Program-made: the position numbers and the translations under genes
Shown: piece by piece, positions 1 through 64,000 of the stretch
Layout of the letters: each line of letters starts with the position of its first letter
Position numbering within the stretch: the stretch's first letter is position 1
The notes under the pieces: generated by a model
Database searches by the model: none
Seen by the model: only the letters and a program-made list of their open reading frames with translations
What the model was told of the DNA's origin: nothing
Assembly (NCBI GenBank): GCA_963763045.1
Contig: CAVXNL010000019.1
Span: forward strand, 29,788-93,787
Direction of reading: 5' to 3'
Source of the DNA: an uncultured Planctomycetaceae bacterium
GTDB taxonomy: Bacteria; Planctomycetota; Planctomycetia; Gemmatales; Gemmataceae
Length of the DNA stretch: 64,000 nucleotides

Positions 1-2
1 TG

Positions 3-128
3 GGGTGGTATCTCGCCCTGGCGGGAACGCGGAGCCATCTGTATCGGTCGATGAACGATCTCACGGCGCTGTTGATGGAAGAGTTACGTAAAATGGAAAA
101 GACCAAGACAATCACTGACGCCAAGTGA
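3..128 (+). CDS. 3' end of an unidentified upstream gene (partial)
   Basis: Frame 3 is open from the window edge to TGA at 126-128 (...LTALLMEELRKMEKTKTITDAK*). No recognisable domain. Confidence 0.25.
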   Translation, partial: GWYLALAGTRSHLYRSMNDLTALLMEELRKMEKTKTITDAK

Positions 129-140
129 AGAGGTGCTTCG

Positions 141-392
141 ATGTCGCGCGATGATATCAATAACTTTCTTCGTGAACGCCCATTTCGTCCTTTCCGGTTG
201 CTCTTGAGCAACGACAAGACTTACGAGATCCGTCACCCCGAACTGGCATTCGCCACACTATCGAGTGTCGTCCTGGGCATTCCAGCGACGAATTCCCCCC
301 AACCGGTAGCGGATTATGCCGTCCACGTCTCGTTGATGCACGTCGTACAAATAGAGCACATCGCTGCAACCCCCACCGCTTCGGCCGGTTAA
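141..392 (+). CDS. hypothetical small protein (83 aa)
   Basis: ATG-initiated ORF in the gap before sucD. No recognisable motif. Confidence 0.25.
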   Translation: MSRDDINNFLRERPFRPFRLLLSNDKTYEIRHPELAFATLSSVVLGIPATNSPQPVADYAVHVSLMHVVQIEHIAATPTASAG

Positions 393-418
393 CTGGACTC
401 CTCAAGGAACGATCCGCA

Positions 419-1295
<877 letters not shown>

Positions 1296-1401
1296 CCCTG
1301 TGGGGCTTTGCCACGAAATTGAAGTCGCCGACCGAGGAATAAGGACTTACGGCGAATCTCCGACCGAGGAATAAGGACTTACGGCGACGCAGCTGCAATT
1401 C

Positions 1402-1722
1402 ATGGCAAAGCCACCCTGTAGCGTCGATGCGGGGTTGTGCTACACTGAAAGCGCCTGGCTGAACGAGGGCGATCCAATGGACGAAACGAAACTTCTGGAA
1501 CGCATCACCGCCAACCCCGACATCTTCGGCGGCAAACCGATCATCCGCGGACACAGATTAGCGGTCGAACATATCTTGCGCATGCTCGCTCTCGGCGACA
1601 CACCGGAGACTCTCCTGGAAGGGTATCCGTGGTTGGAACGCGAGGACATTCAAGCCTGTCAGCTCTACGCCGCTCGCGTTGTCGGTCGGGAGCGCGTGGA
1701 GCCCCTTCTTGCGACGAAGTGA
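1402..1722 (+). CDS. DUF433-family protein (putative antitoxin); the real start is probably the internal Met at 1477
   Basis: ITANPDIFGGKPIIRGHRLAVEHILRMLALGDTPETLLEGYPWLEREDIQACQLYAA is a typical DUF433 sequence. It pairs with the DUF5615 gene 90 nt downstream. Confidence 0.7.
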   Translation: MAKPPCSVDAGLCYTESAWLNEGDPMDETKLLERITANPDIFGGKPIIRGHRLAVEHILRMLALGDTPETLLEGYPWLEREDIQACQLYAARVVGRERVEPLLATK

Positions 1723-1811
1723 CCAATCGATCAAATCAACGGCAGTTCCATCCGATCAGCCACAGAGACATCGTCGGGCAGACTAATAACACCCGTCAGG
1801 AGGCGTGACCC

Positions 1812-2170
1812 ATGAAGGTGCTGCTGGACACGTGCGTCTGGGGCGGCAGTCGTGCGGTCATCGCAGCCGCCGGGCATGACGTGGTCGAAACGGCCGACTA
1901 CTGGTCCGATGACCCCGGCGATCACATCATCCTCGCGCGGGCAAAGGCCGAGGATCGCGTCCTCGTGACATTGGACAAGGATTTCGGCGAGCTGATTTTC
2001 GCGGAGGATCTGCCCCACTGTGGCGTAATCCGTTTGTCCGATGTCAGCGCGAACAACACGGGCCGGTTTGTATTCAGGTGCTGGCCGCGTATGAGGCCGA
2101 GTTGCGAGCGGGCGCCGTGATCGTGGCCAGCCCCGGTCGAGTCCGTCTCCGCATGCCCGATGTCCCTTGA
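1812..2170 (+). CDS. DUF5615 (Mut7-C / PIN-like) putative toxin, frameshifted near nt 2070
   Basis: MKVLLDTCVWGG...VLVTLDKDFGELIF...GVIRL matches the DUF5615 N-terminus. After a frame shift the C-terminus reads QVLAAYEAELRAGAVIVASPGRVRLRMPDVP*. Confidence 0.65.
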
Positions 2171-2204
2171 AGCAATACCGCGCATATTCCGCGCGTCCGC
2201 CTCG

Positions 2205-5200
2205 CTACTTCGGCATGTGCCGCAGCCGAAAATCCTCCGCGATCAGGTCGATGATCCCCGTCCGCGGATCGACGCGCAGCGTGTGGAACGGCTCCGTCAT
2301 CTTCGGCACATCGTCGCGGCTGTAGAGCGTCTTCCCCGTGGTCTTGTCGATGACGCGAATGCGCTGCGTCACCTGCGGCATTCCGTTGGGCTGGTTCCTG
2401 GTTATCCTTGACGCACAGATTACGATCGGCAGGTCCGCAAAGCGATCGAACAGGATTGCCTGACCCGGCAGGTTCGCAAACCAGCGGCGCTTGCCGGTGG
2501 CGCGGTCGAAGGCATATACCCAGCCGTTAACGTCAACGGAGGTAAGCTCGACCTGGAACAACGCCGTCGTGGTTCCATCGGATTCGCGCGGTGCCTCCCG
2601 AACCAGCGCCAGGTAAGAGTTTGCCGAGTCGCCGAACAGGACCGTGGACTTGAGCTGCTCCAAATGCTTCGGCTCGACGTGCGTCTTTAGGAGCTCGCGA
2701 CGGGCGGCGAGGTCGAACACCGTCACATCGCCCTTCGGCGTCACCACGGCCACGAGATGAGGCTGCTCGGAATAACCGATGGTCGAGCCGGCCGGCATCC
2801 GCTGGTGCCAAACATCCTTCCCGGTCAGCACATCGTAAAGCCGCAAGTGCAGATCGTCGCCGCTGTCCTGCACCAGGATGCGGCCGTCGATTGTACGCAC
2901 CTTGCGGTGATAGGCTTCCAGGGCCCCGTCCGGAACGGGCACGCGACCCCGTCCGCCGTTCTCGCGCACGGATGCGCTTCAAAGTGCCATTGCGATTCCG
3001 TTCGACCTGGAACAGGTGGGTGCGATCACGGAAAGTGCCTGCGAACGTCGGCCAATCGGACCGTTGCCAGCGGACTGCGCCCGTGGCGGTATCGAGCGCC
3101 GACTAGGCCGCTCTTAGTTTCCACAAAGACGCCCTGGAGGTCCGGCGCATCGACCATGCCGACGGCAATTGGCTCGCCATCTGGTTGGAAAATCCCGGCG
3201 CCCACGGACGTGCCGTGTGCCAGGTTTGGGAGATTCAACTCGCCGGATATGCCGTCCGCCAAGTTGCGGAACCAGCATATGCGGCGCTCCACCACATCGA
3301 CGCCGAGAACTATCGGGCCGGCGCAAACGACCACGATATGTCCGATGTTCCACTGGGTACAAATGTACGGCAACGTGGGGGAACGGAGAACGGCGTCAAG
3401 CCCACTCGGAAGGCGCACCTCCAAAATTCGACTTCGGCCATGCGGTGCAGCACGCGCAGACGAGAAGCGGCACCGTCGAGTACAAAGCGGAGGTCGTTAC
3501 TGGAGGGCAGCAGGGTAGTCGTGCGGAGATAAGGCGTCTGCTCCCCCATGTACAAATCGGCGAATGGGCTAAATCCGTCGGGCAAGACGACGTTGCGCGC
3601 CGGGAAGCGGCCCTTCGATTCCGTAACTTCCAGGGATCGCCCCTGCCACGCCGGCACCACGGTTTCCAGGTACGGCAAGAAACGCTTGTCCGCGGCCAGC
3701 CTGGCGAGCGGTGCGCCGTTGCCGAACTCGCGCCAGTTTGCGGTAACACGCCGTCGCATCTTCGACCAGGCCGCGTTTCGTCAGCACCTGGGCGCGGGCC
3801 TCCAGCGCTCGCGCCGCCATCTCACGGTCGCCCTCCTGCTCCAGGGTTTGCAATTCGAGCAGTCCGGCCAGCACCAGACGCCGGTCCTCGCCGTCGGCCA
3901 GCCGCATCGCCAACTTCAGACGCACTTCGCGCCCGCGGCTCCCTCGGCTCCAGGCACCGCACCGAACAGCGCGGCGAAGCGCGTTCAGGGCGGCAACATC
4001 ATCAGCCGGCAGCGCCTTCGCCTCGCGCTCGATCTCGATGCGTAGTGCCGCTCGTTGTTCCGGCGTGGCACGGGCCAGCATCTCGGCGACGTGGCTGCGC
4101 ACCCACAGGTCGGGACGCACCTGCACGGCGGGGTCGTCCGGCAGGGCCAGCAAATCGCCGCCGAGCGTGGCGTCGTACAGGTCGCGGTAAGCGCGGACGG
4201 CATCGCTCAGGCGGCCCTGTTTCTCTCGACCGCGGGCCAGCACGGCGAAATAGCTAGCCTGGCGACGACGTTCTTCCGCCTTTGCACGCAGCCGATCCGC
4301 CAGTGCGGGGTTCGACGGCAGTGCGATCTTGCAAAGCGCGCGATACTCGTCGAGGTATTTCTCCCCCGCCGCGAAGTCGCTTTGCAGCAGCCGCGTCAGG
4401 GCGGTGTAGAGCAGGATCCGCGACCGCTCCGCCAACTCGGTTTCCTTTGCGCCGGCCAACACGGTCCGCAGATCGACGACGGCCATTGCTGCCTCGCCCT
4501 TTTCGAGCAGCAGTTGACCGCGTTCCAGCCGGGCCGACAGGTCGCCGGGCGTGCGTTTCAGAATCTCTTCGATGCGGCCAGCTTGGTGGCGAGCTGCGGA
4601 TAGGCCGTCACGCCGCCGTCGTCCTGCGACCACAGATCGCCGCCGTGGAATATCAGGTTGCCCTTCGCTTCGCCCTTCCGGCAATCGAGACGGGTCTGCC
4701 GCTCCGGCTTCTCAGGATCGAGGACCAAAACGCCGGTGTCGCGCAACGGCAGGTAGTAGCGGTTGCCGCAGAAGGTGCCGAGGCCGGCCGGTTCGGGGAT
4801 CGCCTGCTGCCACAGTTGCTCGCCCTTGTCGAGACTCAGCGCCCGGCACAACGTCCGGCCGACAATCAGCACCCGGCCGTTCTGCACGCCGCCGACGTAC
4901 AGGTCATCGTCGGTCCGGGCGCTCTTCCAGATCAGCAACCCGTCGCGCAGGTTGAGACAGCGGATCGAATCGGCGTCCGGGGCCGCGTAGACGATCCGGT
5001 CGCCGGTCAGGATCGGAGCGGTGTGCTTGAAGCCCTGCGTGAAGGTTTCCTGCGGGATCTGGCGGAGCACTATTTCCTCGCCAGGCGGCGGCGTGGGCTG
5101 CGCGCGATCGCGGTAGGCGTGCGCCAGAGCAGGCTGCGCGACAGCAGATCGAAGCCGATCAGCGCGCCGGCGTTGGTCGGACAGACGAGAACGCCGTCGC

Positions 5201-6807
5201 GGAAGGCCAGATGCACGGCGTGAATCCGGCGCGGCACGTCCAGCAGCAATTTGGTGCGCATGGTTGCCAGCGGCTGTGTCCACAGAAGCGTGCCCCGGTC
5301 GGCGTTGAGGCACAGGAGCCGTAAGTCCGATTGCTTATCGACCAGGACGTAGAGTGCGCCGCCCAGCGGCAGAGGCGGGCCGAGGAAATAGGCGTCGGCC
5401 AGCTCGGCGGGAACGCTGCCGGGTCGGCCGCCGATTTCCCAGACGACTTTCCCGGTGGCCAGGTCGAGAGCGCGAAGCCGATTGTGGTGAATGAGATTGC
5501 GCAGCGGACCGAAGTGGCGCGGCATCCCCGACTGCTGCTCCTCGATCATCTGCGGCGGCGGCGGCAGCGGCAGGTCCTCGACCGCGTAAACGTGTTTGCC
5601 GTCGCAGCTCAAGGTGCCGAGGGCGGAGTTCTGCATCAAGACGGCCTGGGCGCCGATGGCCCGGTATTTCCCCAGCCAGTCCTCGACCTGCACCTTCTGG
5701 CCGGGGTCGCGCAAGACCCCTTCGAGGCTAAGCCCAAGGTCGGCGCGCCAGACTTCACGGCCGGTGTTGGTGTCAAGGGCGCGAACGCCGCCGGGGCCGC
5801 GGAACACCAGGCGATTGCCGGCGGCGACAGGAACGTTGACCGGGAGCAGCGCGGCCTGCCCGATGGGCCGGCCGCGGCGGAGCCACTCCACGCTCTCCTT
5901 GTCGCCGGAGGCGACACCAGCTGCGCGAATCAAGCAACGGCACATCGCCTTCACCCCGGCCGGTCCGCGCCGCCGTGCCGCGAAAGAGCGGCCAATCGGC
6001 AGTGCGATCGCGCTCGGCGACCGGCAAGTCGATCCCACGCCGTAGCTGCTCAATGGGATATGTCTTCTCTCCCAGCTTCAACCCCGCCATGCCGACGCGC
6101 CGGCTGAGCGCATTCCACGTCTGTTCGGCGCACTCGGCGTCGCCGGCGGCCTGGAAGGCAAGGGCGGCCTTGAACAGGGTGAGCGGCGGTGGACGATCGG
6201 GGCTGTTTTGCTGAAGCAGCCGCTGGAAGCAGACGGCGGCAAGATCGAAACGGCCGCGGTCGAGATGCAGCGCGCCGAGCAGCGTCAGCCCTTCGCGGCC
6301 AGCGCTGGTGTATCCATAACGGCGGACCAGGTCATCCAGCGCGGCGAGGTCGTTGGCAGCGCGAGCGTCCCGCAATTGTTTGCGGGCCAGCTCGTTGTAC
6401 GTGGCCTCGTAATATTTTTTACCGTCGTCGGGCAATGTGGCGACCAGCCGTTCCGCCTCGGCACGCGTGCTGGTCCAACGCTCGGACGGTTTGCCGGTTC
6501 GCTCCTCTTGAGTCTGGCGAAAGAACGAATCTTCGCGGGCATCGAGAACGGACTGGAGCAGTTTGACGCTTTGGTCCCAGTCGGCGTCCCCGATGTAATC
6601 GCGGGCAGCGCTAAGCTTGTTGCGCAGAGTTGAATCGGTCGGGAGGATGAACAAGTCACCTGTCGTGAGCAGTGGCCGGGACGATTCCGATGCAGGCGGC
6701 GGAACATACACAACTCGCGGTTGAAGCGCACTGGCGTGGGCGGCGAACCCCAGCGCGGTTGCCAACGTGCAGGGGAGGATCCAGTTCCGGTGCCGATCCG
6801 ATGACAT
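2205..6807 (-). CDS. giant secreted protein (~1530 aa) with N-terminal TPR-like helical repeats and C-terminal PQQ-like beta-propeller repeats; multiple frameshifts
   Basis: Start is MSSDRHRNWILPCTLATALGFAAHASA (signal peptide), with ATG at 6805-6807 preceded by GGAGGAA. Five consecutive minus-strand ORFs overlap end to end (5773-6942, 5070-6053, 4558-5313, 3569-4684, 2205-2969). The C-terminal pieces carry beta-propeller-like motifs (WVYAFDRATGKRRW, VIDKTTGKTLYS). Confidence 0.65.
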
Positions 6808-7110
6808 GATGTTCCTCCCCGCTTGTCTACCGGCGAACCGGCTGCGTCCACGGCCGGGTTTGACACTCGCAGGTGAAGGTTCATTATGTCCGAGGGGAGG
6901 AAAAAGAGCAAAGGGGATTGGCGAGGGACCGGTCCAGTGCATGGTTAGCCCGACGCGCCAGCGAGGGTTGCTGCGGAAAACCCTCGCTGGCGCGTCGGGC
7001 TAACTCCGCGATGCCGTCGTGTGGCCGGGACTGAGGGACTCAGCCCCGGCCACCCCGAAGCCGTACACTACTTTTACGACCATCAATAAACACTACAAGG
7101 AGGTCCCGCC

Positions 7111-8588
7111 ATGCCTCGCCGCGTTCTCGGCCTCTTCACGATCTTCTTGGTCATCGGCATCTTCCCCCTCACTTCATCGGCGCCCGCCGAAAAACCCGCC
7201 GCGCCGCTTCGAGTCGGTTTCGGCGAGGCCGAGTCATCGGCGCCCGCCGAAAAACCCGCCGCGCCGCTTCGAGTCGGTTTCGGCGAGGCCGAGATCACGC
7301 CAAAGGTCGGCGGCGACAAGCCGGTATACGTCGCTGGTTTCGGCTCGAATCGGAAGGCGACCGGCGTTCACGATCCGCTCATGGCCCGCGCCGTCGTCCT
7401 CCAGCACGGCTCGCAGAAGGTGGCCATCGTGGCGCTCGATCTCGTGGGCTTCTTCCTTCCCAACGTGGAGCGCGTCCGCAAGGCCCTGCCGGGTTTCAGC
7501 TATGTCATGGTCAACAGCACACACAACCATGAGGGGCCGGATACCCTCGGACTCTGGGGGCCGACACCGTTTCAGAGCGGCGTCGATCCCGTTTACGTCG
7601 CCTTCGTCGAGAAGCAAATCGTCGCCGCCATCAAGGCCGCGGAAACGGCGCTGAATCCGGCCAAAGCTCGGATCGGTTCCATCAAAGCTCCGGAACTGCT
7701 CCACGACGGCCGGGAGCCATACGTCAAGCACGATGACCTCGTGGTCCTGGAGTTCCGCGACGGCGACAAGACCACGGGCCTGGTCGTGCAATGGAACTGC
7801 CATCCCGAGACGCTCGACAGCAAGAACACGCTCCTCAGCGCCGATTACGTCGGCTACACCGTCAAGCATCTCAAGGAGAAATACCGCTGTCCCGTCGTCT
7901 ACCTGACCGGCACCGTCGGCGGACTGATGACCTCGCTGAAAGTCGAGATCAAGGACGCCTCGGGCAAACCGCTGGCGGACGGCACCTACGAGAAAACGGA
8001 GCGCTACGGCGTGCTGCTCGGCGAAGCGGCGGAAAAGGCGATCAAAGCAGCGAAACCGATCGAGCTGACGCCGCTGGAAGTGCGGACACGATCGCTGTTC
8101 CTGCCGATCGAGAATAAACTCTATCTCGCGGCCCGGCAGTTCGGCGTCTTCGACCGTCCGGGTTACCTCTGGACCGGCAACCCCGACAAGGCTGAACCGG
8201 AGAAGAACCCCGATCCCGAGAAGCGACTGTGCCTGCGCACCGAAATCGCGCTGCTCCGTCTCGGCGAGTTGGACGTGGCGGCGATTCCCGGCGAGATCTA
8301 TCCCGAGCTGGTGCTGAGCAAGGTGCAGGATCCGGTGGACCCCGGCGCCGACTTTCCCGACGCCCCGATCGAGCCGGGCATCTACGCCCAGCTGCGCGGC
8401 CCACATCGCATGATGATCGGCCTGGCGAACGACGAGATCGGCTACATCATCCCGAAGCGCCAATGGGACGAGAAGCCGCCGTTCTGTTACGGACGGAAGA
8501 AGCGCAATATGGCGAGGTGAACAGTCTCGGATCGGATACGGCGCCGCTGATCTGTGAGGCGTTCAAGAAACTTGCGGCAGTGAAATAG
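7111..8588 (+). CDS. neutral/alkaline ceramidase-like hydrolase (secreted), C-terminal frameshift near nt 8490; contains a perfect 60-bp tandem duplication
   Basis: Signal peptide MPRRVLGLFTIFLVIGIFPLTSSA. The body is ceramidase-N-domain-like (GFGSNRKATGVHDPLMARAVVL, NSTHNHEGPD, DDLVVLEFRDGD). The last 35 aa continue in the frame of ORF 8229-8588 (...EEAQYGEVNSLGSDTAPLICEAFKKLAAVK*). Confidence 0.65.
7174..7293 (+). repeat. perfect 60-bp x2 tandem direct repeat inside the ceramidase-like CDS, encoding SSAPAEKPAAPLRVGFGEAE twice
   Basis: Two identical copies of tcatcggcgcccgccgaaaaacccgccgcgccgcttcgagtcggtttcggcgaggccgag lie back to back. Confidence 0.9.
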
Positions 8589-8663
8589 ACAGGGAGACAG
8601 GGAGACAACGAGACTCGTCTGTCTCCCTGTCTCCCTGTCTCCCTGTCCCCTGTCTTATTTTTG
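8589..8663. terminator. bidirectional intrinsic-terminator-like hairpin between convergent genes
   Basis: GACAGGGAGACAGGGAGACAACGAG / CTCGTCTGTCTCCCTGTCTCCCTGTC form a perfect ~25-bp stem followed by TTATTTTTG. It sits just after the ceramidase stop and before the 3' end of the minus-strand gene. Confidence 0.6.
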
Positions 8664-9014
8664 CCCCGGATCGACAATCCGCACCTTCGAAACCGGGCCG
8701 GTCGGAACCGGCTGGGCCAGCGGCGGCGTGTAGGGCCGGGGGATTGGCGCGATCGGCGGCTCGCCGCCGATGCCGTAGGGCGGCAGGGTCGTCGCTCCCG
8801 GCGGCTCCAGGAGCGGGCCTTCGCAAGCCGGTCCGGGGCCTCCTTCGATGACCCGGCCGGAACTGACAGTCGAACATTCGCACGGACAACGAGTGCCGAT
8901 GCCGAGCCGGCTCATCAGCTGCCCGTTGCCAATGCCCATGCCGCAGCCGTTGCAGCCCTGGAGCAAACCCAGACTGGCCGCAACGGCAACGGACGCCAAG
9001 CGGTGACGAAGCAT
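8655..9014 (-). CDS. small secreted Cys/Pro-rich protein (hypothetical)
   Basis: N-terminal signal peptide MLRHRLASVAVAASLGLLQGC, a CPCEC motif and a Pro-rich tail. No known domain. Confidence 0.4.
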   Translation of the reverse strand: MLRHRLASVAVAASLGLLQGCNGCGMGIGNGQLMSRLGIGTRCPCECSTVSSGRVIEGGPGPACEGPLLEPPGATTLPPYGIGGEPPIAPIPRPYTPPLAQPVPTGPVSKVRIVDPGQK

Positions 9015-9309
9015 GTGCGGTTCCTCTAGCTATTCGGTCCCGGACGGATGTGTACGAGACGGGTACCGGCGCCTTGAATCAATTCTGCATAGAGCCGCCG
9101 GGACGAAGCCACCGCCGGCCGCAAAACCGGAGTGGCCCGCCATGTTATCATTCCCCAGGACTGCTGCGGGGGCAAACCGCGACGTGCAATAAAAAAGACC
9201 CACGGGCTTGAGCCAATGGGTCTGGATTGAGTCTCTGTCGTCCCCGGCAGGCCGGGCGCCGGCGGGATAATCGGCAGCGTCGCTTCGCCGCTTGCGGCTA
9301 GGTCTTCTT

Positions 9310-9428
9310 CTCCCCTCTCCCCTGTACTCAGGGGAGAGGGGTCGGGGGTGAGGGGTGCGCAGAACGCTGCGCAGGTGCCCCACCCCTCACCCCCGACCCC
9401 TCTCCCCTGAGTACAGGGGAGAGGGGAG
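9310..9428. repeat. G-rich perfect palindromic repeat element (REP/MITE-like), family copy A
   Basis: The arm CTCCCCTCTCCCCTGTACTCAGGGGAGAGGGGTCGGGGGTGAGGGGTG and its reverse complement flank a palindromic core (tgcgcagaacgctgcgca). The same arm sequence recurs at 18136-18258. Confidence 0.8.
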
Positions 9429-9465
9429 ATTCTGTGTTGCTAGGCCGCATGCGGCGAACGGCGGG

Positions 9466-11107
9466 CTACTTCTTCGCCGTCTTGATCTGCTCGCGCAGGT
9501 AGTCCAGGGCCGCGTCGAGCTGCTTGTCCTTGAATTCCTTGGCCGTCTCCTTCGGCGGCTTGCCGTGGCGGATGATCTCGGCTTCGTGCTGGGCCTCGTC
9601 CAGGTCGTCGCGTTCCTTCGGCGTGAGCTTCACGACCTTGTCGGGCGTGACGCCCCATTCGTCCTCGTCCTTGCCGGTGGTGCTGGACTTGTTCAGGTTC
9701 TTGCCGCTCGGCCGCCAGAACGACGCCGTCGTCAGCTTGATCTCACCGGCGACGCCGGACGCCACTCTGAAGCGTCGAATGTTCTGCACGCTGCCCTTGC
9801 CGTAGCTGCGCTCGCCGACGATGAAGGCCCGCTTGTGGTCCTGCAGGGCCGCCGAGACGATCTCGCTGCCGCTGGCGCTCATGCCGTTGACCATGCAGAC
9901 CATCGGGAAGTCGAGCAGGCTGCCTTCGCGGAAGCCGCTGAATGTCGTCTCCCGGCCGACGCGCGGCCGGATCGACACGATCAGGCCGTCGTCGATGAAC
10001 AGGTCGGAAATCTTCACGGCGGAGTCGAGCAGGCCGCCCGGGTTGAAGCGCAGGTCGAGGACGAAGCCCTTGATGCCCTGCTTGGTCAGCTCCTCCATGA
10101 CGCCTTCATGTCGCGGGCAGCTGTTGCGCTGGAACGACGTCAGGCGGATGTAGCCGATCTTGTTCTTCTGGTCGATCATGTAGTCCCACTCGTCGTCCGC
10201 CTTGCGCTTGAAGCCGAGGACCGACTCGATCTCGATGCGAGCGCGGGTGATCTCGACCGTGATCGGCTTGCCGTCGCGCTCGACGGTCAGCTTCACCTTG
10301 GTGCCGGCCTTGCCCAGGATCTTCTTGACCGCGTCGATGAGGGCAAGCCCTTGGTGTCGATGACCTCGGGCGGATTGAGCGGATTGCCGTTGCTGTCCAC
10401 CTCGCGGATGATCGTGGTGATGATGTCGCCGGCTTCGAGGCCCGCCTTGTAGGCGGGGCTGCCCTTGATCGGCGTCACGACCAGCAGCTGGTCGCTGACG
10501 TTGTCCTTGCGGATCTGGATGCCGATGCCGGTGAAGAAGCCCTGCGTCTCCTGCTTGAAGCGTTCGAGCTGTTCCGGGATCGATGTAGGTCGTGTACGGA
10601 TCGAGGTTGCGCAGCATCGTGCTGCAGCGTGAAGTCGATGTCCTTGTGCTTGTCGAGGTCCTCGCGCTTGCCGAGCAGCTGGCGGACCTCCGCCAGCAGC
10701 ACCGTCAACTTCTCGTCGTCCAGGTCCTTGGCGTTTTTCAGCTTGGCTTCGATCTCCGTCGGCACCGGCTCGTCGATGCGGCGATACAGGCCGCTTGACG
10801 GCCCAGACGACCATCTCCGGCCGGTCACCTTCTTGATGTGCTTTTCCTTGATGAGCTCGACGACCTCCATGATCTTGTTGGCATACTTGGTCGGCCTCGA
10901 TCGCACTCAGCTTGGTCTCGTCGAGGATGGCATCGCGGTGCGTCTTTCAGGCCGTCGAGCGTGATCTTGCCGTCCACGAAGGCCTGGTATTCCTTGCGCA
11001 GCTCGCGGCGGCTCTCCAGTTTGGGCATACGATCGAGAAGAGTTCGGCCTTCCTCGGCGAGGGCGGCCGGGACCTTCCCGTCGATGGCCCATTTTGGCCA
11101 GGGTGCT
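9466..11107 (-). CDS. C-terminal processing (tail-specific) peptidase, S41 family with PDZ domain; several frameshifts; no own start codon or signal peptide, possibly fused to the upstream caspase-like ORF
   Basis: Pieces across overlapping minus-strand frames are Ctp-like: YANKIMEVVELIKEKHIKKVTG, FFTGIGIQIRKDNVSDQLLVVTPIKGSPAYKAGLEAGDIITTI (PDZ), GFVLDLRFNPGGLLDSAVKISDLF, and MVCMVNGMSASGSEIVSAALQDHKRAFIVGERSYGKGSVQ (catalytic Ser/Lys region). Confidence 0.85.
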
Positions 11108-12023
11108 CAGCCGCTCCAGCCGCTTCGGGCGGCGGCGGGATTGGTCGTCAGGACGTAATGGCTGCCGCGGCCGAGGACGAAGTGCTGCTGCTGTCTTCTC
11201 CTCGGTCGTCTTGCCGTACTTGCGGGCCAGCTCGCGGCAGGTTCTTGTCGAGGTAGGTGGTCAGCTCGTCGACCGTGACGACGCCGTCCGGCTCCGTAGC
11301 CTTCCTTGTCGGCCGCGCCCTTCAGGCCGTCGAGGAGCACCTGGGTGAACAGGCCGTGCTTCTCGAGGTCGAGGGAGGTGTACAGGCCGTTGGTGGCGAG
11401 GAACAGCGACGCGGCCGGGGATGGAGAGGTGGTCGTCGCTGCCGTCGTCGCCGAGGAATTCCTTGTACGGAGCATCGCCCAGGCTCGGCTCGGTGATGGC
11501 CGCCTTGCCGGTGAAGCCCTTGAAGTCCACGTCCAGAAACGCGCAGAAGTGCTGGCCTTGAGGTTCTTCAGGATGTCGCCGATCTCGGCGGCGGCGACGG
11601 CGTCCTTCTCCCGGCCCTCGAAGGTGGAATCGGCGGCGAGGTAGCAGCGGCGGTCGCCGGCATCGCCGAGCGGAGCCGCCGTTGCCGATGAAGGCGAAGA
11701 GGACCAGGTCCTGACTGTTGGCTTTCGCAACAACGCCATTCAGCGTCTTGAGGATGTTCTCGCGGGTGGCGTCGGCTCCGACGAGCAGATCGGCGTTGGT
11801 CTTCTCGACACTGAGATATTGCTTGTCGGTGAGGACCTCGAACAAGGCCCGGGCGTCTTCCTCCGCGAGGGGCCGTTGTTTGATCTGATCGTCCTTGTAC
11901 TTGCCGATGCCGACGACCACCACGTAGGTCTTCGGTGCGGCTTTTTCCTCCGCGCGCGCGGGAGAAGAACGACCAGGGCGGCCACAGGACGCCCAGGTAT
12001 CGCAAACTCTTCGCCATGGCCAT
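11107..12023 (-). CDS. secreted caspase-like (peptidase C14) domain protein with degenerate catalytic dyad; frameshifted
   Basis: Signal peptide MAKSLRYLGVLWPPWSFF, then KTYVVVVGIGKYKDDQIKQRPLAEEDARALFEVLTDKQYLSVEKTNADLLVGADATRENILKTLNGVVAKANSQDLVLFAFIGNGGS. This matches the C14 fold, but Asn replaces the catalytic His of the SGHG motif and the Cys motif region reads FCAFLDVDFKGF, with no D-A-C-x-S-G motif. Confidence 0.55.
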
Positions 12024-12297
12024 TGTCGATCAGTCCTTTCCAGAAGAAGCAGAGGATGGGTGCCGCGTCGCCCCGTTGTCCTCTGTCGTGTGGCGGCGGA
12101 TGGGTCCGTCGGAATGGGCGAAAGATTAGGGATACTCACCTTTCTCATTATATCCGGACGGCACCGTGAGCATATTGTGCCGGACTTCCCGATTGAGTCA
12201 ACCCGGAATGCTGGGAGGGCGGTCGAGCCGAGTTCGTGGGGCAGGCATTCTTGCCTGCCGCGGCAGACAGGAATGTCTGCCCCACACCAGAGCCGTC

Positions 12298-13587
12298 TCA
12301 GCCGCGGACGGACGCCGGTTTGAGCACGAACAGGACGGCCGGTCCTTCCGGGTTCGTCTTGAATTCCGTCGGACGATCGTGTCCGGCCGGCGCCAGACAG
12401 ATGGTGAGCGTGCCCTTGTCCAGATGATAGATTCCGGAGGAGCGCTTCGCTCCCTCGACGAGCACGTCGATCGTCTTCGGTGCCTGAGAGGGACCGAGTT
12501 TGAAGGTCGCGGTGGTCGGGGTGCCGTCGTCAGCGGTTGAAGCGAACCGCGTGCGCAGCGTGTCGGCTTTGAACGTCACGACCTGATCGCACAGTTCGGG
12601 AATCAGGGGAACGGCGCGGCCGTCCGTCTCCAGAGACACCACGTCCCAGGTTCCCTGAAGACGCTCCTCGTCGGTCGGCGGAACGCGGTTCGTCCGCAGT
12701 TCTGCCGACGGAGCGGCTAGATTCTCTGGTGCGGGAGCGCGCGTGGTGAGGACCCCGGTCCCGAGAACGACCGCGACGATCAGCGAAGCGAGCGCCGCCA
12801 CCTTGTTCAGCAGCAGCGATTTGAGAGCCGCGTCCATCAGAGCCGCCACGGAAGCCGGAACAACTCCCGCACCGGCCGCCAGCAGGACCGCGGTCTTGGT
12901 CGTGGCCGCGGCTAACCCGGCCGGCACCGCCGCGGCAGCGGCGTGTGCGGTCAGGGCCGCGCCCAGAGCCACCGACGAAAGCGTGACGCCGCGCCGGCCG
13001 AGTCGCTTCGCCAGCATCCGCCGTCCCCGGTTCAGCCGGCTCGACAAGGTTCCCTCGGGCACGCCGAGCTGCCGGGCCACGTCCTTGCGCGACCGACCTT
13101 CCACGTCGCACAGAACCACGGGCGTGCGGTACACGTCCGGCAGCTTGTTCAGTTCCTGGTCGAGGAGGGGTTGCAGATCCAGCCAGACGTCCTGCTCGGC
13201 CACCATGGGTTGGGGCATGTCTTCCACCTGCTTCTCGATCGCCCGTCGTCGCAAGCGCACGGCACGGGCCTTGAGGGCGGTCCGGTAAGCGACGCCGTAC
13301 AAGAAGTTGCCGACCATGTCGCGCGGTCGAATGTCGTCAGCCTTGCGGGCCAGGACGAAGAATGTGGCCTGAAAGGCGTCGTCCGCGTCGTGGTGATCGC
13401 CGACGACGCGCCGGCAGACGCCTTGTACCATCGGCCCGTGACGGCGCACCAGGGCGGCGAACGCAGCCTCATCCCGGCGGGTGATGAAACCCTCCAGGAG
13501 CTGCCCGTCCGTCGCCGTGTCCGGGTCAAGGGACAGGGCGAGCCGGTGCAAATGATCGACAACCTTGCTCATCGGGCCGGACGCCAT
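12298..13587 (-). CDS. ECF-type RNA polymerase sigma-70 factor fused to a TM segment and a C-terminal TIGR03067 (Planctomycetes-specific) domain
   Basis: Region 2/4 motifs (FVLARKADDIRP, VVLCDVEGRSRKDVARQLGVPEGTLSSRLNRGRRML), an Ala-rich TM, then QGTWDVVSLETDGRAVP...GIYHLDKGTLTICLAPAG typical of TIGR03067. Intact 429-aa ORF. Confidence 0.8.
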   Translation of the reverse strand: MASGPMSKVVDHLHRLALSLDPDTATDGQLLEGFITRRDEAAFAALVRRHGPMVQGVCRRVVGDHHDADDAFQATFFVLARKADDIRPRDMVGNFLYGVAYRTALKARAVRLRRRAIEKQVEDMPQPMVAEQDVWLDLQPLLDQELNKLPDVYRTPVVLCDVEGRSRKDVARQLGVPEGTLSSRLNRGRRMLAKRLGRRGVTLSSVALGAALTAHAAAAAVPAGLAAATTKTAVLLAAGAGVVPASVAALMDAALKSLLLNKVAALASLIVAVVLGTGVLTTRAPAPENLAAPSAELRTNRVPPTDEERLQGTWDVVSLETDGRAVPLIPELCDQVVTFKADTLRTRFASTADDGTPTTATFKLGPSQAPKTIDVLVEGAKRSSGIYHLDKGTLTICLAPAGHDRPTEFKTNPEGPAVLFVLKPASVRG

Positions 13588-13879
13588 GGCGTGCGGTCTC
13601 CTGGCCGTCGGTGCCGCGCCTCTGATCTTATTATTGCCCGGTTAGGGACCGGCGCGTCCCAGTATTCTGACAACCGGACGGTCGTCCTACCAGCCCGAAG
13701 CACGCGAAGAGATCTGCTCGGCGAATCGCAAGCGGCCAAGTAGCATGTCGGGTTGTGCGACTACGGTGCTGCCGCGCCTTGCCCCTGTTTCTCCTACGGG
13801 GTCGCCGTAGAATACAACGATCCCGACAACACAGACCGGTGACGATCTCGATCGGTCAAACGCGGACGGAGAGTTTCTC

Positions 13880-14269
13880 GTGGCGAAAAAACGGCGGGGA
13901 CCGGCCGGAGCAAAGGTAGCAGGGACCAGAATCCGCCGACCGAAGTCAAATGCTGTTGACGTGGAAGAGCAGATTCTTCAGGCAGCCACTCTTCACTTGA
14001 TTACCAAACACGGAGGGCTCTTCGTTGCCACTGGCCTGCGTCAGCTTCGAGCCAGGGGAAGCCCTCTCTGGATCATCACGGTGACCATGCGCTATCCGAC
14101 TGGGTTTGCGGGCTATGTCGGTGACCTTCTGTACGATGGGGAGAACTTCACGCTGCTAACCGAGCAAGCGGTTATCGACGAGCGGGTACGGCAAATTGCC
14201 GCTGATCCGGAAGGGATTCGTCAATGGAATGAAGATCGAGCTTCCACTCTACGGCCAGGAAAAGCGTAA
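13880..14269 (+). CDS. hypothetical protein (129 aa), locally lower GC
   Basis: ATG ORF in an otherwise gene-free gap with a basic N-terminus. No identifiable domain. Confidence 0.3.
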   Translation: MAKKRRGPAGAKVAGTRIRRPKSNAVDVEEQILQAATLHLITKHGGLFVATGLRQLRARGSPLWIITVTMRYPTGFAGYVGDLLYDGENFTLLTEQAVIDERVRQIAADPEGIRQWNEDRASTLRPGKA

Positions 14270-14600
14270 CACCTGTGCTCTGGGATGTCTCTCGCCTGGA
14301 CGCGCGAAACCGATCTTGCCGCGGCGATTCGGTTATTATTCTATGTCGCTCCTAACGCAAACAGATCACCGCACGCTTATCGTCTCCGTGGATAGCGTCC
14401 TCTGACTCTCCGCAACGGCTACTTCGCCGCGCTTCGTTTTTCAACGCCGGGTAATCCTTACGCTTCCGGCAACGGTGCCGCGCAACGCCGCGCGACAGCG
14501 GGGTAACTGCTCCAGGCGTCGTTGTCGAGTGATGCGGCTCCTGCTACACTTTTCTCACGACCTTCGTGCCCTGATTCCTTTCACCCGCGCGAGGTAAACC

Positions 14601-15872
14601 ATGACGATCCGCTCGTTTTCCCTCTGTTTCCTGTGCGCCTGTGTGCTGTCTCCGCCGGCCCGCGGCGACGACTGGCCGCAATGGCGCGGGCCCGAGCGCA
14701 CGGGTCTATCGAAAGAAACCGGCCTGCTCAAAGAGTGGCCCAAGGGCGGCCCGAAGCTGCTCTGGGAGCGAAAAGACATCGGCGGCGGTTATTCGACCCC
14801 CGTCAACGTCGGCGACCGCGTCTACCTGATGGTCGACCGCAAGGGCGAAGAGTTCGTCCTCGCCCTCGCCGTCAAGGATGGGGCGGAGATCTGGGCGACC
14901 CGAGTCGGCAAGGTCGGCGCCAACACCGGCCCGCAGTATCCCGGTGCCCGCTCGACGCCAACGGTGGACGGCGACCGCATCTATGCCCTCGGCTCCGACG
15001 GCAACCTTGCCTCCCTGGACAAAGCCACGGGCAAGGTGATCTGGTCGAAAAACCTGAAAAAGGAGTTCGACGGTGTTCCGGGGATGTGGGCCTACTCCGA
15101 GTCGGTCCTGATCGACGGCGATCTCGTCGTCTGCACTCCAGGCGGCAAGACCGCGACACTCGTCGCGCTGAAGAAGACGGACGGCGACAAGGTCTGGACA
15201 TGTGCCGTGCCCGACGGAAATACAGCGGGCTACGCCTCGCCCATCGCCGTCGAGGTGAGCGGCGTTCGCCAGTACGTGCAATTCCTGGGCAGCGGCGTGG
15301 TCGGCGTCGAGGCGAAGACCGGCAAGTTCCTGTGGCGTTATGACAAGACGAAAGATCAGGCAGCGAACATGCCGACCCCGGTGTTCCACGACGATTGCGT
15401 GTTCACCTCGACCTCGCGCAACGGTAGCGGATTGAATCGGATCAAGGTGAGCAAGGACAAGGTGAGTTCGGAGGAGATCTACTTTAACCGGACCAAGCTG
15501 AATGGCCTCGGCGGCATTGTGCGCGTCGGCGAGTTCCTGTACAGCTCCAATGCACGGGGTGAGTTGACCTGCCTCGACTTCAAGACCGGCGAGGAAAAAT
15601 GGCATGACGCCTCGGTCGGCACGGCGTCGCTCTGTTACGCCGAGGGCATGTTGTACGTTCGCGGCCAGGGCGGCACCGGCTTCGGACCGGAGCAACCGCC
15701 GTGGGTGGCGTTGGTGGAGGCCACTCCGACGGGTTACAAGGAGCACGGCCGCTTTGAGCAACCCGATCACGGCACCCGGCCCGCGTGGCCGCACCCCGTC
15801 GTCGCCAATGGCCGACTGTATCTGCGCGACGGCAATGTGCTGCTGTGCTATGACGTCAAGGCTGAGAAGTGA
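14601..15872 (+). CDS. secreted PQQ-like beta-propeller repeat protein (BamB/PQQ enzyme-repeat family)
   Basis: Signal peptide MTIRSFSLCFLCACVLSPPARG followed by DDWPQWRGPERTG and repeated G-D-R-V/IY.. and DGxLxxLDxxTGKxxW propeller motifs. Intact 423 aa. Confidence 0.8.
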   Translation: MTIRSFSLCFLCACVLSPPARGDDWPQWRGPERTGLSKETGLLKEWPKGGPKLLWERKDIGGGYSTPVNVGDRVYLMVDRKGEEFVLALAVKDGAEIWATRVGKVGANTGPQYPGARSTPTVDGDRIYALGSDGNLASLDKATGKVIWSKNLKKEFDGVPGMWAYSESVLIDGDLVVCTPGGKTATLVALKKTDGDKVWTCAVPDGNTAGYASPIAVEVSGVRQYVQFLGSGVVGVEAKTGKFLWRYDKTKDQAANMPTPVFHDDCVFTSTSRNGSGLNRIKVSKDKVSSEEIYFNRTKLNGLGGIVRVGEFLYSSNARGELTCLDFKTGEEKWHDASVGTASLCYAEGMLYVRGQGGTGFGPEQPPWVALVEATPTGYKEHGRFEQPDHGTRPAWPHPVVANGRLYLRDGNVLLCYDVKAEK

Positions 15873-16108
15873 GACAGGCCGCACCCCAGGTAGCGCATCC
15901 GATCAACAGAGCGGGAAGAAGGAGTCGGTCGCTTAGGATCCGTCGTTACGCCGCTCTTGTTTCCATGCCGTGCGTGGGAACGAGCGGTGTGTTTCGGCCG
16001 CGCAGTTAAGGATCTTGCACGCTGAATCGACCACCCTCTTGCTTTCGATGCCCCGCAGCGCGACAATGCCCAATGTTCACCCCCTGTTCCACACAAGGAG
16101 ACGATCCC

Positions 16109-16684
16109 ATGAATCTGCTGCGGTCCCTGGCATTGTTTGGGCTGTTCGTCGTCGCCTCCGGCGCGACCGTATCGGCATTCGAGGAGAAGAAAGTGGAAAC
16201 GCCGAAGGTTGAAGAAGGCAAACCGGCTCCCGACGTCGAGCTGCCCGCCACCCAGATCGACAAGGTGCTGCCCGACAAGAAGGGTGCCAAGACGCTGAGC
16301 CTGAAGGATTTCCAGGGCAAAAAGAACGTCGTGCTGTTCTTCTACCCCGCGGCCATGACCCCAGGCTGCACCATCGAATCGTGCGGTTTCACCAAGGTCT
16401 ACGACGATTTCGCCAAGCTTGACACCGTCGTCATTGGCATCAGCACCGACACGCTGGAGAAACAGCTACAGTTCACCGAGAAGGAAAAACTCACGACGCC
16501 GCTGTTCGCGGACACCGAGAAGAAAGTGACGACGGCTTTCGGCGCCCTGAACACGAACGGTAGGGCCAAGCGCTTCACGTTCGTGATCGACAAGAAGGGA
16601 ATCGTGCGCAAGATCTACACGACCGTCAAGCCGGCCGATCACCCCGCGGAGGTGATGGCGTTCATCAAGGATAACTTGAAGTAG
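16109..16684 (+). CDS. peroxiredoxin (Bcp / AhpC-TSA family), secreted or lipid-anchored
   Basis: Signal peptide MNLLRSLALFGLFVVASGA, then VVLFFYPAAMTPGCTIESCGF with the peroxidatic Cys in the TPGC motif. Confidence 0.85.
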   Translation: MNLLRSLALFGLFVVASGATVSAFEEKKVETPKVEEGKPAPDVELPATQIDKVLPDKKGAKTLSLKDFQGKKNVVLFFYPAAMTPGCTIESCGFTKVYDDFAKLDTVVIGISTDTLEKQLQFTEKEKLTTPLFADTEKKVTTAFGALNTNGRAKRFTFVIDKKGIVRKIYTTVKPADHPAEVMAFIKDNLK

Positions 16685-16738
16685 GATGCTGGATTTACCC
16701 CGAAGGGGTTGCATAGCTCAGCCGGGGGTCGCGTACTC

Positions 16739-16778
16739 GCGCACCCCCGGCGCTGTCTGCGCACCCCCGGCACTGTCG
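16739..16778. promoter_or_regulatory. tandem ~20-bp direct repeat (GCGCACCCCCGGCRCTGTC x2) immediately upstream of the STPK start codon
   Basis: The two copies are adjacent and end 13 nt before ATG 16791. This could be an operator or translational element. Confidence 0.3.
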
Positions 16779-16790
16779 CGGGCCGCGATC

Positions 16791-18123
16791 ATGGACCCCT
16801 CCACCTCTCTCGAAAGTCGTCTCCTCGGCCAAACCATCGCCGGCCGTTATCGCCTCAACGCCGTGCAGGCCAGCGGGGCGTTCGGCACCGTCTTCCATGC
16901 GCATCAATACTTTTGCAGCCGGTTCATGCGGCCGGTCGCGGTCAAGGTCTCGCGGCAGAGCGGGCTGACCGAGGAAAACGCGCCGGGGCTGTTCGGCGAT
17001 GCCATCGTCCTGGCGCGTCTGCTCGCCGAGGGGGATCACGACCACGAAGGCCGGGCGCATCTCGTGCAAATCTTCGACATGGGACTGCTGCCCGAGCACG
17101 ACGATCGCGCCTACCTGGCGATGGAGTACGTCGATGGCTCGCCGCTCCTGTCGCACATGCGCGCGGCGGGACGGTTCAGCGTTGCCACGGGATTGCGCTT
17201 CGTCAAACAGATCTGCCGGGCGCTGTCGCTGGTCCACGCCCAGGGGGCCGTCCACCGCGATCTCAAGGCCGACAACATCCTCGTGGACCGCCGCGGCGTG
17301 GTGCGCGTCGTCGATTTCGGCTTGGCCGCGTTCGCCGACGAGCGCATCGGCTTTGTGCCGGGAGCGATGGGCACGTTCACCTACATGGCTCCGGAAACGG
17401 TTTACGGTCGATCGACGCCCGCCTCCGACGTCTACAGTCTCGGCCTCCTCCTGTACGAGTTGTTCACCGGCGGCGGCCCGCATCTGAGCGCTCCGTGGCG
17501 GAATGACGAGAAGGACGACCGCTGCGACGAGAACTATCGCATCAAGAAGTCGTTCCGCTTCGATCCCCCCTCGCAAGCGCAGAACGAGATTCGGAACGAC
17601 TACCGCTGGCTGGACGCGCTGATCCTGCGCTGTCTGGAAACGGAACCGGAGCGGCGTTTCGCGGATGCGCGGACTGCTGACGGCCATCGAAAGCTGCGAA
17701 AACGGCGAACAACTGCCTGCTCTTCCTCCGCCGGTTGACGACGACTCACCCGCGCTCTCAACGCCGCGCACCGAAGACGCGGAGCGCGACCTGCTGCTCC
17801 GAGAAACGCGGCGATTACTGGCGGCGAAGGCCTACGATCGGGTGATCGACCAACTCGACGTGCATCGACCGCCGGAATGGGCCACGCTGGACACCTTCGG
17901 CGCCCGGACTCTGCGAGCGCTGGGACAGGCCTATCTCGGGCGCGGCGACCTGACCGTGGCACGCGATTGCCTGGAGCAGCTGCGAAGCGGCCAGAAGCAG
18001 CAGGCACTGCTCCCGAAGGCAGACTATGCGCTGGCGTTATCGGACCTGTTCAAGTGCTACCGCGCCCTGGGTCAAACGGAACTCGCCAAGATGTGTCAGA
18101 ATGAGGCACGCGGGTTGTTGTGA
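16791..18123 (+). CDS. Hanks-type Ser/Thr protein kinase with C-terminal helical (TPR-like) extension; frameshift near nt 17660
   Basis: MDPST...GAFGTVFHA...VAVKV...HRDLKADNILVD...VVDFGLA...TFTYMAPE...DVYSLGLLLYELFTG. The tail (ORF 17665-18123) continues after a shift at ...ERRFAD with GQAYLGRGDLTVARDCLEQL. Confidence 0.8.
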
Positions 18124-18135
18124 TCAGGACTCTTT

Positions 18136-18258
18136 CCCCCCTCTCCTCTGTATTCAGGGGAGAGGGGTCGGGGGTGAGGGGTGAGCGACTTCACCGTGTT
18201 CTGGCTCTCACCCCTCACCCCCGACCCCTCTCCCCTGAATACAGGGGAGAGGGGGGAG
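18136..18258. repeat. G-rich palindromic repeat element, family copy B
   Basis: Same arms as copy A (…CAGGGGAGAGGGGTCGGGGGTGAGGGGTGAG) in inverted orientation around a 19-nt centre. Confidence 0.8.
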
Positions 18259-18466
18259 GATCGAGGTCTCATGTACGACCGCACCGAAGCCCCGCGCATC
18301 GCGCGCCGCCAGGCGGAAGCACTGCCCGGCCGCAATCCCCTTGAGGCCGCGCGCCGTGCCCTGGAGCGAGTGCGTCGAACGCTCGACGCGCCTTCCGTCC
18401 CGGCGTACCGTTCGATGCCGCCGCGCTTCGAGCTGCGCTCACGGATGCGCTGCCGCCCCCTCACCC

Positions 18467-18518
18467 TACCCTCTCCCCCTCAGGGGGAGAGGGTAGGGTG
18501 AGGGGGGAATCCGAGGCG
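18467..18518. repeat. shorter G-rich perfect palindrome (related element C)
   Basis: CCCCCTCACCCTACCCTCTCCCCCTCA / TGAGGGGGAGAGGGTAGGGTGAGGGGGG. Confidence 0.7.
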
Positions 18519-21309
18519 GAGCGCCTGTTCGCGCTCGGCTGGCTGCATTGGCTCGACGGTGCTTTCGTCGAGGCCGAGTCTGCACTGGTCATGGCAGTCG
18601 AAATCTATCGGCAGGCGAACGCAACCCCGCAGCTCGCCGAAGCCGCGTACTGGTTGGCACGGGTGCGGATTCGCCTCGACCGGCAGGATGCGGTCAACGG
18701 CTTCGAGACACTTCTGCGCCAACTGGGCGGCTCTCCCCAGGCGACCGTGTGGTTTGTCGATCTGCTCTGGCGCACCGGCTGGGTGGGTCGAGCCGAACAA
18801 GTGTGGAAGGCGGTGCGCGGCAACAAGCGTGTCGCCGTCTGTCCCGATGGGCCGTTGCTGGAGGCGCGCTTGCTCTTGCAGCGCGGCGAGGTCGGCGGCG
18901 CCGTCAAAGTGCTCGTCGAAGTCCAGCCGGCGAACGGCGTACACTGGGTCGAGCGCCAGTTGTTGCTGGCGTGGGCCGAAGCCGCACAGGGCAGACGCGA
19001 CAAAGCGCTCGAATTGATGCGTCGTATCGAGGAGTTGCCGTATCCACGAGCCGCACTGGCGACCTGGCGCGCAGCGCTGGAAGGCGCGTTGCCGTCGCTC
19101 GCCGACGAATCCGAACCGCTCGTGCTGCGCGACCTGAAGCGCGGCTACCGAGAACTCACGGAAGGACGCACGATGGAGGCGGTCGAGGCGTTCCGCGCGG
19201 CACAGGGGCAGCAGTCGGCTCTGCCGTTCGCGCGCTTTGCTCTCGCGCGCCTGGGATACGATAGCTTCGCCGCTCTCCTGGCCGTTCAATCGGGGCTGTT
19301 CATCGCGGTGCGCTGCCGTGTCTGGCTCGCCCTGGAGCGATTCCGGCTGCGCCAGGGCAACCCGGCCGAATGGCTGGAAACGCTGCAACACGAGAGTCGC
19401 CTTGGCTTCATCGCCGGTCCGATCGTCGAACACTATCGCCGGCTCGCGCAGCTCCTGCGCCAACCGGCGGACAGCGAAGCGTTGTGCGACCTCGTTGAGC
19501 AACAGGAGCAGTTCGAGCCAAGCGTGTACCGCAACGTCGTTCGTGCGGCGCTGGAGGTTGTCCGCCGTCTGCCGAGTGAAGAGGCCAGAGAACTGATCGC
19601 GGCGTGGGGGAGATTGGAGTGGCTCACCGCGGAGGAAGAACTGCGTTGTTCCCTCCAGCGGCAGTCACTGCAGCTGACCCTTCGGGAGACGAACGCGGCC
19701 GACCTTTTGTCCGACGAACCGCTGCTGCAACCGGCGTCGCAGTTATGGCAAGCCGCGACGGAATTAAAGGACGACGACTCCTGGCGCGAGCAGGTTCGCG
19801 CTCTGCGATCCTCGCCCCGGTTGAGGCCGCTCACCCAGGCGCTGTTATTGCAGGAGGCTGCCCAACGCGGCGACGTGACGGGAGTCGTCGCGCTGCTGGA
19901 CGAGACGGACGTCTGGCGCGGTTTTCGGCCGGCGCCGCCGGTTTTTGTGCTGCGCACGGTTCAGAGCGTGGTGCATGGTCAGCCCTCAAACGCGGGCTTG
20001 CGCCGCTCTATCGCGCGCTGGTTGCAGATCTGGGACCTTGACGCTCTGGGCCAGCCTGGCTCCTCATTGGCCGCGCTCGTCGGGCTGCTGACCGTGCCTG
20101 CCAGCCGCGCGGAAGCACCTCCTGGGATACCCATTGTCCCGTGGCTCTTCCATCAGGCGGCGCGCACACTCGGCCACGAAGACTATATCGAGGCGCTCGC
20201 CTGCGTTCGCCGAGCGGAGGAGGTCGATCCGGAATGGGCGTCGGCGGCGAGCGCCGATCTCATGCGCACGGTGTTACCCGATCTGGAGAGGCGCGCAGTC
20301 GCGCAGTCCCTCGCCGCCGCGCTTCGGGAAACAGAATCGGAAGCGGTGGAATCCGGCCGATTGCTCACGGACGTCGTGGACCTGCTTCGCCAGCATCCCG
20401 ACGGCGCTGCCATCCTCAACGCAGCGGTGCGCGGCGACCGTGATGCCGTCCGCGAGGGTCTCGCTCTGCTTCTGAATCAAGCCGATTTGCCGCCGCGTCT
20501 CGCCCATCATCTGGCGCTGATCGAAATGCGGTCCGCTCTGGCGCTGGAGGACAGGGACAACACCGCAGCCGCTGAAGCGCACTGGCGGCGTGCGTGGACC
20601 GCGTGGCTTCGCTTGCTCGCAACGCCGCCGGGAGGAGAGGGTCTGCCTGTTCCCGACGCCGCCCGGATGGTTCTCGATACGCTGCTCGCCGATCATCGCC
20701 GGCGGATCAGCGGTCTGCTGGCCCGCAACGCCGTCGATGCGGCACGGCGGTACTGGGCGCTGGTTCAGGAGTTGCCCGCGCTGGCGGCGCTCCAATCGGC
20801 ACCACTGGGTCAAGACCTGGTGGTGCGAGTCGAACGATTCCGCGATGAGCTGGCGTCGGAATACCTGGTCATGACGCGCGAGTCGATGCGCTATGGCGAC
20901 GTGCCCGAAGGTTGCGCGCGCGGATTACGAAAAGGGTCTGTCGCACCTGCGGCGTCTTCTGAGCCTGGACCGCGACAACGTGCGGCTGCTGACAGCCCTG
21001 GTCGAGGTGTGCGGCGACTGGTTCCTCGACCTCTACAACGCGGAAGATCGCGATCGACTGACGGAACAGGTGACGCGGTTCGTTCCCTTCGCGCAGCAGC
21101 TGGTTCGTCTGACGGAGGGTCGGTCCGGCGAGTTGGCTGCGCGGGCAGCGCTGTCGGAATACTTCAAGTTCCGCGGGTTCGTCGCGCCGGATCACGCCGG
21201 GAAGGCGGCACTGTACCGCGAGGCGCTGCGGTTCAACCCGGCCAATGAGAATGTGCGTGAACTGCTGCAAGGACTCGGGGAAGGATCGGCCGCCGATGAA
21301 CCGGAGTGA
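18498..21309 (+). CDS. large alpha-helical repeat (TPR-like) hypothetical protein (~930 aa); frameshift near nt 20890; GTG start or a shifted earlier start
   Basis: Continuous 916-aa Leu/Ala/Arg-rich ORF of helical repeats with a signal of real coding. After a shift at ...ESMRYG the C-terminus continues in ORF 20893-21309 (ATCPKVARADYEKGLSHLRRLLSLDRDNVRLL...). It lies immediately downstream of the STPK. Confidence 0.5.
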
Positions 21310-21375
21310 GAGGTTCGTTAGCCCGACGCGCAAGCAAGGGATTCCCTTGCTTGCGCGTCGGGCTGACGGGATGGG

Positions 21376-21681
21376 TCATCCTTCAAAACGAATGCCGACG
21401 TCATACCAGCCGTCGCCGCAGCGCTGCACGCGAACGAACTTGCCGACGACCGTGACCGCTTCCTCGACAGCCGGATCGGTCAAGCGGAGCGACACCTGAG
21501 TGCCCGGTAGGATTCGCGGCAGATACAGCCCGATCCCCGAGGAAGTCAGATCGCGGCTTTGCCCTTCCACCATGCCGCACGAATCGCCGTTGGAGAGCAG
21601 GAACGTCGTCGCGACCGGTTGCACCCACAGAATGCGCTTCTCGCGGCGCCGCTCCGACCCCCCCTGGAGTTGCGTCCTCAA
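21376..21681 (-). CDS. PilZ-domain (c-di-GMP-binding-like) small protein
   Basis: RRREKRILW is an RxxxR motif. The downstream ...NGDSCGMVEG...GIGLYLP...GKFVRVQRCGDGWYDVGIRFE resembles a PilZ beta-barrel. Its start overlaps the stop of the upstream pseudokinase gene (ATGA). Confidence 0.55.
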   Translation of the reverse strand: MRTQLQGGSERRREKRILWVQPVATTFLLSNGDSCGMVEGQSRDLTSSGIGLYLPRILPGTQVSLRLTDPAVEEAVTVVGKFVRVQRCGDGWYDVGIRFEG

Positions 21682-24348
21682 ACTTTCGATGAGTCGGGCG
21701 CAAGCTCGTGCAGACTCGCCGCCGCGCTCTTGTCTTCTTTGTCCGCGAGACGAACCCGCGTGATGATGCCGGGTATACCCATGGCGGGAGGGCGAGGCCG
21801 CGACCAGCGTATCTCGACATGCAGGGGCGACGTCCGGCCCAGTAAGCGTTTCCAGAACTTTTTCTGGGGAGCGACCTCGAGCAGGGCAGTTTCCTCATCC
21901 ACGCTCATGATTTGCCCGTTCCACTTTTCGCGCAGCTGATCGAAGTTAATCGGCGGTCCGCTCGGCGGCAGGCTGGCCGGGAACCGGCATTCCAGCACCT
22001 CCCCTTCCTCTTCCGTCGTGATCCAGCGTTCCGGCTCGTTGGGCGGCACCGTCTGCGCGGCCGCTTCCAGCAGCGCTTTCAGATCGGCTGCGCGACGGAG
22101 GGCAGTCTCATCCGAATCCCGGAGGTTCGGGACCTCACCGCTTTTCGGTGCCGAGGTGTCACGCCGTAGACTGCGCAAGCGCGGAAGATACGTTTCGGCG
22201 TTTCCGTCTTCACGGCTGTCTCGACGGGAGCTGTGCCGTCTGGCCTCGGCATGTGTTTGGCCGTGCTCAGAGCAACGACAAAAGGCTCGAAGACCGGCAC
22301 CGGTTCCGAAGCAGCCTTCTCGAATGTGCGAGGTGGGAGTGGCTCCAGCTCGTTCTCCGCTACCGCGACATCCGCTTCCTCGGTCGAATCGCCATCCGGG
22401 GTCACGACCGTCTCGGGTACGTCCGCCGTGGCAGGAAACGACCAATCGGCTGAGGGATCGAACGAATCGTCGTCGTCCTGCTGCTCGAAGTTCGGATCGA
22501 ACGGTGAATCTTTCGCGGAAACAGCCGCCGCGTCCTCGGGATCCGCGGGACGATCCACGTTTTCTGTCACGACCTTCAGCGGCGGATCGGCCGCTTCAGG
22601 AGTTCTTGTTTTTCCTTTCAAGAACGAGAAATCGGTAAGCGGGAGTGTCGAGCCCCCCCCTTCAGAGAACAACTCGTTGAACGGGTCGTCCGGCGGAACG
22701 GAAGCCGTGCGCTCGTCAACCTCTTCCCGATCGGAGTCGATGTTTGCGAAATCTGCGAACTCAGATTCTGGGGATTCCGCGCCTGGGAGGAGGCGTCTGC
22801 TCTCCGTCGTGTAACAACTGCGTAGGCCCCACGGGCGGCGCTGCCTCGACGACAGGGGCCTCTTGCGGTTCGTCTATCTCCTCCTGACGGTTTTCCGGCG
22901 ATTCCTCCGGGAAGACAGATTGGCAGTCCGTCTCACGGCACTCGTCAATCGCAGCTGGTTGATTCTCCGGCGCAACGTCCGCGGTGCTGGCACCGTCAAA
23001 CGGTTCCGGCTCAGGCTCGGGCGAAACGGTTTCCTCCAGAATCACGGCGTCTGCCTGATCCTCGTTTCCGCCACCGGAGGGCGTGGATAGCTGCACGTCC
23101 CAGTCTTGGTCATCCGGCCATTCATTCAGGAACGAGGGTGACGGTGCCGCGGCTTTTGGCGACACCGGCCATTCCGGCGCATTCTGCCGCCGGCGTGGCA
23201 TCGACCGCCATCAGCTCAGGAGTCGATTCCGTCAGGACAGATTTTTCGACCTCCGTTACGTCGATATCGTGAGCCGCCGTGGGTCGGCCGGATTCGAGTA
23301 CGAACGTCCTGATTTCCTCTTCGTCTTCGCGGGATGGTTCGGCAGTGGGTGAGAAGGCCGGCTCTGCATCGGCCGCGACGGGATCGGTTGCGATCGGTTC
23401 CGTCGGGGTTTCGGCCGCGGCATCGAGAGGGTACGCAACCACGGATTCGGGTTCTTCGGGCAGCGTAACCGTGCGGACTCTTGGCGCTGAACTTTTCGTT
23501 GCCGGCGCAACGGGAGGTGTTGCGGAAGGAACCACCGCCTTGACGACACCGGCGTTTTCCAGTGCGTCGATCAGGTCCACGCAGGAGGGGAAGCGCCGAT
23601 TCGGGTCGAAATCCAGAGCGCAGGCGATGGCCTTGCGATCGGACTCTGGCAGCGGCGAGAGATCCGGCGCTCCCGCGGGACGGGCGCGATACGGCGGCGT
23701 CCCGGTGAGCAACTCTTGATAGATGGCTGCGAGGCTGAACTGGTCACATGCTGGGCCATTCTGATAGCGATCCGGCAACTCCGGCGCGCTGTAGCGCGCT
23801 GCAACCTGTCCGGCAAACTGTCCGGTCGGCAGCCACATCAGCTGCACCAGGCCGTAGTCCGCGATGAGCAGGGTGTCCGCCGGACGCAGCAGGTGGCGCG
23901 GCGACAAACCAAGATGAGAGACGCCTTGCTTCGCCGCCACCTCTTCGAGAGTGGTCGCAGCTTGGCGCAACCAGCGGAGAAGGGGCTGACGCGGAATTCC
24001 GAAGGAGCCGTCCATCTGGTGCTGCTTCAGGAAGTCGAGCAGCGTGACCGAGGTGTAGTCGGCGGCCAGAACGAGGCAGCCCGGTCCGCCTGGCATCACG
24101 CGAGTGGGAACGAGGTTCGGATGGGTCAGCGCCTGGAGACGGCTCACCGCCTCGGCGTGCTTCGGATCGGGGCCGGCGACGTTGAACAGCACCTTGACGA
24201 GCCAGTGCCGGCCGTCGGCAGTTTGCGACTCCCAGGTTTCGGTTGCCGCGGTCCGCTCCAGACAGCCGATGAACTGATGGTCCGCCAGTGCGCGCCCGCA
24301 CGCCGGTTTCCGCGAACGATTGCGGTGAGGCCGAATGGTTGTCGTCAT
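21678..24348 (-). CDS. predicted pseudokinase: STPK-like domain with degenerate catalytic loop, long acidic disordered linker, conserved C-terminal domain; frameshifted
   Basis: Kinase-like fold (HWLVKVLF, ADYGLV, SAPEL, DQFSLAAIYQELLTGTPPY), but the catalytic loop reads HLGLSPRHLL where HRDLKPxN is expected, so the catalytic Asp is missing. It is followed by ~400 aa rich in D/E/P/T across ORFs 22761-23201 and 22079-22672, and a C-terminal domain (...FDQLREKWNGQIMSVDEETALLEV...). Confidence 0.55.
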
Positions 24349-24495
24349 GGGTGCGTTCGTCCTGTTACGGAACATTCTGAGTATGGCGACCGTCCCTAGC
24401 ACGCAGCGTGCCAACGGTCTTAGCGGTACGATTCTGCTGCGGCGTTCTGACTCAAACCTAGTTCGAGACGACGCGGGATGCAAACCCGGCGTGAA

Positions 24496-26585
24496 TCATT
24501 CTTCCCGGGCAAGAACACACGACGCTACGGCGACTTCCTGCCGGCGCGTGGACGGGGCGATGACGCTCTCGACCTGGTCGGACGCCCCGAGCACCACGGC
24601 TCCGACGATCGACGGGTGCTGTGCTTCCAGCTGTTGCCGGGCAGCCTGGACCGCGGGAAGAAGGCTCACTCCTGCCTGAACCGCGATCAGAATCACGTCG
24701 GCGTCGGGGGAGAGCAGCAACGCTTCGCGCCCGGTGCCCATAGCGGCAGCGTCCACGATCACACAGTCGAATTGTTCCTTCAGCGGTTCCAGGACGTTGC
24801 GTGCTTCACCGCGCGACAGGGCCTGGTTAGCCGCGGCGTCAAACCGTCCGGCAGGCATCACCCAGAGTCGATTGAAATCCGTCGCCCGGAGGACGTCGAA
24901 CGTTTCCGCATCGCCGCGCAGGACCTCGGCCAGTCCGGGTCCAGCCGCGATGCCGAAGGTGTCGCCGCAGTCCACCGCTAGCCCGATCGGCGTCGATCAG
25001 GACCGTTTTGTGCCAGGATCGGGCCAGGCCCGCGGCGAGATGGGCCGCGAGTGCGGACTTGCCGCCGCCATCGCCCGGACCAGTCACCACGATCACACAC
25101 GCTCTGTCCGGCACCGACTCCAGGATCGCTTTGCAGACAGTGTCCACGGCTTCGCCAGTCCGCCCCGGTGCCGCGAGAATCTTCGCCGTCGCCTTCAAGT
25201 TCGGCAGGGCGCCCAGCACCGGCATCCCCAGTCCGTGGGCGACGTCGTGGACCGAGGTGACGCGCTGCCGGCGCGACTCCGCGAACCCCACAAAAAGCAA
25301 GCCGATCAGGACGCCCCCAAGACCGCTCAGTCCCGCGGCGAGTTGTCGGTTCCGGACGCTGTCCGCGTCCACCGCCACTTGCTCTGCCACCCTGGTGACC
25401 CAGTAGGGTGCCGCTTTCTCCGCTTCGATCTGGCGGATTTCGGCCTCTAGTTTCCGCCAGCTCGGGCTGTCCAACGGCACTTCGACTCGAACAACGGGCG
25501 GCGGCGGAGCGACGACTGTCGCAGGCCGCGGCACGGAGCGACCGGATTTCTTTTTCGAGCTTCTCTTGCTGGCCCGTCAAACTCACCACCCGCTCCTGGA
25601 TTGTCTTGATCTGCGGTTGCAGATTGGGAGTAGTCGAATTATCACGGGTCAACTGCGCGAGTGTCTTCCGAATCGCGGTCCGCCGCTCCTCCAGTTCCTT
25701 GTTGATCGCGGCGCGCCGGTCGAGGTAGCCGCGCAGGGCCGGTTCCTTTTCTCCGAGGACGGCAATGCGGATCGTTCTCTGGATGACTTCCTCGATCGGT
25801 TTCAGCTCTGTCTTCATCTGCTGCACGAAGGCGTCGTTCAGGAACGTCTCGTTGACCAGATCCTCGGAAACGACCGGGACCGTGCGTTTCTGTTCGGCCG
25901 TCCTGAGAGCAGCCAGCTCGTCCACCGCATTCTGGTAATCGCTTCGGACCTGGACCAGTTCCCTCTCGGCGACACCCAGGCGCGGATCGTCGCCGCGCGG
26001 CGCGGGAACGGGGACCGGCTCTTCTTTCACGATCGCGGACGAATCGTGAGCCAGCGTTTCTTGCAGATCGTGCAAATACCGTTCGCGGCGGTTTTGCAGC
26101 TCTCTCAAGTAGGCATTGGCGGTCGAGTGAGCGATGACGACGGCCCCGGCAGACGTCTTGTCCGAGGCCCGGATCCGCACCGCACTGTCCTTCGGGTGTA
26201 CATCGACCTGCACGGCCGCGGCGATCCTGTCCGACGGAGAACTCCAGCCACGCTCAGCGACGAGGTCGGCGAGTTCAGGCTCCTCGACGGCGAACTGGAA
26301 AACGATCGGGTTGTTGATTATTTCGACCTGGGCACGAAGTTCGGCAGCTGCGTCGATATCCTTCTCGACGATACCCGCTGGAGCGCGTTGAACCCGAAGC
26401 CGCAGATCGGCGTTGTATCGGAAGGAACTGAATGTCCAAACCGCATAGCCCGCGGCCATCCCGAACAAAGCGGCGACGGTCAGGGAACGGAACCAGCAGT
26501 GCGCTGCGGCACGGAGCAACGCTCCGAAAGACGGATGCGTAGTTGGCACGGATGGTGGAACACGGCTGGGATCGAAGGGAGGCAT
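24496..26585 (-). CDS. polysaccharide co-polymerase / BY-kinase (Wzc/GumC-like chain-length determinant with C-terminal P-loop ATPase); frameshifted
   Basis: N-terminal TM (LTVAALFGMAAGYAVW), a long coiled-coil periplasmic region, a second TM (LGGVLIGLLFVGFAESRR), a Walker-A-like segment (VIVVTGPGDGGGKSALAAHLAAGLA) and DAAAM / LIAVQAG motifs typical of CpsD/Wzc ATPases. Confidence 0.7.
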
Positions 26586-26937
26586 CGCTGCGGCTCCGGC
26601 GTCGCTCGGCCGTTCCGCAAAACGAACCGGCCGCGACAGTAAGGGGATGGATCGAACCTTGGGAGAGTGGGATAGGCTAGTGGCCGGTCGCGTTTGCTTC
26701 GACTGTTGCCGACGACTCTCTTGTCGCCTCGGTCAAGACTTTACGCTTCGCCTACCGGTGTAAACACAGGCGGGGACGACTCTCGTGCCATCCCGGCGAG
26801 GCTTGCCTGCCCATCAACGCAATCGCGGCAGACCACTAGATTCCCGCTTCTCATCTATAGGTCATAAATTGCGCCGGTGCCAAATCGCTCGCCGTCATAA
26901 CTTCGTCGCGGCAGGAGAAAAGACGAGCGGGCTGTTC

Positions 26938-27006
26938 GTACCAGCCTGATGCGCAAGCGAAGGGAACTACCTGCCCACTCTTTGCTGGCGCGTCAGGCTG
27001 GTATCA
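26938..27006. terminator. stem-loop downstream of the FHA-kinase gene (16-bp arms GTACCAGCCTGATGCGC / GCGCGTCAGGCTGGTA)
   Basis: Imperfect inverted repeat 25 nt after the stop of the minus-strand gene ending at 27031. Confidence 0.4.
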
Positions 27007-27030
27007 GACGGAGCGCAATCCAGGCTAACG

Positions 27031-28497
27031 TCAATCGCAGAACGGCAGCAGCGCCTTGCGCATCTCCGTCACGTCGTCGAACCGCTCGTCGGGATCGCGG
27101 GACATGGCGCGGTGGATGATCTCACCCAGGTCGTCGGGCACGTCGGGGCGGCGGTTCCAGATCGGCACCGGGTCTTCATGGAGGATCTTGAGCATCTGGA
27201 ATTCGTAGCGATACGGCAGGTCGTAGATCAGGTTGTTGGTCAGCAGGTTGTACAAGGTTGCCGCGGCGGCGTAACGATCGGCCGGCGGTTTGGCCTCGCG
27301 GAAGTTGGTCAGCTGTTCGGGAGCCATGTAGGCGATGGTCCCGCCCACGTCCCCTTTGAGCGTGACGCCGCTCAGCTTGGAAGCCTGGTAGATGCGGGCC
27401 AGGCCGAAGTCGGCGACTTTGACCACCTCACGCCCTTTCCGCTCCGTCAGCAACAGATTGGCCGGTTTGATGTCGCGGTGGACGTAATTCTTGGCGTGGG
27501 CGTATTCCAGCGCCTCAAGGAGCTGACAGACCAATCCCACTGCGCGGCCGATGGGCAGAGGCCCCTCCGCCCTCATCAATCGTGAGGCGTCGCTCCCGCG
27601 GACGTATTCCATCACGATGTACGGTCGGTCGTCCACCGTCCCCATCTCCCGAAAGGCGACGATACGCGGATGCTTCAGGTTGCGCAGGATGGACGCTTCG
27701 CGCAGGAAGCGCTGCAGATCGCGCGGCTCCGCGTTCACCGCCGGTGTGATCGTTTTGATCGCAAAGGGCGCCCCGTCGGACTTGCGGAGGGCGAGGCAAA
27801 CGACACCCATCCCGCCCACGCCGAGTTTGCGGACGACCAGGTAATTCTCGAACAGTTGGAGTTGTTGGCGCAGTTCCTCCTGGCACTCGCCGCAAATCGG
27901 GGCCAACTCCACGGGAAAGAGGTCTTCCGGTTGGGGTGTACCGCCGTCTTCGACCGGTGCGTGACAGCTGCGGCAGCAATCCGTGACGTCGATCGGCTCT
28001 TCGGGAACAGACGCCGGCGTTGGCGGAGCTTGCGGAGCCGGTGTCGGGAGGCGCCTTCTTCGCTTGCACACTATCGAGGAGCGGACCGAAATTAGCGACG
28101 CGGACGGAGGACTCCGCTTGAGCGGTGATGCGCCGGGGATCCGAAGCCTCCAGCTGCGCGGGCGGGCGCCGCCCTCGATCGTATCCGCCGCCTCATCTGG
28201 ATGTACGGTGACGGTGATAAGGCTCCGGCCGGCCTTGATCGTGTCGCCGTCCTGCAGATCCGCCGCATTGACTTCCTGGCCGTTGACGTAGGTGCCGTTG
28301 CGGCTACCCATGTCCATTAGCCGGCAGTAAGGCGGATTGACCTCCACCAGGAAATGGATGCGCGAGAAGTACTTGTCCTTGGGCGGCAGCCGGAAGTGCG
28401 CGAGCTTGGAACGGCCGACGATGAAACGATCGCGGCCGTCAAACGTGTAGACTCGGCCTTTGTTGGGCCCCTTGGTTACGGTGAGCGTGATACGCAT
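27031..28497 (-). CDS. FHA-domain-containing Ser/Thr protein kinase with a central Cys4 zinc-ribbon-like linker
   Basis: N-terminal FHA (FIVGRSKLAHFRLPPKDKYFSRIHFLV...GSRNGTYVNGQ), CCRSCHAPV...CGEC, then a kinase domain (GVGGMGVVCLA...FAIKT...HRDIKPANLLL...VADFGLAR...GTIAYMAPE). Confidence 0.85.
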   Translation of the reverse strand: MRITLTVTKGPNKGRVYTFDGRDRFIVGRSKLAHFRLPPKDKYFSRIHFLVEVNPPYCRLMDMGSRNGTYVNGQEVNAADLQDGDTIKAGRSLITVTVHPDEAADTIEGGARPRSWRLRIPGASPLKRSPPSASLISVRSSIVCKRRRRLPTPAPQAPPTPASVPEEPIDVTDCCRSCHAPVEDGGTPQPEDLFPVELAPICGECQEELRQQLQLFENYLVVRKLGVGGMGVVCLALRKSDGAPFAIKTITPAVNAEPRDLQRFLREASILRNLKHPRIVAFREMGTVDDRPYIVMEYVRGSDASRLMRAEGPLPIGRAVGLVCQLLEALEYAHAKNYVHRDIKPANLLLTERKGREVVKVADFGLARIYQASKLSGVTLKGDVGGTIAYMAPEQLTNFREAKPPADRYAAAATLYNLLTNNLIYDLPYRYEFQMLKILHEDPVPIWNRRPDVPDDLGEIIHRAMSRDPDERFDDVTEMRKALLPFCD

Positions 28498-28637
28498 GGC
28501 GTCCTCGTCGGCGCCTACAGTTCAGTTTCCGGGTAGCGCTTCGGACGCCCTCATTATGCCGATTGTCGGCGCGACACTCAAGTATTGATGCGGAAGACGA
28601 TGGCCGCGAATTTCCCCCACCTCGGAAGTCTCATGAT

Positions 28638-29533
28638 TCACTCCGGATTCTCAGGCGAACCGTTGGCCTTAAGTTGCCGTGCCAGTGCTTCCAGGGTCTC
28701 TCGAGGTAGTGCGTGGGCGAGTTGTTCCACTGACAATCCCTTGAGGCGTTCCTCCGCAGGTAGACCCTTGAGGCGCTCCTCCGCGGGTAGACCTTCCATC
28801 CGCTCCGCGGGAGACAGTCGTTTGCGCAGTTCCTCCGCAGGCAGCCCCTTGAGCCGTTCCTCCGCAGACAAGCTCTTGAGGAGTTGGTCGATACTCTCGC
28901 GGACGTACTCTTTCAGTTTGTCGGACATGTCGGGTTCCTCGCTATAGACCCTGAGCAGATCGCGCAGCAACGTACTGGTTTCCTCCGAGCGCGACGGTAG
29001 TGCTCCTGGCCGTAGCGGAGCGATTCCACCCGCGCGCTGAATAGGAGGAGCATGGCATTCTGCTCCTCGAGCGGCAACTGATGCACCACGATGACGCGGA
29101 TGCACAGCGTCAGCACTCGCACTTCGTAGACGCCCGGTCGTATTGGCGTTAGCTCCACCTGCTGCGCGAGGTTTTGCGGATAGCGCACGCACACCGCATA
29201 CAGCCGATAGTCAGTCTCCGGCAGTAGGTCGTCCAGCGACGGACTGGACTGCTTCCGATAGTTGACGTAGTGGCCGATTAACTCCAAGAGCGCCCAGCAA
29301 TCGAGAGCCTCCTGGTGCGACTTGAAGGTCACCAGGTTATGCGGGGCCAGGTCCTCGAAGCCGTCAGGCAGCGGTCGCGGAATCGGCTCGGTCCCCCTGC
29401 GAATGAGGACGAGGTCGATAAACTGCTGCTTGAGCGACAGATCCATCTCCGGTTCCACACCGACGGCCGTGCCCCGGAAAAAGTCCATCCAGGACAGTCC
29501 GAACAGCCGGTGCAACGGTCTGGGTTCGCTCAT
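28638..29533 (-). CDS. PD-(D/E)XK nuclease-superfamily (Rpn/YhgA-like, DUF4351-type) protein with C-terminal tandem 9-aa repeats; frameshift near nt 28960 (tentative family call)
   Basis: ORF 28913-29533 (…HNLVTFKSHQEALDCWALLELIGHYVNYRKQ…) continues in ORF 28638-29192 after ...GQEHYRR into SEETSTLLRDLLRVYSEEPDMSDKLKEY..., then the repeats SAEERLKGLPAEELRKRLSPAERMEGLPAEERLKGLPAEERLKGL. Confidence 0.4.
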
Positions 29534-29723
29534 CTTTTGTCCGGCTTACGGCGGCGATCCGGCGCGTTCGATCGTGGTGCTTTCCTCCCCTCATCGTACA
29601 TCGGTGCGCACCGTTCAAACCATAGTAGCTCGATTTGTCGATTTCTCCCCTCCCCCCAACGTAGGCGCCTGCGGTAGTCTGGCGCACGAAAGTCGCCCGT
29701 CCGTCCTGCTGCCGAGGTGCAAC

Positions 29724-29864
29724 ATGTCCATCCGCCTCCTCCTGACGCTTTCCGTGGTTGCGGTGTCAGTCGCCGCGGCGTCGATGCACATCTCCCAACC
29801 GGTCCGGCCCATCGAGCAAGGCTGGTCGTGTCTCGAGACGACCTGCGCCGAGTTCGTTTGGTAA
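29724..29864 (+). CDS. small secreted Cys-containing peptide (46 aa), first of a possible tandem series ending in C-x-EFV
   Basis: MSIRLLLTLSVVAVSVAAAS (signal peptide) ...GWSCLETTCAEFVW*. Two further C-termini follow in downstream frames: CSECSEFVS* at 29963 and ...CDRRGRSEFVRQFW. Confidence 0.25.
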   Translation: MSIRLLLTLSVVAVSVAAASMHISQPVRPIEQGWSCLETTCAEFVW

Positions 29865-30045
29865 TTTCTTGCCTCGGCTGGTGTGTACGCCGCGACACCA
29901 AGTGCAGCGGATCATGCACTTGCTGGCGCCGCGTGCTCAGAGTGCTCTGAGTTCGTTTCGTAATTATGACCTCGCCCTGCCGTTTGGTGCTCCGGTTTGT
30001 GACCGGCGAGGTCGGTCGGAGTTCGTTCGGCAATTTTGGCTCGCT
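29825..30045 (+). repeat. three spaced copies of [short hairpin]+GAGTTCGTTYGGYAATTW, upstream of the P-type ATPase
   Basis: Copy 1 starts at 29850 after hairpin GGTCGTGTCTCGAGACGACC. Copy 2 starts at 29949 after CTCAGAGtgCTCTGAG. Copy 3 starts at 30019 after GACCGgcgaggtCGGTC. Spacing is 99 and 70 nt. Confidence 0.6.
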
Positions 30046-30256
30046 CGTCCTGGCCCCGTCCTCGGTAGCAGCCTGCGCGCTCGACACGTCATAAAGCGCG
30101 ATGCGCTGCTTCTTCAACAACAGCGGTGCCGATCGGCTCGCGGTGCCTACCTGTCCGGGGTGTGCGCCGGCTCCTGGTTTCGCACCGCTTGCCGCAACTC
30201 CGTGCCGAGCATAGCGTAAATCAGAGTCCTTCCGAATCGACCAGCCGGCAGTTCCC

Positions 30257-33200
30257 ATGCACCGCGAAATAAGCCACAGCGACCCGAACCACGACCAGGA
30301 CAGCCAACTGTCGCTCTACCTGCTGACAGCGCTTCTCGGCCTGCTGCTCGCCGCCGACCTGTGGCCGATGTTCGCCCGCTGGTTCAGCCCCTGGGGTCTG
30401 AAACTTCCCTCGTACAGTAATGAAGTGTACGGCAATCGGCTCGCCCTGTTCGCGGCTGTCCTCGGCGGCGCTCGCGCCTCTATGGTTCACTCGACGCTCT
30501 CTTCGCCGGCCGAGTGGGAGCCGACCTGGCACTGGCACTAGCGTGTGTCGCCGCCATCCTCCTCCGGGAGCAGCTCGTCGCCGCCGAGATCGTCTTCATC
30601 GGGATGCTCGGCGAATGCCTCGAAAGCGTCACGTTTGAACGCACTCAGCGGGCATTGCGGCGCTGGTCGAAATCTTCCCGCGCCGCTGCTGGCGGCTGCG
30701 CGATGGGCAAGAAGAGCGTGTGCTGACCACCGAATTGCAGGTTGGCGACAAGGTCGTGGTCAAGCCGGGCGGCCGCGTTCCGGTGGATGGCAGCGTGTTG
30801 GACGGCCGGTCGGCGGTGGACGTCAGCGCCCTGACCGGTGAGAGCCTACCGGTGGACAAGGGGCCGGGCGACGAGGTGCTGGCCGGCTCGCTCAACCAAT
30901 TCGGGGCACTCACCATCGAGGCGAAACGCGTTGCCGAGCAGACCGTCGCCGGCCGTGTGCTCGCACTGACGGCAAAGGCGCTCAAGGACAAGGCGCCGCT
31001 GGAACGCACCGCCGACCGGCTGGCCCGCTACTTCCTACCAGCTGTCCTCGGCCTCGCAGCGCTGACGTTCCTCGCCGGCATGATGATGTACGGCGGCAAC
31101 TGGTTTCGGCCGGCCAATTCGCAGAAACTGACGCTCGGCGAAGCGGCCCGGCACAGCGCCTATCCCGCGCTCTCGGTCCTGGTCGTCGCCTGTCCGTGCG
31201 CCTTGATCCTGGCGACGCCGGCCGCGGTCATCGCCGCGCTGGGACGCCTGGCGGGCACCGGTATTCTTATCAAGGGCGGCTCGGCCCTGGAGCGGCTCTC
31301 GTCGGTGAATGCCTTCGCCTTCGACAAGACCGGCACCCTCACCGAAGGCCGGCTCGAAATCGGCGACTTGGCTCCCCTTCCCGGCGTCGAGGCCGACGAC
31401 GTGCTGCGCGCCGCCGCGACCGCCGAGCAGCGCAGCGAGCATCTCCTGGCCCGGCTCGTGCTGCAAGAGGCGGCGCGGCGTAATCTGCACCTGGAAGAGG
31501 TCGCGGAGTTCAAGGCGCACCCCGGCGCCGGTGTCGAAGTAAAGACGCCATTGGGGATCGTCATTGTCGGAAATAGGCGCCTGCTGGAGGAGCAGGGCAT
31601 CACGCTCCCGGCTGAGGTCGCAGCGCTGCTGGAGCGCTTCGACGCTACTGGCCAGACGGCGCTGCTGGTGGTACGGGATGGAATCGTCCTCGGCGCGATC
31701 GGCGTGCGCGATCACCTGCGGGTGGAGGCCGCCGAGGTCCTGGCACAACTGCGCGGCCTCGGTATCCAACGTATCGCCCTGCTGACGGGCGATCGGCCGG
31801 CTGCCGCGGCAGGGGTGGCCGCCGCACTCGGTACTTCTTCTCCACTCCCCGCGCTCGGAGCGCCGCCGGAACAGGCCATCACGCAGGCACCGGCCGACGG
31901 GGGCGGGTCGCTATTAACCGAAGTGCGCGCCGAGTTACTGCCGCAGCAGAAGGCGGAGTTCGTCGCCGACTGGCAGCGCCAGGGACTGCGCGTGGCCATG
32001 GTTGGCGACGGCATCAACGATGCCCCAGCCCTTGCTCGGGCCGATGTCGGTCTCGCGCTGGCTGCGGCCGGTACCGACGTGGCTGCCGAGGCGGGTGACA
32101 TCGTCTTCATGAAGGACCCGCTGCAATCGCTGCCGCTCCTGCTCCGCCTGTCGCGCGAAACGGTCCGCATCATCCGCCAGAACATCATCGTCTTCGCCTT
32201 CGGCGTCAACATCGTCGGCGTGGTGCTGACCGCCTGGCTGTGGCCGATCTTCGCGCCGCCGGACTGGTACGAACAGTCGCCGGTGGTCGCCGTGATCTAT
32301 CACCAGCTCGGTTCGCTGGCGGTGCTGCTCAACGCCATGCGACTGTTGTGGTTCGAGCGGGCCGTCACCAACCCGACCTACGTCCGCTGGCGCGAGCGCC
32401 TGGACCATGTGAACGACTGGTTGGAACGCATCAGCGTCGATGACGCGGCTCACTGGCTGAGCCACCACTGGCGCGACGTGACGACGGTGCTGCTCGGTCT
32501 GGCCTTTGCCTGTTACACCCTGAGCGGCCTCACGCAGGTCAACGCCGACGAGGTGGCGCTCGTGCGCCGTTTCGGCAAACCGTTGCCCGTTAAACTCCGG
32601 TCCGGCCTGCACTGGTGCTGGCCGTGGCCCATCGACGCCGTCACGAAGGTGCAGCCCGACCGCATTCAGACCATCGAGATCGGTTTCCGCACGGTCGGTA
32701 AGGAGCAGGCACCGACCGCACGCGTCTGGTCCAGCACCCACAGCGGCGACGGCATCCGCCGCCTTCCCGACGAGGCCGTGATGATTACCGGCGACGGCCA
32801 GCTGATCGAGCTGCAAGGCTCGATCCGGTTCCACATCGCCGACCCGCACGTCTTCCTGTTCGAGGTCGAGGACGCGCCGTCGCTGCTGCGCGGCGCCGCC
32901 GAGGCAGTGCTGCGTGAGAAGGCGGCGGCGCGGACCTTCGACCGGCTGTTGACCGTGGACCGCGAATCGTTCCAGCAGGAAGTGTTGGAGCGACTGCGAG
33001 AACGCTGTACGGATTACGGATTGCACGGTCTCGGCGTTCACCTCGACGGCGTGTCGCTGCACGACCTGCACCCGCCGCAGGATGTCGTCGCCTCGTACCA
33101 TAGCGTGACGAAGGCGATGGAGAAGCGCGACGAGGCGGTCAACATGGCCAGGGAGGAGGCCGTGCGAAAAGAGAACGCCGAGTTGGGGAAGATGCGCAGG

Positions 33201-33607
33201 ACATTCGCCTCGCCACCGCTGAGCATGATGGCCGGCTGCGTCTCGTCCGCGCTCAGCGCGATGCCCTGCTCGCGCGCCTGAACGCACGCACGGGCCCATC
33301 GGCGGTAGGTGTGGCGATGCTTGGCGGCAGCGTCTTCTTCCGCGCCGGCCAGGAGGAGGTCGCCGGCATGACGGGGCGAGCCAATTTCCGCCTCTATTGG
33401 GAGGCCGTGGTGGACACGCTGAAGGACCGCCAAAAGATCCTGCTCGACGCCGACAAAATGCCGGAGCTGAGCAGTTTATGGCTGATGCGGCTGCTGCCGT
33501 TCGATTCGCTGCGCATGCCGTTCTCGACACGGCCGCCGGTGCTTCCGCCGGAAGCTGCCGTGAGACGAAAAGGGAGGCTCATTCCATGCGTAAGCTCTTC
33601 TGGCTGA
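30257..33607 (+). CDS. P1B-type heavy-metal-translocating ATPase (CPC motif, no N-terminal HMA domain) fused in frame to an HflK-like SPFH/band-7 domain; frameshifts near 30530, 30670 and 33195
   Basis: TM N-terminus (ORF 30257-30541), the actuator TGESLPVDK, CPCALILATP, DKTGTLTEG, MVGDGINDAPALARADVGLAL and the final TM ...LAVLLNAMRLL. The same uninterrupted 853-aa ORF then runs, with no stop, into a TM (VTTVLLGLAFACYTLSGL) and an SPFH domain (VNADEVALVRRFGKP...HWCWPWPIDAV...GVHLDGVSLHDLHPPQDVVASYHSV). The HflK C-terminus (RLYWEAVVDTLKDRQKILLDADKMPELSSLWLMRLLPFD) ends at 33607. Confidence 0.7.
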
Positions 33608-34552
33608 CCCTGCTCCTCGTCGGCGGAACGCTGCTGGCGTCGTCGTGCCTGTACTCGGTAGATCGCATCGACTTCGTCTATCTGACGCAGTTCGGCCGGC
33701 ACGTCGCCACGTTCGATGGGACGCGCGACGCCGATGCCGGGCTGCACGTCAAGTGGCCGTGGCCCATTCAGTCGGTGCAGCGCCTCGACCGGCGGCTGCA
33801 ATACTTCGACCTGCCCGGCGCCGAGTTGATGACCCGCGACCGCGATCGCAACACCATCGACAAGACGCTGACCATCGACGCCTACGTCTGCTGGCGCATC
33901 GCCGACGGCGAGGGCGTGGATCAGTTCGTCCGCACCGTCGGCACGGCAGAGAGTGCGCGGGCCATCCTTACGCAGCGGCTCGGCAGCGAGCTCGGCGCGC
34001 TGATCGGCGCCCGCGAGATGAATGACCTGGTCAGCACCGACCGGCTCGGCGGGAAGGTAGATGCGCGAGCGCGAACAAGCTCCGCGAGGAGCTGCTGAGC
34101 CGCGTGAAGCAGGTCCGGGAAGAGGCTGGTATTGAGGTGGTGGACGTGCGGCTGCGGCGCATCAATCATCCCGATTCGGTGCGCAAGGAGATCTTCGAGC
34201 GCATCCGCAGCGAGCGCGCGAAGATGGCCGCCGAGTACGAAAGCGACGGCAGGCGACAGGCCGCGGACATCCTGAGCAAGAGCGAGCAGCGCGATCGGAG
34301 AACCTCCGGACGCGGGCCAAGGCAGAGGCCGTGCGGCTGCGCGGCGACGCCGATGCGCGAGCCGACCGGATCCGCGGCGAAGCGCAGAAGCAGGATCCCG
34401 ACTTCTACGCCTTCCTCAAGAAGCTCGAGGCCTACAAGAGCATCTTCGGCGACAACAAGACCTTGTTGCTGCTCTCCACGCATCGAGAGATGTTCGACCT
34501 GTTCAACAATCCGCCGGGAATGAAGCCGGCGCCAAAACCGGGAGAGAAGTGA
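33586..34552 (+). CDS. hflC: HflC-like SPFH-domain membrane protease modulator; frameshifts near 34060 and 34320
   Basis: MRKLFWLTLLLVGGTLLASS (TM), HVKWPWPIQSVQRLDRRLQYFD, TIDAYVCWRI, then after shifts EIFERIRSERAKMAAEYESDG and RLRGDADARADRIRGEAQKQDPDFYAFLKKLEAYKSIFGDNKTLLLLS. The start overlaps the hflK-like stop. Confidence 0.75.
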
Positions 34553-34700
34553 TTTATCGATTTGCGCGTCCAGCGCGAATCGATAAATCGAGAACTTGGA
34601 ACTGCGAAACCGGCATTGCACCGTCGCAGGCGCCGCCGTTATACTCCTCCTCCAGTCGCGGCAATTCCGCCGGCGGCCGGCGTCCAGGGGAAGGAGCCTG

Positions 34701-35771
34701 ATGGACACGCAATCCGTCTTGCCATGTCTTGTTGCGCCCTCACCGCGCTCTGCCGTGCTGTCGCGCCGCAGGACCCAAACGCCGCGGCTTTCCGTCGTCG
34801 TGGTCAACTATCACCACTGGCACGAAACCGCTTCGTTGCTGCGCCAGCTGCGGGCCTCGCCGGCCCTGCGCCGCGGCGACGCCGAGGTCATTGTGGTGGA
34901 TAACAACTCGCCGCGCCATCCGCTGTTGAACCGCTTGCGGCGCCTGCCCGGCGTATCGGTGCGGCGCTGGCGGCGCAACCGCGGCTTCGCCTGTGCCGTC
35001 AACGAGGGCTGCCGTCTGGCCCGCGGCGACTGGTTGCTGCTGCTCAATCCTGACGTCACCCTCGCGCCGGGTTTTCTCGCCCAGGCGCTGCGGACCGTGG
35101 AGCGCCGGCTCCTCGAAGAGCCGGACCTGGGCGTCGTCGGTTTCCGTCTTCTGAACCCGGACGGCACTCGGCAGCCGTCCACCGGGCCGTTTCCGACGCT
35201 GACCGGCTCCGTGGCCCGTCTGCTGCTGCCGCGCTGGCTGCGCAAGTACAACCTTTTCTCGTTGGACGAAGCCGGTCCCGTGGACTGGGCGACAGGCTGT
35301 TGCCTGCTCGTGCGACGGGCGTGCTGGGAACAACTGGGCGGTTTCGACCGTGACTTCTTCCTCTACTACGAAGACGTGGACCTCTGCCGCCGCGCCCGCA
35401 CTGCCGGCTGGACAGTGGCGTTCGAGCCGTCGGTCAGCGTTATCCACCATCACCCGCTACACGGCCGGGACATTCCGCCCTATCTGCGCCTGGTCACCCG
35501 CCACGCTCTGCTCACCTATGCCCGCAAACACTGGCCGAGTTGGCAAGTCCGCGTGCTCGCCGGCCTCGTCGCCACGGAAGCAAAGGTGCGCGCCTTCAGC
35601 GCCCGCCGGCAGGGAGATGATCGGGCCGCCGACGTCTTCGCCGAACTCGGGCAACTCACCACCGATCTCGTCCAGGGCGACAAGGTTGCCGCCGAACGAC
35701 GCTTGCTGCGCGTCGTGTACCGGGAGGAGAAGGAGCGTGGCAGCGTTCTCGATCGTCGTTCCAAGCCATAG
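34701..35771 (+). CDS. family 2 glycosyltransferase
   Basis: LSVVVVNYHHWHETASLL...VIVVDNNSP...NRGFACAVNEG...LLLNPDV...GGFDRDFFLYYEDVDLCRRA is a GT2 signature (DxD, ED motifs). Confidence 0.8.
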   Translation: MDTQSVLPCLVAPSPRSAVLSRRRTQTPRLSVVVVNYHHWHETASLLRQLRASPALRRGDAEVIVVDNNSPRHPLLNRLRRLPGVSVRRWRRNRGFACAVNEGCRLARGDWLLLLNPDVTLAPGFLAQALRTVERRLLEEPDLGVVGFRLLNPDGTRQPSTGPFPTLTGSVARLLLPRWLRKYNLFSLDEAGPVDWATGCCLLVRRACWEQLGGFDRDFFLYYEDVDLCRRARTAGWTVAFEPSVSVIHHHPLHGRDIPPYLRLVTRHALLTYARKHWPSWQVRVLAGLVATEAKVRAFSARRQGDDRAADVFAELGQLTTDLVQGDKVAAERRLLRVVYREEKERGSVLDRRSKP

Positions 35772-35799
35772 TCGCGCGGATCTGCTCCGCGGCCGTTAA

Positions 35800-36286
35800 C
35801 CCCACACCACACCGGGACAGAAGTCATCGTGGTCCCGGCCGACCTATCCGAACTTCCAGCCCTTCGTCGGTGTCTCACATATCTGGGACCAGGCCGAGTT
35901 GATGCAACCTGGGAGCTGGATCACCGCTTCACAGCGTAAACATGCACCGCGATTGATTCTCAACAAGCGGATACACCGTCTCAGAAGCCCTCACCGTCAC
36001 CCGGCGGATCTGCTGATTGGATTGCAGGGTAAAACCTTGCGTTTTCACACATTGTGCCAGGTATATTGCCATCTCAATGAAATTATTGACATGAATGCCA
36101 GGTGATACCTCTCACATCTCACTGATCCATTCGTTCACTACAGCGGGAATGAGCGTGAATTTGCGTTGCGATTTCTGTGTTGACTCTCCATAAGGAATGT
36201 GTAGTAATTTGGATACCGAGATTCAGTCTCATTAAATATGCTGCTGATTCTCACCTGCCGTTCCGCCTTCATCGGAGAGACTTGCC
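35800..36286. promoter_or_regulatory. AT-richer intergenic region with sigma70-like elements upstream of the DUF1559 gene
   Basis: Marked local GC drop. TTGACT-N17-AGTAAT lies near 36180-36215 and TTGACA near 36092. The downstream gene starts at 36287. Confidence 0.3.
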
Positions 36287-37246
36287 ATGCGAACGCCATC
36301 CCGCCGCCTCGCCTTCACACTCATCGAACTGCTCGTCGTCATCGCCATCATCGCCGTTCTCATCGGCCTGCTGCTGCCCGCCGTGCAGAAGGTCCGCGAG
36401 TCCGCGGCTCGGTCCTCGTGCGAGAACAACCTCAAACAGATGGGACTTGCTCTGCAATCGTATCACGGTGCGAACCTGACGCTGCCGCCCGGCTATACCG
36501 CCAGCGGCGCCTTCGTGAACGGCGGCACCGACACCACGCCGGGTTGGGCTTGGGGAGCGTACATCCTGCCGCATATGGAGCAGGATAACCTCTTCAACCA
36601 GTTCAATTTCAGCCAGCCCGTGCAGAATTGCCCGGCCAGCCAGACCGTGGTGAATGCCTTCCTCTGCCCCTCCGACATCGTGCCGCCGATGCCCTTCGCC
36701 GTGACGGACCTGAACTGGAACACGATCTGCTTGGCCCCGCCATGCAGCTATGCCGCCTGTTGCGGCGGCAGCTACGTTAGCACGGCCGGAACGAGCACCA
36801 CGGTCAGTACGACGACGGGCATGAATAATACTGGAATTGGCAACGGCTGCTTCTACCGCAATAGTGCTGTCCGCATGACCGACATCACCGACGGGACCAG
36901 CAACACGATCTTCCTCGAAGAACGGGCCTTTGCGAACGTGGAGTGTACGTGGGTCGGAGCGATCAGCGGCGGCTATTGCAACCAGGGCCAGTTCAACCCG
37001 AACGCCGTCGCCGGACATTTAGGCCAGGTGGCCGGCAACCTCGTCCTCATTCACGCCTCAACGATCAATAGTTCTTCCGGCAGGAACCTCGACGACTCCG
37101 CCAGCCTTCACCCCGGTGGGGCGAATTGGCTGTACGCCGACGGCTCCGTCCACTTCCTGCCGAACACTGCGTCCGGTTCGGCGAATCAGGCAACCCTAGA
37201 AGCGATGGGGACGATCGCGGGTGGTGAAGCCGGGAGCGGTTTCTAG
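36287..37246 (+). CDS. DUF1559 domain protein with type IV pilin-like N-terminal cleavage/methylation motif (planctomycete pseudopilin family)
   Basis: RRLAFTLIELLVVIAIIAVLIGLLLPAVQKVRESAARSSCENNLKQMGLALQSYH, and later ...HPGGANWLYADGSVHFLP with the H-x9-DG end motif. Intact 319 aa. Confidence 0.9.
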   Translation: MRTPSRRLAFTLIELLVVIAIIAVLIGLLLPAVQKVRESAARSSCENNLKQMGLALQSYHGANLTLPPGYTASGAFVNGGTDTTPGWAWGAYILPHMEQDNLFNQFNFSQPVQNCPASQTVVNAFLCPSDIVPPMPFAVTDLNWNTICLAPPCSYAACCGGSYVSTAGTSTTVSTTTGMNNTGIGNGCFYRNSAVRMTDITDGTSNTIFLEERAFANVECTWVGAISGGYCNQGQFNPNAVAGHLGQVAGNLVLIHASTINSSSGRNLDDSASLHPGGANWLYADGSVHFLPNTASGSANQATLEAMGTIAGGEAGSGF

Positions 37247-37444
37247 TTGAAAGCGTCACAAGTTCCTCGCCGGTTCTAACCGGCAGACCGCTTTGGAGAG
37301 ACTGGAGGTCCGAAATTTGCTGCGAATGTTGCACACGGATTGTCGCCCCAAGACGATCGGCACGGTCGCGATGCGAATTATCGCTCGTCCTGTTCTTGGC
37401 GCTACGGACTTGCAGGATGGCTGCCTGCATTCTGGATCAGGCTC

Positions 37445-38266
37445 TTAATGCTTTCCTCCGCGCCGCCATGTGCGCTCCTTTCGCAAGCCTTTGCTCTTCA
37501 GCAGTTCCGCGGCCCACCTTGCCGTCTCACCGTGCAGCGGCGGCACGGGTTCGGCGCGGTAGTCGAGTTCGAGGTCATACCCTGCTAGATCGTAGACCGA
37601 ATCCAGCACGGCTTGCAGATCCAGCGGCACTTCCGGGTCTTCTTCTCGCAGCGGGATGGGGATGGTGGGCAGTTTTTGCTGAAGCAGAACGGGCCAGGCG
37701 CGGCCGTGCGGCCGGCGGCCAGCGTGGGACACGTGAATCAGATAGTCGTGTTGGGGAACCATCGTGCGGACGAAGATGGGCTGTCCGGCGCGGAGGAGGT
37801 CGATCTCTATCAGGTGGCTCGGTGAATTCATGATTTCGTACCGCTTGTCGAGGTAGCTTTCCCGGCCTTCGGAATTCGGTACTTTGTTCGTCGGACTCAA
37901 CACCTCAATAACGGCGACGACTCGACGGTTTTCTCGATCGAACACTTTCAATCGTCGCTCTCGGATCTCGTCATCCAACAAGGTGACCAACTCGATGGGT
38001 TCTGAAACAGTCATCGGAACCATCCCCGGTAGACTTTTGTATCCCTTACTCCGCGCTCCGCGGGGTCGGACAATGCGCAGGTCTGGAATGATGACCGACC
38101 GCCCCGGATCGGTGTCGTGAGAGACGTAGAGGCGACTCTTCAATCCGGACGTAGTATTTCGGTCTGAGCTGAGGAGCGAGCGCAGTTGCTGATCGCCGTG
38201 ATTAGACGGTGATGCACATCCGGCCACAACCCCGGCTCTTCCAGATACGGATCCATCCCCGGAAAA
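37445..38266 (-). CDS. DUF4058 family protein; at least 2 frameshifts
   Basis: True N-terminus MPSPFPGMDPYLEEPGLWPDVHHRLITAI (38266 downward), then after shifts ...APQLRPKYYVRIEE...VIIPDLRIV... and ORF 37445-38293 (VVAVIEVLSPTNK...SHLIEIDLLRAGQP). Confidence 0.7.
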   Translation of the reverse strand, partial: FSGDGSVSGRAGVVAGCASPSNHGDQQLRSLLSSDRNTTSGLKSRLYVSHDTDPGRSVIIPDLRIVRPRGARSKGYKSLPGMVPMTVSEPIELVTLLDDEIRERRLKVFDRENRRVVAVIEVLSPTNKVPNSEGRESYLDKRYEIMNSPSHLIEIDLLRAGQPIFVRTMVPQHDYLIHVSHAGRRPHGRAWPVLLQQKLPTIPIPLREEDPEVPLDLQAVLDSVYDLAGYDLELDYRAEPVPPLHGETARWAAELLKSKGLRKERTWRRGGKH

Positions 38267-38323
38267 GGACTCGGCATGACGATCCCTCCACAAGTAACCA
38301 GCGTCATTCTATCATTCGCCGTC

Positions 38324-39496
38324 TCATAACCACCAGCGCAGCATCCACGCCAGGCGATCGATCAGGCGTCGCCACCAGCTGCGGGCGCGATACGCCTTGA
38401 ACGAGATGCGCGCACTGCACGCGATCTCGCCTTCAACGATCTCGGTTAATGCCCGCGCCAGTTGCGGCGAGTGGATGACGGCGAGAAACTCGTGGTTGAG
38501 GTACAGGCTGCGGGCGTCGAGATTGGAAGAGCCGACCACGGACCAGTCGTCATCGACGACCATGACCTTGCTGTGCAACATGTGGCCCTGCCGCTCGTAG
38601 ATGCGAACCTTGCGCCGCAACAGCCGGTCGTAGAGATGCCGCGTCGCACTCTGCACCAGGGGCACGTCGCTGTCGCCGGGGACCACGACTTGTACCCGCA
38701 CATGGCGGCGCGGCGCCTTCAGCAGAGCGGTTAGCACCGGGCCGACCGGCAGGAAGTACGCCATGGAAAGCGTGATGGATCGCTGAGCCAGCTTGAGGAA
38801 GCGCGTGAACAGGCGGGCGGCGTGTGTCTGGCGGCGACCGGGACCACTGTCGAAGAACTGGATGCTCTCGCCGCCCTGGGTCAGCACGGCATGCCGATAG
38901 GCGCGCGGCCGGCGCGGCACGCGCTCGCCGTGTGCCGCGCGCCAGGAGCGGTCGAAACTCTCGGCAACCTCTGCCTGCTGTGGCCCGACCAGGCGGACAT
39001 GCACGTCGCGCCAGCCGAGCGACCGCGGCAGGTGGGACGGCGGGTGGGACGCGAGCACCGCGCCGGGGTCGGCGATATTCATGCCGCCGAAGTAGGCGAC
39101 ACGGTCGTCGATCACCAGCAGTTTGCGATGGTCGCGGCGGTTCAGGACGCGGAGGAACGAAAACCGCCAGCACGCTTCCCACAGCGAGTGGAAGATGTGG
39201 ACCTGGACGCCGGCATGTTCCAATTCCCGGAAGAAAAGGGAGGACGTCCACTGGCTTCCGATGGCGTCACATAAAACGCGCACCTCGACGCCGGCCCTGG
39301 CCCGCTCCTTGAGAGCATCGGCGACAGCCCGACCGACAGCATCGTCGAAAAAGATGTACGTCTCCAGCCATACGCGCGTGCGGGCGGCCGCGATGTCGTG
39401 GACCATAGCCGACAATAGAGGCCCGATCTCGACGAAGAGCGTTAATTCGTGTCCCGCCACCGTGACGCACACCGGTGCCTCCGTAGCATTTATCAC
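38324..39496 (-). CDS. cls: cardiolipin synthase / phospholipase D family protein (two HKD motifs)
   Basis: HRKLLVIDDRVAYFGGMNI and HSKVMVVDDDWSVVGSSNLDARS. Intact 390 aa. Confidence 0.85.
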   Translation of the reverse strand: MINATEAPVCVTVAGHELTLFVEIGPLLSAMVHDIAAARTRVWLETYIFFDDAVGRAVADALKERARAGVEVRVLCDAIGSQWTSSLFFRELEHAGVQVHIFHSLWEACWRFSFLRVLNRRDHRKLLVIDDRVAYFGGMNIADPGAVLASHPPSHLPRSLGWRDVHVRLVGPQQAEVAESFDRSWRAAHGERVPRRPRAYRHAVLTQGGESIQFFDSGPGRRQTHAARLFTRFLKLAQRSITLSMAYFLPVGPVLTALLKAPRRHVRVQVVVPGDSDVPLVQSATRHLYDRLLRRKVRIYERQGHMLHSKVMVVDDDWSVVGSSNLDARSLYLNHEFLAVIHSPQLARALTEIVEGEIACSARISFKAYRARSWWRRLIDRLAWMLRWWL

Positions 39497-39580
39497 AAAT
39501 CTGAGTGGGTGAGGGGTGAAGGGGTGGAAGGTTCGTGGTTTTTCACATCCTCATCCCTTCATCCCTTCATTCCTGCATCC

Positions 39581-40330
39581 TCAGCGGTGCGTTATTGCGT
39601 GGTGCTTCGGCGGGTGCTTGATGAGGTGGAAATCGACGACCAGCGGCAGGTGGTCGGAAGCGCAGCGCACGAGGCGATGGGTGACAACATGCGCCTCCTT
39701 CACTTTCAGCGAACCGCGATGAAAGACCTTGTCTAGCGAAGCCAGAGGCCAGAAGGCGGGAAAGGAACGGTACTGCGCGATCGGATCGGTAGCCTGGCTG
39801 AAACCGTGGCCGAGGAAGCTGTGGCCGCCGAGGACGTTGCGCCAGTCGTTGTAGTCGCCCACGATCAGTGTCGGCAGCTGGCCCGACTCGCGGAACAGGG
39901 CGTGGCTGAGCAGATGGTCGGCTTGCCAGCGCCGTTCCTTCTCGAGCAGTCCGAGGTGCCAGTTAACCAGGTGCAGCGTTCCTTCCGGCGTGTCTACCAC
40001 GACCATCTGGGCGCCGCGCGGCTTCTTATGATCGAGGCGCAGCGACACCTGATGCCGGCGCTGAAACGGCCAGCGCGACAGCAGCAGGTTGCCGTACCCG
40101 CCCTGGTGGATCGGGACGTTGAGCTGGTAGAGATGCGCCTCGGCCCGCAGTTTCTCGGCCAGAAGCGACGGCTGATCGTGGTAGTCGGTGCGGCGAACGT
40201 GGCGATCCACTTCTTGCAAACAGATGAAATCTGGCTCTTCCGCGGCAATCACCTGAAGGATGCGTTCCAGACGGTAACGCCGATCGACGCCGCCGATGCC
40301 CTTGTGGATGTTGTACGTCAGGAGTCGCAT
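39581..40330 (-). CDS. endonuclease/exonuclease/phosphatase (EEP) family protein
   Basis: MRLLTYNIHKGIGGVDRRYRLERILQVIAAEEPDFICLQEV...LLSRWP...VVDTPEGTLHLVNWHLG...IVGDYNDW...SDHLPLVVDF. Confidence 0.8.
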   Translation of the reverse strand: MRLLTYNIHKGIGGVDRRYRLERILQVIAAEEPDFICLQEVDRHVRRTDYHDQPSLLAEKLRAEAHLYQLNVPIHQGGYGNLLLSRWPFQRRHQVSLRLDHKKPRGAQMVVVDTPEGTLHLVNWHLGLLEKERRWQADHLLSHALFRESGQLPTLIVGDYNDWRNVLGGHSFLGHGFSQATDPIAQYRSFPAFWPLASLDKVFHRGSLKVKEAHVVTHRLVRCASDHLPLVVDFHLIKHPPKHHAITHR

Positions 40331-40471
40331 CGCGGAAGGCTCGCAGGGTAGAGGGCGATGAGCGGATACCACTTCAGTTTGACATACAGAAGGCGGAGAG
40401 GGAAGGGATTTGTTGAGGATCCTGTTCAGGAACATAATCTGCCACAGGTGTGATGACTGCGGTAATTCTGG

Positions 40472-40726
40472 TCAGTTGCAGCCGACAAAATGATTGTAGT
40501 CGCTGTGCGAGCCGATCCAGTACCAGACGTTTGTGTCGCCATCAACGACGTAGATCGCTCGGTATTGCGCACTGATGGATACTGAACGGCTACCGTTGCG
40601 GTGTTGGCCCTTGTCCGAATCGGCCAGAGTGTGATTGCGAAGCGCGGGATGATTCTGATTAGACAAGAACATCTGATAGGCTTCCTGGGCCAGTTTTCGT
40701 ACCCGCTCAGGAAGCCGTGCGAACAT
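40472..40726 (-). CDS. RelE/ParE/YoeB-superfamily type II toxin
   Basis: MFARLPERVRKLAQEAYQMFLSNQNHPALRNHTLADSDKGQHRNGSRSVSISAQYRAIYVVDGDTNVWYWIGSHSDY has the RelE-like end pattern (R...YR.IY....V......H.DY). Confidence 0.6.
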   Translation of the reverse strand: MFARLPERVRKLAQEAYQMFLSNQNHPALRNHTLADSDKGQHRNGSRSVSISAQYRAIYVVDGDTNVWYWIGSHSDYNHFVGCN

Positions 40727-40754
40727 CGTGCGGAACGCGGCAGTCCGGCAGTTC

Positions 40755-41225
40755 CTAATGGTCCATCCTCCCCATCTCGTCCGACTGGCCCGCTCGGTGG
40801 GAGTCGATTGCAGCATCACGGAGGGCCACGAGCTTGTCGCCCTTGAAGAAGGACTCGTCCGTAGTCAGCATGTCTTCGGCCTCGGTGATGTGCCGGCGAA
40901 GTTCATTCGCACCACTGACGGAATAGCCATCCACTTCGAGGTGATCGATGGTTGCAGTCCAGTTGGAGGCTCCGCGCTTCCAATCCGGAAGAACCTTGCC
41001 CAGCAACTCCTCAAATCCAGGCTGGTATTCAAGCTGTCCGGTGTAGACGAGTGATCGCCACTTCTCATCCAGTTGAATGATCTGATCGAACAGGAAATTC
41101 AGGAACGCCACGTGGTGTTCAGTTTCAAAGCAGCGCGTCGCCGCATCGCACTCGATTTTCCAGGGTTCTTCGCGCTCTTCCGAGAGAATTTGAACTTGCC
41201 TTCTGAGCAATTGCAATAAAATCAT
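40755..41225 (-). CDS. hypothetical 156-aa protein immediately upstream of the RelE-like toxin (candidate atypical antitoxin)
   Basis: MILLQLLRRQVQILSEEREEPWKIE...SFFKGDKLVALRDAAIDSHRAGQSDEMGRMDH*. The stop lies 29 nt before the toxin start. No HTH or RHH detected. Confidence 0.4.
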   Translation of the reverse strand: MILLQLLRRQVQILSEEREEPWKIECDAATRCFETEHHVAFLNFLFDQIIQLDEKWRSLVYTGQLEYQPGFEELLGKVLPDWKRGASNWTATIDHLEVDGYSVSGANELRRHITEAEDMLTTDESFFKGDKLVALRDAAIDSHRAGQSDEMGRMDH

Positions 41226-41388
41226 GGGACGTGCCTCCGCTGAATAAAGCGCAGTTACCGAAAAATGTTCACGCAAACGCGGTGGGGCCGCAAGGGCTCT
41301 CGGACTTACACGTCCCAGAGGTCCTATAAGCCCTATCGGCCCTGGCGGTTTCCCGTTTCATGTCGCGGCGAAACGACGCCTGGAATGT

Positions 41389-44300
41389 TCATTGATCCCC
41401 GGTCAAGTTTGTCGGTTGCGGCAGCGCCTTGACACCGGTCGGCGTCCGCACCATCCCCGACGGCACTCCAACCGAGCTGCCCCAAGACTGGCAGTTTTGC
41501 CACAGCATCTTGTGCAGAGTACCAACCAGGTCCTCGGCCCCTCCACGGATGTGGAAAGGCTCCGGCGTCTTTAGTGAGTTCTTGCGCTCGAAGATCACTT
41601 GCCCGCGCTCATCGGTCAGGACGGCCCGGCAATCAACCATCTGGATCGGTACTTCAATCGTTCTTCGGCCGGCACGGGGACCGATGACGTTATACTGGGT
41701 CTTCTCGCCGGTGTTGCTGCTCCGGCTGGAACGAAATAACCAGTGCCGCCTGCCCCTGGTCGGCGACCTTCAGGCCGTGCTTCCCCAAGCTCTGCTTGAT
41801 GTTCTCCGTGATGCGCTTATGGAAATCAGCGTCTCCTGGAGGGCCGGCACCTTCGACGCGCACGCTGATCGTCATGCCGGGGCTGAGTACGGGCTGAACC
41901 CGCTTGGCGGCCACATCGGCAGCCAGTGTCTTGCTGACAGCGTCGGGGAACGACTGGGCCATCAGCACCGCCGGAGCGTTCGCCTGTCCGGCAAACGTGA
42001 ACCAGTGCCGGCCGTCCGGCGTGCCGGTGGCGTGCTTACCGCCGCCGCCGGGGATGTTGTAACTGAACGTGACCCACTTGAGGTTCAGATCGATGAGCTG
42101 ATTCTGATTCATCAGGTGGTCGGGGCCGCACCACTTCAGTTCGTTGTGGTAGATGTCGTTGGAGATCATCGCGATCGGGAATTCGTCGATCGGTACGCCG
42201 TCCGCGGCGTTCCAGCGGAGGAGGACGGTGCCGCCGTCTTGCTTCTGGACCGCCGCGGCGAACTCCTTGCCGTCCGGCTTGAACGCTGCCGCCCAGACGT
42301 TGGTAAAGACGGGGCCGGTGAAACCGCCCACGCGGTCGCCGGCAGCGGTTAGCATCTCGATCGCGGTGCCGGTATAGATCGCGAAGTATTTGCGGCCGGG
42401 GCTAATAATCGGCACGCCGCGGCAACCGTCCTGAGCCCACACCGCCTTGCACTCCGGCAGATCCCACAATACCAGTTTGCCGGCGGCGCCGAGGGTCAGT
42501 AACCGTTTGGCGTCGAGGAAGCCGATCCAGCGCACACCGGCATCGGCCTCCTTCTCGCACGGCAGCCAGCCGACGAAGTGCTTCTTGTCGGCCAGCGACC
42601 AGACGTCCACGCGCTTGCCATCTTTCGGCTCCTTGACGGCGATCAGGGCGCCGTCGGGGCTGAAGGCTGCGTCGATCTTGAGCTGCTGACCCTGCGGCGG
42701 TTCGGCGCTGAACAGGTCGAGACTGCCGAGGTTCTTGCCAGCGAGCAAGTCGTAGCGGTCGGCGCGGACCTGTTTCTGAACGACGACCTCGCTGGGCGCG
42801 GAGGCGCTCAGGACGGCGGCCTGGGCGGCGTCGGGAGCGAAGAGGATGAGCGCGAAGTCAGCGCCCTTGCCTTGCAAGGGGACGCTCTTGACCAGGGGCT
42901 TGCGGGCGGGTGCGGGATCGATCGCGGCTTTCCAATCGCCTCCGGCACCTGGAGCGGGCAGAGAACGGACCGCCGACCAGTCGGCGGCCTTAATGGGCGG
43001 CAGCTTCGTCGCCGTTGGGTCCTCGCCGTTGCGAATGGCCCGCTGAGCGGCTGCGACCTGATCGCTGGGAAGCGCGTCGACGATCAAAGTCTTAGCGCGA
43101 AAATCACCCTTGACCTGCGCCACGTGTTTCATGCCGAACTGACGGCGCGGCAGCGTGTCGCCGGGGGGCGGCGGCGGTAGCTTCCAGAAGATGACACCCT
43201 TTTCGGCATCGACAAATTGGGAACCGTTGACGAACCAGCCGGAGCCATCGGACAGCCATTCCAGCGGCGCACCTCGGTAGCCGAACGCGGTTGCCAGCCC
43301 CTGGGGAAACTTGTGGGTAAGCTTGACCTTGCCGGTCGTGGCGTCCCAAACGGTAATCTGGGGGGTGGCAACGACGGTGAACATTCCCGCCAGCGACTTG
43401 CCGTCCGAAGAAAAAGCCAGTCCTTGGCAGCCGGGAACGAAGAAGCCCTCTTTCTGAATCACTGCCTCACCGACCGCCATGCCGGTGGTCAGGTCGTAGA
43501 TCAGGATGCGTTCGCCATTCTTGTTGAGGATGGCGAGATACTTGCCGCCGGAGCTTATCGTCATCTGTCTCTTGTCCCCGTTCGCCGGCGGTGTGAACTG
43601 TGCGCACCTCAGCCCCGGTCTTGAGATTCCAGACCTGGAAGACCCGTTCTCCCTTGAGCGTCTTGGACGTCAACAGCTGGCCGTCGGCGATGAAGTCGAT
43701 CGTCTGCAAGCTCGACGTACCCGGTTTCTCATTATCGGCCATGATGTCGCCGATGCGCTGGCCGTTCGCCGTGGACCAGAGTTCCACGACCGGCCTGAAC
43801 TCCTGCGCCGGGCTTGCAAGCAACGAGCGATCCGTCTGGGCTGAGGGCATAAGGCTCCGAGAGCAATTTGCCGGCGCCGAGAGTGAACACGCCGACCTTC
43901 TTGACGTTGCGCAGGTCCCACACCTCGTAGAAGCTGGTCGGCCCTTGCAGCTGCGAAACCAGCACAAACGGACTCGGTGCAGACGGGAAGAGGGCGAGGT
44001 GCGTAAAACCGGCGATGGGGATCGCACCCTTGGTGGCATCGGGCAGAGTGACCGGCTGCGGCAGCGGATCGGCCGTGGCCTTCCAATCGGGAACGACCAC
44101 CGGCGGCACTACGGGGCGCGGCTTCGGATCGGGCTTGAAAATCGGTTCTTCCTGTTTCACCGGGAATTGGGGTTGCGGCCGACCGATTTCTTCGGGTTTC
44201 GGTTGCTGGCCCGGTTTGCGCTGCGGGAAGCCGCCATCCTTCTTCGGCCCCTCATCCTTTGGATTGTTGTTGCCGTGCGGTGGATCGTTGATAGCGACCG

Positions 44301-44645
44301 GTTCCGCCGGCTTGTTGTGCATCAACAGTGCCGCCGTCACGCCGCCGCCGACGAGCAGCACAAACGCCGCAATCCCGCCGACGATCCAGCCGACCGGCAC
44401 GCCGCGCGGCACTTCGAAGTCGTCGTCTTCGTCGCGCCGGCGGCGCGGCCGGACCGGTTCAGAGCGTGCAGGCGCAGCAAGCGGTGCCTTCTGCTTCGTG
44501 ACCACAGCCGGCCGGTTGTTGTAGGCGGCGCACTGGGCACGATGAAGACATTCGCACACTTCTTGCAGCGAACGTCTTTGCCGACGTAGCTTTCGGCCAG
44601 GTGGTAAACAGCGTTGCACTGCTCACAACTCACGCGGATTGTCAT
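41389..44645 (-). CDS. large membrane-anchored protein: N-terminal MJ0042-type zinc ribbon, TM, Pro/Lys-rich spacer, WD40/beta-propeller repeats; frameshifts
   Basis: MTIRVSCEQCNAVYHLAESYVGKDVRCKKCANVF (Zn ribbon), GWIVGGIAAFVLLVGGGVTAALL (TM), then a PKPEEIGRPQPQFP-rich stretch. Repeated WD-like blades follow in ORFs 43732-44619 and 41690-43564. Open continuation to 41389. Confidence 0.6.
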
Positions 44646-44821
44646 GGCGGGTCGGCCCCGAAGGAAGAGGGAAAGAGTCCGAGTAAGATTATCGGATGAC
44701 TGCGTCCATCTTTCTACTGACGACTCTTGGGCTGGTCGTCGGGTTTATCCCGGCGGGCCGCACGGCGGGGATGAGCCCACCGCTCGCCAAGTGTGTCTTG
44801 CGAAAGGCTGGAAACAGTAGA

Positions 44822-45714
44822 CTATTGTCTCTGTCCCATCGGGAGTGTCAACCCCCTGGATGGAAATCGGAAGGGTGGCAGCGCGTTACGGTGGGAGACA
44901 GTACGGGCCGACTGTCGAAGTTGGAAGGGCGAGTGCGAATTACTCCTTGACGCGGTTCTGCGAACCAGCGCGTAGACAGCGTCGTTCATCTTGTGGAGCA
45001 CCTCCGTCGCCGTCTCACGCACGTCGGCGTCCGGATCGTCGAGGCGGCGGCGGACAAGAGCCAGAGCGTTACGGCCGCCGAGCTTGCCGAGGATCGTGAC
45101 GACGTGGCGGCGCACTCCCGCGTCGGTGTGGTGCAGCGCTTCCATGAGTCGCGGCAGCGCCACCAGACCTACACGCACCAGGGCGGCGGCGGCGACGACG
45201 CGGTTCTTGACGTCGTCCTCTCCCAGAGCCACGATCAGGGCTGGCACGGCGGCGGGAGCGGCGGGACCAAGCTCCCTGATCGCAGCCGCGGCGCAGCGGC
45301 GCACCAGGCCACTGGCGTCGTGCAGTGCCTGGATGAGGGCCGGCACCGCCACGCTGGCGTCGGATGCCACCTCGCCCAGGGCCACGACTGCGTGGCGGCG
45401 CACGACTTCGTCGGTATCCTTGACGCAGCGGCTCAACGCTTCGACGGCGGACCCTGCCTCCGGGCCGATCTCGCCGAGAGCCGCGGCGGCCACCCGCCGA
45501 ACCTGCGCATAGCGATCGGTGAGCAACTCTGACAATTCCTGCACAGCGTCGCGCGCCGTGGGCCGATCGAGGCGAGGACCGTCGCAGCGTGCAGCCGGCG
45601 ATTCGGATCGCCATCCTTGAGGCGGTCGATCCACAGCCGCAAGTTCGGCTCCGGGTTGGCGGTCAAGACAATGGCCAAGGCTGATCCCTCAACAGCATGA
45701 ACGCAGAGCGACAC
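44822..45714 (-). CDS. HEAT-repeat (PBS-lyase-like) protein; frameshift near 45500
   Basis: Repeated VRRxAAxALGEIG / VPALIxAL units. The N-terminus is in ORF 45433-45714 (MSLCVHAVEGSALAIVLTANPEPNLRLWIDRLKDGDPNRRLHAATVLASIGP). Confidence 0.6.
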
Positions 45715-45770
45715 TGAATGGGTGATGTGGGACTGTCATCTTCACTCTAACTTCTATCTTGAGTCGATGT

Positions 45771-45786
45771 CGGCAAAATTGCCGAT
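45771..45786. promoter_or_regulatory. perfect 16-bp palindrome TCGGCAAAATTGCCGA in the AT-rich region upstream of the HEAT-repeat gene, with a downstream half-site repeat ACGGCAAAAT at 45805
   Basis: Operator-like dyad 57 nt upstream of the minus-strand start at 45714. Confidence 0.35.
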
Positions 45787-45860
45787 TCCTGATATTTTCT
45801 GCAACGGCAAAATCAGTTCGGAACGTAAGTAAGTATTGTTCCGAGCACGGATACGACAGG

Positions 45861-45962
45861 GCACCGGAGGGATAACACCGTGGTAGGACGGATTTGCAAT
45901 CCGTCCGGGCTAAAACGGACAGATTGCAAATCCGTCCTACCACGGTGTTATCCCTCCGGTGC
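45861..45962. repeat. long inverted repeat: two ~46-bp arms (1 mismatch) separated by a 10-nt loop
   Basis: GCACCGGAGGGATAACACCGTGGTAGGACGGATTTGCAATCCGTCC ...gggctaaaac... GGACAGATTGCAAATCCGTCCTACCACGGTGTTATCCCTCCGGTGC. It lies between the cytochrome c 3' end at 46176 and the HEAT gene 5' end. Confidence 0.8.
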
Positions 45963-46175
45963 CCCGTTTGAACCAGGCCCAGGAGTAACTTTCCGATGAG
46001 GAGACGATGTCCCGGATCGCCAGCCGTTCCGACCTGCTGGAGCGGCTGATGCGAAAGGGAGCGGAGGGGACTGGGCCGGTGGTGCTGGCCGCGGAGAAAA
46101 CGAAATGACTGGCCCGTTCACGTTTCGCGGGACGGTTGCTACCCGTATCCCACGAAACGCAAACGCCGATAGGAT

Positions 46176-47670
46176 TCACGAGCCGCCGAACAGTTTCAGC
46201 AACTCGCCCAACTCCGTCGTGAGCGGATCCGAACCGGTGGGGGTAGTAGTCTTACGAAACTCGGCCGGACTCTCGAACCCCGGAGGATAGGCCAGTAACT
46301 CGTACACCTTCGCAAACTGTTTCTTCACGTCGTCGCTTTTCACGGCGCCGGGATTCGCCTGGTAGAGCGCCGTCAGACCGTAGACCATTTGCGTCGCCTC
46401 ATCCCAACTGAGCGCTGCGAGTTTCTTTGCATCGACGGCGGCGAGGTCCTTCGTCAGCTTGCCGACCTGTTCCTTGCTCAGGCTCTTACTGCTAAGCGAC
46501 CCCAATTTTTCCAGCGTCGCCTCGACCAGTTTGGCTACTTCTTTTCGATCGGGAGACGGCTTGCTCATCAGCCGGGCCAGCGCGGCGAAATCGGGTGCAT
46601 CGGCTCCCAGACTCTTTGCCAGTGTCGGCAGTCCTGTCGAGAACCACTCGTTGTAAGGCAGCCCACCGGGAACACGCTCCTTGATGTCGCGATAACCGGG
46701 CCGGTACCGGAAATCGCTGTGTGACTCCCGTAAGCTGGCGTGGCAGGCGAAACAGTTGTACTCGGCGAACTCGGGCCAGGGTTTCTGCTCGTCCTTGGCG
46801 CGAAAAGCCAGCAGATCGAGAGACGCCCGGGCCGACTCGGTGCGTCCCGCCGCCCACAGTTTCGCCTCGTAATCGGCCGGATACTTGTCGCGGCGCCAGT
46901 GGGCCGGTAAGTTCGCCTGGAACGTGCTCAACTCGAAGACCAGGCGCGGGTGGCCGGCGGCCATCAGGTCGTGGTTCAGATCGCGGGCCGGCACACCGTT
47001 CTTCGGATCGGCAGGGCGCCGACGTGACAACCGGCACAGACCCGCGCCTGCTCCCGCGGATCGCTCATCATCTTCATGCCCTGCTTGTCGTTGCTCGCCT
47101 TCCACCCTTTCAGTGTGTGCGCCGTCAGCCAGCCCGCCGCTCTCGGGGGCGAGTCCGTGGCAGGCTTCGCAGCCGATGCCTTCGGCTTGCAGCGCCCGCA
47201 TTTTGGCACCGTTCCCGACAGCGAACTCCGGCGTCGTGTGGCAGGCGAGACATTTCGGATCTTCGTAGGCGTTTATTTTCTTGCCGCCGTTCAGCGGGGC
47301 GAGGTTCTGGGCGATGCGATCGGCACGCGGCTCGTGCAGTACCTCGTAAGGCGCGGGTGTGCGGGTCGTGGCGCACCCAAGTCGTGAACTCGTTCTGCTG
47401 CACCCCGTCCTTGTTCGCCGTGAGGGCGCCGTGGCAGCCGCGGCCTGCGCAAGACCCACTGCCGGCGAGACCGTGACCGCGTGCGATAAGCGCAAGGATG
47501 TCCGGGTCCTCACTGACTTCAGCTTTCATATTCATGACGACGGCGCCGGCGTTTGCTCCTTCCGGTGCAGGGGAACGGGCCGAGTTGGCTGTACTCACCA
47601 GCGGATAGATCAGGACGGCGGGCAGCAAGCAGACGGCGAGAGCGGCCGACCTTCGGAGATTGTTCTGCAT
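46176..47670 (-). CDS. multiheme c-type cytochrome (secreted); frameshifts near 47130-47360
   Basis: Signal peptide MQNNLRRSAALAVCLLPAVLIYPLVSTANSA. CxxCH motifs CLACH, CEACH and CFACH lie in ORF 46176-47513, with a further GCHG-type site upstream. Confidence 0.75.
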
Positions 47671-48037
47671 GGGGAGCCTCGGCACCGGAGATGCGAGCCA
47701 GATAGACTTGAGGGAAACGATACCGTCCGCGGGTGTGGTTGGCAACGCCATCCCGCCCGTCGAAGATTATTTTCCGAAAGTTGGTGAATCGAGTCGGCAG
47801 ATCGTTGACAGTCATCCGCGCGAGTGATAGATTTGCCCCCGTTCCTTGGCGTTCGCCAAATACTGCGTGAAGCGGCTCTCCTAACTCTTAGGGGATGCCG
47901 TAGCGGCGAGGCGCTCTCGACCAGTCAGGTATCGGCGGTGCGCTGCGCGGAGGTTGCACAGTATTCCCCTCGGGCATGGGAGTCCCTTGTTGTGCTGATC
48001 GATCGCTCGACTTTATCCCAGCACTTGCCGTGGGTCG

Positions 48038-48958
48038 TTGCCAGCGTCGCTGCTGGCTGCGCTCGCCAGTGTCTGGTACTTCGTCGCCAGCGCCAGTGTC
48101 GCAACCTGGCCGGGGGGCAGTAGCTTCCCCGGGTTCACCTTCGGCGTTCTCGGCGGTCTGATCTGCCTGTTCGAGTTCCTGCTCTGGCCGCGCAAGAAGT
48201 TCCGCGCCTGGCGTATCGGCCGGACGCAACACTGGATGCGGGCGCACATCTGGCTCGGACTGCTCGCCGTGCCGCTGCTGATCTATCACAGCGGCTTCCG
48301 CTGGGGCGGTTCGCTCAGCACCATCCTTATGGTGCTGTTCCTTGTGGTGATCGCCAGCGGCGTCTGGGGCCTGGTATTGCAGCAGTTCCTTCCCAGCAAG
48401 ATGCTCATGGAAGTCCCGGCCGAGACGATCTATTCGCAGATCCCGCGTATCTCCGGCATCATGGCGATGGAAGCCGAACGCCTCGTCCTGGCGACCTGCG
48501 GCGGCGAAGGCAACGTGACGCCGACAGATCAAGAAGAAATCGGCGATGTCGGCGTCGCACACATGGTGATCGGCAAGGTGCGGCATGTCGGCGGCGTCCA
48601 GGGCGTGGTGCTCGAAACGTTGGCGCCATCGCAGCCGATCACAAACACCGAGTTCCTCGCCAACGCCTTCCGCGACACCATCCGCAATTACCTGATGCAG
48701 GGGGCCAAATCCGGCTCGATTCTGGCCACGGCGCCGCGGGCCGTCGACTATTTCCGCACCGTCCGCGAGCGGATCAACCCGGATGCGCTTTCGGTCGTCT
48801 CCCACCTCGAAGGGTTGTGCGACCAGCGCCGCCAGTTCGACGCCCAGGAGCGGATGCACTTCTGGCTGCACAACTGGCTGTTCGTGCATCTGCCGCTATC
48901 GGTGGCCCTGATTCTGTTGATGTTCGTGCATGTGTACGTGACGCTTAAATACTGGTGA
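48038..48958 (+). CDS. integral membrane protein (4-6 TM) of unknown function, between the two cytochrome c genes; possibly a b-type-haem or quinone-interacting partner
   Basis: Hydrophobic segments LAALASVWYFVASASV, VLGGLICLFEFLLW, IWLGLLAVPLLIYH, TILMVLFLVVIASGVWGLVL, LFVHLPLSVALILLMFVHVYV, plus conserved His/Trp. Confidence 0.45.
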   Translation: MPASLLAALASVWYFVASASVATWPGGSSFPGFTFGVLGGLICLFEFLLWPRKKFRAWRIGRTQHWMRAHIWLGLLAVPLLIYHSGFRWGGSLSTILMVLFLVVIASGVWGLVLQQFLPSKMLMEVPAETIYSQIPRISGIMAMEAERLVLATCGGEGNVTPTDQEEIGDVGVAHMVIGKVRHVGGVQGVVLETLAPSQPITNTEFLANAFRDTIRNYLMQGAKSGSILATAPRAVDYFRTVRERINPDALSVVSHLEGLCDQRRQFDAQERMHFWLHNWLFVHLPLSVALILLMFVHVYVTLKYW

Positions 48959-49047
48959 TGTGATGGACACGACGAATAGGTCCTCTCGGGCCTATAAGTC
49001 CTATTCGGCTCCAGCCACAAACCCCCGGCCCCCTTGGAAACGAGCAT

Positions 49048-50545
49048 GGCTAACCAGACCCCAGGCGGCTGCGCCGCTCCAAACCGGTAAGGGACGAGCG
49101 ACTCGGATTCCGCTCGACTACTACAAGACCGCCAACCCTCTGGAAAAAGGCAAACTCGTGCTGGCGGGAGTCGCCGTCCTCGGCACCTGCGTCTGGCTGG
49201 CCCTGGGGTTCGCCACGTCGGACGGCGGCCAGTCGCGCTACTCTCGCGGCCAGGTAGCCAAGGTTCACGAGAAGTGGAACAACGACTGCCAGGCGTGTCA
49301 CGTTCCCTTTTCGCCGATCAGCGAGCAGAGCTTGTTCATGAGCCATCCGTCGCCGGCGGACAAGAACTGTCAGGATTGCCACGCCAAGAACAACCGTGCA
49401 ACCGGCGACCATTACGTAGGCCGCGAACCGGCGTCGAACCAACTCAGGAGTTGTGCAGGCTGTCACCGCGACCATCACGGCGCGGAGGCCGATTACTCGC
49501 TCGTCCGCCTGGCTGACGCCGATTGCGCCTCGTGCCACAAGGACCTGAAGAACCACTACGGTTCGGGTAAGCCCATCGTGTTCGCCAACGACGTCACGTC
49601 GTTCGCCAAACACCCCGAGTTCGGTGCTTATTCGAAGGGGGTGAAAGATCCCGGCAAACTGAAGTTCAACCATAAGCTGCACATGCAGCCCGGCCAGGTT
49701 CCGGCTGACGGCATCGGTGCCTACACCCTCGACAAGATCAAGACGCTCGACCGCGGCGCGATGAGCGCTTCAAGGACGCGGCCTGGCAGACGGACAAAGC
49801 GGACACGGCGGCCGTCCAGCTCGATTGCGCCGCGTGTCACGTGCCGACGAAACCGGTTGAACAGGGGGCCTCCACGGCGACGGCGGGCCGTTACATGCAG
49901 CCGATCAAGTACGACGCCCATTGCAAGGCGTGCCATCCGCTGACGTTCGACACCGACAAGGAAGCTCTACCGCATGGTCAACCACTGGCCAAAATCGACA
50001 TCTTGCTCGAAGCGGCGTACAAGGACTACAAGCCCTCGCCGGCCAAGCCGAGTTCACGGCCGCTGCTCTCGAAACCACTCGCCAGCCCCGAACAGATGCG
50101 GACAACTGCGGATCTCGTCAAGGAAGCAAAGCGGTACATCGAGGGAACCCGGGCGGGTTGCGTCGAATGCCACTTCATCGAGGTCCGAGAAGGTAAAAAA
50201 GAGATCGAACCGGTGCATGTTCCGGAGGTGTGGTTCAAACATGCCAAATTCAGTCATCTTGCCCACCCGTCGACGGTAGCCAAGTGCATTGACTGTCACG
50301 GGAAGGCCAAAGAATCCACCGATCATGCCGACGTGCTGATTCCTGACCTCAAGAGCTGCCAGACCTGTCACGCGCCGGAAAAGTCGGAGGGCGGTAGAAA
50401 GATTGGCGGCGCCCGCCATGACTGCACGGCCTGCCATGTGTTCCATCACAATGAGCAGGTGAAACCCGGTGTCGTCGGGCTGGACGCCGATCCGCGGACC
50501 GCGCTGGAGTGGCGCTTGTTGCTGCCGAGTAAATCGAGGAAGTGA
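49048..50545 (+). CDS. membrane-anchored deca-haem c-type cytochrome; frameshifts near 49070 and 49800
   Basis: An N-terminal TM anchor (LVLAGVAVLGTCVWLALGFA), then CxxCH sites: CQACH, CQDCH, CAGCH, CASCH, CAACH, CKACH, CVECH, CIDCH, CQTCH, CTACH. Confidence 0.75.
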
Positions 50546-50718
50546 GCATCGTCCGCCGCTTGCGGCTTAGCGAGGAGCCGCCTTTAAGCAGTGGTTTCAA
50601 AATCTTGTACCGCCGACATTCCTGTCGGCACGGGCCGGCAAGAATGCCGACGGTACGAGGTTTTTTCACCGCGTCTAGGCCGCAAGCGGCGGACAGGATC
50701 TCAGCGAGTGACTATCTC

Positions 50719-51090
50719 ATGATCGTACAAGAACTTCGCCACATCCAGGAACGCTGCGGCTGGCTGCCCAAGGAAGAGATGCGGGCACTGTCGGAACGGC
50801 TGAAAGTGCCGCTGCACCGCTTGCACGAAGTGGCCAGCTTCTATCCGCTCTATCGTCTTGAACCGCCGCCGACCGTCGAGGTGCACGTTTGCCGCGACAT
50901 GGCCTGCCACATCAACGGCGCCGCGCAGCTGACGAGAACCTCGAAGCCTACGGCAAGGAGCTCGGAGGCGAAGAAGGTCAAGGTCTGCGGCGTCTCCTGC
51001 CTCGGCCAGTGCGACAAGCCCGTCGCTGTCATCGTCAACGAGCATCACGTCTACCGCGGCCTCTCCGAAGACGGAGATCAAGCGTACTGA
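50719..51090 (+). CDS. NuoE/HoxE-like thioredoxin-fold [2Fe-2S] subunit; frameshifted
   Basis: MIVQELRHIQERCGWLPKEEMRALSERLKVPLHRLHEVASFYPLY...VHVCRDMACHINGA, then after a shift ...VKVCGVSCLGQCDKPVAVIVNEHHV. Confidence 0.7.
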   Translation: MIVQELRHIQERCGWLPKEEMRALSERLKVPLHRLHEVASFYPLYRLEPPPTVEVHVCRDMACHINGAAQLTRTSKPTARSSEAKKVKVCGVSCLGQCDKPVAVIVNEHHVYRGLSEDGDQAY

Positions 51091-52444
51091 TGCGCACCGC
51101 CCTGAAGAAGGAGCCGCTGCCGCACGAACACGTCGATTCCGCTCCGCTCGGCTGGAAGATCGATCCCTACAAGGGCAAGCCGCAATACGACGCGCTGAAG
51201 CAATACATCGCCGAGAACAAGAACGCTCTCGCGCTCATCAAGAAGCTGGAAGTGTCCAGCCTCCGCGGCATGGGCGGCGCCGGCTTCCCGACGTTCCGCA
51301 AGTGGTCGGCGGTGCGCGGCGCCCCGGCGACGAAAAGTACGTCGTCTGCAACGCCGACGAGAGCGAGCCGGGCACGTTCAAGGATCGCGAGCTGCTGCGG
51401 CGGACGCCGTGGCTGGTCATCGAGGGCATGATCCTGGCCGGCCTCGTCGTCGGGGCCAAGCAGGGCTGGATCTACATCCGCCACGAGTATCCCGACGAGG
51501 AACGAGGCCGTCGAGAAGGCGCTGCACGAGGCCCGCGAGATGGGCGTCCTGCGGCGACAACGTCCTCGGCTCCGGGCATGCCGTTCCAGCTCGAAATCTT
51601 CATCAGTCCCGGCGGCTATGTCCAGGGCGAAGAAAGCGCGCTGCTGGAGGCGATGGAGGATCGCCGCGGCGAGCCGCGCAACAAGCCGCCGTTTCCGGTG
51701 TTCAACGGCCTGTACAACAAGCCGACCGTCATCAACAACGTCGAGACGCTGAGCTGGGTGCCGGGCATCGTGCTGAACGGCGGCGAATGGTATCGCGAAC
51801 CAGGGCATCAACGGCGAACCCGGCATGCGCTTCTGTCTCGGTCAGCGGCGACGTGGTCAAGCCGGGCGTCTACGAGGTGCCGTTCGGCCTGAAGGTGCGG
51901 GAGCTGATCTTCGAACCGGAATACTGCGGCGGCATGCGGCCGGGACGCAGGTTCAAGGCGATCGCGCCGTCCGGGCCGTCCGGCGGCTTCTTGCCGGCGA
52001 TGATCAAGCTGACCAATCTGCCGCCGAAGTTCGTGCAGGACCGCCTCAATAAGCGAAGACGTTGCCTTCGCCTTTCTCGACTTGCCGCTCGGCCTGAACA
52101 CGTTCGACGAGTTCGGCGGCATGCTCGGAGCCGCTCTCATCGTCTACGACGACACGCCGCGACATCGTCGAGAACGCGCTCAATTGCGTCGAGTTCTACC
52201 GCAACGAGTCGTGCGGCAAGTGCGTCCCCTGCCGGACCGGCTCGCAGAAGCTGGTCGAGCTGATCGGCCAGATGATGGACCAGCAAGTTCCCGCGCGACC
52301 CAGCTGCCGCTGGTCGGCGAGCTGGCCGACACGATGTGTATCGCGTCGATCTGCGGCCTGGGCCAGGTGGCATCGAACCCGATCGCCTCGGTGCTGAAGC
52401 ACTTCCCCGAGGAGCTGGATAAGTATATGCGCAACGGCGCGTGA
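51089..52444 (+). CDS. NuoF/HoxF-like NAD(H)- and FMN-binding [4Fe-4S] flavoprotein subunit; at least 4 frameshifts
   Basis: SSLRGMGGAGFPTFRKW, YVVCNADESEPGTFKDRELL, GAKQGWIYIRHEYP, QGEESALLEAMEDRRGEPRNKPPFP, TVINNVETLSWVP, VSVSGDVVKPGVYEVPFG, NESCGKCVPCRTG. The ATG overlaps the NuoE-like stop (TGATG). Confidence 0.8.
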
Positions 52445-52447
52445 ACT

Positions 52448-52511
52448 CGTTTAGCCGCGAGCTGTTTGCGAGCGCTGAGCCTCGGCGCTCGCAAAAGCTC
52501 GCGGCTAAACG
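52448..52511. repeat. perfect 64-nt palindromic stem-loop in the 92-nt gap between the nuoF-like stop and the next gene's ATG
   Basis: CGTTTAGCCGCGAGCTGTTTGCGAGCGC...GCGCTCGCAAAAGCTCGCGGCTAAACG, nested inverted repeats. Confidence 0.8.
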
Positions 52512-52536
52512 AAAGACCTCATTGTCGAGACTTCTC

Positions 52537-54912
52537 ATGAGTCCTGCTGACAATAACGAACCGCTGGTCATGGAAGGCCATTATGTCGAGCTGGAAAAGA
52601 CCGTCGTCGATCTGCTCAAGGAGCCGCCGGTCAAGGTCACCATCGACGGCAAATCCATCGAGATCCCGCGCACCACGCTCGTCGAGAACCCGGTGACCGG
52701 CAAGGTCGAGCCGAAGCCGACGACCATCTACGACGCCGCCCTCAAGCTCGACATCAAGATCCCGATCCTGTGCCACCGCGAGCACATGACCCCCGTCGCC
52801 GCCTGCCGTTTCTGCACCGTCGATGCCGGCGGCCGGGTGCTGACGGCCGCCTGTCACCGGCAGGTCGAGCCGAACATGGTCGTCCACACCGGCAACGCCG
52901 ACACGCCGCAGGGCAAGCGCGTCCGGAACACGATCAAGGTGCTGACCGAGCTGCTGCTCGCCGATCACGAAGTGCCGCGCGAGGCACATAAGGAGTACGG
53001 CGACAACGAGCTGCGCACCATCGCCAAGAACCTCGGCCTCAATCCGTACTCCTCGCGCTTCCCCAAGTCCGGGCGCGACCGCGGTCAGACGAGTCGTCGC
53101 TCGTCATCGCCGTCGATCACAACGCCTGCATCCTGTGCGACCGCTGCATCCGCGGCTGCAACGAAGTGCGCAACAACCAGGTCCTGGGCCGGATGGGCAA
53201 GGGGTACAAGGCGCACATCGCCTTCGACCTCAACGACCCGATGGGCCAATCGAGCTGCGTCTCGTGCGGCGAGTGCATGATCTCCTGCCCGACCGGGGCA
53301 CTGACGAATCGGAAGTTCGTCGGCGCCGATCCGTGGGCCGCCGTGCGCAGACAAGGTTCAGTCGGTCAATCCCGCGGACCTCTACAAGAACCCGCTGTTC
53401 GAGGGCGTATCGCGCCAGTTCCTCGAGTTCAACAAGGGCTCCGTGGTCCGGCGCACGTTCAAGACCGGCGACATCATCTGCCGCGAAGGCACGGCCGGCT
53501 CGACTGCGTTCCTCATCGAAAAGGGCAAGGTGGAGATCCGCATCACGTCGCCGATCAAGCACGCCAAGGCGCAGAAGATCGGCGTCCGCGGCATCTTCCG
53601 CAAGTTTGCCAGTGCCCTCGTCGGCCGCGGCGAGGACTCGCGCGATGAGGAGAGCCGGTCGTCGTTCATCCACATCGACGGCCCCGTGTCGCTGAAGTAC
53701 TCCGATCCCGTCGCCGAGCTGGACGAAGACGACCTGATCTTCGGCGAAATGACGTGCATGAACAACTACCCGCGGTCGGCAACGGTCGTGGCCAAGACCG
53801 ATGTGACCGTGCTGGAAGTGCTGCGCAACGTCCTCTACATCTTGCAGCGCAACAAGAAGTCGAAGGCGAAGCTCGACGCCGTCTACCGCCGGCGCTCGAT
53901 CGACAACCATCTCCGTAGCGTGCCGATCTTCGCCGACCTGCAACAGGATGAGACGCAGTTCAAGCGCTTCATCGACTTCTTCCGCGAGCGTGTCCAGCTG
54001 GTGCGGCTGGCACCGGGTGAGACGATCTTCCGCCAGGGCGACAGGGCCGACGCCTTCTTCATGGTGCGCGTCGGCTTCGTGAAGGTGTCGCAGAATCAGT
54101 CAGGCGGCGAGCAGGTGCTGGCTTACATCGGCCCCGGCGGCTATTTCGGCGAGATCGGTCTGATGGCCGACGACGCCGACGTAAGCCGGCTGGCCCCCGC
54201 CGGCGTCCGCACCGCAACCTGCACGGCCCTGGACCACGTGGACATTGTGCGCATGAAGGCGTCGGACTTCCGCCAGATCCTGACGGACTTCCCAGCCGTC
54301 GCCGACAAGATCAAGTCGCGGGCGATCGAGATCCTGAAGAAAAACGAGGCGACCCGCGAGCGCGTGCAGAAGGTGCCGCTCGGCGAGTTCGTTCGCCAGG
54401 GCTTGCAGGAGGCGACGTATCTGCTGGTGCTCGACCTGGAGAAATGCACGCGCTGCGACGAATGCACCAAGGCCTGTGCCGACACCCACGATGGCGTGAC
54501 ACGGCTGATCCGCGAGGGTTTGCGGTTCGACAACTACCTGGTGGCGTCGTCGTGCCGGTCGTGTCTCGATCCGTACTGCATGGTCGGCTGCCCGGTCGGC
54601 TCGATCCGCCGCCGCCAGTCGCGCGAGATCATCATCGAGGACTGGTGCATCGGCTGCGGCAAGTGCGCCGAGAATTGCCCTTACGGCAACATCAACATGC
54701 ACCCGTTCCCGACGAACCAGCTGATGGACGATCCGAACAAGCCAGGCTTCAAAGTGCCGGTGGTGCAGCAAAAGGCGACGCTGTGCGACCAGTGCAGCGA
54801 GCTGGACGGCCAGCCGAGCTGCGTCTACGCCTGCCCGCACGACGCGGCGCATCGCATGTCGGGCAAGCAGCTGATCGGGATCGTGGAGAAGCGGGCGGCG
54901 GCGATGAAGTGA
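52537..54912 (+). CDS. multidomain redox/sensor protein: NuoG/HydA-N-terminal-like ferredoxin module ([2Fe-2S] + His-ligated and 2x [4Fe-4S]) + two cyclic-nucleotide-binding (CAP) domains + C-terminal poly-ferredoxin (4x CxxCxxCxxxCP); frameshifts near 53090 and 53350
   Basis: VKVTIDGKSIEIP...ILCHREHMTPVAACRFCTV...TIKVLTELLLADH, then after a shift NACILCDRCIRGCNEVRNNQVLGRMGKGYKAHIAF...SCVSCGECMISCPTGAL. CAP domain 1 follows (LYKNPLFEGVSRQFLEFNKGSVVRRTFKTGDIICREGTAGSTAFLIEKGKVEI), then CAP domain 2 (VRLAPGETIFRQGDRADAFFMVRVGFVKVS...YIGPGGYFGEIGL). The C-terminus has CTRCDECTKAC, CRSCLDPYCMVGCP, CIGCGKCAENCP, CDQCSELDGQPSCVYACP. Confidence 0.7.
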
Positions 54913-55079
54913 GAGGCCGGGGGTGAACTGTGATCGTTAGAGAGAACGCCTCCCGCTGTGAGCCGACTCTTGAAGACGGCGGGGTGGCAAAGAAGGTCCG
55001 TTCGTGCGAAGGAATGTTTACGTTTCGCGAGGTGTCTTCCCCGCGAAACGTAAACGAGAAGGGGTTGCACCGACGGGAT

Positions 55080-55487
55080 TTACTCTTTCGGTTTGGTTCG
55101 ATCGATGGTCACCTCATCCACGACCCGCCGAGGGCCTTTATCCGAGAAGTGGATTTGCACATTGGCGCCTTCATATTGCTTGAAGTCAGCCGCCAGAACC
55201 TCGCTGGTTTTGATCTTCCCGTCGATAGCCGTTTCTTGAACTTTCAGTTTGACGTCCTTTCCAATAACAAGAGGCGGATAAATACTGCCTTCCACATCGG
55301 ACAAGTAGAGGGATTTATTATCCGTGGCAATGCGATCCAATGTGCCCATGACTGGCCCGTTGTTGGTCTCGGGAGCCACAAGAGCGTTGGCGGAATGAGT
55401 CGCCGGTTTCGTGTTATTGACCGTCACGTCGCAGCCCGTGGCCACCATGGTGAGGACGGCGATGCAGATGATAAGTAGACGCGACAT
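55080..55487 (-). CDS. small lipoprotein (hypothetical)
   Basis: MSRLLIICIAVLTMVATGC is a lipobox. The mature protein is Lys/Thr-rich and 135 aa. Confidence 0.5.
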   Translation of the reverse strand: MSRLLIICIAVLTMVATGCDVTVNNTKPATHSANALVAPETNNGPVMGTLDRIATDNKSLYLSDVEGSIYPPLVIGKDVKLKVQETAIDGKIKTSEVLAADFKQYEGANVQIHFSDKGPRRVVDEVTIDRTKPKE

Positions 55488-55585
55488 GATGGTATACCTC
55501 CCTTGGAGTGGTGCTCTCTATCATTCTACGGCACTGGTGGTGTCCGAGTGTCACTTGTCAGAAAAAAAACACCACGGAGATGCGC

Positions 55586-57728
55586 TCAGACTTGGGGGGC
55601 CGGGTAGTGTACGTGCAGCCAGTCGGTCACTTCGGCGTCTCCTTGCGCGAGTCGCTCAAGCAGGCCGCCAGGAGGGACACCCGTGGGTACGAAACAGAAT
55701 ACGGTCAGGAGGCAGAGAATTAGCATACGGGCTGTTTCTGGGCCACCCTCCACGAAGACTTGCGTGGACAGCTGTACCGCGAACTGACCGAGATGCGCGA
55801 ACTGAGCCGCAGTCAGAATCCCGTTCGGGAATTGTCCCTCCAGCATCACGGTCATCTCAATCAGGTTTTGTCGCCCCGCAGGCGTGAACCCTGTGGGGCG
55901 AGGTGCATCGTGTCGCAAGATCCGATGATTACACGCAACGGCCCACTCGGCCAGTTGCTCGGCAGTCAGCGTCATCGCTGGACCGCGCCAGCCTGTGCCT
56001 CCTTCGGCCTTTTCACGATGCCGTTCGAGAATCTGCCGTACTTCTTCGGCCACTGCCCTGCGATAGACCTCATCGGTGTCGTAGCGGCGTAACCGACGTA
56101 ACACGGCGTCACGCTTCCCTTCCGGCGGCGGTTGCTGGCGATTTTCGCCGTCCGAACCGTGCAGGACTTCGTAGAGCGGGCCGTGCCGCAGGTGATTCCA
56201 GAACAGCTCTTCCACATCGATTCGGTTGGCATTCGCCAAATTCTCCGGCAGCTGGCTGCACAGTAATCTGCCGATGTGAAAGCCGAGTTGCCGGTAGGAT
56301 TCGACCATGTCCGGATCGTAAAACTGATTGACCGTCGGATCGTGCGGGAACGGTTGCCGGTGATGGAAATGACGCAGCAGATCATTCTCTTCGTCCTTAG
56401 TCAGCGACGGCTTGAGGTAGATGATGTAACCCTCCTTGCAGGTGCGCGGTTGAACTCCGTCCGGCATGTAGTCATCGGGATAAAGCACGCGGCCGATGAA
56501 GAAATGGTAGCGGCAAGTGTCATCTTCCTTGACACTCAACGGCTGGAGGTCGATCGGCCGTTTGTCGTGGAGGTCGAGGACCTCGACACCGTGGAAGAGG
56601 CGTACCCGGCGGCACACCTTCAGAAAATCCTCGAACGAGTGTCTGGGATCTTCGCCGGCATCGGAAACGACGATGAGCTTGCAGCGGCGTTGCAACAGTG
56701 CCCAGAGGCCGAGGTTTTCGCTGTGGCCGCCGTCCGTGACCAGGCACCAGGCGCGATCCTCGGCATCGAAGAGCAGGTGATCGGCCAGAAGCATCGGCAA
56801 CGTGGGCCAGGGTAGGATCTGTACGTGGCGCCAAATCCACGACATCCACGAATGTTTGCCGGCGCTGGGATTGAGCAACCACTGGCCGAGCCGCATATTG
56901 AACACCGCGAGCAGCACACCCCATGCACCCTTGACCTGTGATGGGCTGACGGCGGCGCCTGAGATGGCGGTAACCTCGGCGAGATCATCGCGTCCATGAA
57001 ACCACCTTCTCAGCCACTTCCATCGACTCAAGTACGGCGCCGTCGGCACACACTGGGTGACGGAGGAACCGCAGTAGAGCGGCGAAAACAGGAACGGCCA
57101 GGAACGATCCTCGCTGCGGGAGTCGCCCAAGAGGTTGAGCGTACCGGAGAAGAGGGGATACGGTTCGCTCCCCCGCCTCGGCGCGTCCAGTTCGGAGAGG
57201 CGAATGAATCGGCCCTGCCCGGTTCTGGGTTCGACGTACTGTTCTGCGCAGCCGGTCGCGATAGAAGCCGTGCATGGCCGTCCAGTTTACGTTGACCAAG
57301 CCGATGAGGAGGCACACCCAGAACGAGCCACAGAGGATACGCAGACGAACGTACTGATCTTCCTCGGCCAATGTCGTCCGCTGGCCGATACCTCCGAGCC
57401 ATTGCAACGTTTCCCCCGGCGTGAGACGATCGTCAATCCACTCGGGGAGTTTTTCGGTCACGGCCTGGTCGATCGGCTTACTGGCGCGGACGATGTTCTG
57501 CCGATTGGCGGCAACGAGACCGAGATGGCGCGGCCTACCATATTCCGGAAGGAGGGAAAGTTCGAGTGCAAAGCGGTCCAAGTCGCCCGGGAGGGCTTCG
57601 TTTGAAACCAGGCTTAGCCACAGGGCATTAGCGGAATTGTCCGGCCAGCATTTTAATAGCAATCGATTCACTCCCTTCATGGCGGCTGGGGTTTCTTCCC
57701 AACGCGGTAGGAGCGTGAAGGCGGCGCC
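55586..57728 (-). CDS. 3' portion of a large membrane patatin-like phospholipase gene (contains the DGG catalytic-Asp motif), separated from its 5' portion by an IS insertion; internal frameshift near 57000-57130
   Basis: LVTDGGHSENLGLWALLQRRCKLIVVSDAGEDP matches the patatin D-G-G block. The reading frame is open on the minus strand from the IS boundary (…GAAFTLLPRWEETPAAMKGVNR…) with no stop. Confidence 0.55.
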
Positions 57729-59398
57729 GGTACTACCCTCAAGTTTACCCGGAACATTCTACCATCGCGTGACAGGAGGTCTGTGTCTCTACGTGATTGT
57801 ATTTTTTTCCACCGCAGCGCCGTGACGCCCCCTGGGCATAAGCTGGCGAACCTTTGCGGCTGTGCCCGCAGCTTTCCGAGCCTCTGTACTCTGGTAGTTT
57901 TTGCAATCACGTACCAGACCACCGCACCGCTCTTGACCACACGACCATCCTGAAAGTGACGGCAGGGTTGCACTGGTCACGAGGGCACGGTCATGACGAC
58001 AGACGCACGGTTCGGCGAACATAACTTCGGCGCGGCCTTTCTGGGACACAAACGGCGCACCGATTGTCTGGTGCGCATCGCACACCAGATTTACCGTCAT
58101 CCCGGCGGGACCTTGCCCGCCAAGCTGCACGAGCCCAAGGATTACAAGGCGATGGACCGGCTCATGAACCGCCCCGAGGTGACGCACGCCGCCGTGCTGG
58201 AGCCGCACCGCCAGCGGACCCTGCAACAGATGCGTCTGGCTCCCGGCGTGGTCCTGGTGTTGCATGACACCACCGAACTCGACTACTCGGGGCTGCGTTC
58301 GATCCCCGACCTGGGTCCGATCGGCGGCGGCCTCAACCGTGGCTACTTGTGCCACAACAGCCTGGCTTTCGACCCGCAGCGACACGAAGTCCTCGGTCTG
58401 GCCAACCAAATCCTGCATCGGCGCCGCCACGTCGGTCGCCACGAAAAAGTGCGGGCCAAACGCGAACGCCGCGATCGCGAAAGCCGGTTGTGGATCGACG
58501 GCGTCGCCGCGGTCGGCCCCGCTCCGGACGGCTGCACCTGGGTGCATGTCGCGGATCGCGGCGCCGACACCTTCGAGTTTCTCGCCCGCTCCTGGGGGCC
58601 ACACGAAGGGTTCGTGATGCGTTCCAAGGTCAACCGCGTGATCCGCCACGGCCACCATGACCCGCAGGGTCCCAAAGACTATCTGCACACCTATGCACGC
58701 ACGCTGCCGCTGCAGGGACACCGGGAAATCGTCGTGTCGGCACGGCCGGGCCAGCCCGAACGCAAGGCGGTCGTCGCCGTGTCGTTCGCGCCGGTGTTGC
58801 TCAGTCCGCCGCACGTGCGTCGCGGCTTGTATGAGAAGCGGCCGCTGCCGCTGTGGGTCGTGCGCGTGGCCGAAATCAAGCCGCCCAAGGGCGTCGCGCC
58901 GGTGGAGTGGATCCTGCTGACCGACCGCAAGGTGGGCACGCTGGCGGACGCCTGGGAACGGGTGGATTGGTACGGCGACCGCTGGATCATTGAGGAATTG
59001 CACAAGGCGCAAAAGAGCGGTTGCGCCATCGAAGATCTGCAGTTCACTACGTCGGCGGCCCTGCAACCGATGATCGCGCTGCTGTCGGTGGTGGCGGTGG
59101 CGTTGCTGAACCTGCGCGAAGCCAGTCGGCGACCGGATGCCAAGGAGCGGCCAGCGACGGAGGTGGTGGATGCACGCTACGTGGCCGTGCTGAGTGCGTG
59201 GCGTTACAAAGAGGTACGGCCGGAGTTGAGCATCCATGACTTCTTCTATGCTTTGGCGCGCCTGGGTGGCCATCAGAACCGCAAACGCGACCATCGCCCC
59301 GGCTGGCTGATCCTGTGGCGCGGCTGGATGGCCTTGCAACACATGGTCGATGGTGCGGAAGCTCTGAAAAGTTGTGGGTAAACTTGAGGGTACTACCC
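57729..59398 (+). mobile_element. IS4-family insertion sequence (~1.67 kb) with 22-bp imperfect terminal inverted repeats
   Basis: IRL GGTACTACCCTCAAGTTTACCC (57729-57750) and IRR GGGTAAACTTGAGGGTACTACC (59376-59397) match 21 of 22. A single intact DDE transposase ORF lies inside, and the IRR overlaps its stop codon. Confidence 0.85.
57993..59381 (+). CDS. IS4-family DDE transposase (462 aa, intact)
   Basis: VLHDTTELDYSG (D1), WVHVADRGADTFEF (D2), YGDRWIIEELHKAQKSGC (E / YREK-like region), typical of the IS4 family. Confidence 0.85.
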   Translation: MTTDARFGEHNFGAAFLGHKRRTDCLVRIAHQIYRHPGGTLPAKLHEPKDYKAMDRLMNRPEVTHAAVLEPHRQRTLQQMRLAPGVVLVLHDTTELDYSGLRSIPDLGPIGGGLNRGYLCHNSLAFDPQRHEVLGLANQILHRRRHVGRHEKVRAKRERRDRESRLWIDGVAAVGPAPDGCTWVHVADRGADTFEFLARSWGPHEGFVMRSKVNRVIRHGHHDPQGPKDYLHTYARTLPLQGHREIVVSARPGQPERKAVVAVSFAPVLLSPPHVRRGLYEKRPLPLWVVRVAEIKPPKGVAPVEWILLTDRKVGTLADAWERVDWYGDRWIIEELHKAQKSGCAIEDLQFTTSAALQPMIALLSVVAVALLNLREASRRPDAKERPATEVVDARYVAVLSAWRYKEVRPELSIHDFFYALARLGGHQNRKRDHRPGWLILWRGWMALQHMVDGAEALKSCG

Positions 59399-61086
59399 CA
59401 CAGCTCCATCAGCTGTTTTTGCGTCGGTTCGACAGAAGCCACCAACGCCGCCGCTGCCCAGACTGATCCCTGGACACCTGGCAAGCCCACCATCCCCGCG
59501 CTGCCTGCAACCCATTCCGGTTGGACCTGAGGCTCTCGCGCCTTGACGAAGCGAACTTCGATGGCAACGAGTTGAGGATCCATCAAGGATTGCTGGGTCG
59601 CGACCGCGTTGCCGAACAGGCGATCCATGACGTTCCCCGCATAGCCACGGGCGCTCAGTTCTTTCTCAACCTCTTTGCGGCTGTAGAGACGCACGGCCTG
59701 CACCTGGGGCGGCCGCTCTCTGGACCAGTTCGTTTTCACCTTGATGAGCTTTCCTTGCGCTGCTCGACCGGAGACATTTTCGCGCGCCAATTTGTACAGA
59801 ACGAAGAGAGGGACCCCGATCAGGACGATGGCGCCGACAAAGTTCAGGGCCTTGCCCCATTGGGCCGAGGAGGCCTGATTCGTCCTGTCGTTGCGTGAGG
59901 GCCGCAGCACCGGCCAGATGCCGAAGACGAGGAGAAGGCCGACAACAATCGCGATCGAGCCGTACACTACGGAGCGCAGCATGCTGCCGATCCAATCGAG
60001 ATCCAGGCTGGCGTTTTGCCGCGATGTGGGATCGTAAATGAGTAGCGCGTCGGGAACGCAATGGCGCAGCGGTCCGATGGAGATGTCGCCGTTGCCCAGG
60101 AGGACAATTACGCTGACCACAAGCGAGACGCCACAGATTGTCCGACTGGAATGGAACCACCGCCGTGGCAATCGTAGTTTCTTCTCGTCGGCTGGCCCTA
60201 CCTTTTTTTCGACGCGGCGCAGCCATCTCCAGGTCGTCAACCAGAATAAAGCCGGCACAAGGCTCGGGAGAAAAGCCCGGAACAGGTCCGACGTCAGAGA
60301 GTGACCCAGGCCGTCTGGCTCGTTCTCGAAAGTGATCCATTCCCGAATCGCCGGTTGGTCGAACAAGCGCCACAGACAAGCGATCAAGGTGCAGAAAAAG
60401 ATCAGGGCAGTACCGACGAGGGCCAGATTGGGCAGCAGGCCGCGCGCATAGTCCAAGACGAAATCCCAGGGACGGGCTAAATAATCTCCGCGGCGAATGA
60501 AGCGACGTACGCGCGGCGGCTGCCGGTCGCCTTCCTGCGGCAGCAGAGGTGCGTTGGGGTCCGTCGGCGACCGGGAGGCCAGGTGAGCCGCCAGGTAACT
60601 GCCGCCCGAGACGGCGGAAAGGTAGTCGAGGTAGCGATAGAGACCGCGGACAAGAAGGGCCTGTACAACACCGAGGTTGAACATCGCCGAGCGAATACCG
60701 CCTCCGGAGAGTGCCAATCCGACCAGATCGCGGCTTACGTCCGCGCCATTCACGCCGGCTCCGAAGGCGGCGATGCGTCGCTGAGCCACCTGCTCACGTT
60801 CCGCTTCGATTACCTCCTCTTCCGAAAGCAGTTCCGGGAAGATGTAGCGATAAAATTTCATCCACACGGCCGCCAGCCATCGCGCGAACTGTTTCACATA
60901 CGTGAATGCCAGGAAAAGGAAAATGAGCCCAATCAGTAAGTAGCAGCAGGAGCCCAACGGCCACCAGACTTGCGCGAACATTACGGTAGCCTCGCGGATT
61001 GGATTTGGCTCTTGGTTGATCGCAAGTGATCTGCGTGAGAAGACGTACCTGCTTGCACATTTCAACGTACCATTCGTCATCCCCAT
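59399..61086 (-). CDS. 5' portion (~562 aa) of the membrane patatin-like phospholipase: N-terminal TM, GGGxRS oxyanion motif and G-x-S-x-G-like nucleophile motif, multiple further TM helices; truncated by the IS
   Basis: LALSGGGIRSAMFNLGVVQALL...YLSAVSGGSYLAAHLAS matches the patatin block. The real sequence ends ...ASVEPTQKQLMELW exactly at the IS right end, and the track ORF then reads through the IS antisense. Confidence 0.6.
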
Positions 61087-61206
61087 GTCAACGAAAAAGC
61101 CGCGACCGTTATCCTCTCGCCGCCGTCGCGGTTCTCTCTCTGGAAACCCCGCACGTCTTCCCCGTACAATCCCTCTGGGTTTCCACTACGGCACACGAGG
61201 CCAGTC

Positions 61207-62349
61207 ATGATGCAGGCGAACGTCGATTCCCGTCTCGCGGACATTCGCTCCAGGGTCGAAGCCGAGGAACGCCTCTCATTCGAGGACGGCGTCTTCCTCT
61301 ACGACCACGCCGACCTGTTCACGCTCGGCGATCTGGCCAATCTCGTTCGTGAACGGAAGAACGGCAACTTCGCCTATTACAACGTGAATACCCACCTGAA
61401 CCCGACCAACGTCTGCGTCTATCGTTGTACCTTCTGCGCTTTTCGGGCCGACCTGAAGAGCGAGAAGGGCTACGTGATGACCGACGAGCAGATCCTCGAA
61501 CGCGCCGCCGAAGCCGATCGTCGCGGCGCGACCGAGCTGCACATCGTCGGCGGACTGCACCATCAGTTGCCGTATGAGTGGTATTTGAACGTCATCCGCA
61601 TCATCCACGTGGCTCATCCGCGACTGCATCTGAAGGCGTACACGGCGGTCGAATGGGACTGGTTCGCCCGGCTGACGGGCCGGCCGACGCGCGCTCTGCT
61701 CGCCGAGTTCCAGGACGCCGGCCTCGGCAGCCTGCCCGGCGGCGGTGCCGAGATCTTCCAGCCCGAGGTGCGCGATAAGATCTGCGAGCACAAGGCCGAC
61801 GCCGCCGAGTGGATTCGCATTCACCGTGAGGCGCACCAGCTCGGCCTGCGCTCCAATGCCACGATGCTCTACGGCCACATCGAGGAGCCGCGGCATCGCA
61901 TCGACCATCTGATTCGGCTGCGCGAACTCCAGGATGAGACGGGCGGCTTCCAGACGTTCATTCCGCTGGCGTTCCATCCGGACAACACGGGACTGGCGCA
62001 CCTCCCCAAGGCGAGCGGCCTGCTCGATCTGAAGACGATGGCGATCAGCCGATTGATGCTCGACAACTTCCCGCACATCAAGGCGTACTGGGTCATGCTC
62101 GGCATCAAGACAGCCCAGCTGGCCCTGAGCTTCGGCGCCGATGATCTCGACGGCACCGTGGTCCACGAAAAGATTTATCACGACGCCGGCAGCGATTCGC
62201 CGCAGGAATTGAGCGTCGCCGATATCCGCCGCATTCTCGAAGAAGCCGGCCGCGTGCCGGTGGAGCGCGATACGCTCTACAACGAGGTCATCCGCGATCA
62301 GGGCGAGAAACGGTGGCAGACGGGGCGACGATTGCAATTGGTGAAGTGA
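61207..62349 (+). CDS. radical SAM menaquinone (futalosine pathway) enzyme, MqnC/MqnE family
   Basis: NVNTHLNPTNVCVYRCTFCAF (CxxxCxxC) with a CofH/MqnC-like body (HIVGGLHHQLPYEWYL, TMLYGHIEEP, GADDLDGTV). Intact 380 aa. Confidence 0.8.
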   Translation: MMQANVDSRLADIRSRVEAEERLSFEDGVFLYDHADLFTLGDLANLVRERKNGNFAYYNVNTHLNPTNVCVYRCTFCAFRADLKSEKGYVMTDEQILERAAEADRRGATELHIVGGLHHQLPYEWYLNVIRIIHVAHPRLHLKAYTAVEWDWFARLTGRPTRALLAEFQDAGLGSLPGGGAEIFQPEVRDKICEHKADAAEWIRIHREAHQLGLRSNATMLYGHIEEPRHRIDHLIRLRELQDETGGFQTFIPLAFHPDNTGLAHLPKASGLLDLKTMAISRLMLDNFPHIKAYWVMLGIKTAQLALSFGADDLDGTVVHEKIYHDAGSDSPQELSVADIRRILEEAGRVPVERDTLYNEVIRDQGEKRWQTGRRLQLVK

Positions 62350-62364
62350 GACGCGGGAGGTCAA

Positions 62365-62778
62365 ATGCCCAAACTCGATATTCCGCCGATAATCCGCAAC
62401 ATGCTCGCCTGCGAGGACATCCAAACCGATCCGCAGGATGCGCGGAAAGTGTCGCTGGTGAACCTGATCCATTCGATAAAGTCCGTCGAGGAACCTCCGT
62501 ATCCGTTACGGTACCGGGAACTCTGCGTCTTTGTTCAGTTGACGGAATGTCGTGGGAAGGGCCGCGTCGGTTTGACTATTTCGCACGCTGATAGCGGGGC
62601 GTCCGCCTACGATGGTCCCGCACACCCCTGGCAAGCGAACCTCCCGAACGCTCCGCTCCAGCTTGTCGGGCTTCCTTTTCGGCTCACGAACATCGAGTTT
62701 CCGGAGCCGGGATTGTACCTGATCGAATTCTGGTATAATGACAAGGTCTTGGGGGAACAACCACTTTTGCTCAGGTGA
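62365..62778 (+). CDS. hypothetical protein (137 aa)
   Basis: ATG ORF with a plausible RBS (GGAGG at 62355) directly after the mqn gene. No recognised domain. Confidence 0.4.
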   Translation: MPKLDIPPIIRNMLACEDIQTDPQDARKVSLVNLIHSIKSVEEPPYPLRYRELCVFVQLTECRGKGRVGLTISHADSGASAYDGPAHPWQANLPNAPLQLVGLPFRLTNIEFPEPGLYLIEFWYNDKVLGEQPLLLR

Positions 62779-62781
62779 TGC

Positions 62782-63112
62782 AATGGTCGGTAAATCGAAC
62801 GCCATGGTGGAATGTTACCTTCTGCCGGAAATCGTGGACGATGCTGGTGGCACCAACGGGCGTGACACCGAGAACAAGGCTGGGGACGCCCTCGCCGAGT
62901 ACGTGCGGTGCGTCGCCGTCAGGTTTGCTCCCCGGTTCTTACAGGATGAGATTGTCGCAAAGATCCTCGCTTCCACGTCTGCGGAGATGGAGAACCGGGT
63001 GCGCCAGCAAATCAAGCTCATCATGCAGGAATACCGCCGCAAACCGGAACGGCCAGCGACGTCGCCCGCTCCCGACAAACCTGCTGAGGGCGGTGCGTCG
63101 CCGACCTCTTGA
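62782..63112 (+). CDS. hypothetical protein (~109 aa)
   Basis: MVGKSNAMVECYLLPEIVDDAGG... has an ordinary amino-acid composition rather than the Arg-heavy bias of wrong-frame high-GC ORFs, and is translationally coupled to the previous ORF. Confidence 0.3.
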
Positions 63113-64000
63113 GCGCTAGGCAAGTGCCGCTCACGCCGTCACCTTGTCCCCGCTCTGGCACCGCGACGTCAACGAACCCTTTATCCCGCAATCCCGTCGC
63201 CAGCGCCGCCGCCCGCTCCGGCTCACCATGCACCAACCGCACCTGCCGCGCCCTGCCGGCGAGTGGTCCGAGACTGTGCAACAATTCCGCGTGGTCGGCG
63301 TGGCTCGACAGGCCGTTGAGTACCACCACGTCGGCCTTAAGCGCTAACGTCCGCCCCAGGATGCGCACCTCGGGCAGGCGCTCCACCAACCGATGCCCGA
63401 GCGTGTTGGGAGCCTGATAGCCGACGATCAGGATCGTGTTCCGCGCGTCCTCGATCGTGTGCTTGAGATGGTGCTGGATCCGTCCCGCCTCGCACATGCC
63501 GCTGGCGGAGATGATGACACACGGCCCCGACTTGTCGTTCAGGGCGATGCTCTCGTGGACCTTTTCGACGTAGCGGATCCAGCGTTCGCCGAACAAATCG
63601 GGTTCCTGCTGCAAGAGCTGAAGCGTGGGTGCCCCGTAGCATTCGGTGTGGGACCGAAACACCTCGGTGGCCCGCACCGCCATCGGGCTGTCCACGTAGA
63701 CAGGGATTTGCGGCAGCCGGCCGGCGCTCATGAGCTGATGGAGGAAGTAAACGACCGTTTGCGTCCGGCCGACGCTGAACGCCGGGATCAGCAGTCTGCC
63801 GCCGCGTTCGGCCGTTTGGCGCACCACCTCGCCCAGGCGCTCGGCCGTTTCCTCGACGGGTTCATGCGTGTGGCCGCCATAGGTGCTCTCGCTGATGAGA
63901 AGATCCGCCGGCGGCACCGGGGCGGGTTCGCGCAAGATCGGCAGTCCCGGCCGGCCCAGGTCGCCGGTGAACGTCAGACGCCGCTCGCCGTCCGGCCCCT
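63021..64000 (-). CDS. MBL-fold / beta-CASP family metallo-hydrolase (RNase J/CPSF-like), 5' end beyond the window; the true 3' end is probably earlier than 63021
   Basis: LISESTYGGHTHEP (motif A-like), SGMCEAGRIQHHLK, LSSHADHAELL (beta-CASP motifs). The ORF tail overlaps two plus-strand ORFs, which suggests an unrecognised frameshift or stop. Confidence 0.7.
   Translation of the reverse strand, partial: GPDGERRLTFTGDLGRPGLPILREPAPVPPADLLISESTYGGHTHEPVEETAERLGEVVRQTAERGGRLLIPAFSVGRTQTVVYFLHQLMSAGRLPQIPVYVDSPMAVRATEVFRSHTECYGAPTLQLLQQEPDLFGERWIRYVEKVHESIALNDKSGPCVIISASGMCEAGRIQHHLKHTIEDARNTILIVGYQAPNTLGHRLVERLPEVRILGRTLALKADVVVLNGLSSHADHAELLHSLGPLAGRARQVRLVHGEPERAAALATGLRDKGFVDVAVPERGQGDGVSGTCLALKRSATHRPQQVCRERATSLAVPVCGGIPA

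Follow-up and report, generated by a model that had tools for sequence, protein, structure and literature searches.

The window, by which we mean the whole 64,000-nucleotide stretch of DNA that was analysed, carries on its minus strand a gene that encodes, from 12023 to 9466, a signal peptide, a pseudo-caspase, a helical linker, a PDZ domain and a Peptidase_S41 domain, in that order. The features of the locus are as follows.

9466–12023, minus strand: whole gene, about 855 codons once 17 indels are removed, with its stop codon at 9468–9466 (three-frame translation and frameshift-aware alignment)
12023, minus strand: start ATG, opening a signal-peptide-like N-terminus, MAMAKSLRYLGVL..PARA|EE
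11948–12023, minus strand: signal peptide (MAMAKSLRYLGVLVAALVVLLPARA|EE), read from the sequence, with two of the 17 frameshifts (at about 11984 and about 11965)
11143–11929, minus strand: caspase-like (C14-fold) domain without a catalytic dyad, with six frameshifts (at about 11677, 11553, 11407, 11296, 11234 and 11192)
10612–11139, minus strand: helical linker of about eight helices (helices 303–477 in the model) with a weak CtpB_N-like stretch and seven frameshifts (at about 11124, 11089, 10941, 10892, 10820, 10793 and 10620 by frameshift-aware alignment)
10243–10590, minus strand: PDZ domain (PF13180 and PF17820), with two frameshifts (at about 10578 and about 10342)
9631–10242, minus strand: Peptidase_S41 catalytic core (PF03572, E 1.2e-42), with no frameshifts
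9478–9621, minus strand: C-terminal helical tail (model helices 804–851)
9309–9429, no strand: perfect 49-nt inverted repeat with arms at 9309–9357 and 9381–9429, about 40 nt past the stop codon

The signal peptide claimed in the original prediction is present in the sense that the ATG at 12023 opens a signal-peptide-like start, with a Shine-Dalgarno-like motif, AAGGA, about 14 nt upstream, and cleavage would be expected at an A-x-A site. In the structure model of the full-length protein, an N-terminal helix (2–24) appears at low confidence. The CtpB_N-like stretch of the linker is a weak match to PF22694 (E 0.002). Beyond the stop codon, the inverted repeat is a palindromic intergenic element and possibly a terminator. 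A related copy of this repeat sits at 18140–18252.

A single C14-like ORF had been described at the upstream end of the locus, but the region is in fact broken by several frameshifts. Over the whole gene, the reading frame of the sequence as given is interrupted 17 times within 1.65 kb. An alignment to P0001 and P0002, its closest homologues, that allows for frameshifts resolves these breaks into 11 single-base insertions and six single-base deletions, all lying between 11986 and 10342, with none from 10342 to 9466. The stitched product of about 855 aa contains no internal stops. Against P0001, the broken part is 79.6% identical and the clean part 85.4%, and P0001 and P0002 differ from one another to a like degree (78.2% and 75.3% identity in the same two parts). 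Compared with the homologues, the stitched product shows no excess of substitutions in the broken part, and family-invariant residues are kept at 55 of 59 positions there and at all 69 in the clean part. Other genes of the window are affected as well: a NuoF-like gene has its Pfam domains split between frames, the Band_7 and PQQ_2 (BamB-like) genes are likewise frameshifted, and frame switches were found throughout the window by a codon-usage Viterbi model, used in place of a GC3 frame plot that was too noisy. Because these other genes are also frameshifted, the 17 indels are best read as assembly or sequencing errors rather than decay. A patchy, unpolished consensus of long-read type would account for the 17 breaks, in which case the real product would be about 855 aa long. 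The error density is very uneven along the window, given that the neighbouring genes are intact (an ECF sigma factor gene at 12298–13587, a 119-aa ORF at 8655–9014 and an ORF at 7111–8520), so that a local gap in coverage or polishing is a possible cause. Besides 10342–11986, breaks are densely packed at 51085–52437.

Biological decay, with the frameshifts present in the organism's DNA and the gene a true pseudogene, would be in keeping with the crowding of 17 frameshifts into 1.65 kb while the adjoining genes remain intact, and with the fact that most insertions (7 of 11) fall outside homopolymer runs and are not homopolymer expansions. Neutral decay extensive enough to give 17 indels should, in bacterial pseudogenes in general, leave many substitutions and stops too, whereas here the stitched frame is free of stops, amino-acid divergence is not raised and nearly all invariant residues survive. 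The same sort of damage in housekeeping-type genes elsewhere in the window also argues against decay, as does the state of the gene in other genomes, where 44 of 46 species-representative Gemmatales loci carry it whole, as one ORF, the two broken copies both being from 'MFD' MAGs with 'contig_N' record names. We consider a genuine pseudogene improbable.

The Ctp portion was originally said to have no start or signal peptide of its own, and this holds; the downstream part consists of the PDZ domain and Peptidase_S41. A read-through of the stop at 11107 in an alternative frame had also been proposed; the frame in question matches the homologues and spans two frameshifts (at about 11124 and about 11089), and the stop in the caspase frame is itself produced by frameshifts. 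The stitched product aligns over its full length with more than 120 proteins (58–79% identity), and all 120 of the matches listed are 854–890 aa long and cover 96–100% of the stitched query, as expected of the suggested polypeptide of signal peptide, (pseudo)caspase, PDZ domain and S41 domain. In the closest relative, the gene is one 856-aa ORF between the same flanking genes. From these comparisons we conclude that the caspase-like domain and the Ctp form one polypeptide and that the fusion is real. Two genes, the first for a secreted pseudo-caspase by itself and the second for an independent Ctp, might be read from the stop at 11107 in the sequence as given and from metagenome representatives of about 300 aa that match the N-domain alone. 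The latter may be gene fragments from short contigs, and the frameshift origin of the stop, the lack of a start codon or signal peptide in the Ctp part and the uniform occurrence of single ORFs among close homologues make two genes exceedingly unlikely. The apparent combination of a caspase ORF and a start-less Ctp is thus one gene, whose fragmentation, like that of several other genes in the window, is a matter of sequence quality and misleads any reading of the contig by ORFs. Taken as a whole, the locus is with high probability an exported dead-caspase–Ctp of Gemmatales, encoded by one gene in which the indels are assembly errors.

The N-terminal domain has a caspase fold by both structure and profile comparison. 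An AlphaFold model of a homologous domain (pLDDT 89.6, pTM 0.91) gave as best Foldseek matches MALT1 paracaspase, metacaspases, GSU0716, caspase-11 and CED-3 (E ~1e-9, TM ~0.6), and the top 50 PDB matches were caspase-fold proteins throughout, with a probability of 1.00. A profile search of the PDB found metacaspase-1 (E 1.2e-5). Matches to the NCBIfam family caspase_w_EACC1 (NF047832) had E-values of 1e-13 to 1e-16 at 49–60 bits, below the curated cut-off of 140, while PF00656 gave the stitched window protein no match with E <= 0.01 and is listed in the precomputed matches of roughly half of the homologues. Four codons of this domain correspond to functional positions of active relatives.

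11681–11683, minus strand: Asn codon (AAC) at the catalytic-His position (F-I-G-N-G), aligned to the His of 'YSGHGG' in metacaspase-1
11525–11527, minus strand: Asp codon (GAC) at the catalytic-Cys position (D-V-D-F-K-G, 11533–11516), aligned to the Cys of 'fldsCysa' in P0261
11855–11857, minus strand: equivalent of the first S1-pocket Asp (C-x-N-D motif), aligned to 'CIND' of metacaspase-1
11531–11533, minus strand: equivalent of the second S1-pocket Asp (D of D-x-Cys), from the hhalign alignment to true-dyad relatives

Both elements of the reported dyad loss were recovered. The Asn in place of His, in 'FAFIGNGGS', is encoded by the AAC at 11683–11681, and this position also aligns with the His of 'ysghgap' in P0261, a relative with a true dyad (hhalign probability 99.8%). 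The window gene contains no D-x-C-H-S-G block, the equivalent stretch being D-V-D-F-K-G; the Cys equivalence was set by hhalign against true-dyad relatives, and a short profile over the Cys region returned no matches when searched against the PDB. The equivalence of the two positions is fixed by the alignments to metacaspase-1 and to P0261, and the window protein has neither dyad residue there. Among the 120 listed homologues, the His column holds E in 94, Q in 15, N in 10 and D in one, with no His, and the Cys column holds D in 85 and N in 35, with no Cys. Divergent fused members lack both residues too, and vary among E, Q, R, T, A and S at the first position and among D, N, S and V at the second. 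The nearest relatives outside the family (P0232, P0259, P0261 and P0270) retain His and Cys and score higher on NF047832. Pseudo-caspase and frameshift artefact had been put forward as alternatives; each proves correct independently of the other and only the either/or fails, since the dyad residues are absent from all 120 of the listed homologues, which are intact. Judged from these alignments, the loss of the dyad is real and occurred early in the history of the family, and the domain is a true pseudo-caspase independently of the frameshifts. An active caspase whose His-Cys dyad is masked by sequencing errors is next to inconceivable: a frameshift (at about 11677) does lie one codon past the Asn that replaces His, but the Asn codon and D-V-D-F-K-G are in frame with conserved surroundings, and His and Cys are missing from the listed intact homologues and from all divergent fused members. 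Neither the stitched sequence nor the homologues showed an intact dyad together with a separately encoded Ctp that bears a signal peptide.

The first pocket Asp is invariant in all 120 listed homologues and in the 15 divergent fused members that could be aligned there (15/15), and the second is invariant in the same 120 and present in 15 of 16 divergent fused members. The two invariant Asp residues are the equivalents of D57 and D165 and correspond by alignment to the S1-pocket aspartates of metacaspases, the pocket residues being those named in PMC6426788. The domain shows in alignment both features by which pseudo-orthocaspases are recognised, namely a bacterial p20-type domain in which both dyad residues are replaced and the retention of acidic S1-pocket aspartates (PMC6426788). 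The substitutions differ, being E, Q or N with D or N here and Tyr-Ser or Tyr-Asn in pseudo-orthocaspases, as do the hosts, which are Gemmatales here and Cyanobacteria or Alphaproteobacteria there (PMC6426788). Klemencic et al. (2019, PMC6426788) describe, in Alphaproteobacteria, an active trypsin-like serine protease that carries a degenerate p20 domain (Gln-Cys). Here the partner is a C-terminal PDZ-S41 protease, and PMC6426788 is silent on Planctomycetes, PDZ and S41.

In the protease part, the stitched window protein matches PF03572 at 145.8 bits (cut-off 24), preceded by a PDZ domain that matches PF13180 at 31.6 bits and PF17820 at 28.9 bits (cut-offs 27), and its homologues P0001, P0002 and P0021 match TIGR00225 at 277–284 bits (cut-off 218.6). 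The S41 part was aligned with Pseudomonas aeruginosa CtpA (7rpq, E 2.5e-34). The catalytic Ser was identified by comparing 7rpq with the chain 7rqh, whose one difference from it is a Ser-to-Ala change in the third residue of 'SAS'; 7rqh we take to be the active-site mutant of CtpA. In the window gene, the Ser codon is at 9873–9871 ('MSASGSE') and the Lys codon at 9798–9796 ('YGKGSVQ'). The Ser-Lys dyad of the S41 domain is thus intact by alignment, and the domain is predicted to be active.

C-terminal processing proteases (MEROPS S41A: CtpA/CtpB/CtpC, Prc/Tsp and D1 protease; TIGR00225) share with the window protein the order PDZ to S41, the Ser-Lys dyad, helical flanks and signal-peptide export. 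The best relatives with solved structures are P. aeruginosa CtpA (7rpq), the photosystem II D1 protease, Prc and CtpB. Compared with described CTPs, which have separate adaptor lipoproteins (LbcA, NlpI) or none, the window protein adds about 300 N-terminal residues with a caspase fold and a linker of about 175 residues. Ordinary short CTP paralogues also occur in Gemmatales genomes, where they appear as C-terminal-only matches. The closest sequence family to the N-domain is that of the EACC1-associated caspases (NF047832), matched over the whole 211-position profile; the window protein differs from them in having lost the dyad, in scoring below the cut-off, and in having an exported domain at the N-terminus, fused to a protease. 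The caspase-hemoglobinase fold is also that of metacaspases and the MALT1 paracaspase (C14B), and the His region aligns with yeast and Candida metacaspase-1, but identity is 12–15%, the dyad is missing here and there is no sign of Ca2+-dependent autoprocessing. The suggestion of a novel protease architecture stands with respect to the literature, where searching turned up no account of a fusion of C14 with S41, and falls with respect to databases, which hold hundreds of copies under the names 'C-terminal peptidase prc' or 'S41 family peptidase'. The design is widespread in Gemmata-type planctomycetes and appears to be undescribed in the literature searched, and the best explanation of the family is that of Gemmatales-specific exported C-terminal processing proteases with an N-terminal caspase fold.

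The signal peptide would export the protein and the S41 domain would do the cutting, while the dead caspase domain, which is likely to be a built-in binding or regulatory module for the Ctp, would keep a groove for peptides whose acidic pocket suits Arg or Lys. This domain would recruit substrate or activate the protease in cis, in the way that the separate adaptors LbcA and NlpI serve CtpA and Prc, and could also drive oligomerisation. Substrate recognition, already raised in the original prediction, is suggested by the conservation of residues aligned with the S1 pocket. CTP activation normally needs a separate adaptor or a substrate-induced movement of the PDZ domain. We tentatively propose that this Gemmatales CTP may use an EACC1-related dead caspase as a cis adaptor, whose acidic pocket would bind periplasmic substrates at Arg- or Lys-containing segments and supply them to the PDZ-gated S41 chamber, or activate the chamber. 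The full-length model has a pTM of only 0.64.

Caspase-fold domains of C14 enzymes commonly dimerise, and the dead domain might serve mainly as an oligomerisation or auto-inhibitory module gating the S41 chamber rather than in substrate recognition. According to two reports (PMC8764530, PMC12749690), CTPs themselves rely on assembly into oligomers and on helical regions for dimerisation at the N- or C-terminus. The freedom with which the dyad positions vary in divergent members also favours a role of this kind, since it indicates that the old active-site centre is not tightly constrained. The pair of pocket aspartates, invariant in the listed homologues and kept in divergent members, is more easily explained by a ligand that is still bound, and we hold a mainly oligomerising or gating role to be somewhat unlikely. 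If the cis-adaptor proposal is true, an active protease of one clan would have as its substrate receptor a pseudo-protease from another clan. A fusion shared across the lineage, its S1 pocket seemingly intact, would amount to a natural experiment in which the adaptor is built into the protease, and to a clear bacterial example of a pseudo-protease retained for a purpose other than catalysis. The role can be tested with recombinant protein and with cultured Gemmata relatives.

The genomic neighbourhood was compared across 55 loci, among which no conserved operon partner or candidate substrate was found. The upstream ECF sigma factor gene (12298–13587) was rejected as a functional partner, being syntenic in the closest relative only (L001/L002); partial matches to it occur at L017 (same strand, upstream) and L044 (opposite strand), and at none of the other approximately 50 full-length loci. 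Looking up the intact sigma factor protein by exact match returned no record, and among the genomes scanned no locus was nearly identical to the window gene, the best reaching 58%. The only recurrent neighbours are an upstream aminotransferase gene, in 16 of the 55 loci, and a convergent gene, at 7111–8520 in the window, in 11.

Three-frame translation from 12200 to 9400 places the start of the fusion gene at an ATG at 12023 on the minus strand and its stop codon at 9468-9466, with protein-like sequence switching frame repeatedly from 12023 to about 10340 and then running in a single clean frame to the stop. ORF listing alone gives at least seven overlapping fragments at this locus. Fragments joined by eye yielded an 866-aa protein that served as the query for Pfam and protein searches. 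In Pfam, Peptidase_S41 (E 1.2e-42), PDZ_2 and PDZ_6 all scored above cut-off, and a stretch weakly resembling CtpB_N was also detected; a C14 match at E <=0.01 was not found in the stitched protein. A search of 5.8 billion proteins gave 658 matches at E <=1e-5, and the 120 listed all measure 854-890 aa and align over 96-100% of the query at 58-79% identity. Their source names are "C-terminal peptidase prc" or "S41 family peptidase [Planctomycetia]", and roughly half have precomputed PF00656 and PF03572 matches. The closest among the matches listed, P0001 (79%), is a single 856-aa ORF whose neighbours match those in the window: upstream lies an ECF sigma factor, downstream a small gene of 126 aa. 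Among species-representative genomes, 44 of 46 full-length loci hold a single intact ORF. The caspase-like domain and Ctp are thus one real fusion protein, as the original prediction had suggested, and the features it described at the locus are confirmed. A full-length model of P0001 (pLDDT 85.1, pTM 0.64) gives the following layout.

Predicted layout of the fusion protein (P0001 residues)
2-24, signal helix
33-301, caspase-like domain
303-477, linker of about 8 helices
about 485-600, PDZ domain
about 601-800, S41 core
804-851, C-terminal helices

The last 292 aa, which are free of frameshifts, can be aligned with Pseudomonas aeruginosa CtpA (7rpq, E 2.5e-34), D1 protease, Prc and CtpB. The chain 7rqh, which we take to be an active-site mutant of CtpA, is identical to 7rpq except that the third residue of "SAS" is Ala in place of Ser. 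The window has this Ser ("MSASGSE") as well as the "GKG" Lys, and homologues score above the TIGR00225 cut-off.

An AlphaFold model of the N-terminal domain of P0002, the other of the two closest homologues (residues 28-298, 28 aligned sequences), reached pLDDT 89.6 and pTM 0.91. Its top Foldseek matches in the PDB were all caspase-fold (E about 1e-9, probability 1.00, TM about 0.6), and included MALT1 paracaspase, Arabidopsis metacaspases 4 and 9, yeast/Candida metacaspase-1, GSU0716, caspase-11 and CED-3. The sequence profile of the domain also matched metacaspase-1 chains (E 1.2e-5), with "afiGeGgplge" opposite "hYSGHGGQTKD" and "aeddA" opposite "CINDA", and the NCBIfam model "caspase, EACC1-associated type" was matched over its full profile (E 1e-13 to 1e-16) below cut-off. 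When 1.84 billion representatives were searched with a profile, 147 clusters reached E <=1e-30; these are mostly either fusions about 860 aa long or shorter sequences. Below them came other architectures with a true dyad ("SGHGAP" and "LD(S/T/A)CYS"), which score more strongly than the fusion family on the EACC1-associated model. One such relative, P0261, aligned with the family by hhalign (probability 99.8%, E 6e-28), pairing G-e-G with g-h-g and D-V-d-F-K-G with d-s-c-y-s-a. Two proteins, P0220 and P0235, carry tandem caspase domains; the His-Cys dyad is intact in the first domain and degenerate in the second (H..P in one protein, Y..S in the other), so that pairing of active and dead caspase domains recurs among related sequences. 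An acidic loop conserved in the caspase-like domain, GAADKEGYEPDGVVTVDEL (about 11330-11270, minus strand), resembles an EF-hand calcium loop and is a possible Ca2+-binding site. Its counterpart in the true-dyad relative P0232, ADKDGDGVVTTMEL, is near the canonical D-x-D-x-DG, whereas the fusion family has a three-residue insertion.

Residues at the dyad and S1-pocket positions
Catalytic His position: E 94, Q 15, N 10 and D 1 in the 120 close homologues; E/Q/R/T/A/S, never His, in divergent Ctp-fused members; Asn in the window
Catalytic Cys position: D 85 and N 35 in the close homologues; D/N/S/V, never Cys, in divergent members; Asp in the window
First pocket Asp (D57): invariant in the close homologues; 15/15 divergent members; Asp in the window
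Second pocket Asp (D165): invariant in the close homologues; 15/16 divergent members; Asp in the window

Because His and Cys are missing at the dyad positions across close and divergent fused members alike, it follows that the dyad was lost before the family diversified and independently of the frameshifts. The domain had been predicted to be either a pseudo-caspase or an artefact; the first was right, and the choice itself was a false one. D57 and D165 align with the metacaspase S1-pocket residues, named as Asp95 and Asp211 of TbMCA2 (PMC6426788), and by the same sequence comparison the pocket residues are still under selection.

The extent of frameshifting went unnoticed in the original prediction. 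When P0001 and P0002 were aligned to the minus strand by frameshift-aware dynamic programming, 17 single-base frameshifts emerged in the gene (11 insertions and 6 deletions), and none between 10342 and 9466.

Approximate frameshift positions, minus strand
11984, 11965, 11677, 11553, 11407, 11296, 11234, 11192, 11124, 11089, 10941, 10892, 10820, 10793, 10620, 10578, 10342

Judged by local context, each of the six deletions is compatible with loss of a base from a run of G or C. Of the insertions, four extend an existing run; the remaining seven add a lone base (six times G or C, once A). Were the gene a pseudogene, neutral decay enough for 17 indels should have brought many substitutions and stops. 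These did not appear, which argues against evolutionary decay. The joined-up product reads through without an internal stop. Identity in the broken and clean parts, respectively, is 79.6% and 85.4% between the window and P0001, 80.1% and 74.1% between the window and P0002, and a comparable 78.2% and 75.3% between P0001 and P0002; in more distant pairs the N-terminal part is always the less similar. Of the residues invariant among the 120 homologues, the window has 55/59 in the broken part and 69/69 in the clean part, three of the four missing lying on frameshift codons and one being an alignment-gap artefact.

A six-frame codon-usage Viterbi model run across the window recovered the fusion-gene cluster at 10345-11958 and flagged many same-strand frame switches elsewhere, with a second dense cluster at 51085-52437.

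Other genes with frame switches in the window
50710-52437, plus strand, NuoE/NuoF-like gene, about 10 frameshifts in 1.35 kb
33562-34548, plus strand, Band_7 gene, broken at about 34065, profile positions 21-114 and 116-171 being in separate frames (Pfam)
2206-6672, minus strand, BamB/PQQ_2-like gene, split at about 5127 (Pfam-supported)
16819-18093, plus strand, Ser/Thr kinase-like gene, switch at about 17664 (by eye)
18511-21306, plus strand, large TPR-like ORF, switch at about 20907 (by eye)
24529-26316, minus strand, Wzc-like gene (by appearance), switches at about 24978 and 25515 (by eye)
46177-47553, minus strand, multihaem-cytochrome-like gene, switches in 47005-47553 (by eye)
49108-50526, plus strand, multihaem-cytochrome-like gene, switch at about 49755 (by eye)

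The switches fall without gene boundaries, and protein sequence continues across them. In the NuoE/NuoF-like gene (2Fe-2S thioredoxin-like, Complex1_51K, SLBB and NADH_4Fe-4S domains), which contains the second dense cluster, Pfam places PF01512 profile positions 4-25, 28-82 and 98-149, and PF10589 positions 3-39 and 43-84, in differing frames. Outside the two dense patches, indels appear to occur across the window at a density of roughly one per 0.5-2 kb. The two broken fusion-gene copies among the 46 loci (L025 and L077) both come from "MFD" MAGs with "contig_N" names, presumably long-read assemblies, and fit assembly-related frameshifts in the same gene elsewhere. Given the lack of decay signs, the damage beyond the fusion gene and the broken MFD copies, patchy errors in the consensus account best for the indels.

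In a scan of one genome per species, full-length matches were confined to Gemmatales, with records titled Gemmataceae, Gemmata, Fimbriiglobus, Limnoglobus, Zavarzinella, Urbifossiella and Frigoriglobus, further ones titled unclassified "Planctomycetota" MAGs and a few titled "Alcaligenaceae". Isosphaeraceae, Pirellulaceae, Kuenenia and Thermoguttaceae matched the C-terminal Ctp half alone, as did some Gemmataceae loci, which points to short ordinary CTP paralogues alongside the fusion. Among "uncultured Alcaligenaceae bacterium" MAGs, L005, L039 and L052 match over nearly the full length and L078 over the C-terminal half only; the taxonomy of these records is probably wrong, the gene being Gemmatales-type.

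The family is a CTP protease with a built-in pseudo-caspase, of which the window copy is an error-riddled member. Calling the architecture novel was an overstatement, as databases contain many copies of it labelled generically as S41; within the literature searched, it appears to be undescribed and uncharacterised. Neither PDZ nor S41 is mentioned in a 2012 survey of prokaryotic caspase homologues, which found that just 64% of Planctomycetes metacaspases retain the dyad (PMC3501461), and a paper on pseudo-orthocaspases mentions none of Planctomycetes, PDZ and S41 (PMC6426788). The portion consulted of a survey of microbial PDZ proteins gives Ctp architectures and names no C14 partner.

From its sequence features, notably a putative signal peptide, the fusion protein is probably exported. 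Judged on residues, the S41 Ser-Lys site behind the PDZ domain is competent and the N-terminal caspase-fold domain incapable of cysteine-protease chemistry. The dead domain would retain a groove and an acidic pocket fit for a basic residue, and may work in cis, in substrate recruitment or activation; a precedent for such a cis module is known in pseudo-p20 domains joined to an active protease of the trypsin-like type (PMC6426788). A role in oligomerisation or auto-inhibition is a serious alternative to recruitment or activation in cis. Gene context does not help with function, since across loci no neighbour is conserved, the sigma factor included.

Directly upstream on the same strand lies an intact 429-aa ECF sigma factor (12298-13587, minus strand; Sigma70_r2 and r4_2) with a long C-terminal extension containing hydrophobic segments and a further C-terminal domain. 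As a functional partner it is unsupported, its synteny with the fusion gene holding in the closest relative only. In about 11 of 55 loci, homologues of a 469-aa ORF at 7111-8520 (plus strand) are oriented convergently with the fusion gene. Near its N-terminus this ORF has an exact tandem 20-residue duplication (SSAPAEKPAAPLRVGFGEAE, twice), which could be real or an assembly artefact. About 40 nt downstream of the fusion-gene stop, the sequence forms a perfect inverted repeat of 49 nt, with arms at 9309-9357 and 9381-9429. A 13-nt hairpin (CCCCTCTCCCCTG/CAGGGGAGAGGGG) sits within each arm, and a related copy pair lies at 18140-18252. No such repeats are expected by chance, and the element is likely to be either a terminator or a palindromic intergenic element of the REP-like type.

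Follow-up and report, generated by a model that had tools for sequence, protein, structure and literature searches.

A triplicated module upstream of a Gemmataceae P-type ATPase gene is one locus of a family of tandem arrays with a conserved 20-nt core

What is the short module that occurs three times in the 720-nt gap separating a minus-strand ORF (28913–29533) from a P-type ATPase gene that starts at 30257, in a Gemmataceae contig? A sequence-only reading of the window (the whole 64-kb stretch of DNA analysed here) had described three copies of a hairpin followed by a conserved motif, and had offered as explanations small peptide genes, control elements of the ATPase gene and a small structured RNA. 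The search of relatives for the motif, which that reading had proposed, proved decisive and revealed a wide family of arrays.

The repeated module in the window

The pattern GAGTTCGTTYSGYAATT is found three times on the plus strand, at 29850, 29949 and 30019, with spacings of 99 and 70 nt, and no fourth copy exists anywhere in the 64-kb window when up to two mismatches are allowed. Shuffled sequences are expected to give 0.08 matches and none of 100 shuffles reached three; the three-copy module with a constrained nucleotide core, as originally reported, is thus genuine and far beyond chance. The family PWM gives 31, 29 and 24 bits for the three copies (Table 1), and nothing else in the window scores 12 bits or more. 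Identity between the units is confined to a 23-nt block, and the remainder of the 99-nt and 70-nt units aligns poorly. The earlier consensus, with GG at positions 11–12, does not fit copy 2, which has CG there and represents a GAG...TTTCG sub-variant also present in L149, L185 and L091.

Table 1. Coordinates of the features at the array locus in the window and of the in-gene copies in tgt
Feature	Position	Strand	Basis or remark
ORF1, 46-aa orphan ORF; its stop is the TAA of core copy 1	29724..29864	+	no homologue
Hairpin 5' of copy 1, GGTCGT/ACGACC, 6 bp, 8-nt loop	29824..29843	+	z −1.13, not significant alone
Core copy 1 (ccGAGTTCGTTTGGTAATTt)	29848..29867	+	exact pattern match; 31.2 bits, family PWM
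Hairpin at copy 2, CTCAGAG/CTCTGAG, 6–7 bp	29935..29952	+	z −0.87
Core copy 2 (ctGAGTTCGTTTCGTAATTa)	29947..29966	+	pattern match; 28.7 bits; GAG...TTTCG variant
Hairpin 5' of copy 3, GACCGGC/GTCGGTC, 3-nt loop	30000..30018	+	z −1.30
Core copy 3 (cgGAGTTCGTTCGGCAATTt)	30017..30036	+	pattern match; 24.3 bits, family PWM
Lineage-specific intergenic segment holding the array	29534..30184	.	missing at orthologous locus L121
ATPase upstream block kept in L121	30185..30256	+	homology with L121
tgt hypervariable in-frame loop after RTVRWARRA	L158:100-330; L204-L206 ~10500-10620	cores antisense to tgt	proteins P0243-P0260

A short hairpin is indeed present before each copy, but the 8–10-bp perfect hairpins first described are not: the stems have 5–8 bp and fold no better than shuffles. 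The hairpin of copy 1 ends 6 nt short of the motif, the 3' arm of the hairpin at copy 2 overlaps the GAG of the motif, and the hairpin of copy 3 has five Watson–Crick pairs, or 7–8 pairs if G–T is counted, the ends falling in differing registers (−6, +3 and −1). A longer imperfect hairpin, with 25-nt arms of 80% complementarity, spans 29882–29939. The 56-nt modules (n = 3) have z-scores of −0.9 to −1.3 relative to shuffles, and the whole region of the array likewise shows no significant RNA fold. Watson–Crick hairpins of at least 5 bp ending at −8 to +3 are found at 7.7% of window positions, and the nominal p for all three copies having one is ~5e-4 in a post hoc test.

A family of arrays around an asymmetric core

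A first scan of the genome collection, with the pattern GAGTTCGTTNNGNAATT, was too degenerate, about one-eighth of its matches fitting Y-S-Y, as by chance. It nonetheless gave tandem pairs in two MAGs (L064, from Bryobacteraceae, and L091, labelled Dehalococcoidia) and two loci with copies within genes (L038 and L083). A scan of metagenome contigs with a two-copy pattern, the cores being 41–71 nt apart, returned 71 loci against a chance expectation far below one. The window triplet is one locus of this undescribed family of tandem arrays, which has members in at least two phyla of soil bacteria. The arrays consist of 2–7 direct copies, all on one strand, with a period mostly of 41–48 nt (full range 36–99 nt); the spacing shows no helical phasing and the periods are mostly not multiples of 3. 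The family core, tTGG(G/A)GTTCGTTT[C/G/T]G[T/C]AATTt, is 20 nt long and asymmetric. Positions left free by the search are conserved nevertheless, namely T at −3 (73%), G at −2 (88%), T at +7 (86%), Y at +10 (97%) and T at +15 (71%). Furthermore, A never occurs at +8, and as a consequence the reverse strand of the core is, on inspection, open in all three frames.

The host contigs have 51–68% GC and the hosts include Gemmataceae and Bryobacteraceae; one neighbour protein carries a Solibacter C-terminal domain. Copy number is low, with one array in the 64-kb window and no cores beyond those of tgt in three 21-kb Bryobacteraceae loci, and solitary extra cores near arrays were rejected as low-quality chance matches. 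Spacers are GC-rich, and on the strand of the core they are modestly enriched in G and T (GC skew +0.14, above zero in 40 of 62 arrays). In L138 and L190, the first core is preceded, at a distance of 7 nt, by an inverted half-core (AAACGAACYC), and the two could pair as a 10-bp hairpin; inverted half-sites beside the array are seen in only 2 of 62 arrays. A three-copy array with identical flanks is present on both strands of one contig (L174 and L180), reflecting either an inverted duplication or a chimeric assembly. The only array found in the viral contigs scanned is AT-rich (L202:480-830; IMG/VR UViG 641201233, 168 kb). Its tandem unit, GATCGAACCGTTTCGTACCCATCGAACTGGTTCGTTTAGTAATTT, has GTTCGTTTAGTAATT in common with the core, but position +8 is A, and the array is probably an unrelated viral repeat.

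Orthologous pairs of arrays demonstrate that the core is under selection and that spacer sequence and length are free. L136 and L188 agree fully in both cores and in 2–3 bases beside them; the 25-nt spacer cannot be aligned between them, and their flanks are ~70% identical. L148 and L189 have common flanks, yet their period and copy number differ, and the difference between L159 and L196 is a gain of units. Within an array, spacers can be near-identical (L143, L133, L187 and L185) or unrelated, with the core alone shared (L184, L146, L150 and the window). The uniform-spacer and unrelated-spacer arrays look like young and old stages of one process, tandem duplication followed by decay of all but the core.

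Cores are also present within coding sequences. In the tgt gene of L158, two 45-nt units run antisense to the gene, each consisting of a core after an 8-bp GC hairpin, and alignment to solved Tgt structures places them as a 33-aa in-frame insertion. Bryobacteraceae Tgt proteins of 82–98% identity carry 0, 1 or 2 core-encoded peptides NY[RKEQ]TNP in this loop, with divergent residues between them, and in the tgt DNA of four Bryobacteraceae the cores are kept and the spacers diverged. The hairpin 5' of the tgt core is GGCAGGGC/GCCCTGCC in L158 and GCGCGCCC/GGGCGCGC in L206. Other long ORFs across arrays were dismissed as mostly spurious N-terminal extensions. Two exact cores, in two frames, lie in a BNR-like gene of a Terriglobia MAG. 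Five cores in both orientations, including two inverted pairs, lie in the coproporphyrin ferrochelatase gene of an Acidobacteriaceae MAG (L083:5400-6175), where they encode FLPNEP, GVRLVI and GSFGAN and leave the length of the protein unchanged relative to solved homologues.

Family-wide, a hairpin of at least 5 bp adjoins the core in 8.4% of copies, compared with a background of 8.1%, and hairpins of 6–7 bp or more are only 2–3-fold enriched. Hairpin-then-core units with differing stem sequences are found in L158, L206 and the window, so that the adjoining hairpin is recurrent in some lineages and not general across the family. Family spacers show no general excess folding either (mean z, −0.43 on one strand and −0.32 on the other).

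Peptides, neighbouring genes and known elements

Under the peptide explanation, the locus would be a tandem set of genes for small Cys peptides (metallophore or RiPP precursors) that share the C-terminal end C-x-x-C-A/S-E-F-V. Copies 1 and 2 do coincide with the stops of small ORFs, the TAA of copy 2 being the stop of a 26-aa GTG ORF (ORF2) in frame with ORF1; copy 3 lies in a different frame and has no stop. ORF1 has a hydrophobic N-terminus, two Cys and a Shine–Dalgarno-like GAGG, and its sharing one frame with ORF2, 33 codons apart, also counts in favour of such genes. However, a search of 1.84 billion representative proteins found no homologue of ORF1, only ORF1 itself and one spurious repetitive protein, and neither Pfam nor NCBIfam gave a match. 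Moreover, the E-F-V codons, with the rare GTT among them, do not differ though the flanks have diverged, copy 3 is out of frame, the array periods across the family mostly fail to keep a reading frame, and other genomes read the same core in five different frames. The apparent sharing of ORF ends results from the TAA contained in the core, which 75% of family copies have (in one forward frame). ORF1 is probably not a real gene, and the Cys-peptide explanation is near to being refuted.

ORF-based readings are in any case fragile in this stretch because of single-base deletions. Relative to relatives, four genes within 28638–29533 and 30257–34500 are broken into several frames by such deletions (for example, window CTCGCG-CCTC and TTGCG-GCGC compared with L121): the ATPase–Band-7 fusion, the two following Band-7 (HflK/C-like) genes and the left-hand 206-aa ORF on the minus strand. 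Either the broken genes are successive pseudogenes or the assembly has local indel errors here.

The array and the ATPase gene share a strand, and 220 nt separate the array from the start of the gene; this placement speaks for repeated operator or attenuator elements through which a metal-responsive regulator would control the P-type ATPase. The gene (30257–33281) encodes a P1B-type ATPase with a C-terminal Band-7/SPFH fusion and is followed by two more Band-7 genes; this architecture of ~1090 aa is conserved in hundreds of sequences with the source label Gemmataceae. In the closest relative with DNA (L121, ATPase 83% identical at the protein level), however, the gap upstream of the ATPase is 97 nt long and has no motif. 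The entire 650-nt region is absent there, and homology to the window starts only at ~30185, where the conserved leader of the ATPase begins. The block kept in L121 (Table 1) is probably the ATPase's own promoter and leader, separate from the array. In other close relatives (the P0003 to P0006 loci), each ATPase gene has different genes upstream. The left-hand ORF belongs to a family of >1300 members from Gemmataceae metagenomes, 75–82% identical, in which no Pfam domain was found and which may be a multi-copy or mobile gene; its members are hypothetical proteins of 262–280 aa with C-terminal repeats such as LKGLPAEER. As a partner of the array, the left neighbour was rejected, the motif being missing from nine other loci of that gene family. 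Since the motif is missing from both L121 and these nine loci, and since the genes upstream of the ATPase differ among relatives, the array belongs to neither neighbour.

The other arrays lead to the same conclusion. None of the 71 is flanked by an ATPase; their flanking genes represent 90 Pfam families, none of them in more than two loci (for example, ThiC, ScpA, helicases, amidases and histidine kinases). The orientation of the neighbours is unbiased (upstream, same 10–18 and opposite 13–25; downstream, same 12–19 and opposite 12–21), whether or not genes are filtered by GC3 to keep real ones, and some arrays begin 17–30 nt past a stop codon. No gene co-occurring with the arrays and no candidate binding protein was found among array neighbours. 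L184 (3610–4617) and the window (27031–28497) have in common a Ser/Thr protein kinase gene that is upstream of the array and opposite in strand; the two are 31% identical over the kinase domain, such kinases are common in these phyla and the shared neighbour is probably a coincidence. The array in the window does not regulate the adjacent ATPase gene, and control by a metal-responsive regulator is close to refuted. What survives of that proposal is its generic part, a repeated binding site, without the link to the ATPase and to metal sensing. Collectively, the small Cys-peptide ORFs and the metal-pump link are artefacts of reading a single locus.

The suggestion of a small structured RNA fares poorly as well, with no excess folding in the window or in family spacers and no relevant Rfam 15 match for the window region at E ≤10 or for 18 family loci at E ≤1; the whole window gives nothing at gathering score. 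The exclusion of a CRISPR array (repeats of at least 23 nt, unique spacers, and cas genes or a leader) is upheld: the core has 20 nt, the spacers are often near-identical within an array, cas families are absent among the neighbours, and the sole Rfam CRISPR match is noise located elsewhere. An intrinsic terminator was rejected, as there is one weak match on copy 3, no more than in shuffles, and the upstream orientation is unbiased; a strict scan detected terminators flanking none of 53 arrays. As for a promoter, no sigma-70-like site turned up, and inspection showed a spacing wrong for sigma-54 or an extended −10. No complementarity or similarity to E. coli rRNA or tRNA was detected, and no tRNA genes lie near arrays. 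Plasmid iterons or partition sites were likewise discarded, since 72,556 plasmids contain no arrays and only chance 20–30-nt matches, and since the array neighbours are housekeeping genes. A literature search by sequence and by keywords retrieved no description of the core. The core is without an account in Rfam, plasmid records or the searchable literature.

What may read the core, and comparison with known repeats

A 20-nt core that stays letter-perfect across at least two phyla as its surroundings mutate must be read by something, perhaps a DNA-binding protein, an HUH enzyme or an RNA partner. We tentatively favour, as a possibility still well short of established, an expandable, low-copy array of sites at which a putative sequence-specific protein would recognise DNA. 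The core would be the DNA-level recognition site of a putative trans-acting protein and the array a multi-site platform, whose units may be gained and lost through slippage or unequal recombination. A DNA-level site is favoured because the constraint is on nucleotides, is indifferent to neighbours and orientation and is compatible with an antisense place in an essential gene. The cores that are antisense in tgt, in two frames in the BNR-like gene and in both orientations in the ferrochelatase gene count in the same direction. We infer a constraint at the level of DNA, not of RNA, and a protein that reads the core. Against a protein site stand the lack of a candidate binder among the neighbours and the absence of helical phasing. 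In addition, the G/T excess of the spacers counts against a purely double-stranded site, which would not impose a strand bias, and the recurrent 5' hairpins with differing sequences hint at a single-stranded form, RNA or ssDNA. The presence of the same 20-nt site in Planctomycetota and Acidobacteriota implies a reader that is either very conserved or horizontally spread. A bolder and distinctly doubtful version is that the arrays are polar chromosomal landmarks, the core being read by a putative widely conserved DNA-binding protein of soil Acidobacteriota and Planctomycetota. They might serve, for example, as roadblocks to replication forks or transcription, or as loading or organisation sites, which would explain the few arrays per genome, the indifference to orientation, the tolerance in genes and the long persistence.

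The G/T bias of the spacers and the recurrent hairpin-then-core module keep single-stranded readings alive, each of which we regard as unlikely, to about the same degree. In one of them the unit would be a substrate of a single-strand (HUH-type) transposase, a relaxase or a Rep protein: the GC hairpin and the conserved 17–20-nt tail would form a cleavage or recognition module, the arrays and in-gene copies would be footprints of mobility, and the core would be maintained by ongoing action of the enzyme and not by a host function. Hairpin-then-core units in the window, L158 and L206 (with a different stem), the units inserted in frame within tgt, the scatter of arrays over unrelated sites in any orientation and hosts that include both Gemmataceae and Bryobacteraceae are consistent with such an enzyme, and REP elements, as tagged palindromes that also occur within genes, offer a parallel (PMC3733652). 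However, the hairpin is no more frequent beside the core than in the background when the family is taken as a whole, the copy number in the 64-kb window and the three 21-kb loci is very low, no transposase-like gene adjoins the arrays, no terminal inverted repeats or target duplications were seen, and orthologous sites of different species retain arrays whose cores are perfect. The other single-stranded possibility is a transcribed array whose U-rich core, with or without the hairpin, would be a binding site for protein or RNA, either as a CsrB/RsmZ/NrsZ-like sponge or modular sRNA, or as a weak terminator-like unit. Modular repeated sRNAs are known, NrsZ being one (PMC4253122), and the common strand of the copies in each array, the G/U-rich bias of that strand, variable positions that are mostly transitions tolerable by wobble pairing (Y at +7, Y at +10 and R at −1), the hairpin followed by a U-rich tail in some units and the one terminator-like match on copy 3 all agree with it. 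By contrast, the orientation relative to neighbouring genes is unbiased, some arrays lie 17–30 nt after a stop codon or antisense inside tgt, excess structure is missing from the window and the spacers, canonical terminators do not flank the arrays, and neither an Rfam match nor complementarity to rRNA or tRNA was obtained. Whichever reader the core has, its identity would add to what is understood of Acidobacteriota and Planctomycetota, two phyla that abound in soil and for which hardly any cis-elements have been defined by experiment.

Iterons, transposon-end sites and polar Ter sites are asymmetric sites of 17–22 bp, present in 3–7 direct copies with one orientation per cluster. The arrays resemble iterons in having an asymmetric site in direct copies of shared orientation. 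They differ in that no rep, par or transposase gene adjoins them, nothing similar occurs on plasmids, the spacing is variable and not ~22 bp, and the surroundings are chromosomal housekeeping genes.

REP elements are tagged palindromes, sometimes intragenic, known from several phyla including Planctomycetes (PMC3733652). The arrays share with REP elements and BIMEs the nature of a short non-coding repeat, with a hairpin and a conserved unpaired tag, clustered in gaps and occasionally in genes. However, their conserved part is a non-palindromic 20-nt core, whereas the REP unit is an imperfect palindrome of 20–40 bp; the hairpin is optional and variable and the units are all direct. The very low copy number in the 64-kb window and three 21-kb loci also contrasts with the high number of REP elements per genome, and there is no GTAG/CGTC tag at the window hairpins and no RAYT gene nearby. 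In mycobacteria, MIRUs are minisatellites (PMC3635867), and a 57-bp VNTR has been described within leuA (PMC2704214). Such elements have 40–100-nt tandem units, dispersed between genes or in frame within them, with a copy number that varies among relatives, and the arrays are alike in their periods of 36–99 nt, their 2–7 copies and the tgt alleles with 0, 1 or 2 units. In MIRUs, however, the whole unit is repeated and the distribution is limited to one genus, whereas the arrays keep a 20-nt core in at least two phyla as the remainder of the unit turns over; within a locus the whole unit is homogeneous in some arrays (L143, L133, L187 and L185) and not in others (L184, L146, L150 and the window). 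Rickettsia palindromic elements insert in frame into genes (PMC10969869), and the in-frame units in unrelated housekeeping genes that stay intact are comparable with the tgt loop. Nevertheless, these elements are palindromes of ~150 bp, found in a single genus in tens of copies, and, unlike this family, they have neither tandem arrays nor a short invariant core. The lack of a palindromic unit, of high copy number in the stretches scanned, of consistent whole-unit repetition and of restriction to one genus thus sets the family apart from REP, MIRU/VNTR and Rickettsia elements, and we file the arrays as short interspersed tandem repeats with an unusually long, asymmetric core that is conserved across phyla.

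Follow-up and report, generated by a model that had tools for sequence, protein, structure and literature searches.

An HflK-like SPFH Domain Fused to a P1B-Type Metal ATPase: A Conserved Bacterial Module and Its Possible Role in Scaffolded Efflux

How SPFH and HflK-type cages affect the membrane proteins that they enclose is a long-standing question, since for most such cages the clients are either disputed or not known (PMC12005517, PMC12048511). The enclosures that SPFH proteins build are domed (PMC12624060, PMC12048511), and native HflK/C assemblies promote the degradation of some membrane proteins by FtsH (PMC12048511). In the complex of E. coli HflK and HflC with FtsH (7VHP, 7WI3, 9CZ1; PMC12048511), a single N-in transmembrane (TM) helix leads into a periplasmic SPFH domain, beyond which come a long coiled-coil helix and a C-terminal closure segment, and the HflC paralogue is encoded beside the HflK paralogue. 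For metal pumps, M. tuberculosis offers a case in which PacL scaffolds gather P1B ATPases into clusters termed "effluxosomes" (PMC13460109). The PacL proteins are small membrane scaffolds encoded with P1B ATPases and needed for pump stability and mobile platforms in Zn/Cd resistance (PMC13460109; Boudehen et al. 2022, PMC9374683).

The locus described here lies in a stretch of 64,000 nucleotides (the window) from an uncultured Planctomycetaceae bacterium (GCA_963763045.1, CAVXNL010000019.1:29788-93787) and encodes a P1B-type ATPase whose chain continues into an HflK-like SPFH domain. It resembles the E. coli pair in its predicted N-in TM helix and periplasmic SPFH domain, its coiled-coil helix and closure segment, and its adjoining HflC-like gene. 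It differs in that a metal pump contains the HflK-like chain as its C-terminal third, that the module as usually found has two HflK-like paralogues and one HflC-like gene, and that the fused domain has an insertion of ~26 aa with a W-x3-H motif and scores below the curated HflK cut-off. Functionally, the nearest precedent is the PacL-Ctp effluxosomes of Mycobacterium tuberculosis, in which scaffold proteins and P1B ATPases are likewise encoded together. However, PacL is not an SPFH protein, acts on the cytoplasmic side via the metal-binding domain of the pump, and is a separate polypeptide, whereas the scaffold of the fusion is an HflK homologue, predicted to be periplasmic, and covalently attached. 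A literature search found no paper on a P1B-ATPase-HflK fusion, in agreement with an earlier sequence-only reading of the window, to which the arrangement was not known from characterized systems.

The fusion gene, its conservation, and its partners

A single 853-aa ORF at positions 30720-33281 of the window (+ strand) carries three domains on one chain. Pfam places E1-E2_ATPase at residues 3-178 (156 bits), Hydrolase (HAD) at residues 197-442 (96 bits), and Band_7 (SPFH, PF01145) at residues 606-814 (85.8 bits against a gathering cut-off of 23.6). From the last residues of ATPase TM6 (LLWFER, nt 32343-32360) through to the added TM helix (nt 32478-32531), the ORF contains no stop and no change of frame. 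The Pfam matches and the stop-free junction bear out the sequence-only reading, which had described an 853-aa ORF running in frame from an ATPase into an HflK-like SPFH domain; its label of a CPC metal ATPase was right as well. The HflK C-terminus that it placed downstream was found at 33200-33607, in another frame than the 853-aa ORF, and the overlapping hflC as an HflC-like gene at 33586-34552. The gene start at 30257, the five frameshifts described below, and the absence of a third gene did not figure in that account. A tblastn search with the orthologue P0002 (1068 aa) spans the fusion gene at 83% identity, in frames 2, 1, 3, and 2. The features of the locus, in window coordinates, are as follows.

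30257..33607 (+), complete fusion gene: P1B-type ATPase, cytoplasmic linker, ninth TM helix, and HflK-like SPFH domain; 1117 aa after repair of three single-base deletions
30257..32360 (+), ATPase portion (Pfam, motifs), with MHREISH N-terminus and helices MA, MB, and M1-M6, without an N-terminal HMA domain
30476..30477 (+), frameshift 1, one base missing at a GCGC motif, frame 2 to 1
30659..30660 (+), frameshift 2, one base missing at a GCGC motif, frame 1 to 0
30834-30845 (+), TGES motif of the ATPase portion
31191-31199 (+), CPC motif in TM4 of the ATPase portion
31323-31337 (+), DKTGT motif of the ATPase portion
32004-32027 (+), GDGINDAP motif of the ATPase portion
32175-32210 (+), TM5 QNI...GVN motif of the ATPase portion
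32298-32315 (+), TM6 YHQLGS motif of the ATPase portion
32361..32477 (+), Arg-rich cytoplasmic linker from ATPase TM6 to the extra TM helix, in frame and stop-free
32451-32465 (+), conserved HWLSH motif in the linker, with two His at i and i+4
32478..32531 (+), ninth TM helix (VTTVLLGLAFACYTLSGL), counterpart of the single N-terminal TM helix of HflK
32532..33607 (+), HflK-like SPFH domain, long coiled-coil helix, and C-terminal closure segment (Pfam Band_7, HflK alignment)
32727-32741 (+), W-x3-H motif (WSSTH) in the clade-specific ~26-aa insertion of the SPFH domain
33199..33200 (+), frameshift 3, one base missing, frame 0 to 2; false stop at 33281
33586..34552 (+), B1, HflC-like SPFH gene, 322 aa when repaired, overlapping the fusion end by 22 nt (tblastn of L002 B1, frames 1, 3, and 2)
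34553..34595 (no strand), expected site of B2, a second HflK-like gene; gene absent

The ATPase-HflK fusion is real, and hundreds of bacteria from soil and freshwater have kept it. At least 120 homologue clusters consist of single proteins of ~1070-1130 aa with PF00122, PF00702, and PF01145, and relatives are encoded in 215 species genomes. The check on conservation proposed by the sequence-only reading found the fusion kept in Gemmatales relatives and also in Acidobacteriota, whose fusions are collinear with those of Gemmatales (37% identity over 1030 columns). Indels do trouble the window nearby, as would suit two genes merged by a sequencing error that lost a stop codon. Such a merger is nonetheless ruled out: at least 65 orthologues can be aligned through the linker (WFER...NDWLE...HWLSH) and the extra TM helix, the same join is present in a second phylum (Acidobacteriota), and the gene is an uninterrupted single ORF at 59 of the 69 related loci examined, in independent and mostly short-read assemblies. 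The sequence-only reading had named a stop codon with an RBS between ...NAMRLL and the SPFH TM helix as the finding that would refute it; in these 59 genomes the two parts are instead joined in a single ORF. Within the linker, H730 is invariant and H734 nearly invariant among 65 orthologues, and the HWLSH motif occurs in 90 of 119 Gemmatales fusions.

The usual module comprises three genes, namely the fusion, the HflC-like B1, and the second HflK-like B2. Both partners follow the fusion at 59 of 65 related loci, and B1 alone follows it at none. Neither is found nearby at the other six, given which the pump may work without them. The B1 protein of L002 scores 178.6 bits on the hflC model TIGR01932 (cut-off 134.4), and the repaired B1 of the window is stop-free and 76% identical to it. 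When B2 proteins from L001, L002, and L003 were compared with the window, they matched the fusion's own SPFH domain only; B2 was not found, and a family-2 glycosyltransferase ORF (34596-35771, Pfam) lies directly after B1. Of the proposed transporter-fused SPFH module, the window contains the fusion, the W-x3-H motif (WSSTH), and B1, both genes with frameshifts, but not B2. Beside the module, no gene for a partner metalloprotein or chaperone is conserved.

The pump, the SPFH domain, and a second exporter

The pump of the fusion is a P1B-type (heavy-metal) ATPase, as indicated by its motifs, its 8-TM core, and its match to TIGR01525 (ATPase-IB_hvy). On this model, which has its cut-off at 346, the orthologues P0026 and P0002 reach 558 and 523 bits; they stand in for the window copy, which is frameshifted and was not scored whole. 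The window ORF has all three catalytic motifs, DKTGT, TGES, and GDGINDAP. CPC and DKTGT are present together in all of the best 120 matches of a search with this ORF (119 Gemmatales fusions and the ORF itself) and in 112 of 112 Acidobacterial proteins. In an AF2 model of P0002, eight ATPase TM helices (MA, MB, M1-M6) are followed by the linker (helix 697-722), the ninth TM helix (725-754), and the SPFH domain. Foldseek TM-scores, normalized by target length, are 0.67-0.71 against LpCopA, ZntA, and sCoaT.

P1B-1 pumps (Cu+/Ag+, CopA type) are marked by YN in TM5 and MxxSS in TM6. This class was rejected: the fusion has FAFGVN in TM5 and YHQLGS in TM6, and P0026 and P0002 score 394.5 and 359.2 bits on TIGR01511, under the cut-off of 397. 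The hallmark of P1B-2 pumps (Zn/Cd/Pb, ZntA type) is CPC with a TM5 Lys and a TM6 Asp (DxG). The two orthologues score 431 and 399 bits on the P1B-2 model TIGR01512 (cut-off 313.5), and CPC is present; HQLGS stands in TM6 where ZntA has the Asp motif, and the HMMER alignment to ZntA ends before TM6. Membership of P1B-4 (Co/Zn/Cd/Fe), which has SPC in TM4 and HEGxT in TM6, was also rejected, TM4 of the fusion being CPC and SPC occurring in 0/112 and 0/120 proteins. TM6 HQLGS aligns with HEGST of sCoaT (7QBZ), with the His and the S/T shared and Gln in place of Glu. By its motifs, the ATPase resembles the P1B-4 class without falling within its definition.

Indeed, P1B-4 pumps (sCoaT, PDB 7QBZ; CzcP; CtpD/CtpJ) and the CPC-bearing, P1B-6-like CtpC have the same 8-TM P1B fold without an HMA-type N-terminal domain, and the TM6 His motif aligns residue for residue (HQLGS here, HEGST there). 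They differ from the fusion, in which TM4 is CPC and not SPC or SCA, Gln replaces Glu or Asn, and the C-terminus runs on into linker, TM helix, and SPFH domain. P1B-5 ATPases also have an extra domain at the C-terminus, which is hemerythrin-like, soluble, and cytoplasmic, whereas the extra TM helix of the fusion would export a scaffold domain to the periplasm. The N-x20-H-Q-x-S of the Acidobacterial fusions resembles the P1B-6 hallmark N-x18-H-N-x-(S/T) (PMC13460109), and the motif set as a whole fits none of the seven named P1B subclasses as listed in that paper (PMC13460109). This set of motifs points to a divalent metal of the Zn/Co/Cd/Fe type, and not Cu(I), as the most likely substrate, and the public JGI name "Cu+-exporting ATPase" is probably wrong for the fusion.

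The fused SPFH domain is closest to HflK among proteins of known structure. Its PDB sequence matches are E. coli HflK chains only (7VHP, 7WI3, 9CZ1, 9CZ2, 7VHQ, 9PAW; best E = 1e-17). The alignment covers HflK residues 80-141, which correspond to the region of the ninth TM helix, and 138-354, including RLY...KV(L/I)V and continuing through the C-terminal closure segment. A single TM helix, SPFH domain, coiled coil, closure segment, and adjacent hflC reproduce the HflK layout, and the secondary structure in the AF2 model is consistent with it. Given the established topology of P1B ATPases, the TM helix is predicted to be N-in and the SPFH domain periplasmic. On the hflK equivalog TIGR01933 (cut-off 159.4), P0026 and P0002 score 141.6 and 134.3 bits and B2 scores 122.2 bits; the fused domain and B2 are therefore named HflK-like and not HflK. 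The fused domains form a clade of their own, with an insertion absent from E. coli HflK, B1, and B2. Its W-x3-H motif is found in 115 of 119 Gemmatales, 79 of 112 Acidobacterial, and 114 of 120 CDF fusions (see below), and in 0 of 12 B1/B2 proteins. The loop is modeled with low confidence (pLDDT <50 at residues 815-826).

The 150 nearest SPFH representatives include 74 with an ATPase sequence and 16 that are fusions of a CDF transporter (PF01545) to SPFH. Such CDF-SPFH fusions make up at least 120 clusters; in Candidatus Eisenbacteria, Hydrogenedentota, and Desulfobacteraceae they are annotated "FtsH protease activity modulator HflK". Two downstream SPFH genes, one HflC-like and one HflK-like, were present at all three CDF-SPFH loci inspected, and B1 is orthologous between the two module types (145-184 bits). 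Since CDF-SPFH proteins with these two partner genes are among the nearest SPFH relatives, a single SPFH module is joined to metal exporters of two unrelated kinds, P1B ATPases and CDF proteins. Besides these genes, the CDF-SPFH proteins share the SPFH clade, the W-x3-H loop, and the predicted topology; they differ in their transporter, a CDF that is secondary-active rather than driven by ATP and has an HxxxD/HxxxD site, and are likewise uncharacterized. The site is found in 119 of 120 CDF parts. Judging from these kept motifs, ATPase and CDF pumps alike look active, and the CDF pump likewise looks like a divalent-metal (zinc-type) exporter.

State of the copy in the window

The first ~155 codons of the fusion, from the true start at 30257, lie in two other frames than the 853-aa ORF because of -1 shifts at ~30476 and ~30659. 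The third shift (~33199) severs the last ~290 codons, and B1 has two further -1 shifts, at ~34073 and ~34291. Insertion of one N at 30476, 30659, and 33199 gives an open frame of 1117 codons with zero internal stops. In this repaired copy, 2 of 212 family-invariant positions are changed; intact orthologues have a mean of 1.25 and a maximum of 6 such changes.

Because the repaired copy shows full purifying constraint, we favor assembly consensus errors over recent pseudogenization as the source of the five deletions. A recently inactivated gene cluster, in which all five deletions are real, B2 has been deleted, and nothing functional is made, is a possible reading that we lean against. Its grounds are the five frameshifts within 4.3 kb, where other window genes whose domain matches are full-length show none over at least 10 kb (by our calculation, the Poisson probability of zero events in 10.2 kb at the operon's rate is about 1e-5), together with the loss of B2, B1 without B2 having been seen at none of the 65 other loci. 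Yet the repaired copy has no nonsense codons, and its changes at invariant positions are no more numerous than those of some intact orthologues. The five shifts share one type (-1), and each is at most 2 nt from a GCGC, a distance within which only 12.7% of positions fall; such a pattern looks like systematic error. Broken copies elsewhere come mostly (8 of 10 orthologous loci) from MFD-series MAGs, which we take to be long-read assemblies, and the window contains other possible split genes (a PQQ_2 domain over two ORFs; 28638-29533). Inactivation would in any case concern the window copy only and is compatible with any function of the family.

Possible roles of the module

The best explanation of the conserved module, in our judgment slightly more likely than not, is that an HflK/C-type ring scaffolds metal-efflux pumps. 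Both transporter types are predicted to end in the cytoplasm; the extra TM helix would therefore place the SPFH domain in the periplasm, in the topology of E. coli HflK. There, the fused domain may join the HflC-like subunit and the free HflK-like one in a ring or dome of the HflK/C type, tethering the pumps to a scaffolded membrane patch, an efflux platform that could stabilize, cluster, or regulate the exporter. Twelve ATPases around a 24-mer ring may, by our estimate, be sterically difficult, and the free HflK paralogue could dilute the bulky pump-bearing subunits. The sequence-only reading had offered metal-efflux microdomains organized by the SPFH ring as one possibility, and the occurrence of this SPFH module on CDF exporters as well lends it indirect support. 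That the ring is dedicated to metal exporters and independent of FtsH, a built-in "effluxosome" needed for stability, clustering, or hand-off, is a tentative reading that we come just short of adopting; the periplasmic W-x3-H loop is possibly part of the requirement.

Coupling to FtsH, the function put first by the sequence-only reading, in which the HflK-like domain would bring the pump into an FtsH-HflK/C complex for degradation or regulation, for example for removal after metal stress, is unlikely in our judgment. The only solved relative of the fused domain is an FtsH modulator, E. coli HflK, B1 passes the HflC model, and native HflK/C assemblies do promote FtsH degradation of some membrane proteins, as cited above. 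However, no ftsH (AAA with Peptidase_M41) is found among the long ORFs of the window or adjoining six inspected loci; ftsH is unlinked to hflKC in E. coli too. The separate clade of the fused domains, with an insertion that E. coli HflK, B1, and B2 lack, also speaks against this role, and a covalent, stoichiometric tether to a protease adaptor would be an odd route for the control of turnover. The attachment to two unrelated metal exporters points to a role related to metals and not to general quality control. Such a role might go as far as a periplasmic metal-handling chamber, in which an SPFH dome encloses the pump exits and the W-x3-H loop takes the exported metal, for metalation of exported proteins or for a hand-off that blocks re-entry. 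The restriction of the motif to the fused domains and the domed shape of SPFH assemblies would suit a chamber of this kind, but we consider it quite improbable: a single His with a Trp is no recognizable metal site, the loop has low model confidence, and no metalloprotein or chaperone gene is conserved beside the module. We also know of no SPFH cage that is ion-tight.

Scaffolding of efflux is thus the reading preferred here. The public names "Cu+-exporting ATPase" and "FtsH protease activity modulator HflK" each cover half of the protein. In this family, scaffold and client share one chain, a union seen with two unrelated metal exporters and kept in hundreds of species of several phyla, which provides a directly testable system for the function of SPFH cages. 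If the proposed role is true, scaffolded efflux platforms, so far only the mycobacterial PacL-Ctp, would extend to a different and widespread scaffold family, and the module would stand for a bacterial SPFH assembly of a new functional class and serve as a tractable model for the effects of a cage on the proteins that it surrounds.

In-frame junction and conservation of the fusion

An ORF scan of the window revealed several ORFs at 30257-34552 (+), all on the same strand and in differing frames. The largest carries matches to three Pfam domains.

Largest ORF and its domains (Pfam; all three matches far above the gathering score)
30720-33281, + strand: largest ORF, 853 aa
Residues 3-178 of the 853-aa ORF: E1-E2_ATPase
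Residues 197-442 of the 853-aa ORF: HAD hydrolase
Residues 606-814 of the 853-aa ORF: Band_7/SPFH

The last ATPase helix ends with LLWFER (32343-32360), and from there to the hydrophobic helix that comes next, at 32478-32531, the reading frame continues with neither a stop nor a shift. With its three domains and uninterrupted junction, the 853-aa ATPase–SPFH ORF described in the sequence-only reading is indeed present in the sequence.

When 5.8 billion proteins were searched with this ORF, the listed matches besides itself were almost all ∼1070–1140 aa long, and all carried the identical set of three Pfam domains; three of those listed were shorter and are probably partial. The closest among them, the intact Gemmatales orthologue P0002, shares 83% identity. 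Relatives of the junction and SPFH part were encoded in 215 genomes of a one-genome-per-species scan, and of the best 80 almost every one is labelled as a Gemmataceae, Gemmatales or Planctomycetota MAG. At 59 of the 69 loci that reach the 5′ end of the fusion gene, one ORF of 950 codons or more spans ATPase and SPFH with no stop. The fusion is thus conserved in related Planctomycetota, and a hidden stop with a ribosome-binding site between the halves, an alternative raised in the sequence-only reading, is excluded. A more distant set of fusions, ∼1000 aa in length, occurs in Acidobacteriota (Blastocatellia, Bryobacterales). One of these aligned with P0002 at 37% identity over 1030 columns, and since the alignment is collinear through the linker, the extra transmembrane (TM) helix and the SPFH domain, the comparison indicates that the ATPase–SPFH join arose once. 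Conservation among the listed homologues, the genome loci and the Acidobacteriota alignment rules out an artefactual fusion.

Every public name for transporter–SPFH fusions describes one half of the protein only. Gemmatales fusions are entered as 'cation-translocating P-type ATPase family protein [Gemmataceae bacterium]' or 'Cu+-exporting ATPase', and NCBI names for the Acidobacteriota proteins are 'FtsH protease activity modulator HflK' and 'cadmium-translocating P-type ATPase'. Names across the Gemmatales (P0003-P0120), Acidobacterial (P0274-P0385) and cation-efflux (CDF; P0398-P0498) fusions depend on the pipeline and also include 'HflK protein' and 'membrane protease subunit HflK'.

State of the window copy

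Aligned to the P0002 protein and DNA, the fusion gene lacks a single base at each of three sites (∼30476, ∼30659 and ∼33199), and B1, the HflC-like gene that follows it, at two (∼34073 and ∼34291). With one base added per site, the fusion reads through as 1117 aa and B1 as 322 aa, both free of internal stops. We think it rather probable that these frameshifts are assembly errors. In the repaired fusion only 2 of 212 family-invariant positions are altered, comparable to intact orthologues, and all five shifts are −1 and within 2 nt of GCGC, although only 12.7% of operon positions are that near. Either a methylated motif that the base caller systematically misreads or a hot spot of mutation could account for such deletions. 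Furthermore, 8 of the 10 broken orthologous loci belong to MFD-series MAGs, which we take to be long-read assemblies; the frameshifts in other broken MAG loci are mixed +1 and −1, within junction windows too wide for the GCGC test. That the module is instead a recent pseudogene is quite possible: at least 10 kb of other window genes gave full-length domain matches with no shift, and B2, the second HflK-like gene of the module, is truly gone, a GT2 gene beginning in its place 44 nt past B1. Hints of one or two further split genes in the window weigh against pseudogenization. As a limited control, the window was compared by blastx with ∼1 Mb of related loci; the few genes in common were all intact. 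A GC3 frame plot was too weak for frameshift mapping at ∼63% GC, and a codon-usage tracker picked up all five shifts of the operon but was too noisy elsewhere for a window-wide count. The window copy is a poor experimental start, and the intact orthologues P0002 (locus L002) or P0026 (locus L005) are preferable.

Two further features of the fusion gene of the window were noted. A 72-nt insertion relative to L002 (33291-33362) lies in the coiled-coil/C-terminal region of the HflK-like part, and the homologue P0004 has a still longer insert in the same region, so that length varies among close relatives. Near the C-terminus (∼33480-33510), a nearly invariant P-x-R-R-x-LW segment reads PELSSLW; both arginines, invariant in 8 orthologues and nearly so in 65, are replaced.

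Several other ORFs of the window were noted:
28638-29533 (−), directly upstream of the fusion gene: overlapping ORFs 28913-29533 and 28638-29192 in different frames, with zero Pfam matches to either; from their sequence they may be the N- and C-terminal halves of one gene with another frameshift, the second half containing ERLKGLPAEE repeats
4558-6053 (−): split PQQ_2 β-propeller, ORF 5070-6053 matching profile positions 3-98 and ORF 4558-5313 positions 69-151 in different frames
3569-6942, around the split PQQ_2 domain: four overlapping ORFs, which may be one broken gene
18498-21248 (+): longest ORF of the window, 916 aa, with zero Pfam matches at E up to 0.001
46176-50545 and 51409-54912: multi-haem cytochrome c ORF cluster (Cytochrome_C7, C554, paired CXXCH), and after it ORFs with SLBB and 2Fe-2S (Fer2_4) matches and a protein in which cyclic-nucleotide-binding domains are combined with 4Fe-4S clusters
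In these last two regions the codon-usage tracker, noisy there, switched frames at short intervals in several ORFs.

Architecture, topology and probable substrate

Modeling of the full protein, proposed in the sequence-only reading, was carried out on P0002 with AlphaFold2 (65 orthologues as input, mean pLDDT 77.6) and placed the ATPase TM helices, linker, ninth TM helix and SPFH domain in series. A disordered N-terminus without an HMA domain is followed by eight TM helices with actuator and P/N domains, and then by the C-terminal elements.

C-terminal elements of P0002 (AlphaFold2 model)
697-722: two short helices
725-754: ninth TM helix
756-935: α/β SPFH domain
938-1008: ∼70-residue helix

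Foldseek neighbors of the model were LpCopA, ZntA and sCoaT, with target-normalized TM-scores of ∼0.7. For the C-terminal 370 residues, E. coli HflK was the sole PDB sequence match (best E = 1e-17), in an alignment that starts at the TM-proximal segment and reaches the C-terminal RLY...KV(L/I)V. The ATPase part scored 558 bits against the P1B heavy metal model TIGR01525 (cut-off 346), and the fused SPFH domain 134–142 bits against the hflK model TIGR01933 (cut-off 159.4); the curated models thus agree on family assignment but not on strict HflK membership. The C-terminus of P1B ATPases is cytoplasmic. Given this topology and an Arg-rich linker, the chain should cross the membrane at the ninth helix, so that the SPFH domain would be periplasmic, like that of HflK.

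Gemmatales fusions (P0002-P0120) begin with a near-invariant MHREISH(A/T)D (window 30257-30277), and in 90 of 119 the ninth TM helix is directly preceded by a motif of the linker, HW(L/V/I)(S/G)H (window 32451-32465), whose histidines are spaced i and i+4. The linker motif occurs in 2 of 112 Acidobacterial fusions, whose N-termini start otherwise, e.g., MIIFQHIS. The two motifs could be candidate cytoplasmic metal-sensing sites.

The CPC motif in TM4 and DKTGT were universal in the Gemmatales and Acidobacterial proteins checked, and Cu(I) signatures were absent from TM5 and TM6. The copper model TIGR01511 scored just under its cut-off and the Cd/Zn family model TIGR01512 over it. The only protein to align through TM6 was sCoaT (7QBZ, P1B-4), with HQLGS pairing with HEGST. 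An HxxxD motif in both TM2 and TM5 of CDF transporters constitutes a Zn-type site, and 119 of 120 CDF partners of the SPFH module have it. Given the absence of Cu(I) signatures, the TIGR01512 match, the sCoaT-like TM6 and the CDF HxxxD sites, the substrate is probably a divalent metal of the Zn/Co/Cd/Fe type. Acidobacterial members show the pattern N-x20-H-Q-x-S, which differs little from N-x18-H-N-x-(S/T), the hallmark of P1B-6 given for the Zn exporter CtpC in PMC13460109. A riboswitch or other RNA naming the metal (NiCo, Mn) was sought in window 28500-35000, with zero Rfam matches at E up to 1; nine related loci gave one tRNA and no other match at the gathering score.

A common SPFH module on two kinds of exporter

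Two Band_7 genes, B1 and B2, of ∼320 and ∼310 aa, come after the fusion gene in all of the intact neighborhoods that were examined first. B1 passed the HflC equivalog model (178.6 bits, cut-off 134.4), and B2 is HflK-like at 122 bits, under the cut-off. Both are present at 59 of the 65 loci with sufficient downstream sequence and neither at 6; B1 alone was found at none (0/65).

No further conserved gene was found beside the module, and a fourth partner was rejected: the largest extra cluster, a multi-TM protein encoded directly downstream of B2 (L019:9395-10771 and 13 others), occurs at only 14 of 80 genome loci. Downstream of the module, L002 and the P0004 contig encode a zf-dskA_traR protein and signal peptidase II (Peptidase_A8). 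At L038:7341-9290, from one MFD-series MAG, B1 and B2 form a single stop-free 650-codon ORF, either a gene fusion or an assembly error.

The junction and SPFH segment of the window was scored against 1.84 billion cluster representatives, and the best 150 were classified by local phmmer. Seventy-four had ATPase sequence (37 of them full length), 58 were SPFH-only, many apparently fragments from short contigs, and 16 were Cation_efflux (CDF, PF01545) transporters fused to SPFH (∼570–660 aa). At least 120 clusters consist of CDF–SPFH fusions; they come from other phyla, with Candidatus Eisenbacteria, Hydrogenedentota and Desulfobacteraceae among the sources, and at 3 of 3 loci the same Band_7 gene pair follows. 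By pairwise scores, B1 proteins of the ATPase and CDF modules are orthologues (145–184 bits), the fused SPFH domains are each other's best cross-module match (125–161 bits), and B2 is paralogous to the fused SPFH domain. An insertion of ∼26 aa relative to E. coli HflK, with a W-x3-H motif, is common to all three fusion classes (Gemmatales, 115/119; Acidobacterial, 79/112; CDF, 114/120) and was found in 0 of 12 B1/B2 proteins. On this sequence evidence, two kinds of metal exporter that are unrelated to each other carry a single SPFH module; both are predicted to end in the cytoplasm, matching the N-in requirement of HflK. Since the two share one module, the business of the scaffold is taken to be metal export, for which this double attachment is the strongest argument.

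In the best-supported mechanism, the HflK-like domain of the fusion would assemble with B1 and B2 into an HflK/C-type ring or dome that holds the exporters in a scaffolded area of the membrane. Dilution of pump-bearing subunits by the free HflK paralogue may allow such a ring to close. Among known systems, the PacL-Ctp effluxosome of M. tuberculosis comes nearest in function: there, P1B ATPases depend on scaffold proteins for their stability and for clustering (PMC13460109), although the PacL scaffolds are cytoplasmic and unrelated to the SPFH fusion. The module may possibly couple pumps to FtsH for their turnover, but no ftsH adjoins it at the six loci inspected. Mapping of HflK Arg191, an FtsH contact residue (PMC12048511), onto the fusion was dropped, as its numbering is ambiguous against the alignment and the nearby arginine is a general SPFH residue. 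More speculatively, the dome and the W-x3-H loop might receive metal in the periplasm.

The component parts belong to well-known families, and their combination is undescribed in the literature searched: a full-text search, which most subscription journals lie outside, found no description of an ATPase–SPFH or CDF–SPFH fusion, and a 2009 survey of prokaryotic SPFH proteins makes no mention of either. The interest of the module is that it would provide an SPFH assembly whose client is defined and covalently attached, and that it would generalize the idea of a scaffolded efflux platform.

Follow-up and report, generated by a model that had tools for sequence, protein, structure and literature searches.

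A conserved gene set of NuoEF-type, cyclic-nucleotide-domain Fe-S and multihaem cytochrome proteins in Planctomycetota and Acidobacteriota

Genes and features of the locus

The window analysed here is a stretch of 64,000 nt from an uncultured Planctomycetaceae bacterium. At positions 46176-54912 it carries five genes, a c554-like cytochrome gene on the minus strand followed on the plus strand by genes for a membrane protein, a decahaem cytochrome, a NuoE-NuoF fusion and a large fusion protein. Every element named by the original prediction was found at its coordinates with the domains assigned to it (Pfam). The features are listed below.

46176-47670, minus strand: pentahaem c554-like cytochrome c (Pfam Cytochrome_C554 PF13435, E = 8.9e-8)
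47671-47988, no strand: divergent intergenic region of ~320 nt between the c554-like and membrane-protein genes
47989-48958, plus strand: five-helix membrane protein of ~322 aa, PtdF-like, probable di-haem cytochrome b
48245, 48287, 48887 and 48929, plus strand: conserved His codons of the membrane protein (H70, H84, H284 and H298)
48960-50545, plus strand: decahaem cytochrome c, PtdG-like (Pfam Cytochrome_C7, Paired_CXXCH)
50719-52444, plus strand: NuoE-NuoF fusion with [2Fe-2S] thioredoxin-like domain, FMN/NADH site and N3 [4Fe-4S] site
51267-51305, 51350-51388 and 52206-52244, plus strand: FMN motif, NADH motif and N3 Cys of the NuoE-NuoF fusion
52537-54912, plus strand: large fusion protein, NuoG-N / 2x cNMP / poly-ferredoxin (Pfam Fer2_4, Fer4, cNMP_binding, C-terminal poly-ferredoxin)
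52537-53340, plus strand: its N-terminal module, NuoG/HoxU/FdhA-N-like (Pfam Fer2_4, Fer4)
52768-52815, plus strand: [2Fe-2S] motif of the N-terminal module
53127-53159 and 53256-53291, plus strand: [4Fe-4S] motifs of the N-terminal module
53356-54330, plus strand: two cNMP-binding domains of CAP/PKA type, ~330 residues (Pfam cNMP_binding, E = 7.1e-34)
53740-53787, plus strand: phosphate-binding cassette 1, FGEMTCMNNYPRSATV
54142-54231, plus strand: phosphate-binding cassette 2, YFGEIGLM...VRTATC
54400-54912, plus strand: C-terminal HycB/NrfC-type ferredoxin (Pfam Fer4_7, Fer4_9, Fer4_11)
54445-54477 and 54820-54855, plus strand: first and last motifs of the C-terminal ferredoxin

The c554-like cytochrome had been predicted as a second, divergent multihaem cytochrome c. 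It is present as such and could additionally be described as pentahaem, with 4 CxxCH and 1 CxxxxCH motifs in 58 of 58 homologues. It carries an N-terminal signal peptide (MQNNLRRSAALAVCLLPAVLIYPLVSTANSA) and is transcribed divergently from the other four genes. A scan of positions 46000-55600 for sigma-70-like promoters gave two matches, at 47745-47717 (minus strand) and 47805-47833 (plus strand), where 1.3 +/- 1.1 were expected for the whole 9.6 kb. Both fall inside the divergent gap; being consensus matches only, they are weak evidence. The second cytochrome was correctly predicted as membrane-anchored and deca-haem: the window reconstruction has 10 CxxCH motifs, as do 65 of 66 homologues. 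Besides its N-terminal membrane anchor it carries the motif A-x-R-I-x3-Y, conserved in the cytoplasmic N-terminus. Its weak NCBIfam matches to QrcA, DmsE-type and GSU2203-type decahaems all lie far below cut-off.

Directly upstream and on the same strand lies the predicted polytopic membrane protein. Its domain of ~150 aa between TM4 and TM5 is predicted to be cytoplasmic by the positive-inside rule, and four transmembrane His residues are at least 90% conserved, with H70/H84 and H284/H298 each 14 residues apart. Two such transmembrane pairs are the signature of a di-haem cytochrome b, which this protein probably is and as which it would supply the membrane-crossing step left open by the original prediction. 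No Pfam family was reached at gathering score. Weak, recurrent Pfam matches were obtained to cytochrome b561 and to DUF4405, the latter being the most frequent (22 of 26 members of the family), and there is weak similarity to Ni_hydr_CYTB. Membership of a NarI- or HydC-like family is not supported at family level.

The NuoE domain (PF01257, E = 1.9e-23) and the NuoF domain (PF01512, E = 7.5e-30, plus SLBB) were identified with Pfam, and the only domains of NuoEF are 2Fe-2S_thioredx, Complex1_51K, SLBB and NADH_4Fe-4S. Separate NuoE and NuoF genes with a TGATG overlap had been described earlier. However, in 71 of 79 relatives the two domains lie on one ORF of 557-590 aa, a relative of ~80% identity has one called gene with both, and frameshift-aware alignment places an indel at ~51074; the separate genes and their overlap are therefore frameshift artefacts. 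In 71 full-length homologues the motifs are at least 90% conserved, and this level holds for the four Cys of NuoE, the FMN, NADH and N3 sites and 28 Cys of the large fusion protein.

In the large fusion protein, the Cys residues of the N-terminal and C-terminal Fe-S modules are invariant among homologues. The family profile matched residues 81-288 of the formate dehydrogenase alpha subunit 7vw6_A (E = 1.9e-43) as well as HydA N-termini, and the PKA regulatory subunit 3of1_A (E = 3.5e-18). The two predicted CAP domains have the canonical phosphate-binding cassette, whose G-E and R-[ST]-A residues are invariant or at least 90% conserved. The 16 conserved Cys of the C-terminal ferredoxin would suffice to hold four [4Fe-4S] clusters; the best solved relatives of this domain are HDCR HycB3 (7qv7_A, E = 1.9e-13), FHL HycB, ArrB, FdnH and NrfC.

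Frameshifts in the window copy

Frameshifts had been pointed out before, and frameshift-aware alignment revealed them to be far more numerous than implied, with about 20 one- or two-base indels in 8.7 kb across the five genes. The c554-like gene is broken by 1-5 indels, and the tblastn match with its L001 homologue splits at ~47346. One indel near 48064 affects the membrane-protein gene, of which the ORF 48038-48958 is intact, and the decahaem gene has 1-3 indels with one clear frameshift near 49789. About 10 indels were found in nuoEF, where tblastn matches are spread over three frames, and 3 in the large fusion gene. Two of the latter, placed against the intact contig L085 (85.5% identical) at 53088 (-1) and 53350 (+1), leave 262 nt out of frame.

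Most likely, the indels are sequencing or assembly errors. The alternative, that the cluster is a decaying pseudogene array with real frameshifts and that the module is not made in this genome, would fit the density of the indels (10 within the 1.7 kb of nuoEF), their frequent position outside homopolymers, their patchiness, with several other window genes of 1-2.6 kb intact, and a transposase-like ORF 3 kb downstream. It is nevertheless doubtful, since not one in-frame stop codon occurs in the five reconstructed proteins, and the reconstructed sequences are as similar to relatives as the intact parts: nuoEF, reconstructed free of internal stops, is 63% identical to the L001 protein, against 61% identity to relatives for the fusion protein. 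Moreover, three +1 insertions in a span of 90 nt together bring the sequence back into frame, other parts of the window also show split domains and frame switches, and the contigs of the closest relatives are fragmented in like manner, one of them being named like a long-read assembly.

Distribution of the gene set and likeness to known systems

A tblastn search with the five proteins covered 83 loci from Planctomycetota and Acidobacteriota, of which ~65 have all five genes together. The module is a genuine five-gene set kept in hundreds of soil and freshwater bacteria, among them the cultured Tautonia sociabilis GM2012 (locus L024). The order in Planctomycetota is the divergent c554-like gene, then membrane protein, decahaem, nuoEF and fusion; in Acidobacteriota the divergent c554-like gene is followed by nuoEF, fusion, membrane protein and decahaem. 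As two gene pairs trade places between the phyla, the adjacency is functional and not due to chance, and co-location of the same genes in two phyla is far beyond chance. Median intergenic gaps within the module are 5-10 nt across loci, and the flanking genes vary from locus to locus. The set had been proposed as a functional unit, with conservation of gene order fixed beforehand as the refutation test; the adjacency in two phyla upholds the proposal and clearly contradicts the case in which orthologues are never adjacent.

The original prediction had further separated the set from complex I, hydrogenases and formate dehydrogenase, as Pfam and NCBIfam also do; no hydrogenase or molybdopterin domain was found in the gene set with Pfam. 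Its statement that no characterised system matches still holds true, but the core corresponds to PtdD-E-F-G of a named, uncharacterised operon, the Ptd side being known by published description and the short-type loci described below by sequence. The ptdABCDEFG operon was named from marine oxygen-deficient-zone Alphaproteobacteria, is found in nitrite oxidisers, pairs its core with an FAD/NAD(P)-binding oxidoreductase and has a function that is 'completely unknown' according to its authors (Elbon et al., bioRxiv 10.1101/2023.11.21.568154). PtdE, a cNMP-binding-domain protein with 4Fe-4S clusters, resembles the C-terminal two-thirds of the window fusion protein, the ferric-reductase-like cytoplasmic-membrane protein PtdF the window membrane protein, the periplasmic decahaem PtdG the window decahaem, and the c554-type tetra- or pentahaem the window c554-like cytochrome; in both cases the core comes with an NAD(P)H-type oxidoreductase. 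In contrast, the window family is devoid of the porin PtdB and of a PtdA-type pentahaem with beta-sandwich, has a NuoE-NuoF fusion instead of the FAD/NAD(P)-binding protein PtdC, and has gained on its PtdE-like protein a NuoG/HoxU-like N-terminus with three more Fe-S clusters. It occurs in Planctomycetota and Acidobacteriota of soil and fresh water, whereas ptd hosts are taxa of saline habitats.

In a short form of the locus, the cNMP/4x[4Fe-4S] protein is retained along with the membrane protein, the decahaem and usually a c554-like cytochrome, but neither NuoEF nor the NuoG-like N-terminus is present. Such loci have the ptd layout and are homologous in sequence to the window proteins (against the L001 set, E = 3e-20 to 2e-61 for the membrane protein and 2e-14 to 6e-42 for the decahaem); in each of the four examined the decahaem has 10 CxxCH. 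At one of them (L088) the adjacent divergent genes are one for a c554-like cytochrome and one for an NDH-2-like flavoprotein that bears a fused cNMP domain.

With NuoE/F/G of complex I the module shares the NADH/FMN site, the N1a-type [2Fe-2S], N3, the N1b-type [2Fe-2S] and two [4Fe-4S] motifs. It differs in having no other nuo genes, quinone module or antiporter-like pumping subunits, in the fusion of E and F, in the absence of the NuoG C-terminal domain, in the loss of the His-ligated N5 motif and in scores below equivalog cut-offs. The best solved match of NuoEF is the beta subunit of M. extorquens W-FDH (FoDH1, 7e5z and 7vw6, Fds type; 7e5z_B, E = 1.1e-100), likewise a NuoE-NuoF fusion, and the alpha-subunit N-terminal Fe-S module of the same enzyme is the best match to the fusion N-terminus. 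FoDH1 and the HoxEFU/HydABC NADH modules have in common with the window module the logic NAD(H) <-> FMN <-> Fe-S chain. Their catalytic molybdopterin or hydrogenase domain, however, is missing from the window module, where a pair of cNMP domains and a four-cluster module of HycB type take its place; the window module is partnered by a membrane protein and by c-type cytochromes, and its NuoF-like part scores below NCBIfam cut-offs (nuoF_fam, 410.8 bits on the intact L001 homologue against 558.65).

In transmembrane redox complexes of sulfate and metal reducers, Tmc/Hmc of Desulfovibrio and CbcL/Cbc of Geobacter, a cytochrome of b type in the membrane links a periplasmic multihaem cytochrome c with an Fe-S protein of the cytoplasm; CbcL itself consists of a HydC/FdnI-like di-haem b domain and a nine-haem c domain. 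The window module shares this working principle, but its membrane protein is no member of these families by sequence, being neither NarI- nor HydC-like at family level, and its cytoplasmic partner is an NADH dehydrogenase and not an HdrD-like protein; cNMP domains are not known from those complexes. For DUF4405, haem b binding via four conserved His was shown experimentally, and DUF4405/MsrQ/PepSY-like flavinylation-associated cytochromes were proposed to transfer electrons across the cytoplasmic membrane (PMC11334425). The window membrane protein also has four conserved transmembrane His, but has five helices and the ~150 aa cytoplasmic insert instead of six helices, matches below threshold, and is accompanied by an Fe-S protein and c-type cytochromes and not by ApbE or a flavinylated partner.

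Proposed route of electrons

The favoured reading, with a probability of roughly 0.55, is a membrane-bound electron-export complex that would oxidise NADH independently of quinones and might be gated by cyclic nucleotides. From domain content, motif conservation, topology prediction, synteny and the recurrence of the core with different NAD(P)H-oxidising partners we infer physical assembly, the direction of electron flow, quinone independence, cNMP binding and the terminal acceptor. The cytoplasmic NuoE-NuoF fusion would oxidise NADH at its FMN, and electrons would pass via the N3 [4Fe-4S] cluster to the NuoG/HoxU-like N-terminal module of the large fusion (one [2Fe-2S], two [4Fe-4S]) and then past or through the two cNMP-binding domains, where nucleotide binding may gate or tune the Fe-S wire, to the HycB/NrfC-type four-cluster module. 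The latter, proposed as docking and electron-exit domain, would attach to the five-helix membrane protein at its cytoplasmic domain; the two putative bis-histidine b haems of that protein, one near each membrane face, would take electrons across to the membrane-anchored periplasmic decahaem, the secreted pentahaem c554-like cytochrome and finally a periplasmic or extracellular acceptor. The originally predicted soluble NAD(H) diaphorase with an Fe-S wire to multihaem cytochromes is still the most economical reading, except that the diaphorase is probably not soluble and most likely docks, by its HycB/NrfC-type C-terminus, on the upstream membrane protein.

Signal peptides are absent from NuoEF and the fusion protein, and the c-type cytochromes have an anchor or signal peptide; c-type haem attachment is periplasmic. 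Electron transfer from NADH (-320 mV) to c-type haems is downhill, the membrane potential also favours outward electron movement, and no ion-translocating, ion-pumping or bifurcating subunit that could drive the reverse is encoded in the cluster. A link to cyclic nucleotides is suggested by the canonical phosphate-binding cassette and by class III cyclase genes next to 11 acidobacterial and 2 planctomycete loci.

Alternatively, the membrane protein could have a quinone site, with NuoEF and the fusion protein acting as a non-pumping NADH:quinone oxidoreductase; through the same or a second site, the membrane protein would work with the decahaem as a quinol:cytochrome c oxidoreductase of CbcL type, and electrons would then travel via the quinone pool and not straight through two b haems. 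Members of the Ni_hydr_CYTB type (cytochrome b561/HydC/FdnI), to which the membrane protein is weakly similar, bind quinones, and in combining a b-type membrane protein and a multihaem c the module is reminiscent of Geobacter CbcL. In five loci no membrane or cytochrome gene lies within 10 kb of nuoEF and the fusion gene, and two short-type loci have the core with no NAD(P)H module nearby, as fits two units sharing one pool. We regard this arrangement as rather unlikely: a single complex accounts more simply for the short gaps and for co-inheritance of the whole module in two phyla, domains of HycB/NrfC type normally dock directly on a membrane partner, and no quinone-binding motif was identified, although none lent itself to a specific test.

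Sensing of redox state and cyclic nucleotides by the cNMP/Fe-S protein and its partners, with the cytochromes reporting the periplasmic redox state instead of carrying bulk flow, is very improbable. The two mid-protein cNMP domains, the NDH-2-like partner with its own cNMP domain, the cyclase genes near the module in 13 loci and the chemotaxis, kinase and GAF genes next to the short-type locus L087 point in this direction, but no output domain (HTH, kinase, GGDEF or similar) was found in the module proteins, an NADH-oxidising flavoprotein with at least 9 Fe-S clusters, 2 b haems and 15 c haems would be costly for sensing, and the cofactor chain is laid out like known electron-transfer enzymes. 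Least probable of all is inward flow, in which the multihaem cytochromes would accept electrons from donors in the periplasm or outside the cell and cytoplasmic NAD+ would be reduced. NuoEF-type modules can in principle run in both directions, as those of NAD-reducing hydrogenases and formate dehydrogenases (the closest solved relatives) do, and nitrite oxidisers with the ptd operon need reverse electron flow; but reducing NAD+ with electrons from c-type haems is strongly uphill, the membrane potential acts against inward electron movement, and the cluster encodes neither an ion-translocating nor a bifurcating subunit.

With regard to the electron-export reading, the occurrence of one core with three different input modules of NAD(P)H type argues for NAD(P)H as donor, which in view of the two short-type loci may not always be the case. 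The core has been named once before, as ptd, and is uncharacterised; the form bearing NuoEF and the NuoG-like N-terminus is a variant of the ptd kind.

Gene content and state of the window sequence

Pfam analysis of the window ORFs recovered, on ORF fragments, every domain named in the original prediction for the region 46176-54912, around which the G+C content is about 63%. With intact homologues as tblastn queries, nuoEF was found to be split over three frames, and the genes for the c554-like cytochrome, the decahaem cytochrome and the fusion protein were split as well. Indel events were counted from a frameshift-aware protein-to-DNA alignment.

Genes of the cluster at 46176-54912, with strand, Pfam matches of the window ORFs and indel events
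c554-like gene (-): divergent cytochrome, Cytochrome_C554-like; up to 5 indel events
membrane gene (+): membrane protein without Pfam match; 1 indel event
decahaem gene (+): multihaem cytochrome; 1-3 indel events
nuoEF (+): 2Fe-2S_thioredx of NuoE type, Complex1_51K and SLBB of NuoF type; about 10 indel events
fusion gene (+): Fer2_4, Fer4, two cNMP_binding domains and a C-terminal poly-ferredoxin; 3 indel events

Relative to the 85.5%-identical intact contig L085, the fusion gene carries a -1 shift at 53088 and a +1 shift at 53350. Upstream of its fusion gene, this contig encodes a 276-aa protein without Pfam match (L085:43-873 (+)) instead of nuoEF, which reflects either a locally different gene order or a second copy with other surroundings. 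Among the nuoEF events, one lies near 51074 at the NuoE/NuoF junction, and relatives, including one of about 80% identity, encode NuoE and NuoF in one ORF of 557-590 aa. For both reasons, the previously described overlap of the NuoF start with the NuoE stop (TGATG) is an artefact.

Sequencing or assembly error is favoured as the origin of the indels, because none of the reconstructed proteins contains an in-frame stop, the identity of the most damaged gene to its relatives is not lowered, split domains and frame switches also occur elsewhere in the window, and the contigs of the closest relatives are similarly fragmented. The indels are, however, patchy and often lie outside homopolymers, and genuine gene decay is regarded as the less likely alternative. 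A homopolymer origin fits only partially, several of the events being an inserted unrelated base. Overlapping same-strand ORFs in different frames at 4561-6077 (-), 16680-21245 (+), 9469-10906 (-) and 33229-34520 (+) look like further frameshifts outside the cluster; among them are a PQQ_2 beta-propeller domain split over two frames and a Ser/Thr kinase whose downstream TPR repeats are in other frames.

The cluster is flanked by HEAT-repeat, WD40-like, transposase-like, patatin and MqnC-like radical SAM genes. Since the neighbouring genes on both sides are unrelated, the unit is bounded where the original prediction had set its borders. An ORF with a transposase DNA-binding domain (PF14706) is located 3 kb downstream at 57993-59381 (+) and overlaps long antisense ORFs. 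The radical SAM protein at 61039-62346 (+), which has a CofH/MqnC C-terminal region, is probably an enzyme of menaquinone biosynthesis by the futalosine pathway, so that the host would use menaquinone. Only two sigma-70-like promoter matches were present in 9.6 kb, both inside the divergent intergenic gap, which is weak evidence. The terminator scan gave no excess over the shuffled expectation, and no Rfam family reached its gathering score between 45500 and 55800.

Distribution and gene order

The stitched fusion protein shares its architecture with more than 100 full-length homologues, about 780 aa in length, and a scan of one genome per species revealed at least 578 loci of the NuoEF-coupled form. 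The best 80 of these belong to two phyla, Planctomycetota (Gemmataceae, Isosphaeraceae including the cultured Tautonia sociabilis, and Pirellulales) and Acidobacteriota (Terriglobia, Bryobacterales, Acidiferrales and Vicinamibacterales). For every component the annotation does not go beyond "hypothetical" or "cyclic nucleotide-binding domain-containing protein".

A tblastn search with the five proteins located the five genes together in about 65 of 83 loci, wherever the flank suffices, with median intergenic gaps of 5-10 nt and with flanking genes that vary from locus to locus. The order in Planctomycetota is c554 (-), then membrane, decahaem, nuoEF and fusion gene; in Acidobacteriota it is c554 (-), then nuoEF, fusion, membrane and decahaem gene. 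The two gene pairs have been shuffled as blocks yet are adjacent in both phyla, and this is strong evidence, at the level of gene order, for a functional unit. Conservation of gene order had been proposed as a check of the original prediction, and the adjacency was kept in these loci of two phyla rather than never being found in relatives. Chance adjacency is ruled out by two-phylum synteny with rearrangement at the level of modules. Five loci contain nuoEF and the fusion gene only; their neighbours (PSCyt/DUF1501, alanyl-tRNA synthetase, glutamate dehydrogenase) are unrelated and do not qualify as other partners. In the Pirellulales/Planctomycetaceae loci L020 (12425-15537 (+)), L029, L031 and L064 the c554-like gene is not divergent and upstream but follows downstream of the fusion gene in the same orientation, and in L020 it is present in two tandem copies.

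Architecture of the encoded proteins

NuoEF keeps the FMN and NADH motifs, the cysteines of N3 and the four of NuoE at a conservation of at least 90% across 71 sequences, and the window reconstruction contains them as well (G-x-GGA-x-F-x-T-x2-KW; NADESEPGT-x-KDR; ESCGKCVPCR...SICGLG; C-x4-C...C-x3-C). The FMN/NADH motifs and the N3 and N1a cysteines are shared with complex I; nuo genes for the complex I quinone module and membrane arm were absent from the cluster, both in the window and in the related loci. In the intact homologue from locus L001, the NCBIfam families nuoF_fam (410.8 against a cut-off of 558.65) and nuoE_fam (78.9 against 142.4) remained below threshold. Among solved structures, NuoEF is closest to the beta subunit of the Methylorubrum tungsten formate dehydrogenase, in which E and F are likewise fused (E = 1.1e-100); no Pfam match to molybdopterin, H-cluster or NiFe catalytic domains was obtained in the window ORFs or the more than 100 full-length homologues. 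NuoEF ends about 40 residues past the N3 motif, its only domains being 2Fe-2S_thioredx, Complex1_51K, SLBB and NADH_4Fe-4S, and it lacks the extra C-terminal ferredoxin domains that Bfu-type HydB/NfnB carry on the NuoF-like subunit. Complex I, formate dehydrogenase, hydrogenase and a bifurcating Bfu enzyme are ruled out by these missing domains and sub-threshold family scores.

The N-terminus of the fusion protein resembles the N-terminal Fe-S module of FDH alpha, HydA, HoxU and NuoG and contains one [2Fe-2S] and two [4Fe-4S] motifs. The His-ligated N5 site of NuoG/HydA is absent in the window protein, with Cys remnants in some relatives. At the N5 position (window 52930-53000; columns about 340-370 of alignment A1) some relatives have a His and two Cys (ADHPxPCxKHxxxxDCELE), and in the window protein and close relatives the Cys are lost (ADHEVPREAHKEYGDNELR). 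An Isosphaeraceae fusion protein of 987 aa (P0084, L003:10001-12964) is extended at its N-terminus by about 200 additional residues, consisting of repeats similar to its first strand region ('V/IRLVVDGxxVxVP...').

The cNMP domains match PF00027 (E = 7.1e-34), and the PKA regulatory subunit is matched with E = 3.5e-18. The first phosphate-binding cassette, FGEMTCMNNYPRSATV, has a spacing identical to that of PKA; in the second, Gly-Glu and Arg-Thr-Ala are kept around a 10-residue insert, with G, E and R invariant and T nearly so (at least 90%). No helix-turn-helix family was among the Pfam matches of the window fusion protein or its homologues, and a CRP/FNR transcription factor is ruled out by the missing C-terminal helix-turn-helix. 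The C-terminus contains 16 invariant Cys in four groups with HycB/NrfC/DmsB spacing, its nearest solved relatives being HycB3, FHL HycB, ArrB, FdnH and NrfC. Modules of the HycB/NrfC type serve as wires for electrons and dock onto membrane subunits.

The membrane protein has 1243 homologues, all of them unnamed, and five invariant histidines. Four of these form two pairs on two helices, H70/H84 and H284/H298, with a distance of exactly 14 residues; the pairs are invariant in 26 sequences and conserved to at least 90% in 70 sequences. This pattern is shared with the di-haem cytochrome b superfamily (DUF4405, Ni_hydr_CYTB, Ferric_reduct), in which the two-helix His pairs are spaced by 13-14 residues, and most members of the membrane protein family match DUF4405 and prokaryotic cytochrome b561 weakly. 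DUF4405 was shown to bind haem b via four conserved histidines (PMC11334425). The positive-inside rule places one His pair near each membrane face and predicts a cytoplasmic location for the 150-residue domain between TM4 and TM5. A structure search with the membrane protein yielded nothing specific.

Ten CxxCH motifs and a membrane anchor characterise the decahaem cytochrome (10 motifs in 65/66 homologues). Its cytoplasmic N-terminus carries, before the anchor, a motif A-x-R-I-x3-Y (window 48960-49140, 'RIPLDYYK'), at least 90% conserved in both phyla, through which a cytoplasmic partner may make contact. The divergent cytochrome has a signal peptide and, in 58/58 homologues, four CxxCH and one CxxxxCH motif.

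Relation to the ptd operon and proposed electron path

Full-text literature searches brought up no description of the NuoEF-coupled cluster; one preprint names the related operon ptdABCDEFG of marine bacteria. A 2026 preprint on acidobacterial EET clusters describes outer-membrane porin-cytochrome systems and makes no mention of a NuoEF-coupled module. The ptd operon encodes a pentahaem cytochrome (PtdA), a porin (PtdB), an oxidoreductase that binds FAD/NAD(P) (PtdC), a tetrahaem cytochrome (PtdD), a cNMP-binding-domain protein with 4Fe-4S clusters (PtdE), a ferric-reductase-like membrane protein (PtdF) and a decahaem cytochrome (PtdG), and its function, according to its authors, "remains completely unknown" (bioRxiv 10.1101/2023.11.21.568154). 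By this published description, the core PtdD-E-F-G corresponds to the c554-like cytochrome, cNMP/4Fe-4S protein, membrane protein and decahaem cytochrome of the window. Unlike the full PtdA-G set, the window cluster has no extra genes inside or beside it (Pfam-based neighbours), and its NAD(P)H module is NuoEF in place of PtdC.

A profile-free search with the cNMP and poly-ferredoxin part yielded about 800 clusters at E <= 1e-30 (counted at 50% identity), many of them complete proteins of 490-585 aa without NuoG-like N-terminus. In four short-type loci (L086-L089) such a short protein is followed by the homologous membrane protein and decahaem cytochrome in 4/4 and accompanied by a c554-like cytochrome in 3/4. 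As described for PtdF and PtdD, L086 shows a faint Ferric_reduct match on the membrane protein and a c554-like protein with four haem motifs. L088 has, as its divergent genes, one for a c554-like cytochrome and one for an NDH-2-like flavoprotein that carries a fused cNMP domain of its own. The flavoprotein gene (L088:6755-8374 (-); Pyr_redox_2 and NDH2_C, C-terminal cNMP-binding domain) adjoins the c554-like gene, and the cNMP domain it encodes shares 33-39% identity with the second such domain of the fusion proteins.

Because the four short-type loci keep these genes, the conserved core, as judged from gene content, is the cNMP/4x[4Fe-4S] protein, the putative di-haem membrane protein, the decahaem cytochrome and, as a rule, a c554-like cytochrome. 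Different NAD(P)H front ends accompany it: NuoEF with the NuoG-like adaptor in the window family, an NDH-2-like protein, PtdC, or none nearby. The NuoEF-coupled cluster is a new, widespread variant of the named but uncharacterised ptd-like system. The earlier statement that the arrangement cannot be mapped to a characterised system is correct in that the system is uncharacterised, and has to be amended in that the core relates to a named operon.

The most economical reading of these sequences is an outward electron path from NADH to periplasmic haems. Electrons would pass from NADH to FMN and the Fe-S chain of NuoEF and the fusion protein, from there to two b haems across the membrane, and then via the decahaem and the pentahaem cytochrome to a further acceptor. 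The outward direction is proposed because the NADH module is placed in the cytoplasm and the c-type cytochromes in the periplasm, because the redox span is downhill and aided by the membrane potential, and because the cluster encodes no subunit for pumping or bifurcation. Control by cyclic nucleotides is suggested by the canonical binding cassettes, by the presence of a cNMP domain on the NDH-2-like alternative to NuoEF, and by class III cyclase genes next to the cluster at 11 acidobacterial loci and 2 from planctomycetes. The full proposal, a quinone-independent NADH:periplasmic-cytochrome-c oxidoreductase in which binding of cAMP or cGMP to two inserted CAP-type domains would turn the Fe-S wire on or off, is tentative, with a probability of roughly 0.3. 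The original interpretation, a soluble diaphorase delivering electrons to multihaem cytochromes under cyclic-nucleotide regulation, is retained in outline, apart from the solubility, as docking via the predicted di-haem b protein is proposed, and from the separate NuoE and NuoF.

Class III adenylate/guanylate cyclase genes, some with GAF domains, are located at about 14500-16500 in the acidobacterial loci (11 loci within L035-L079) and at L003:1557-3467, L003:13898-16558 and L030:4002-6140. In three separate lineages they directly adjoin the cluster; the window contains none.

Planctomycetota and Acidobacteriota, both dominant in soil and freshwater and prevalent in many soils and peats, have an anaerobic or micro-oxic physiology that is poorly understood. 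If the proposal is true, the cluster would represent a new type of respiratory entry complex and, in both phyla, a second-messenger-gated valve exporting reducing power to periplasmic or extracellular acceptors. Along the proposed path, NADH electrons would reach the periplasm without the quinone pool, and an electron wire with built-in cyclic-nucleotide domains would be an unusual post-translational control of respiration. Marine ptd would then be the same machine with another NAD(P)H front end and an outer-membrane extension. The comparison provides this operon, which has no assigned function, with a testable donor side, namely NAD(P)H via interchangeable front ends. The complete set is present in the cultured Tautonia sociabilis GM2012, in which the proposal can be tested and merits experimental follow-up.
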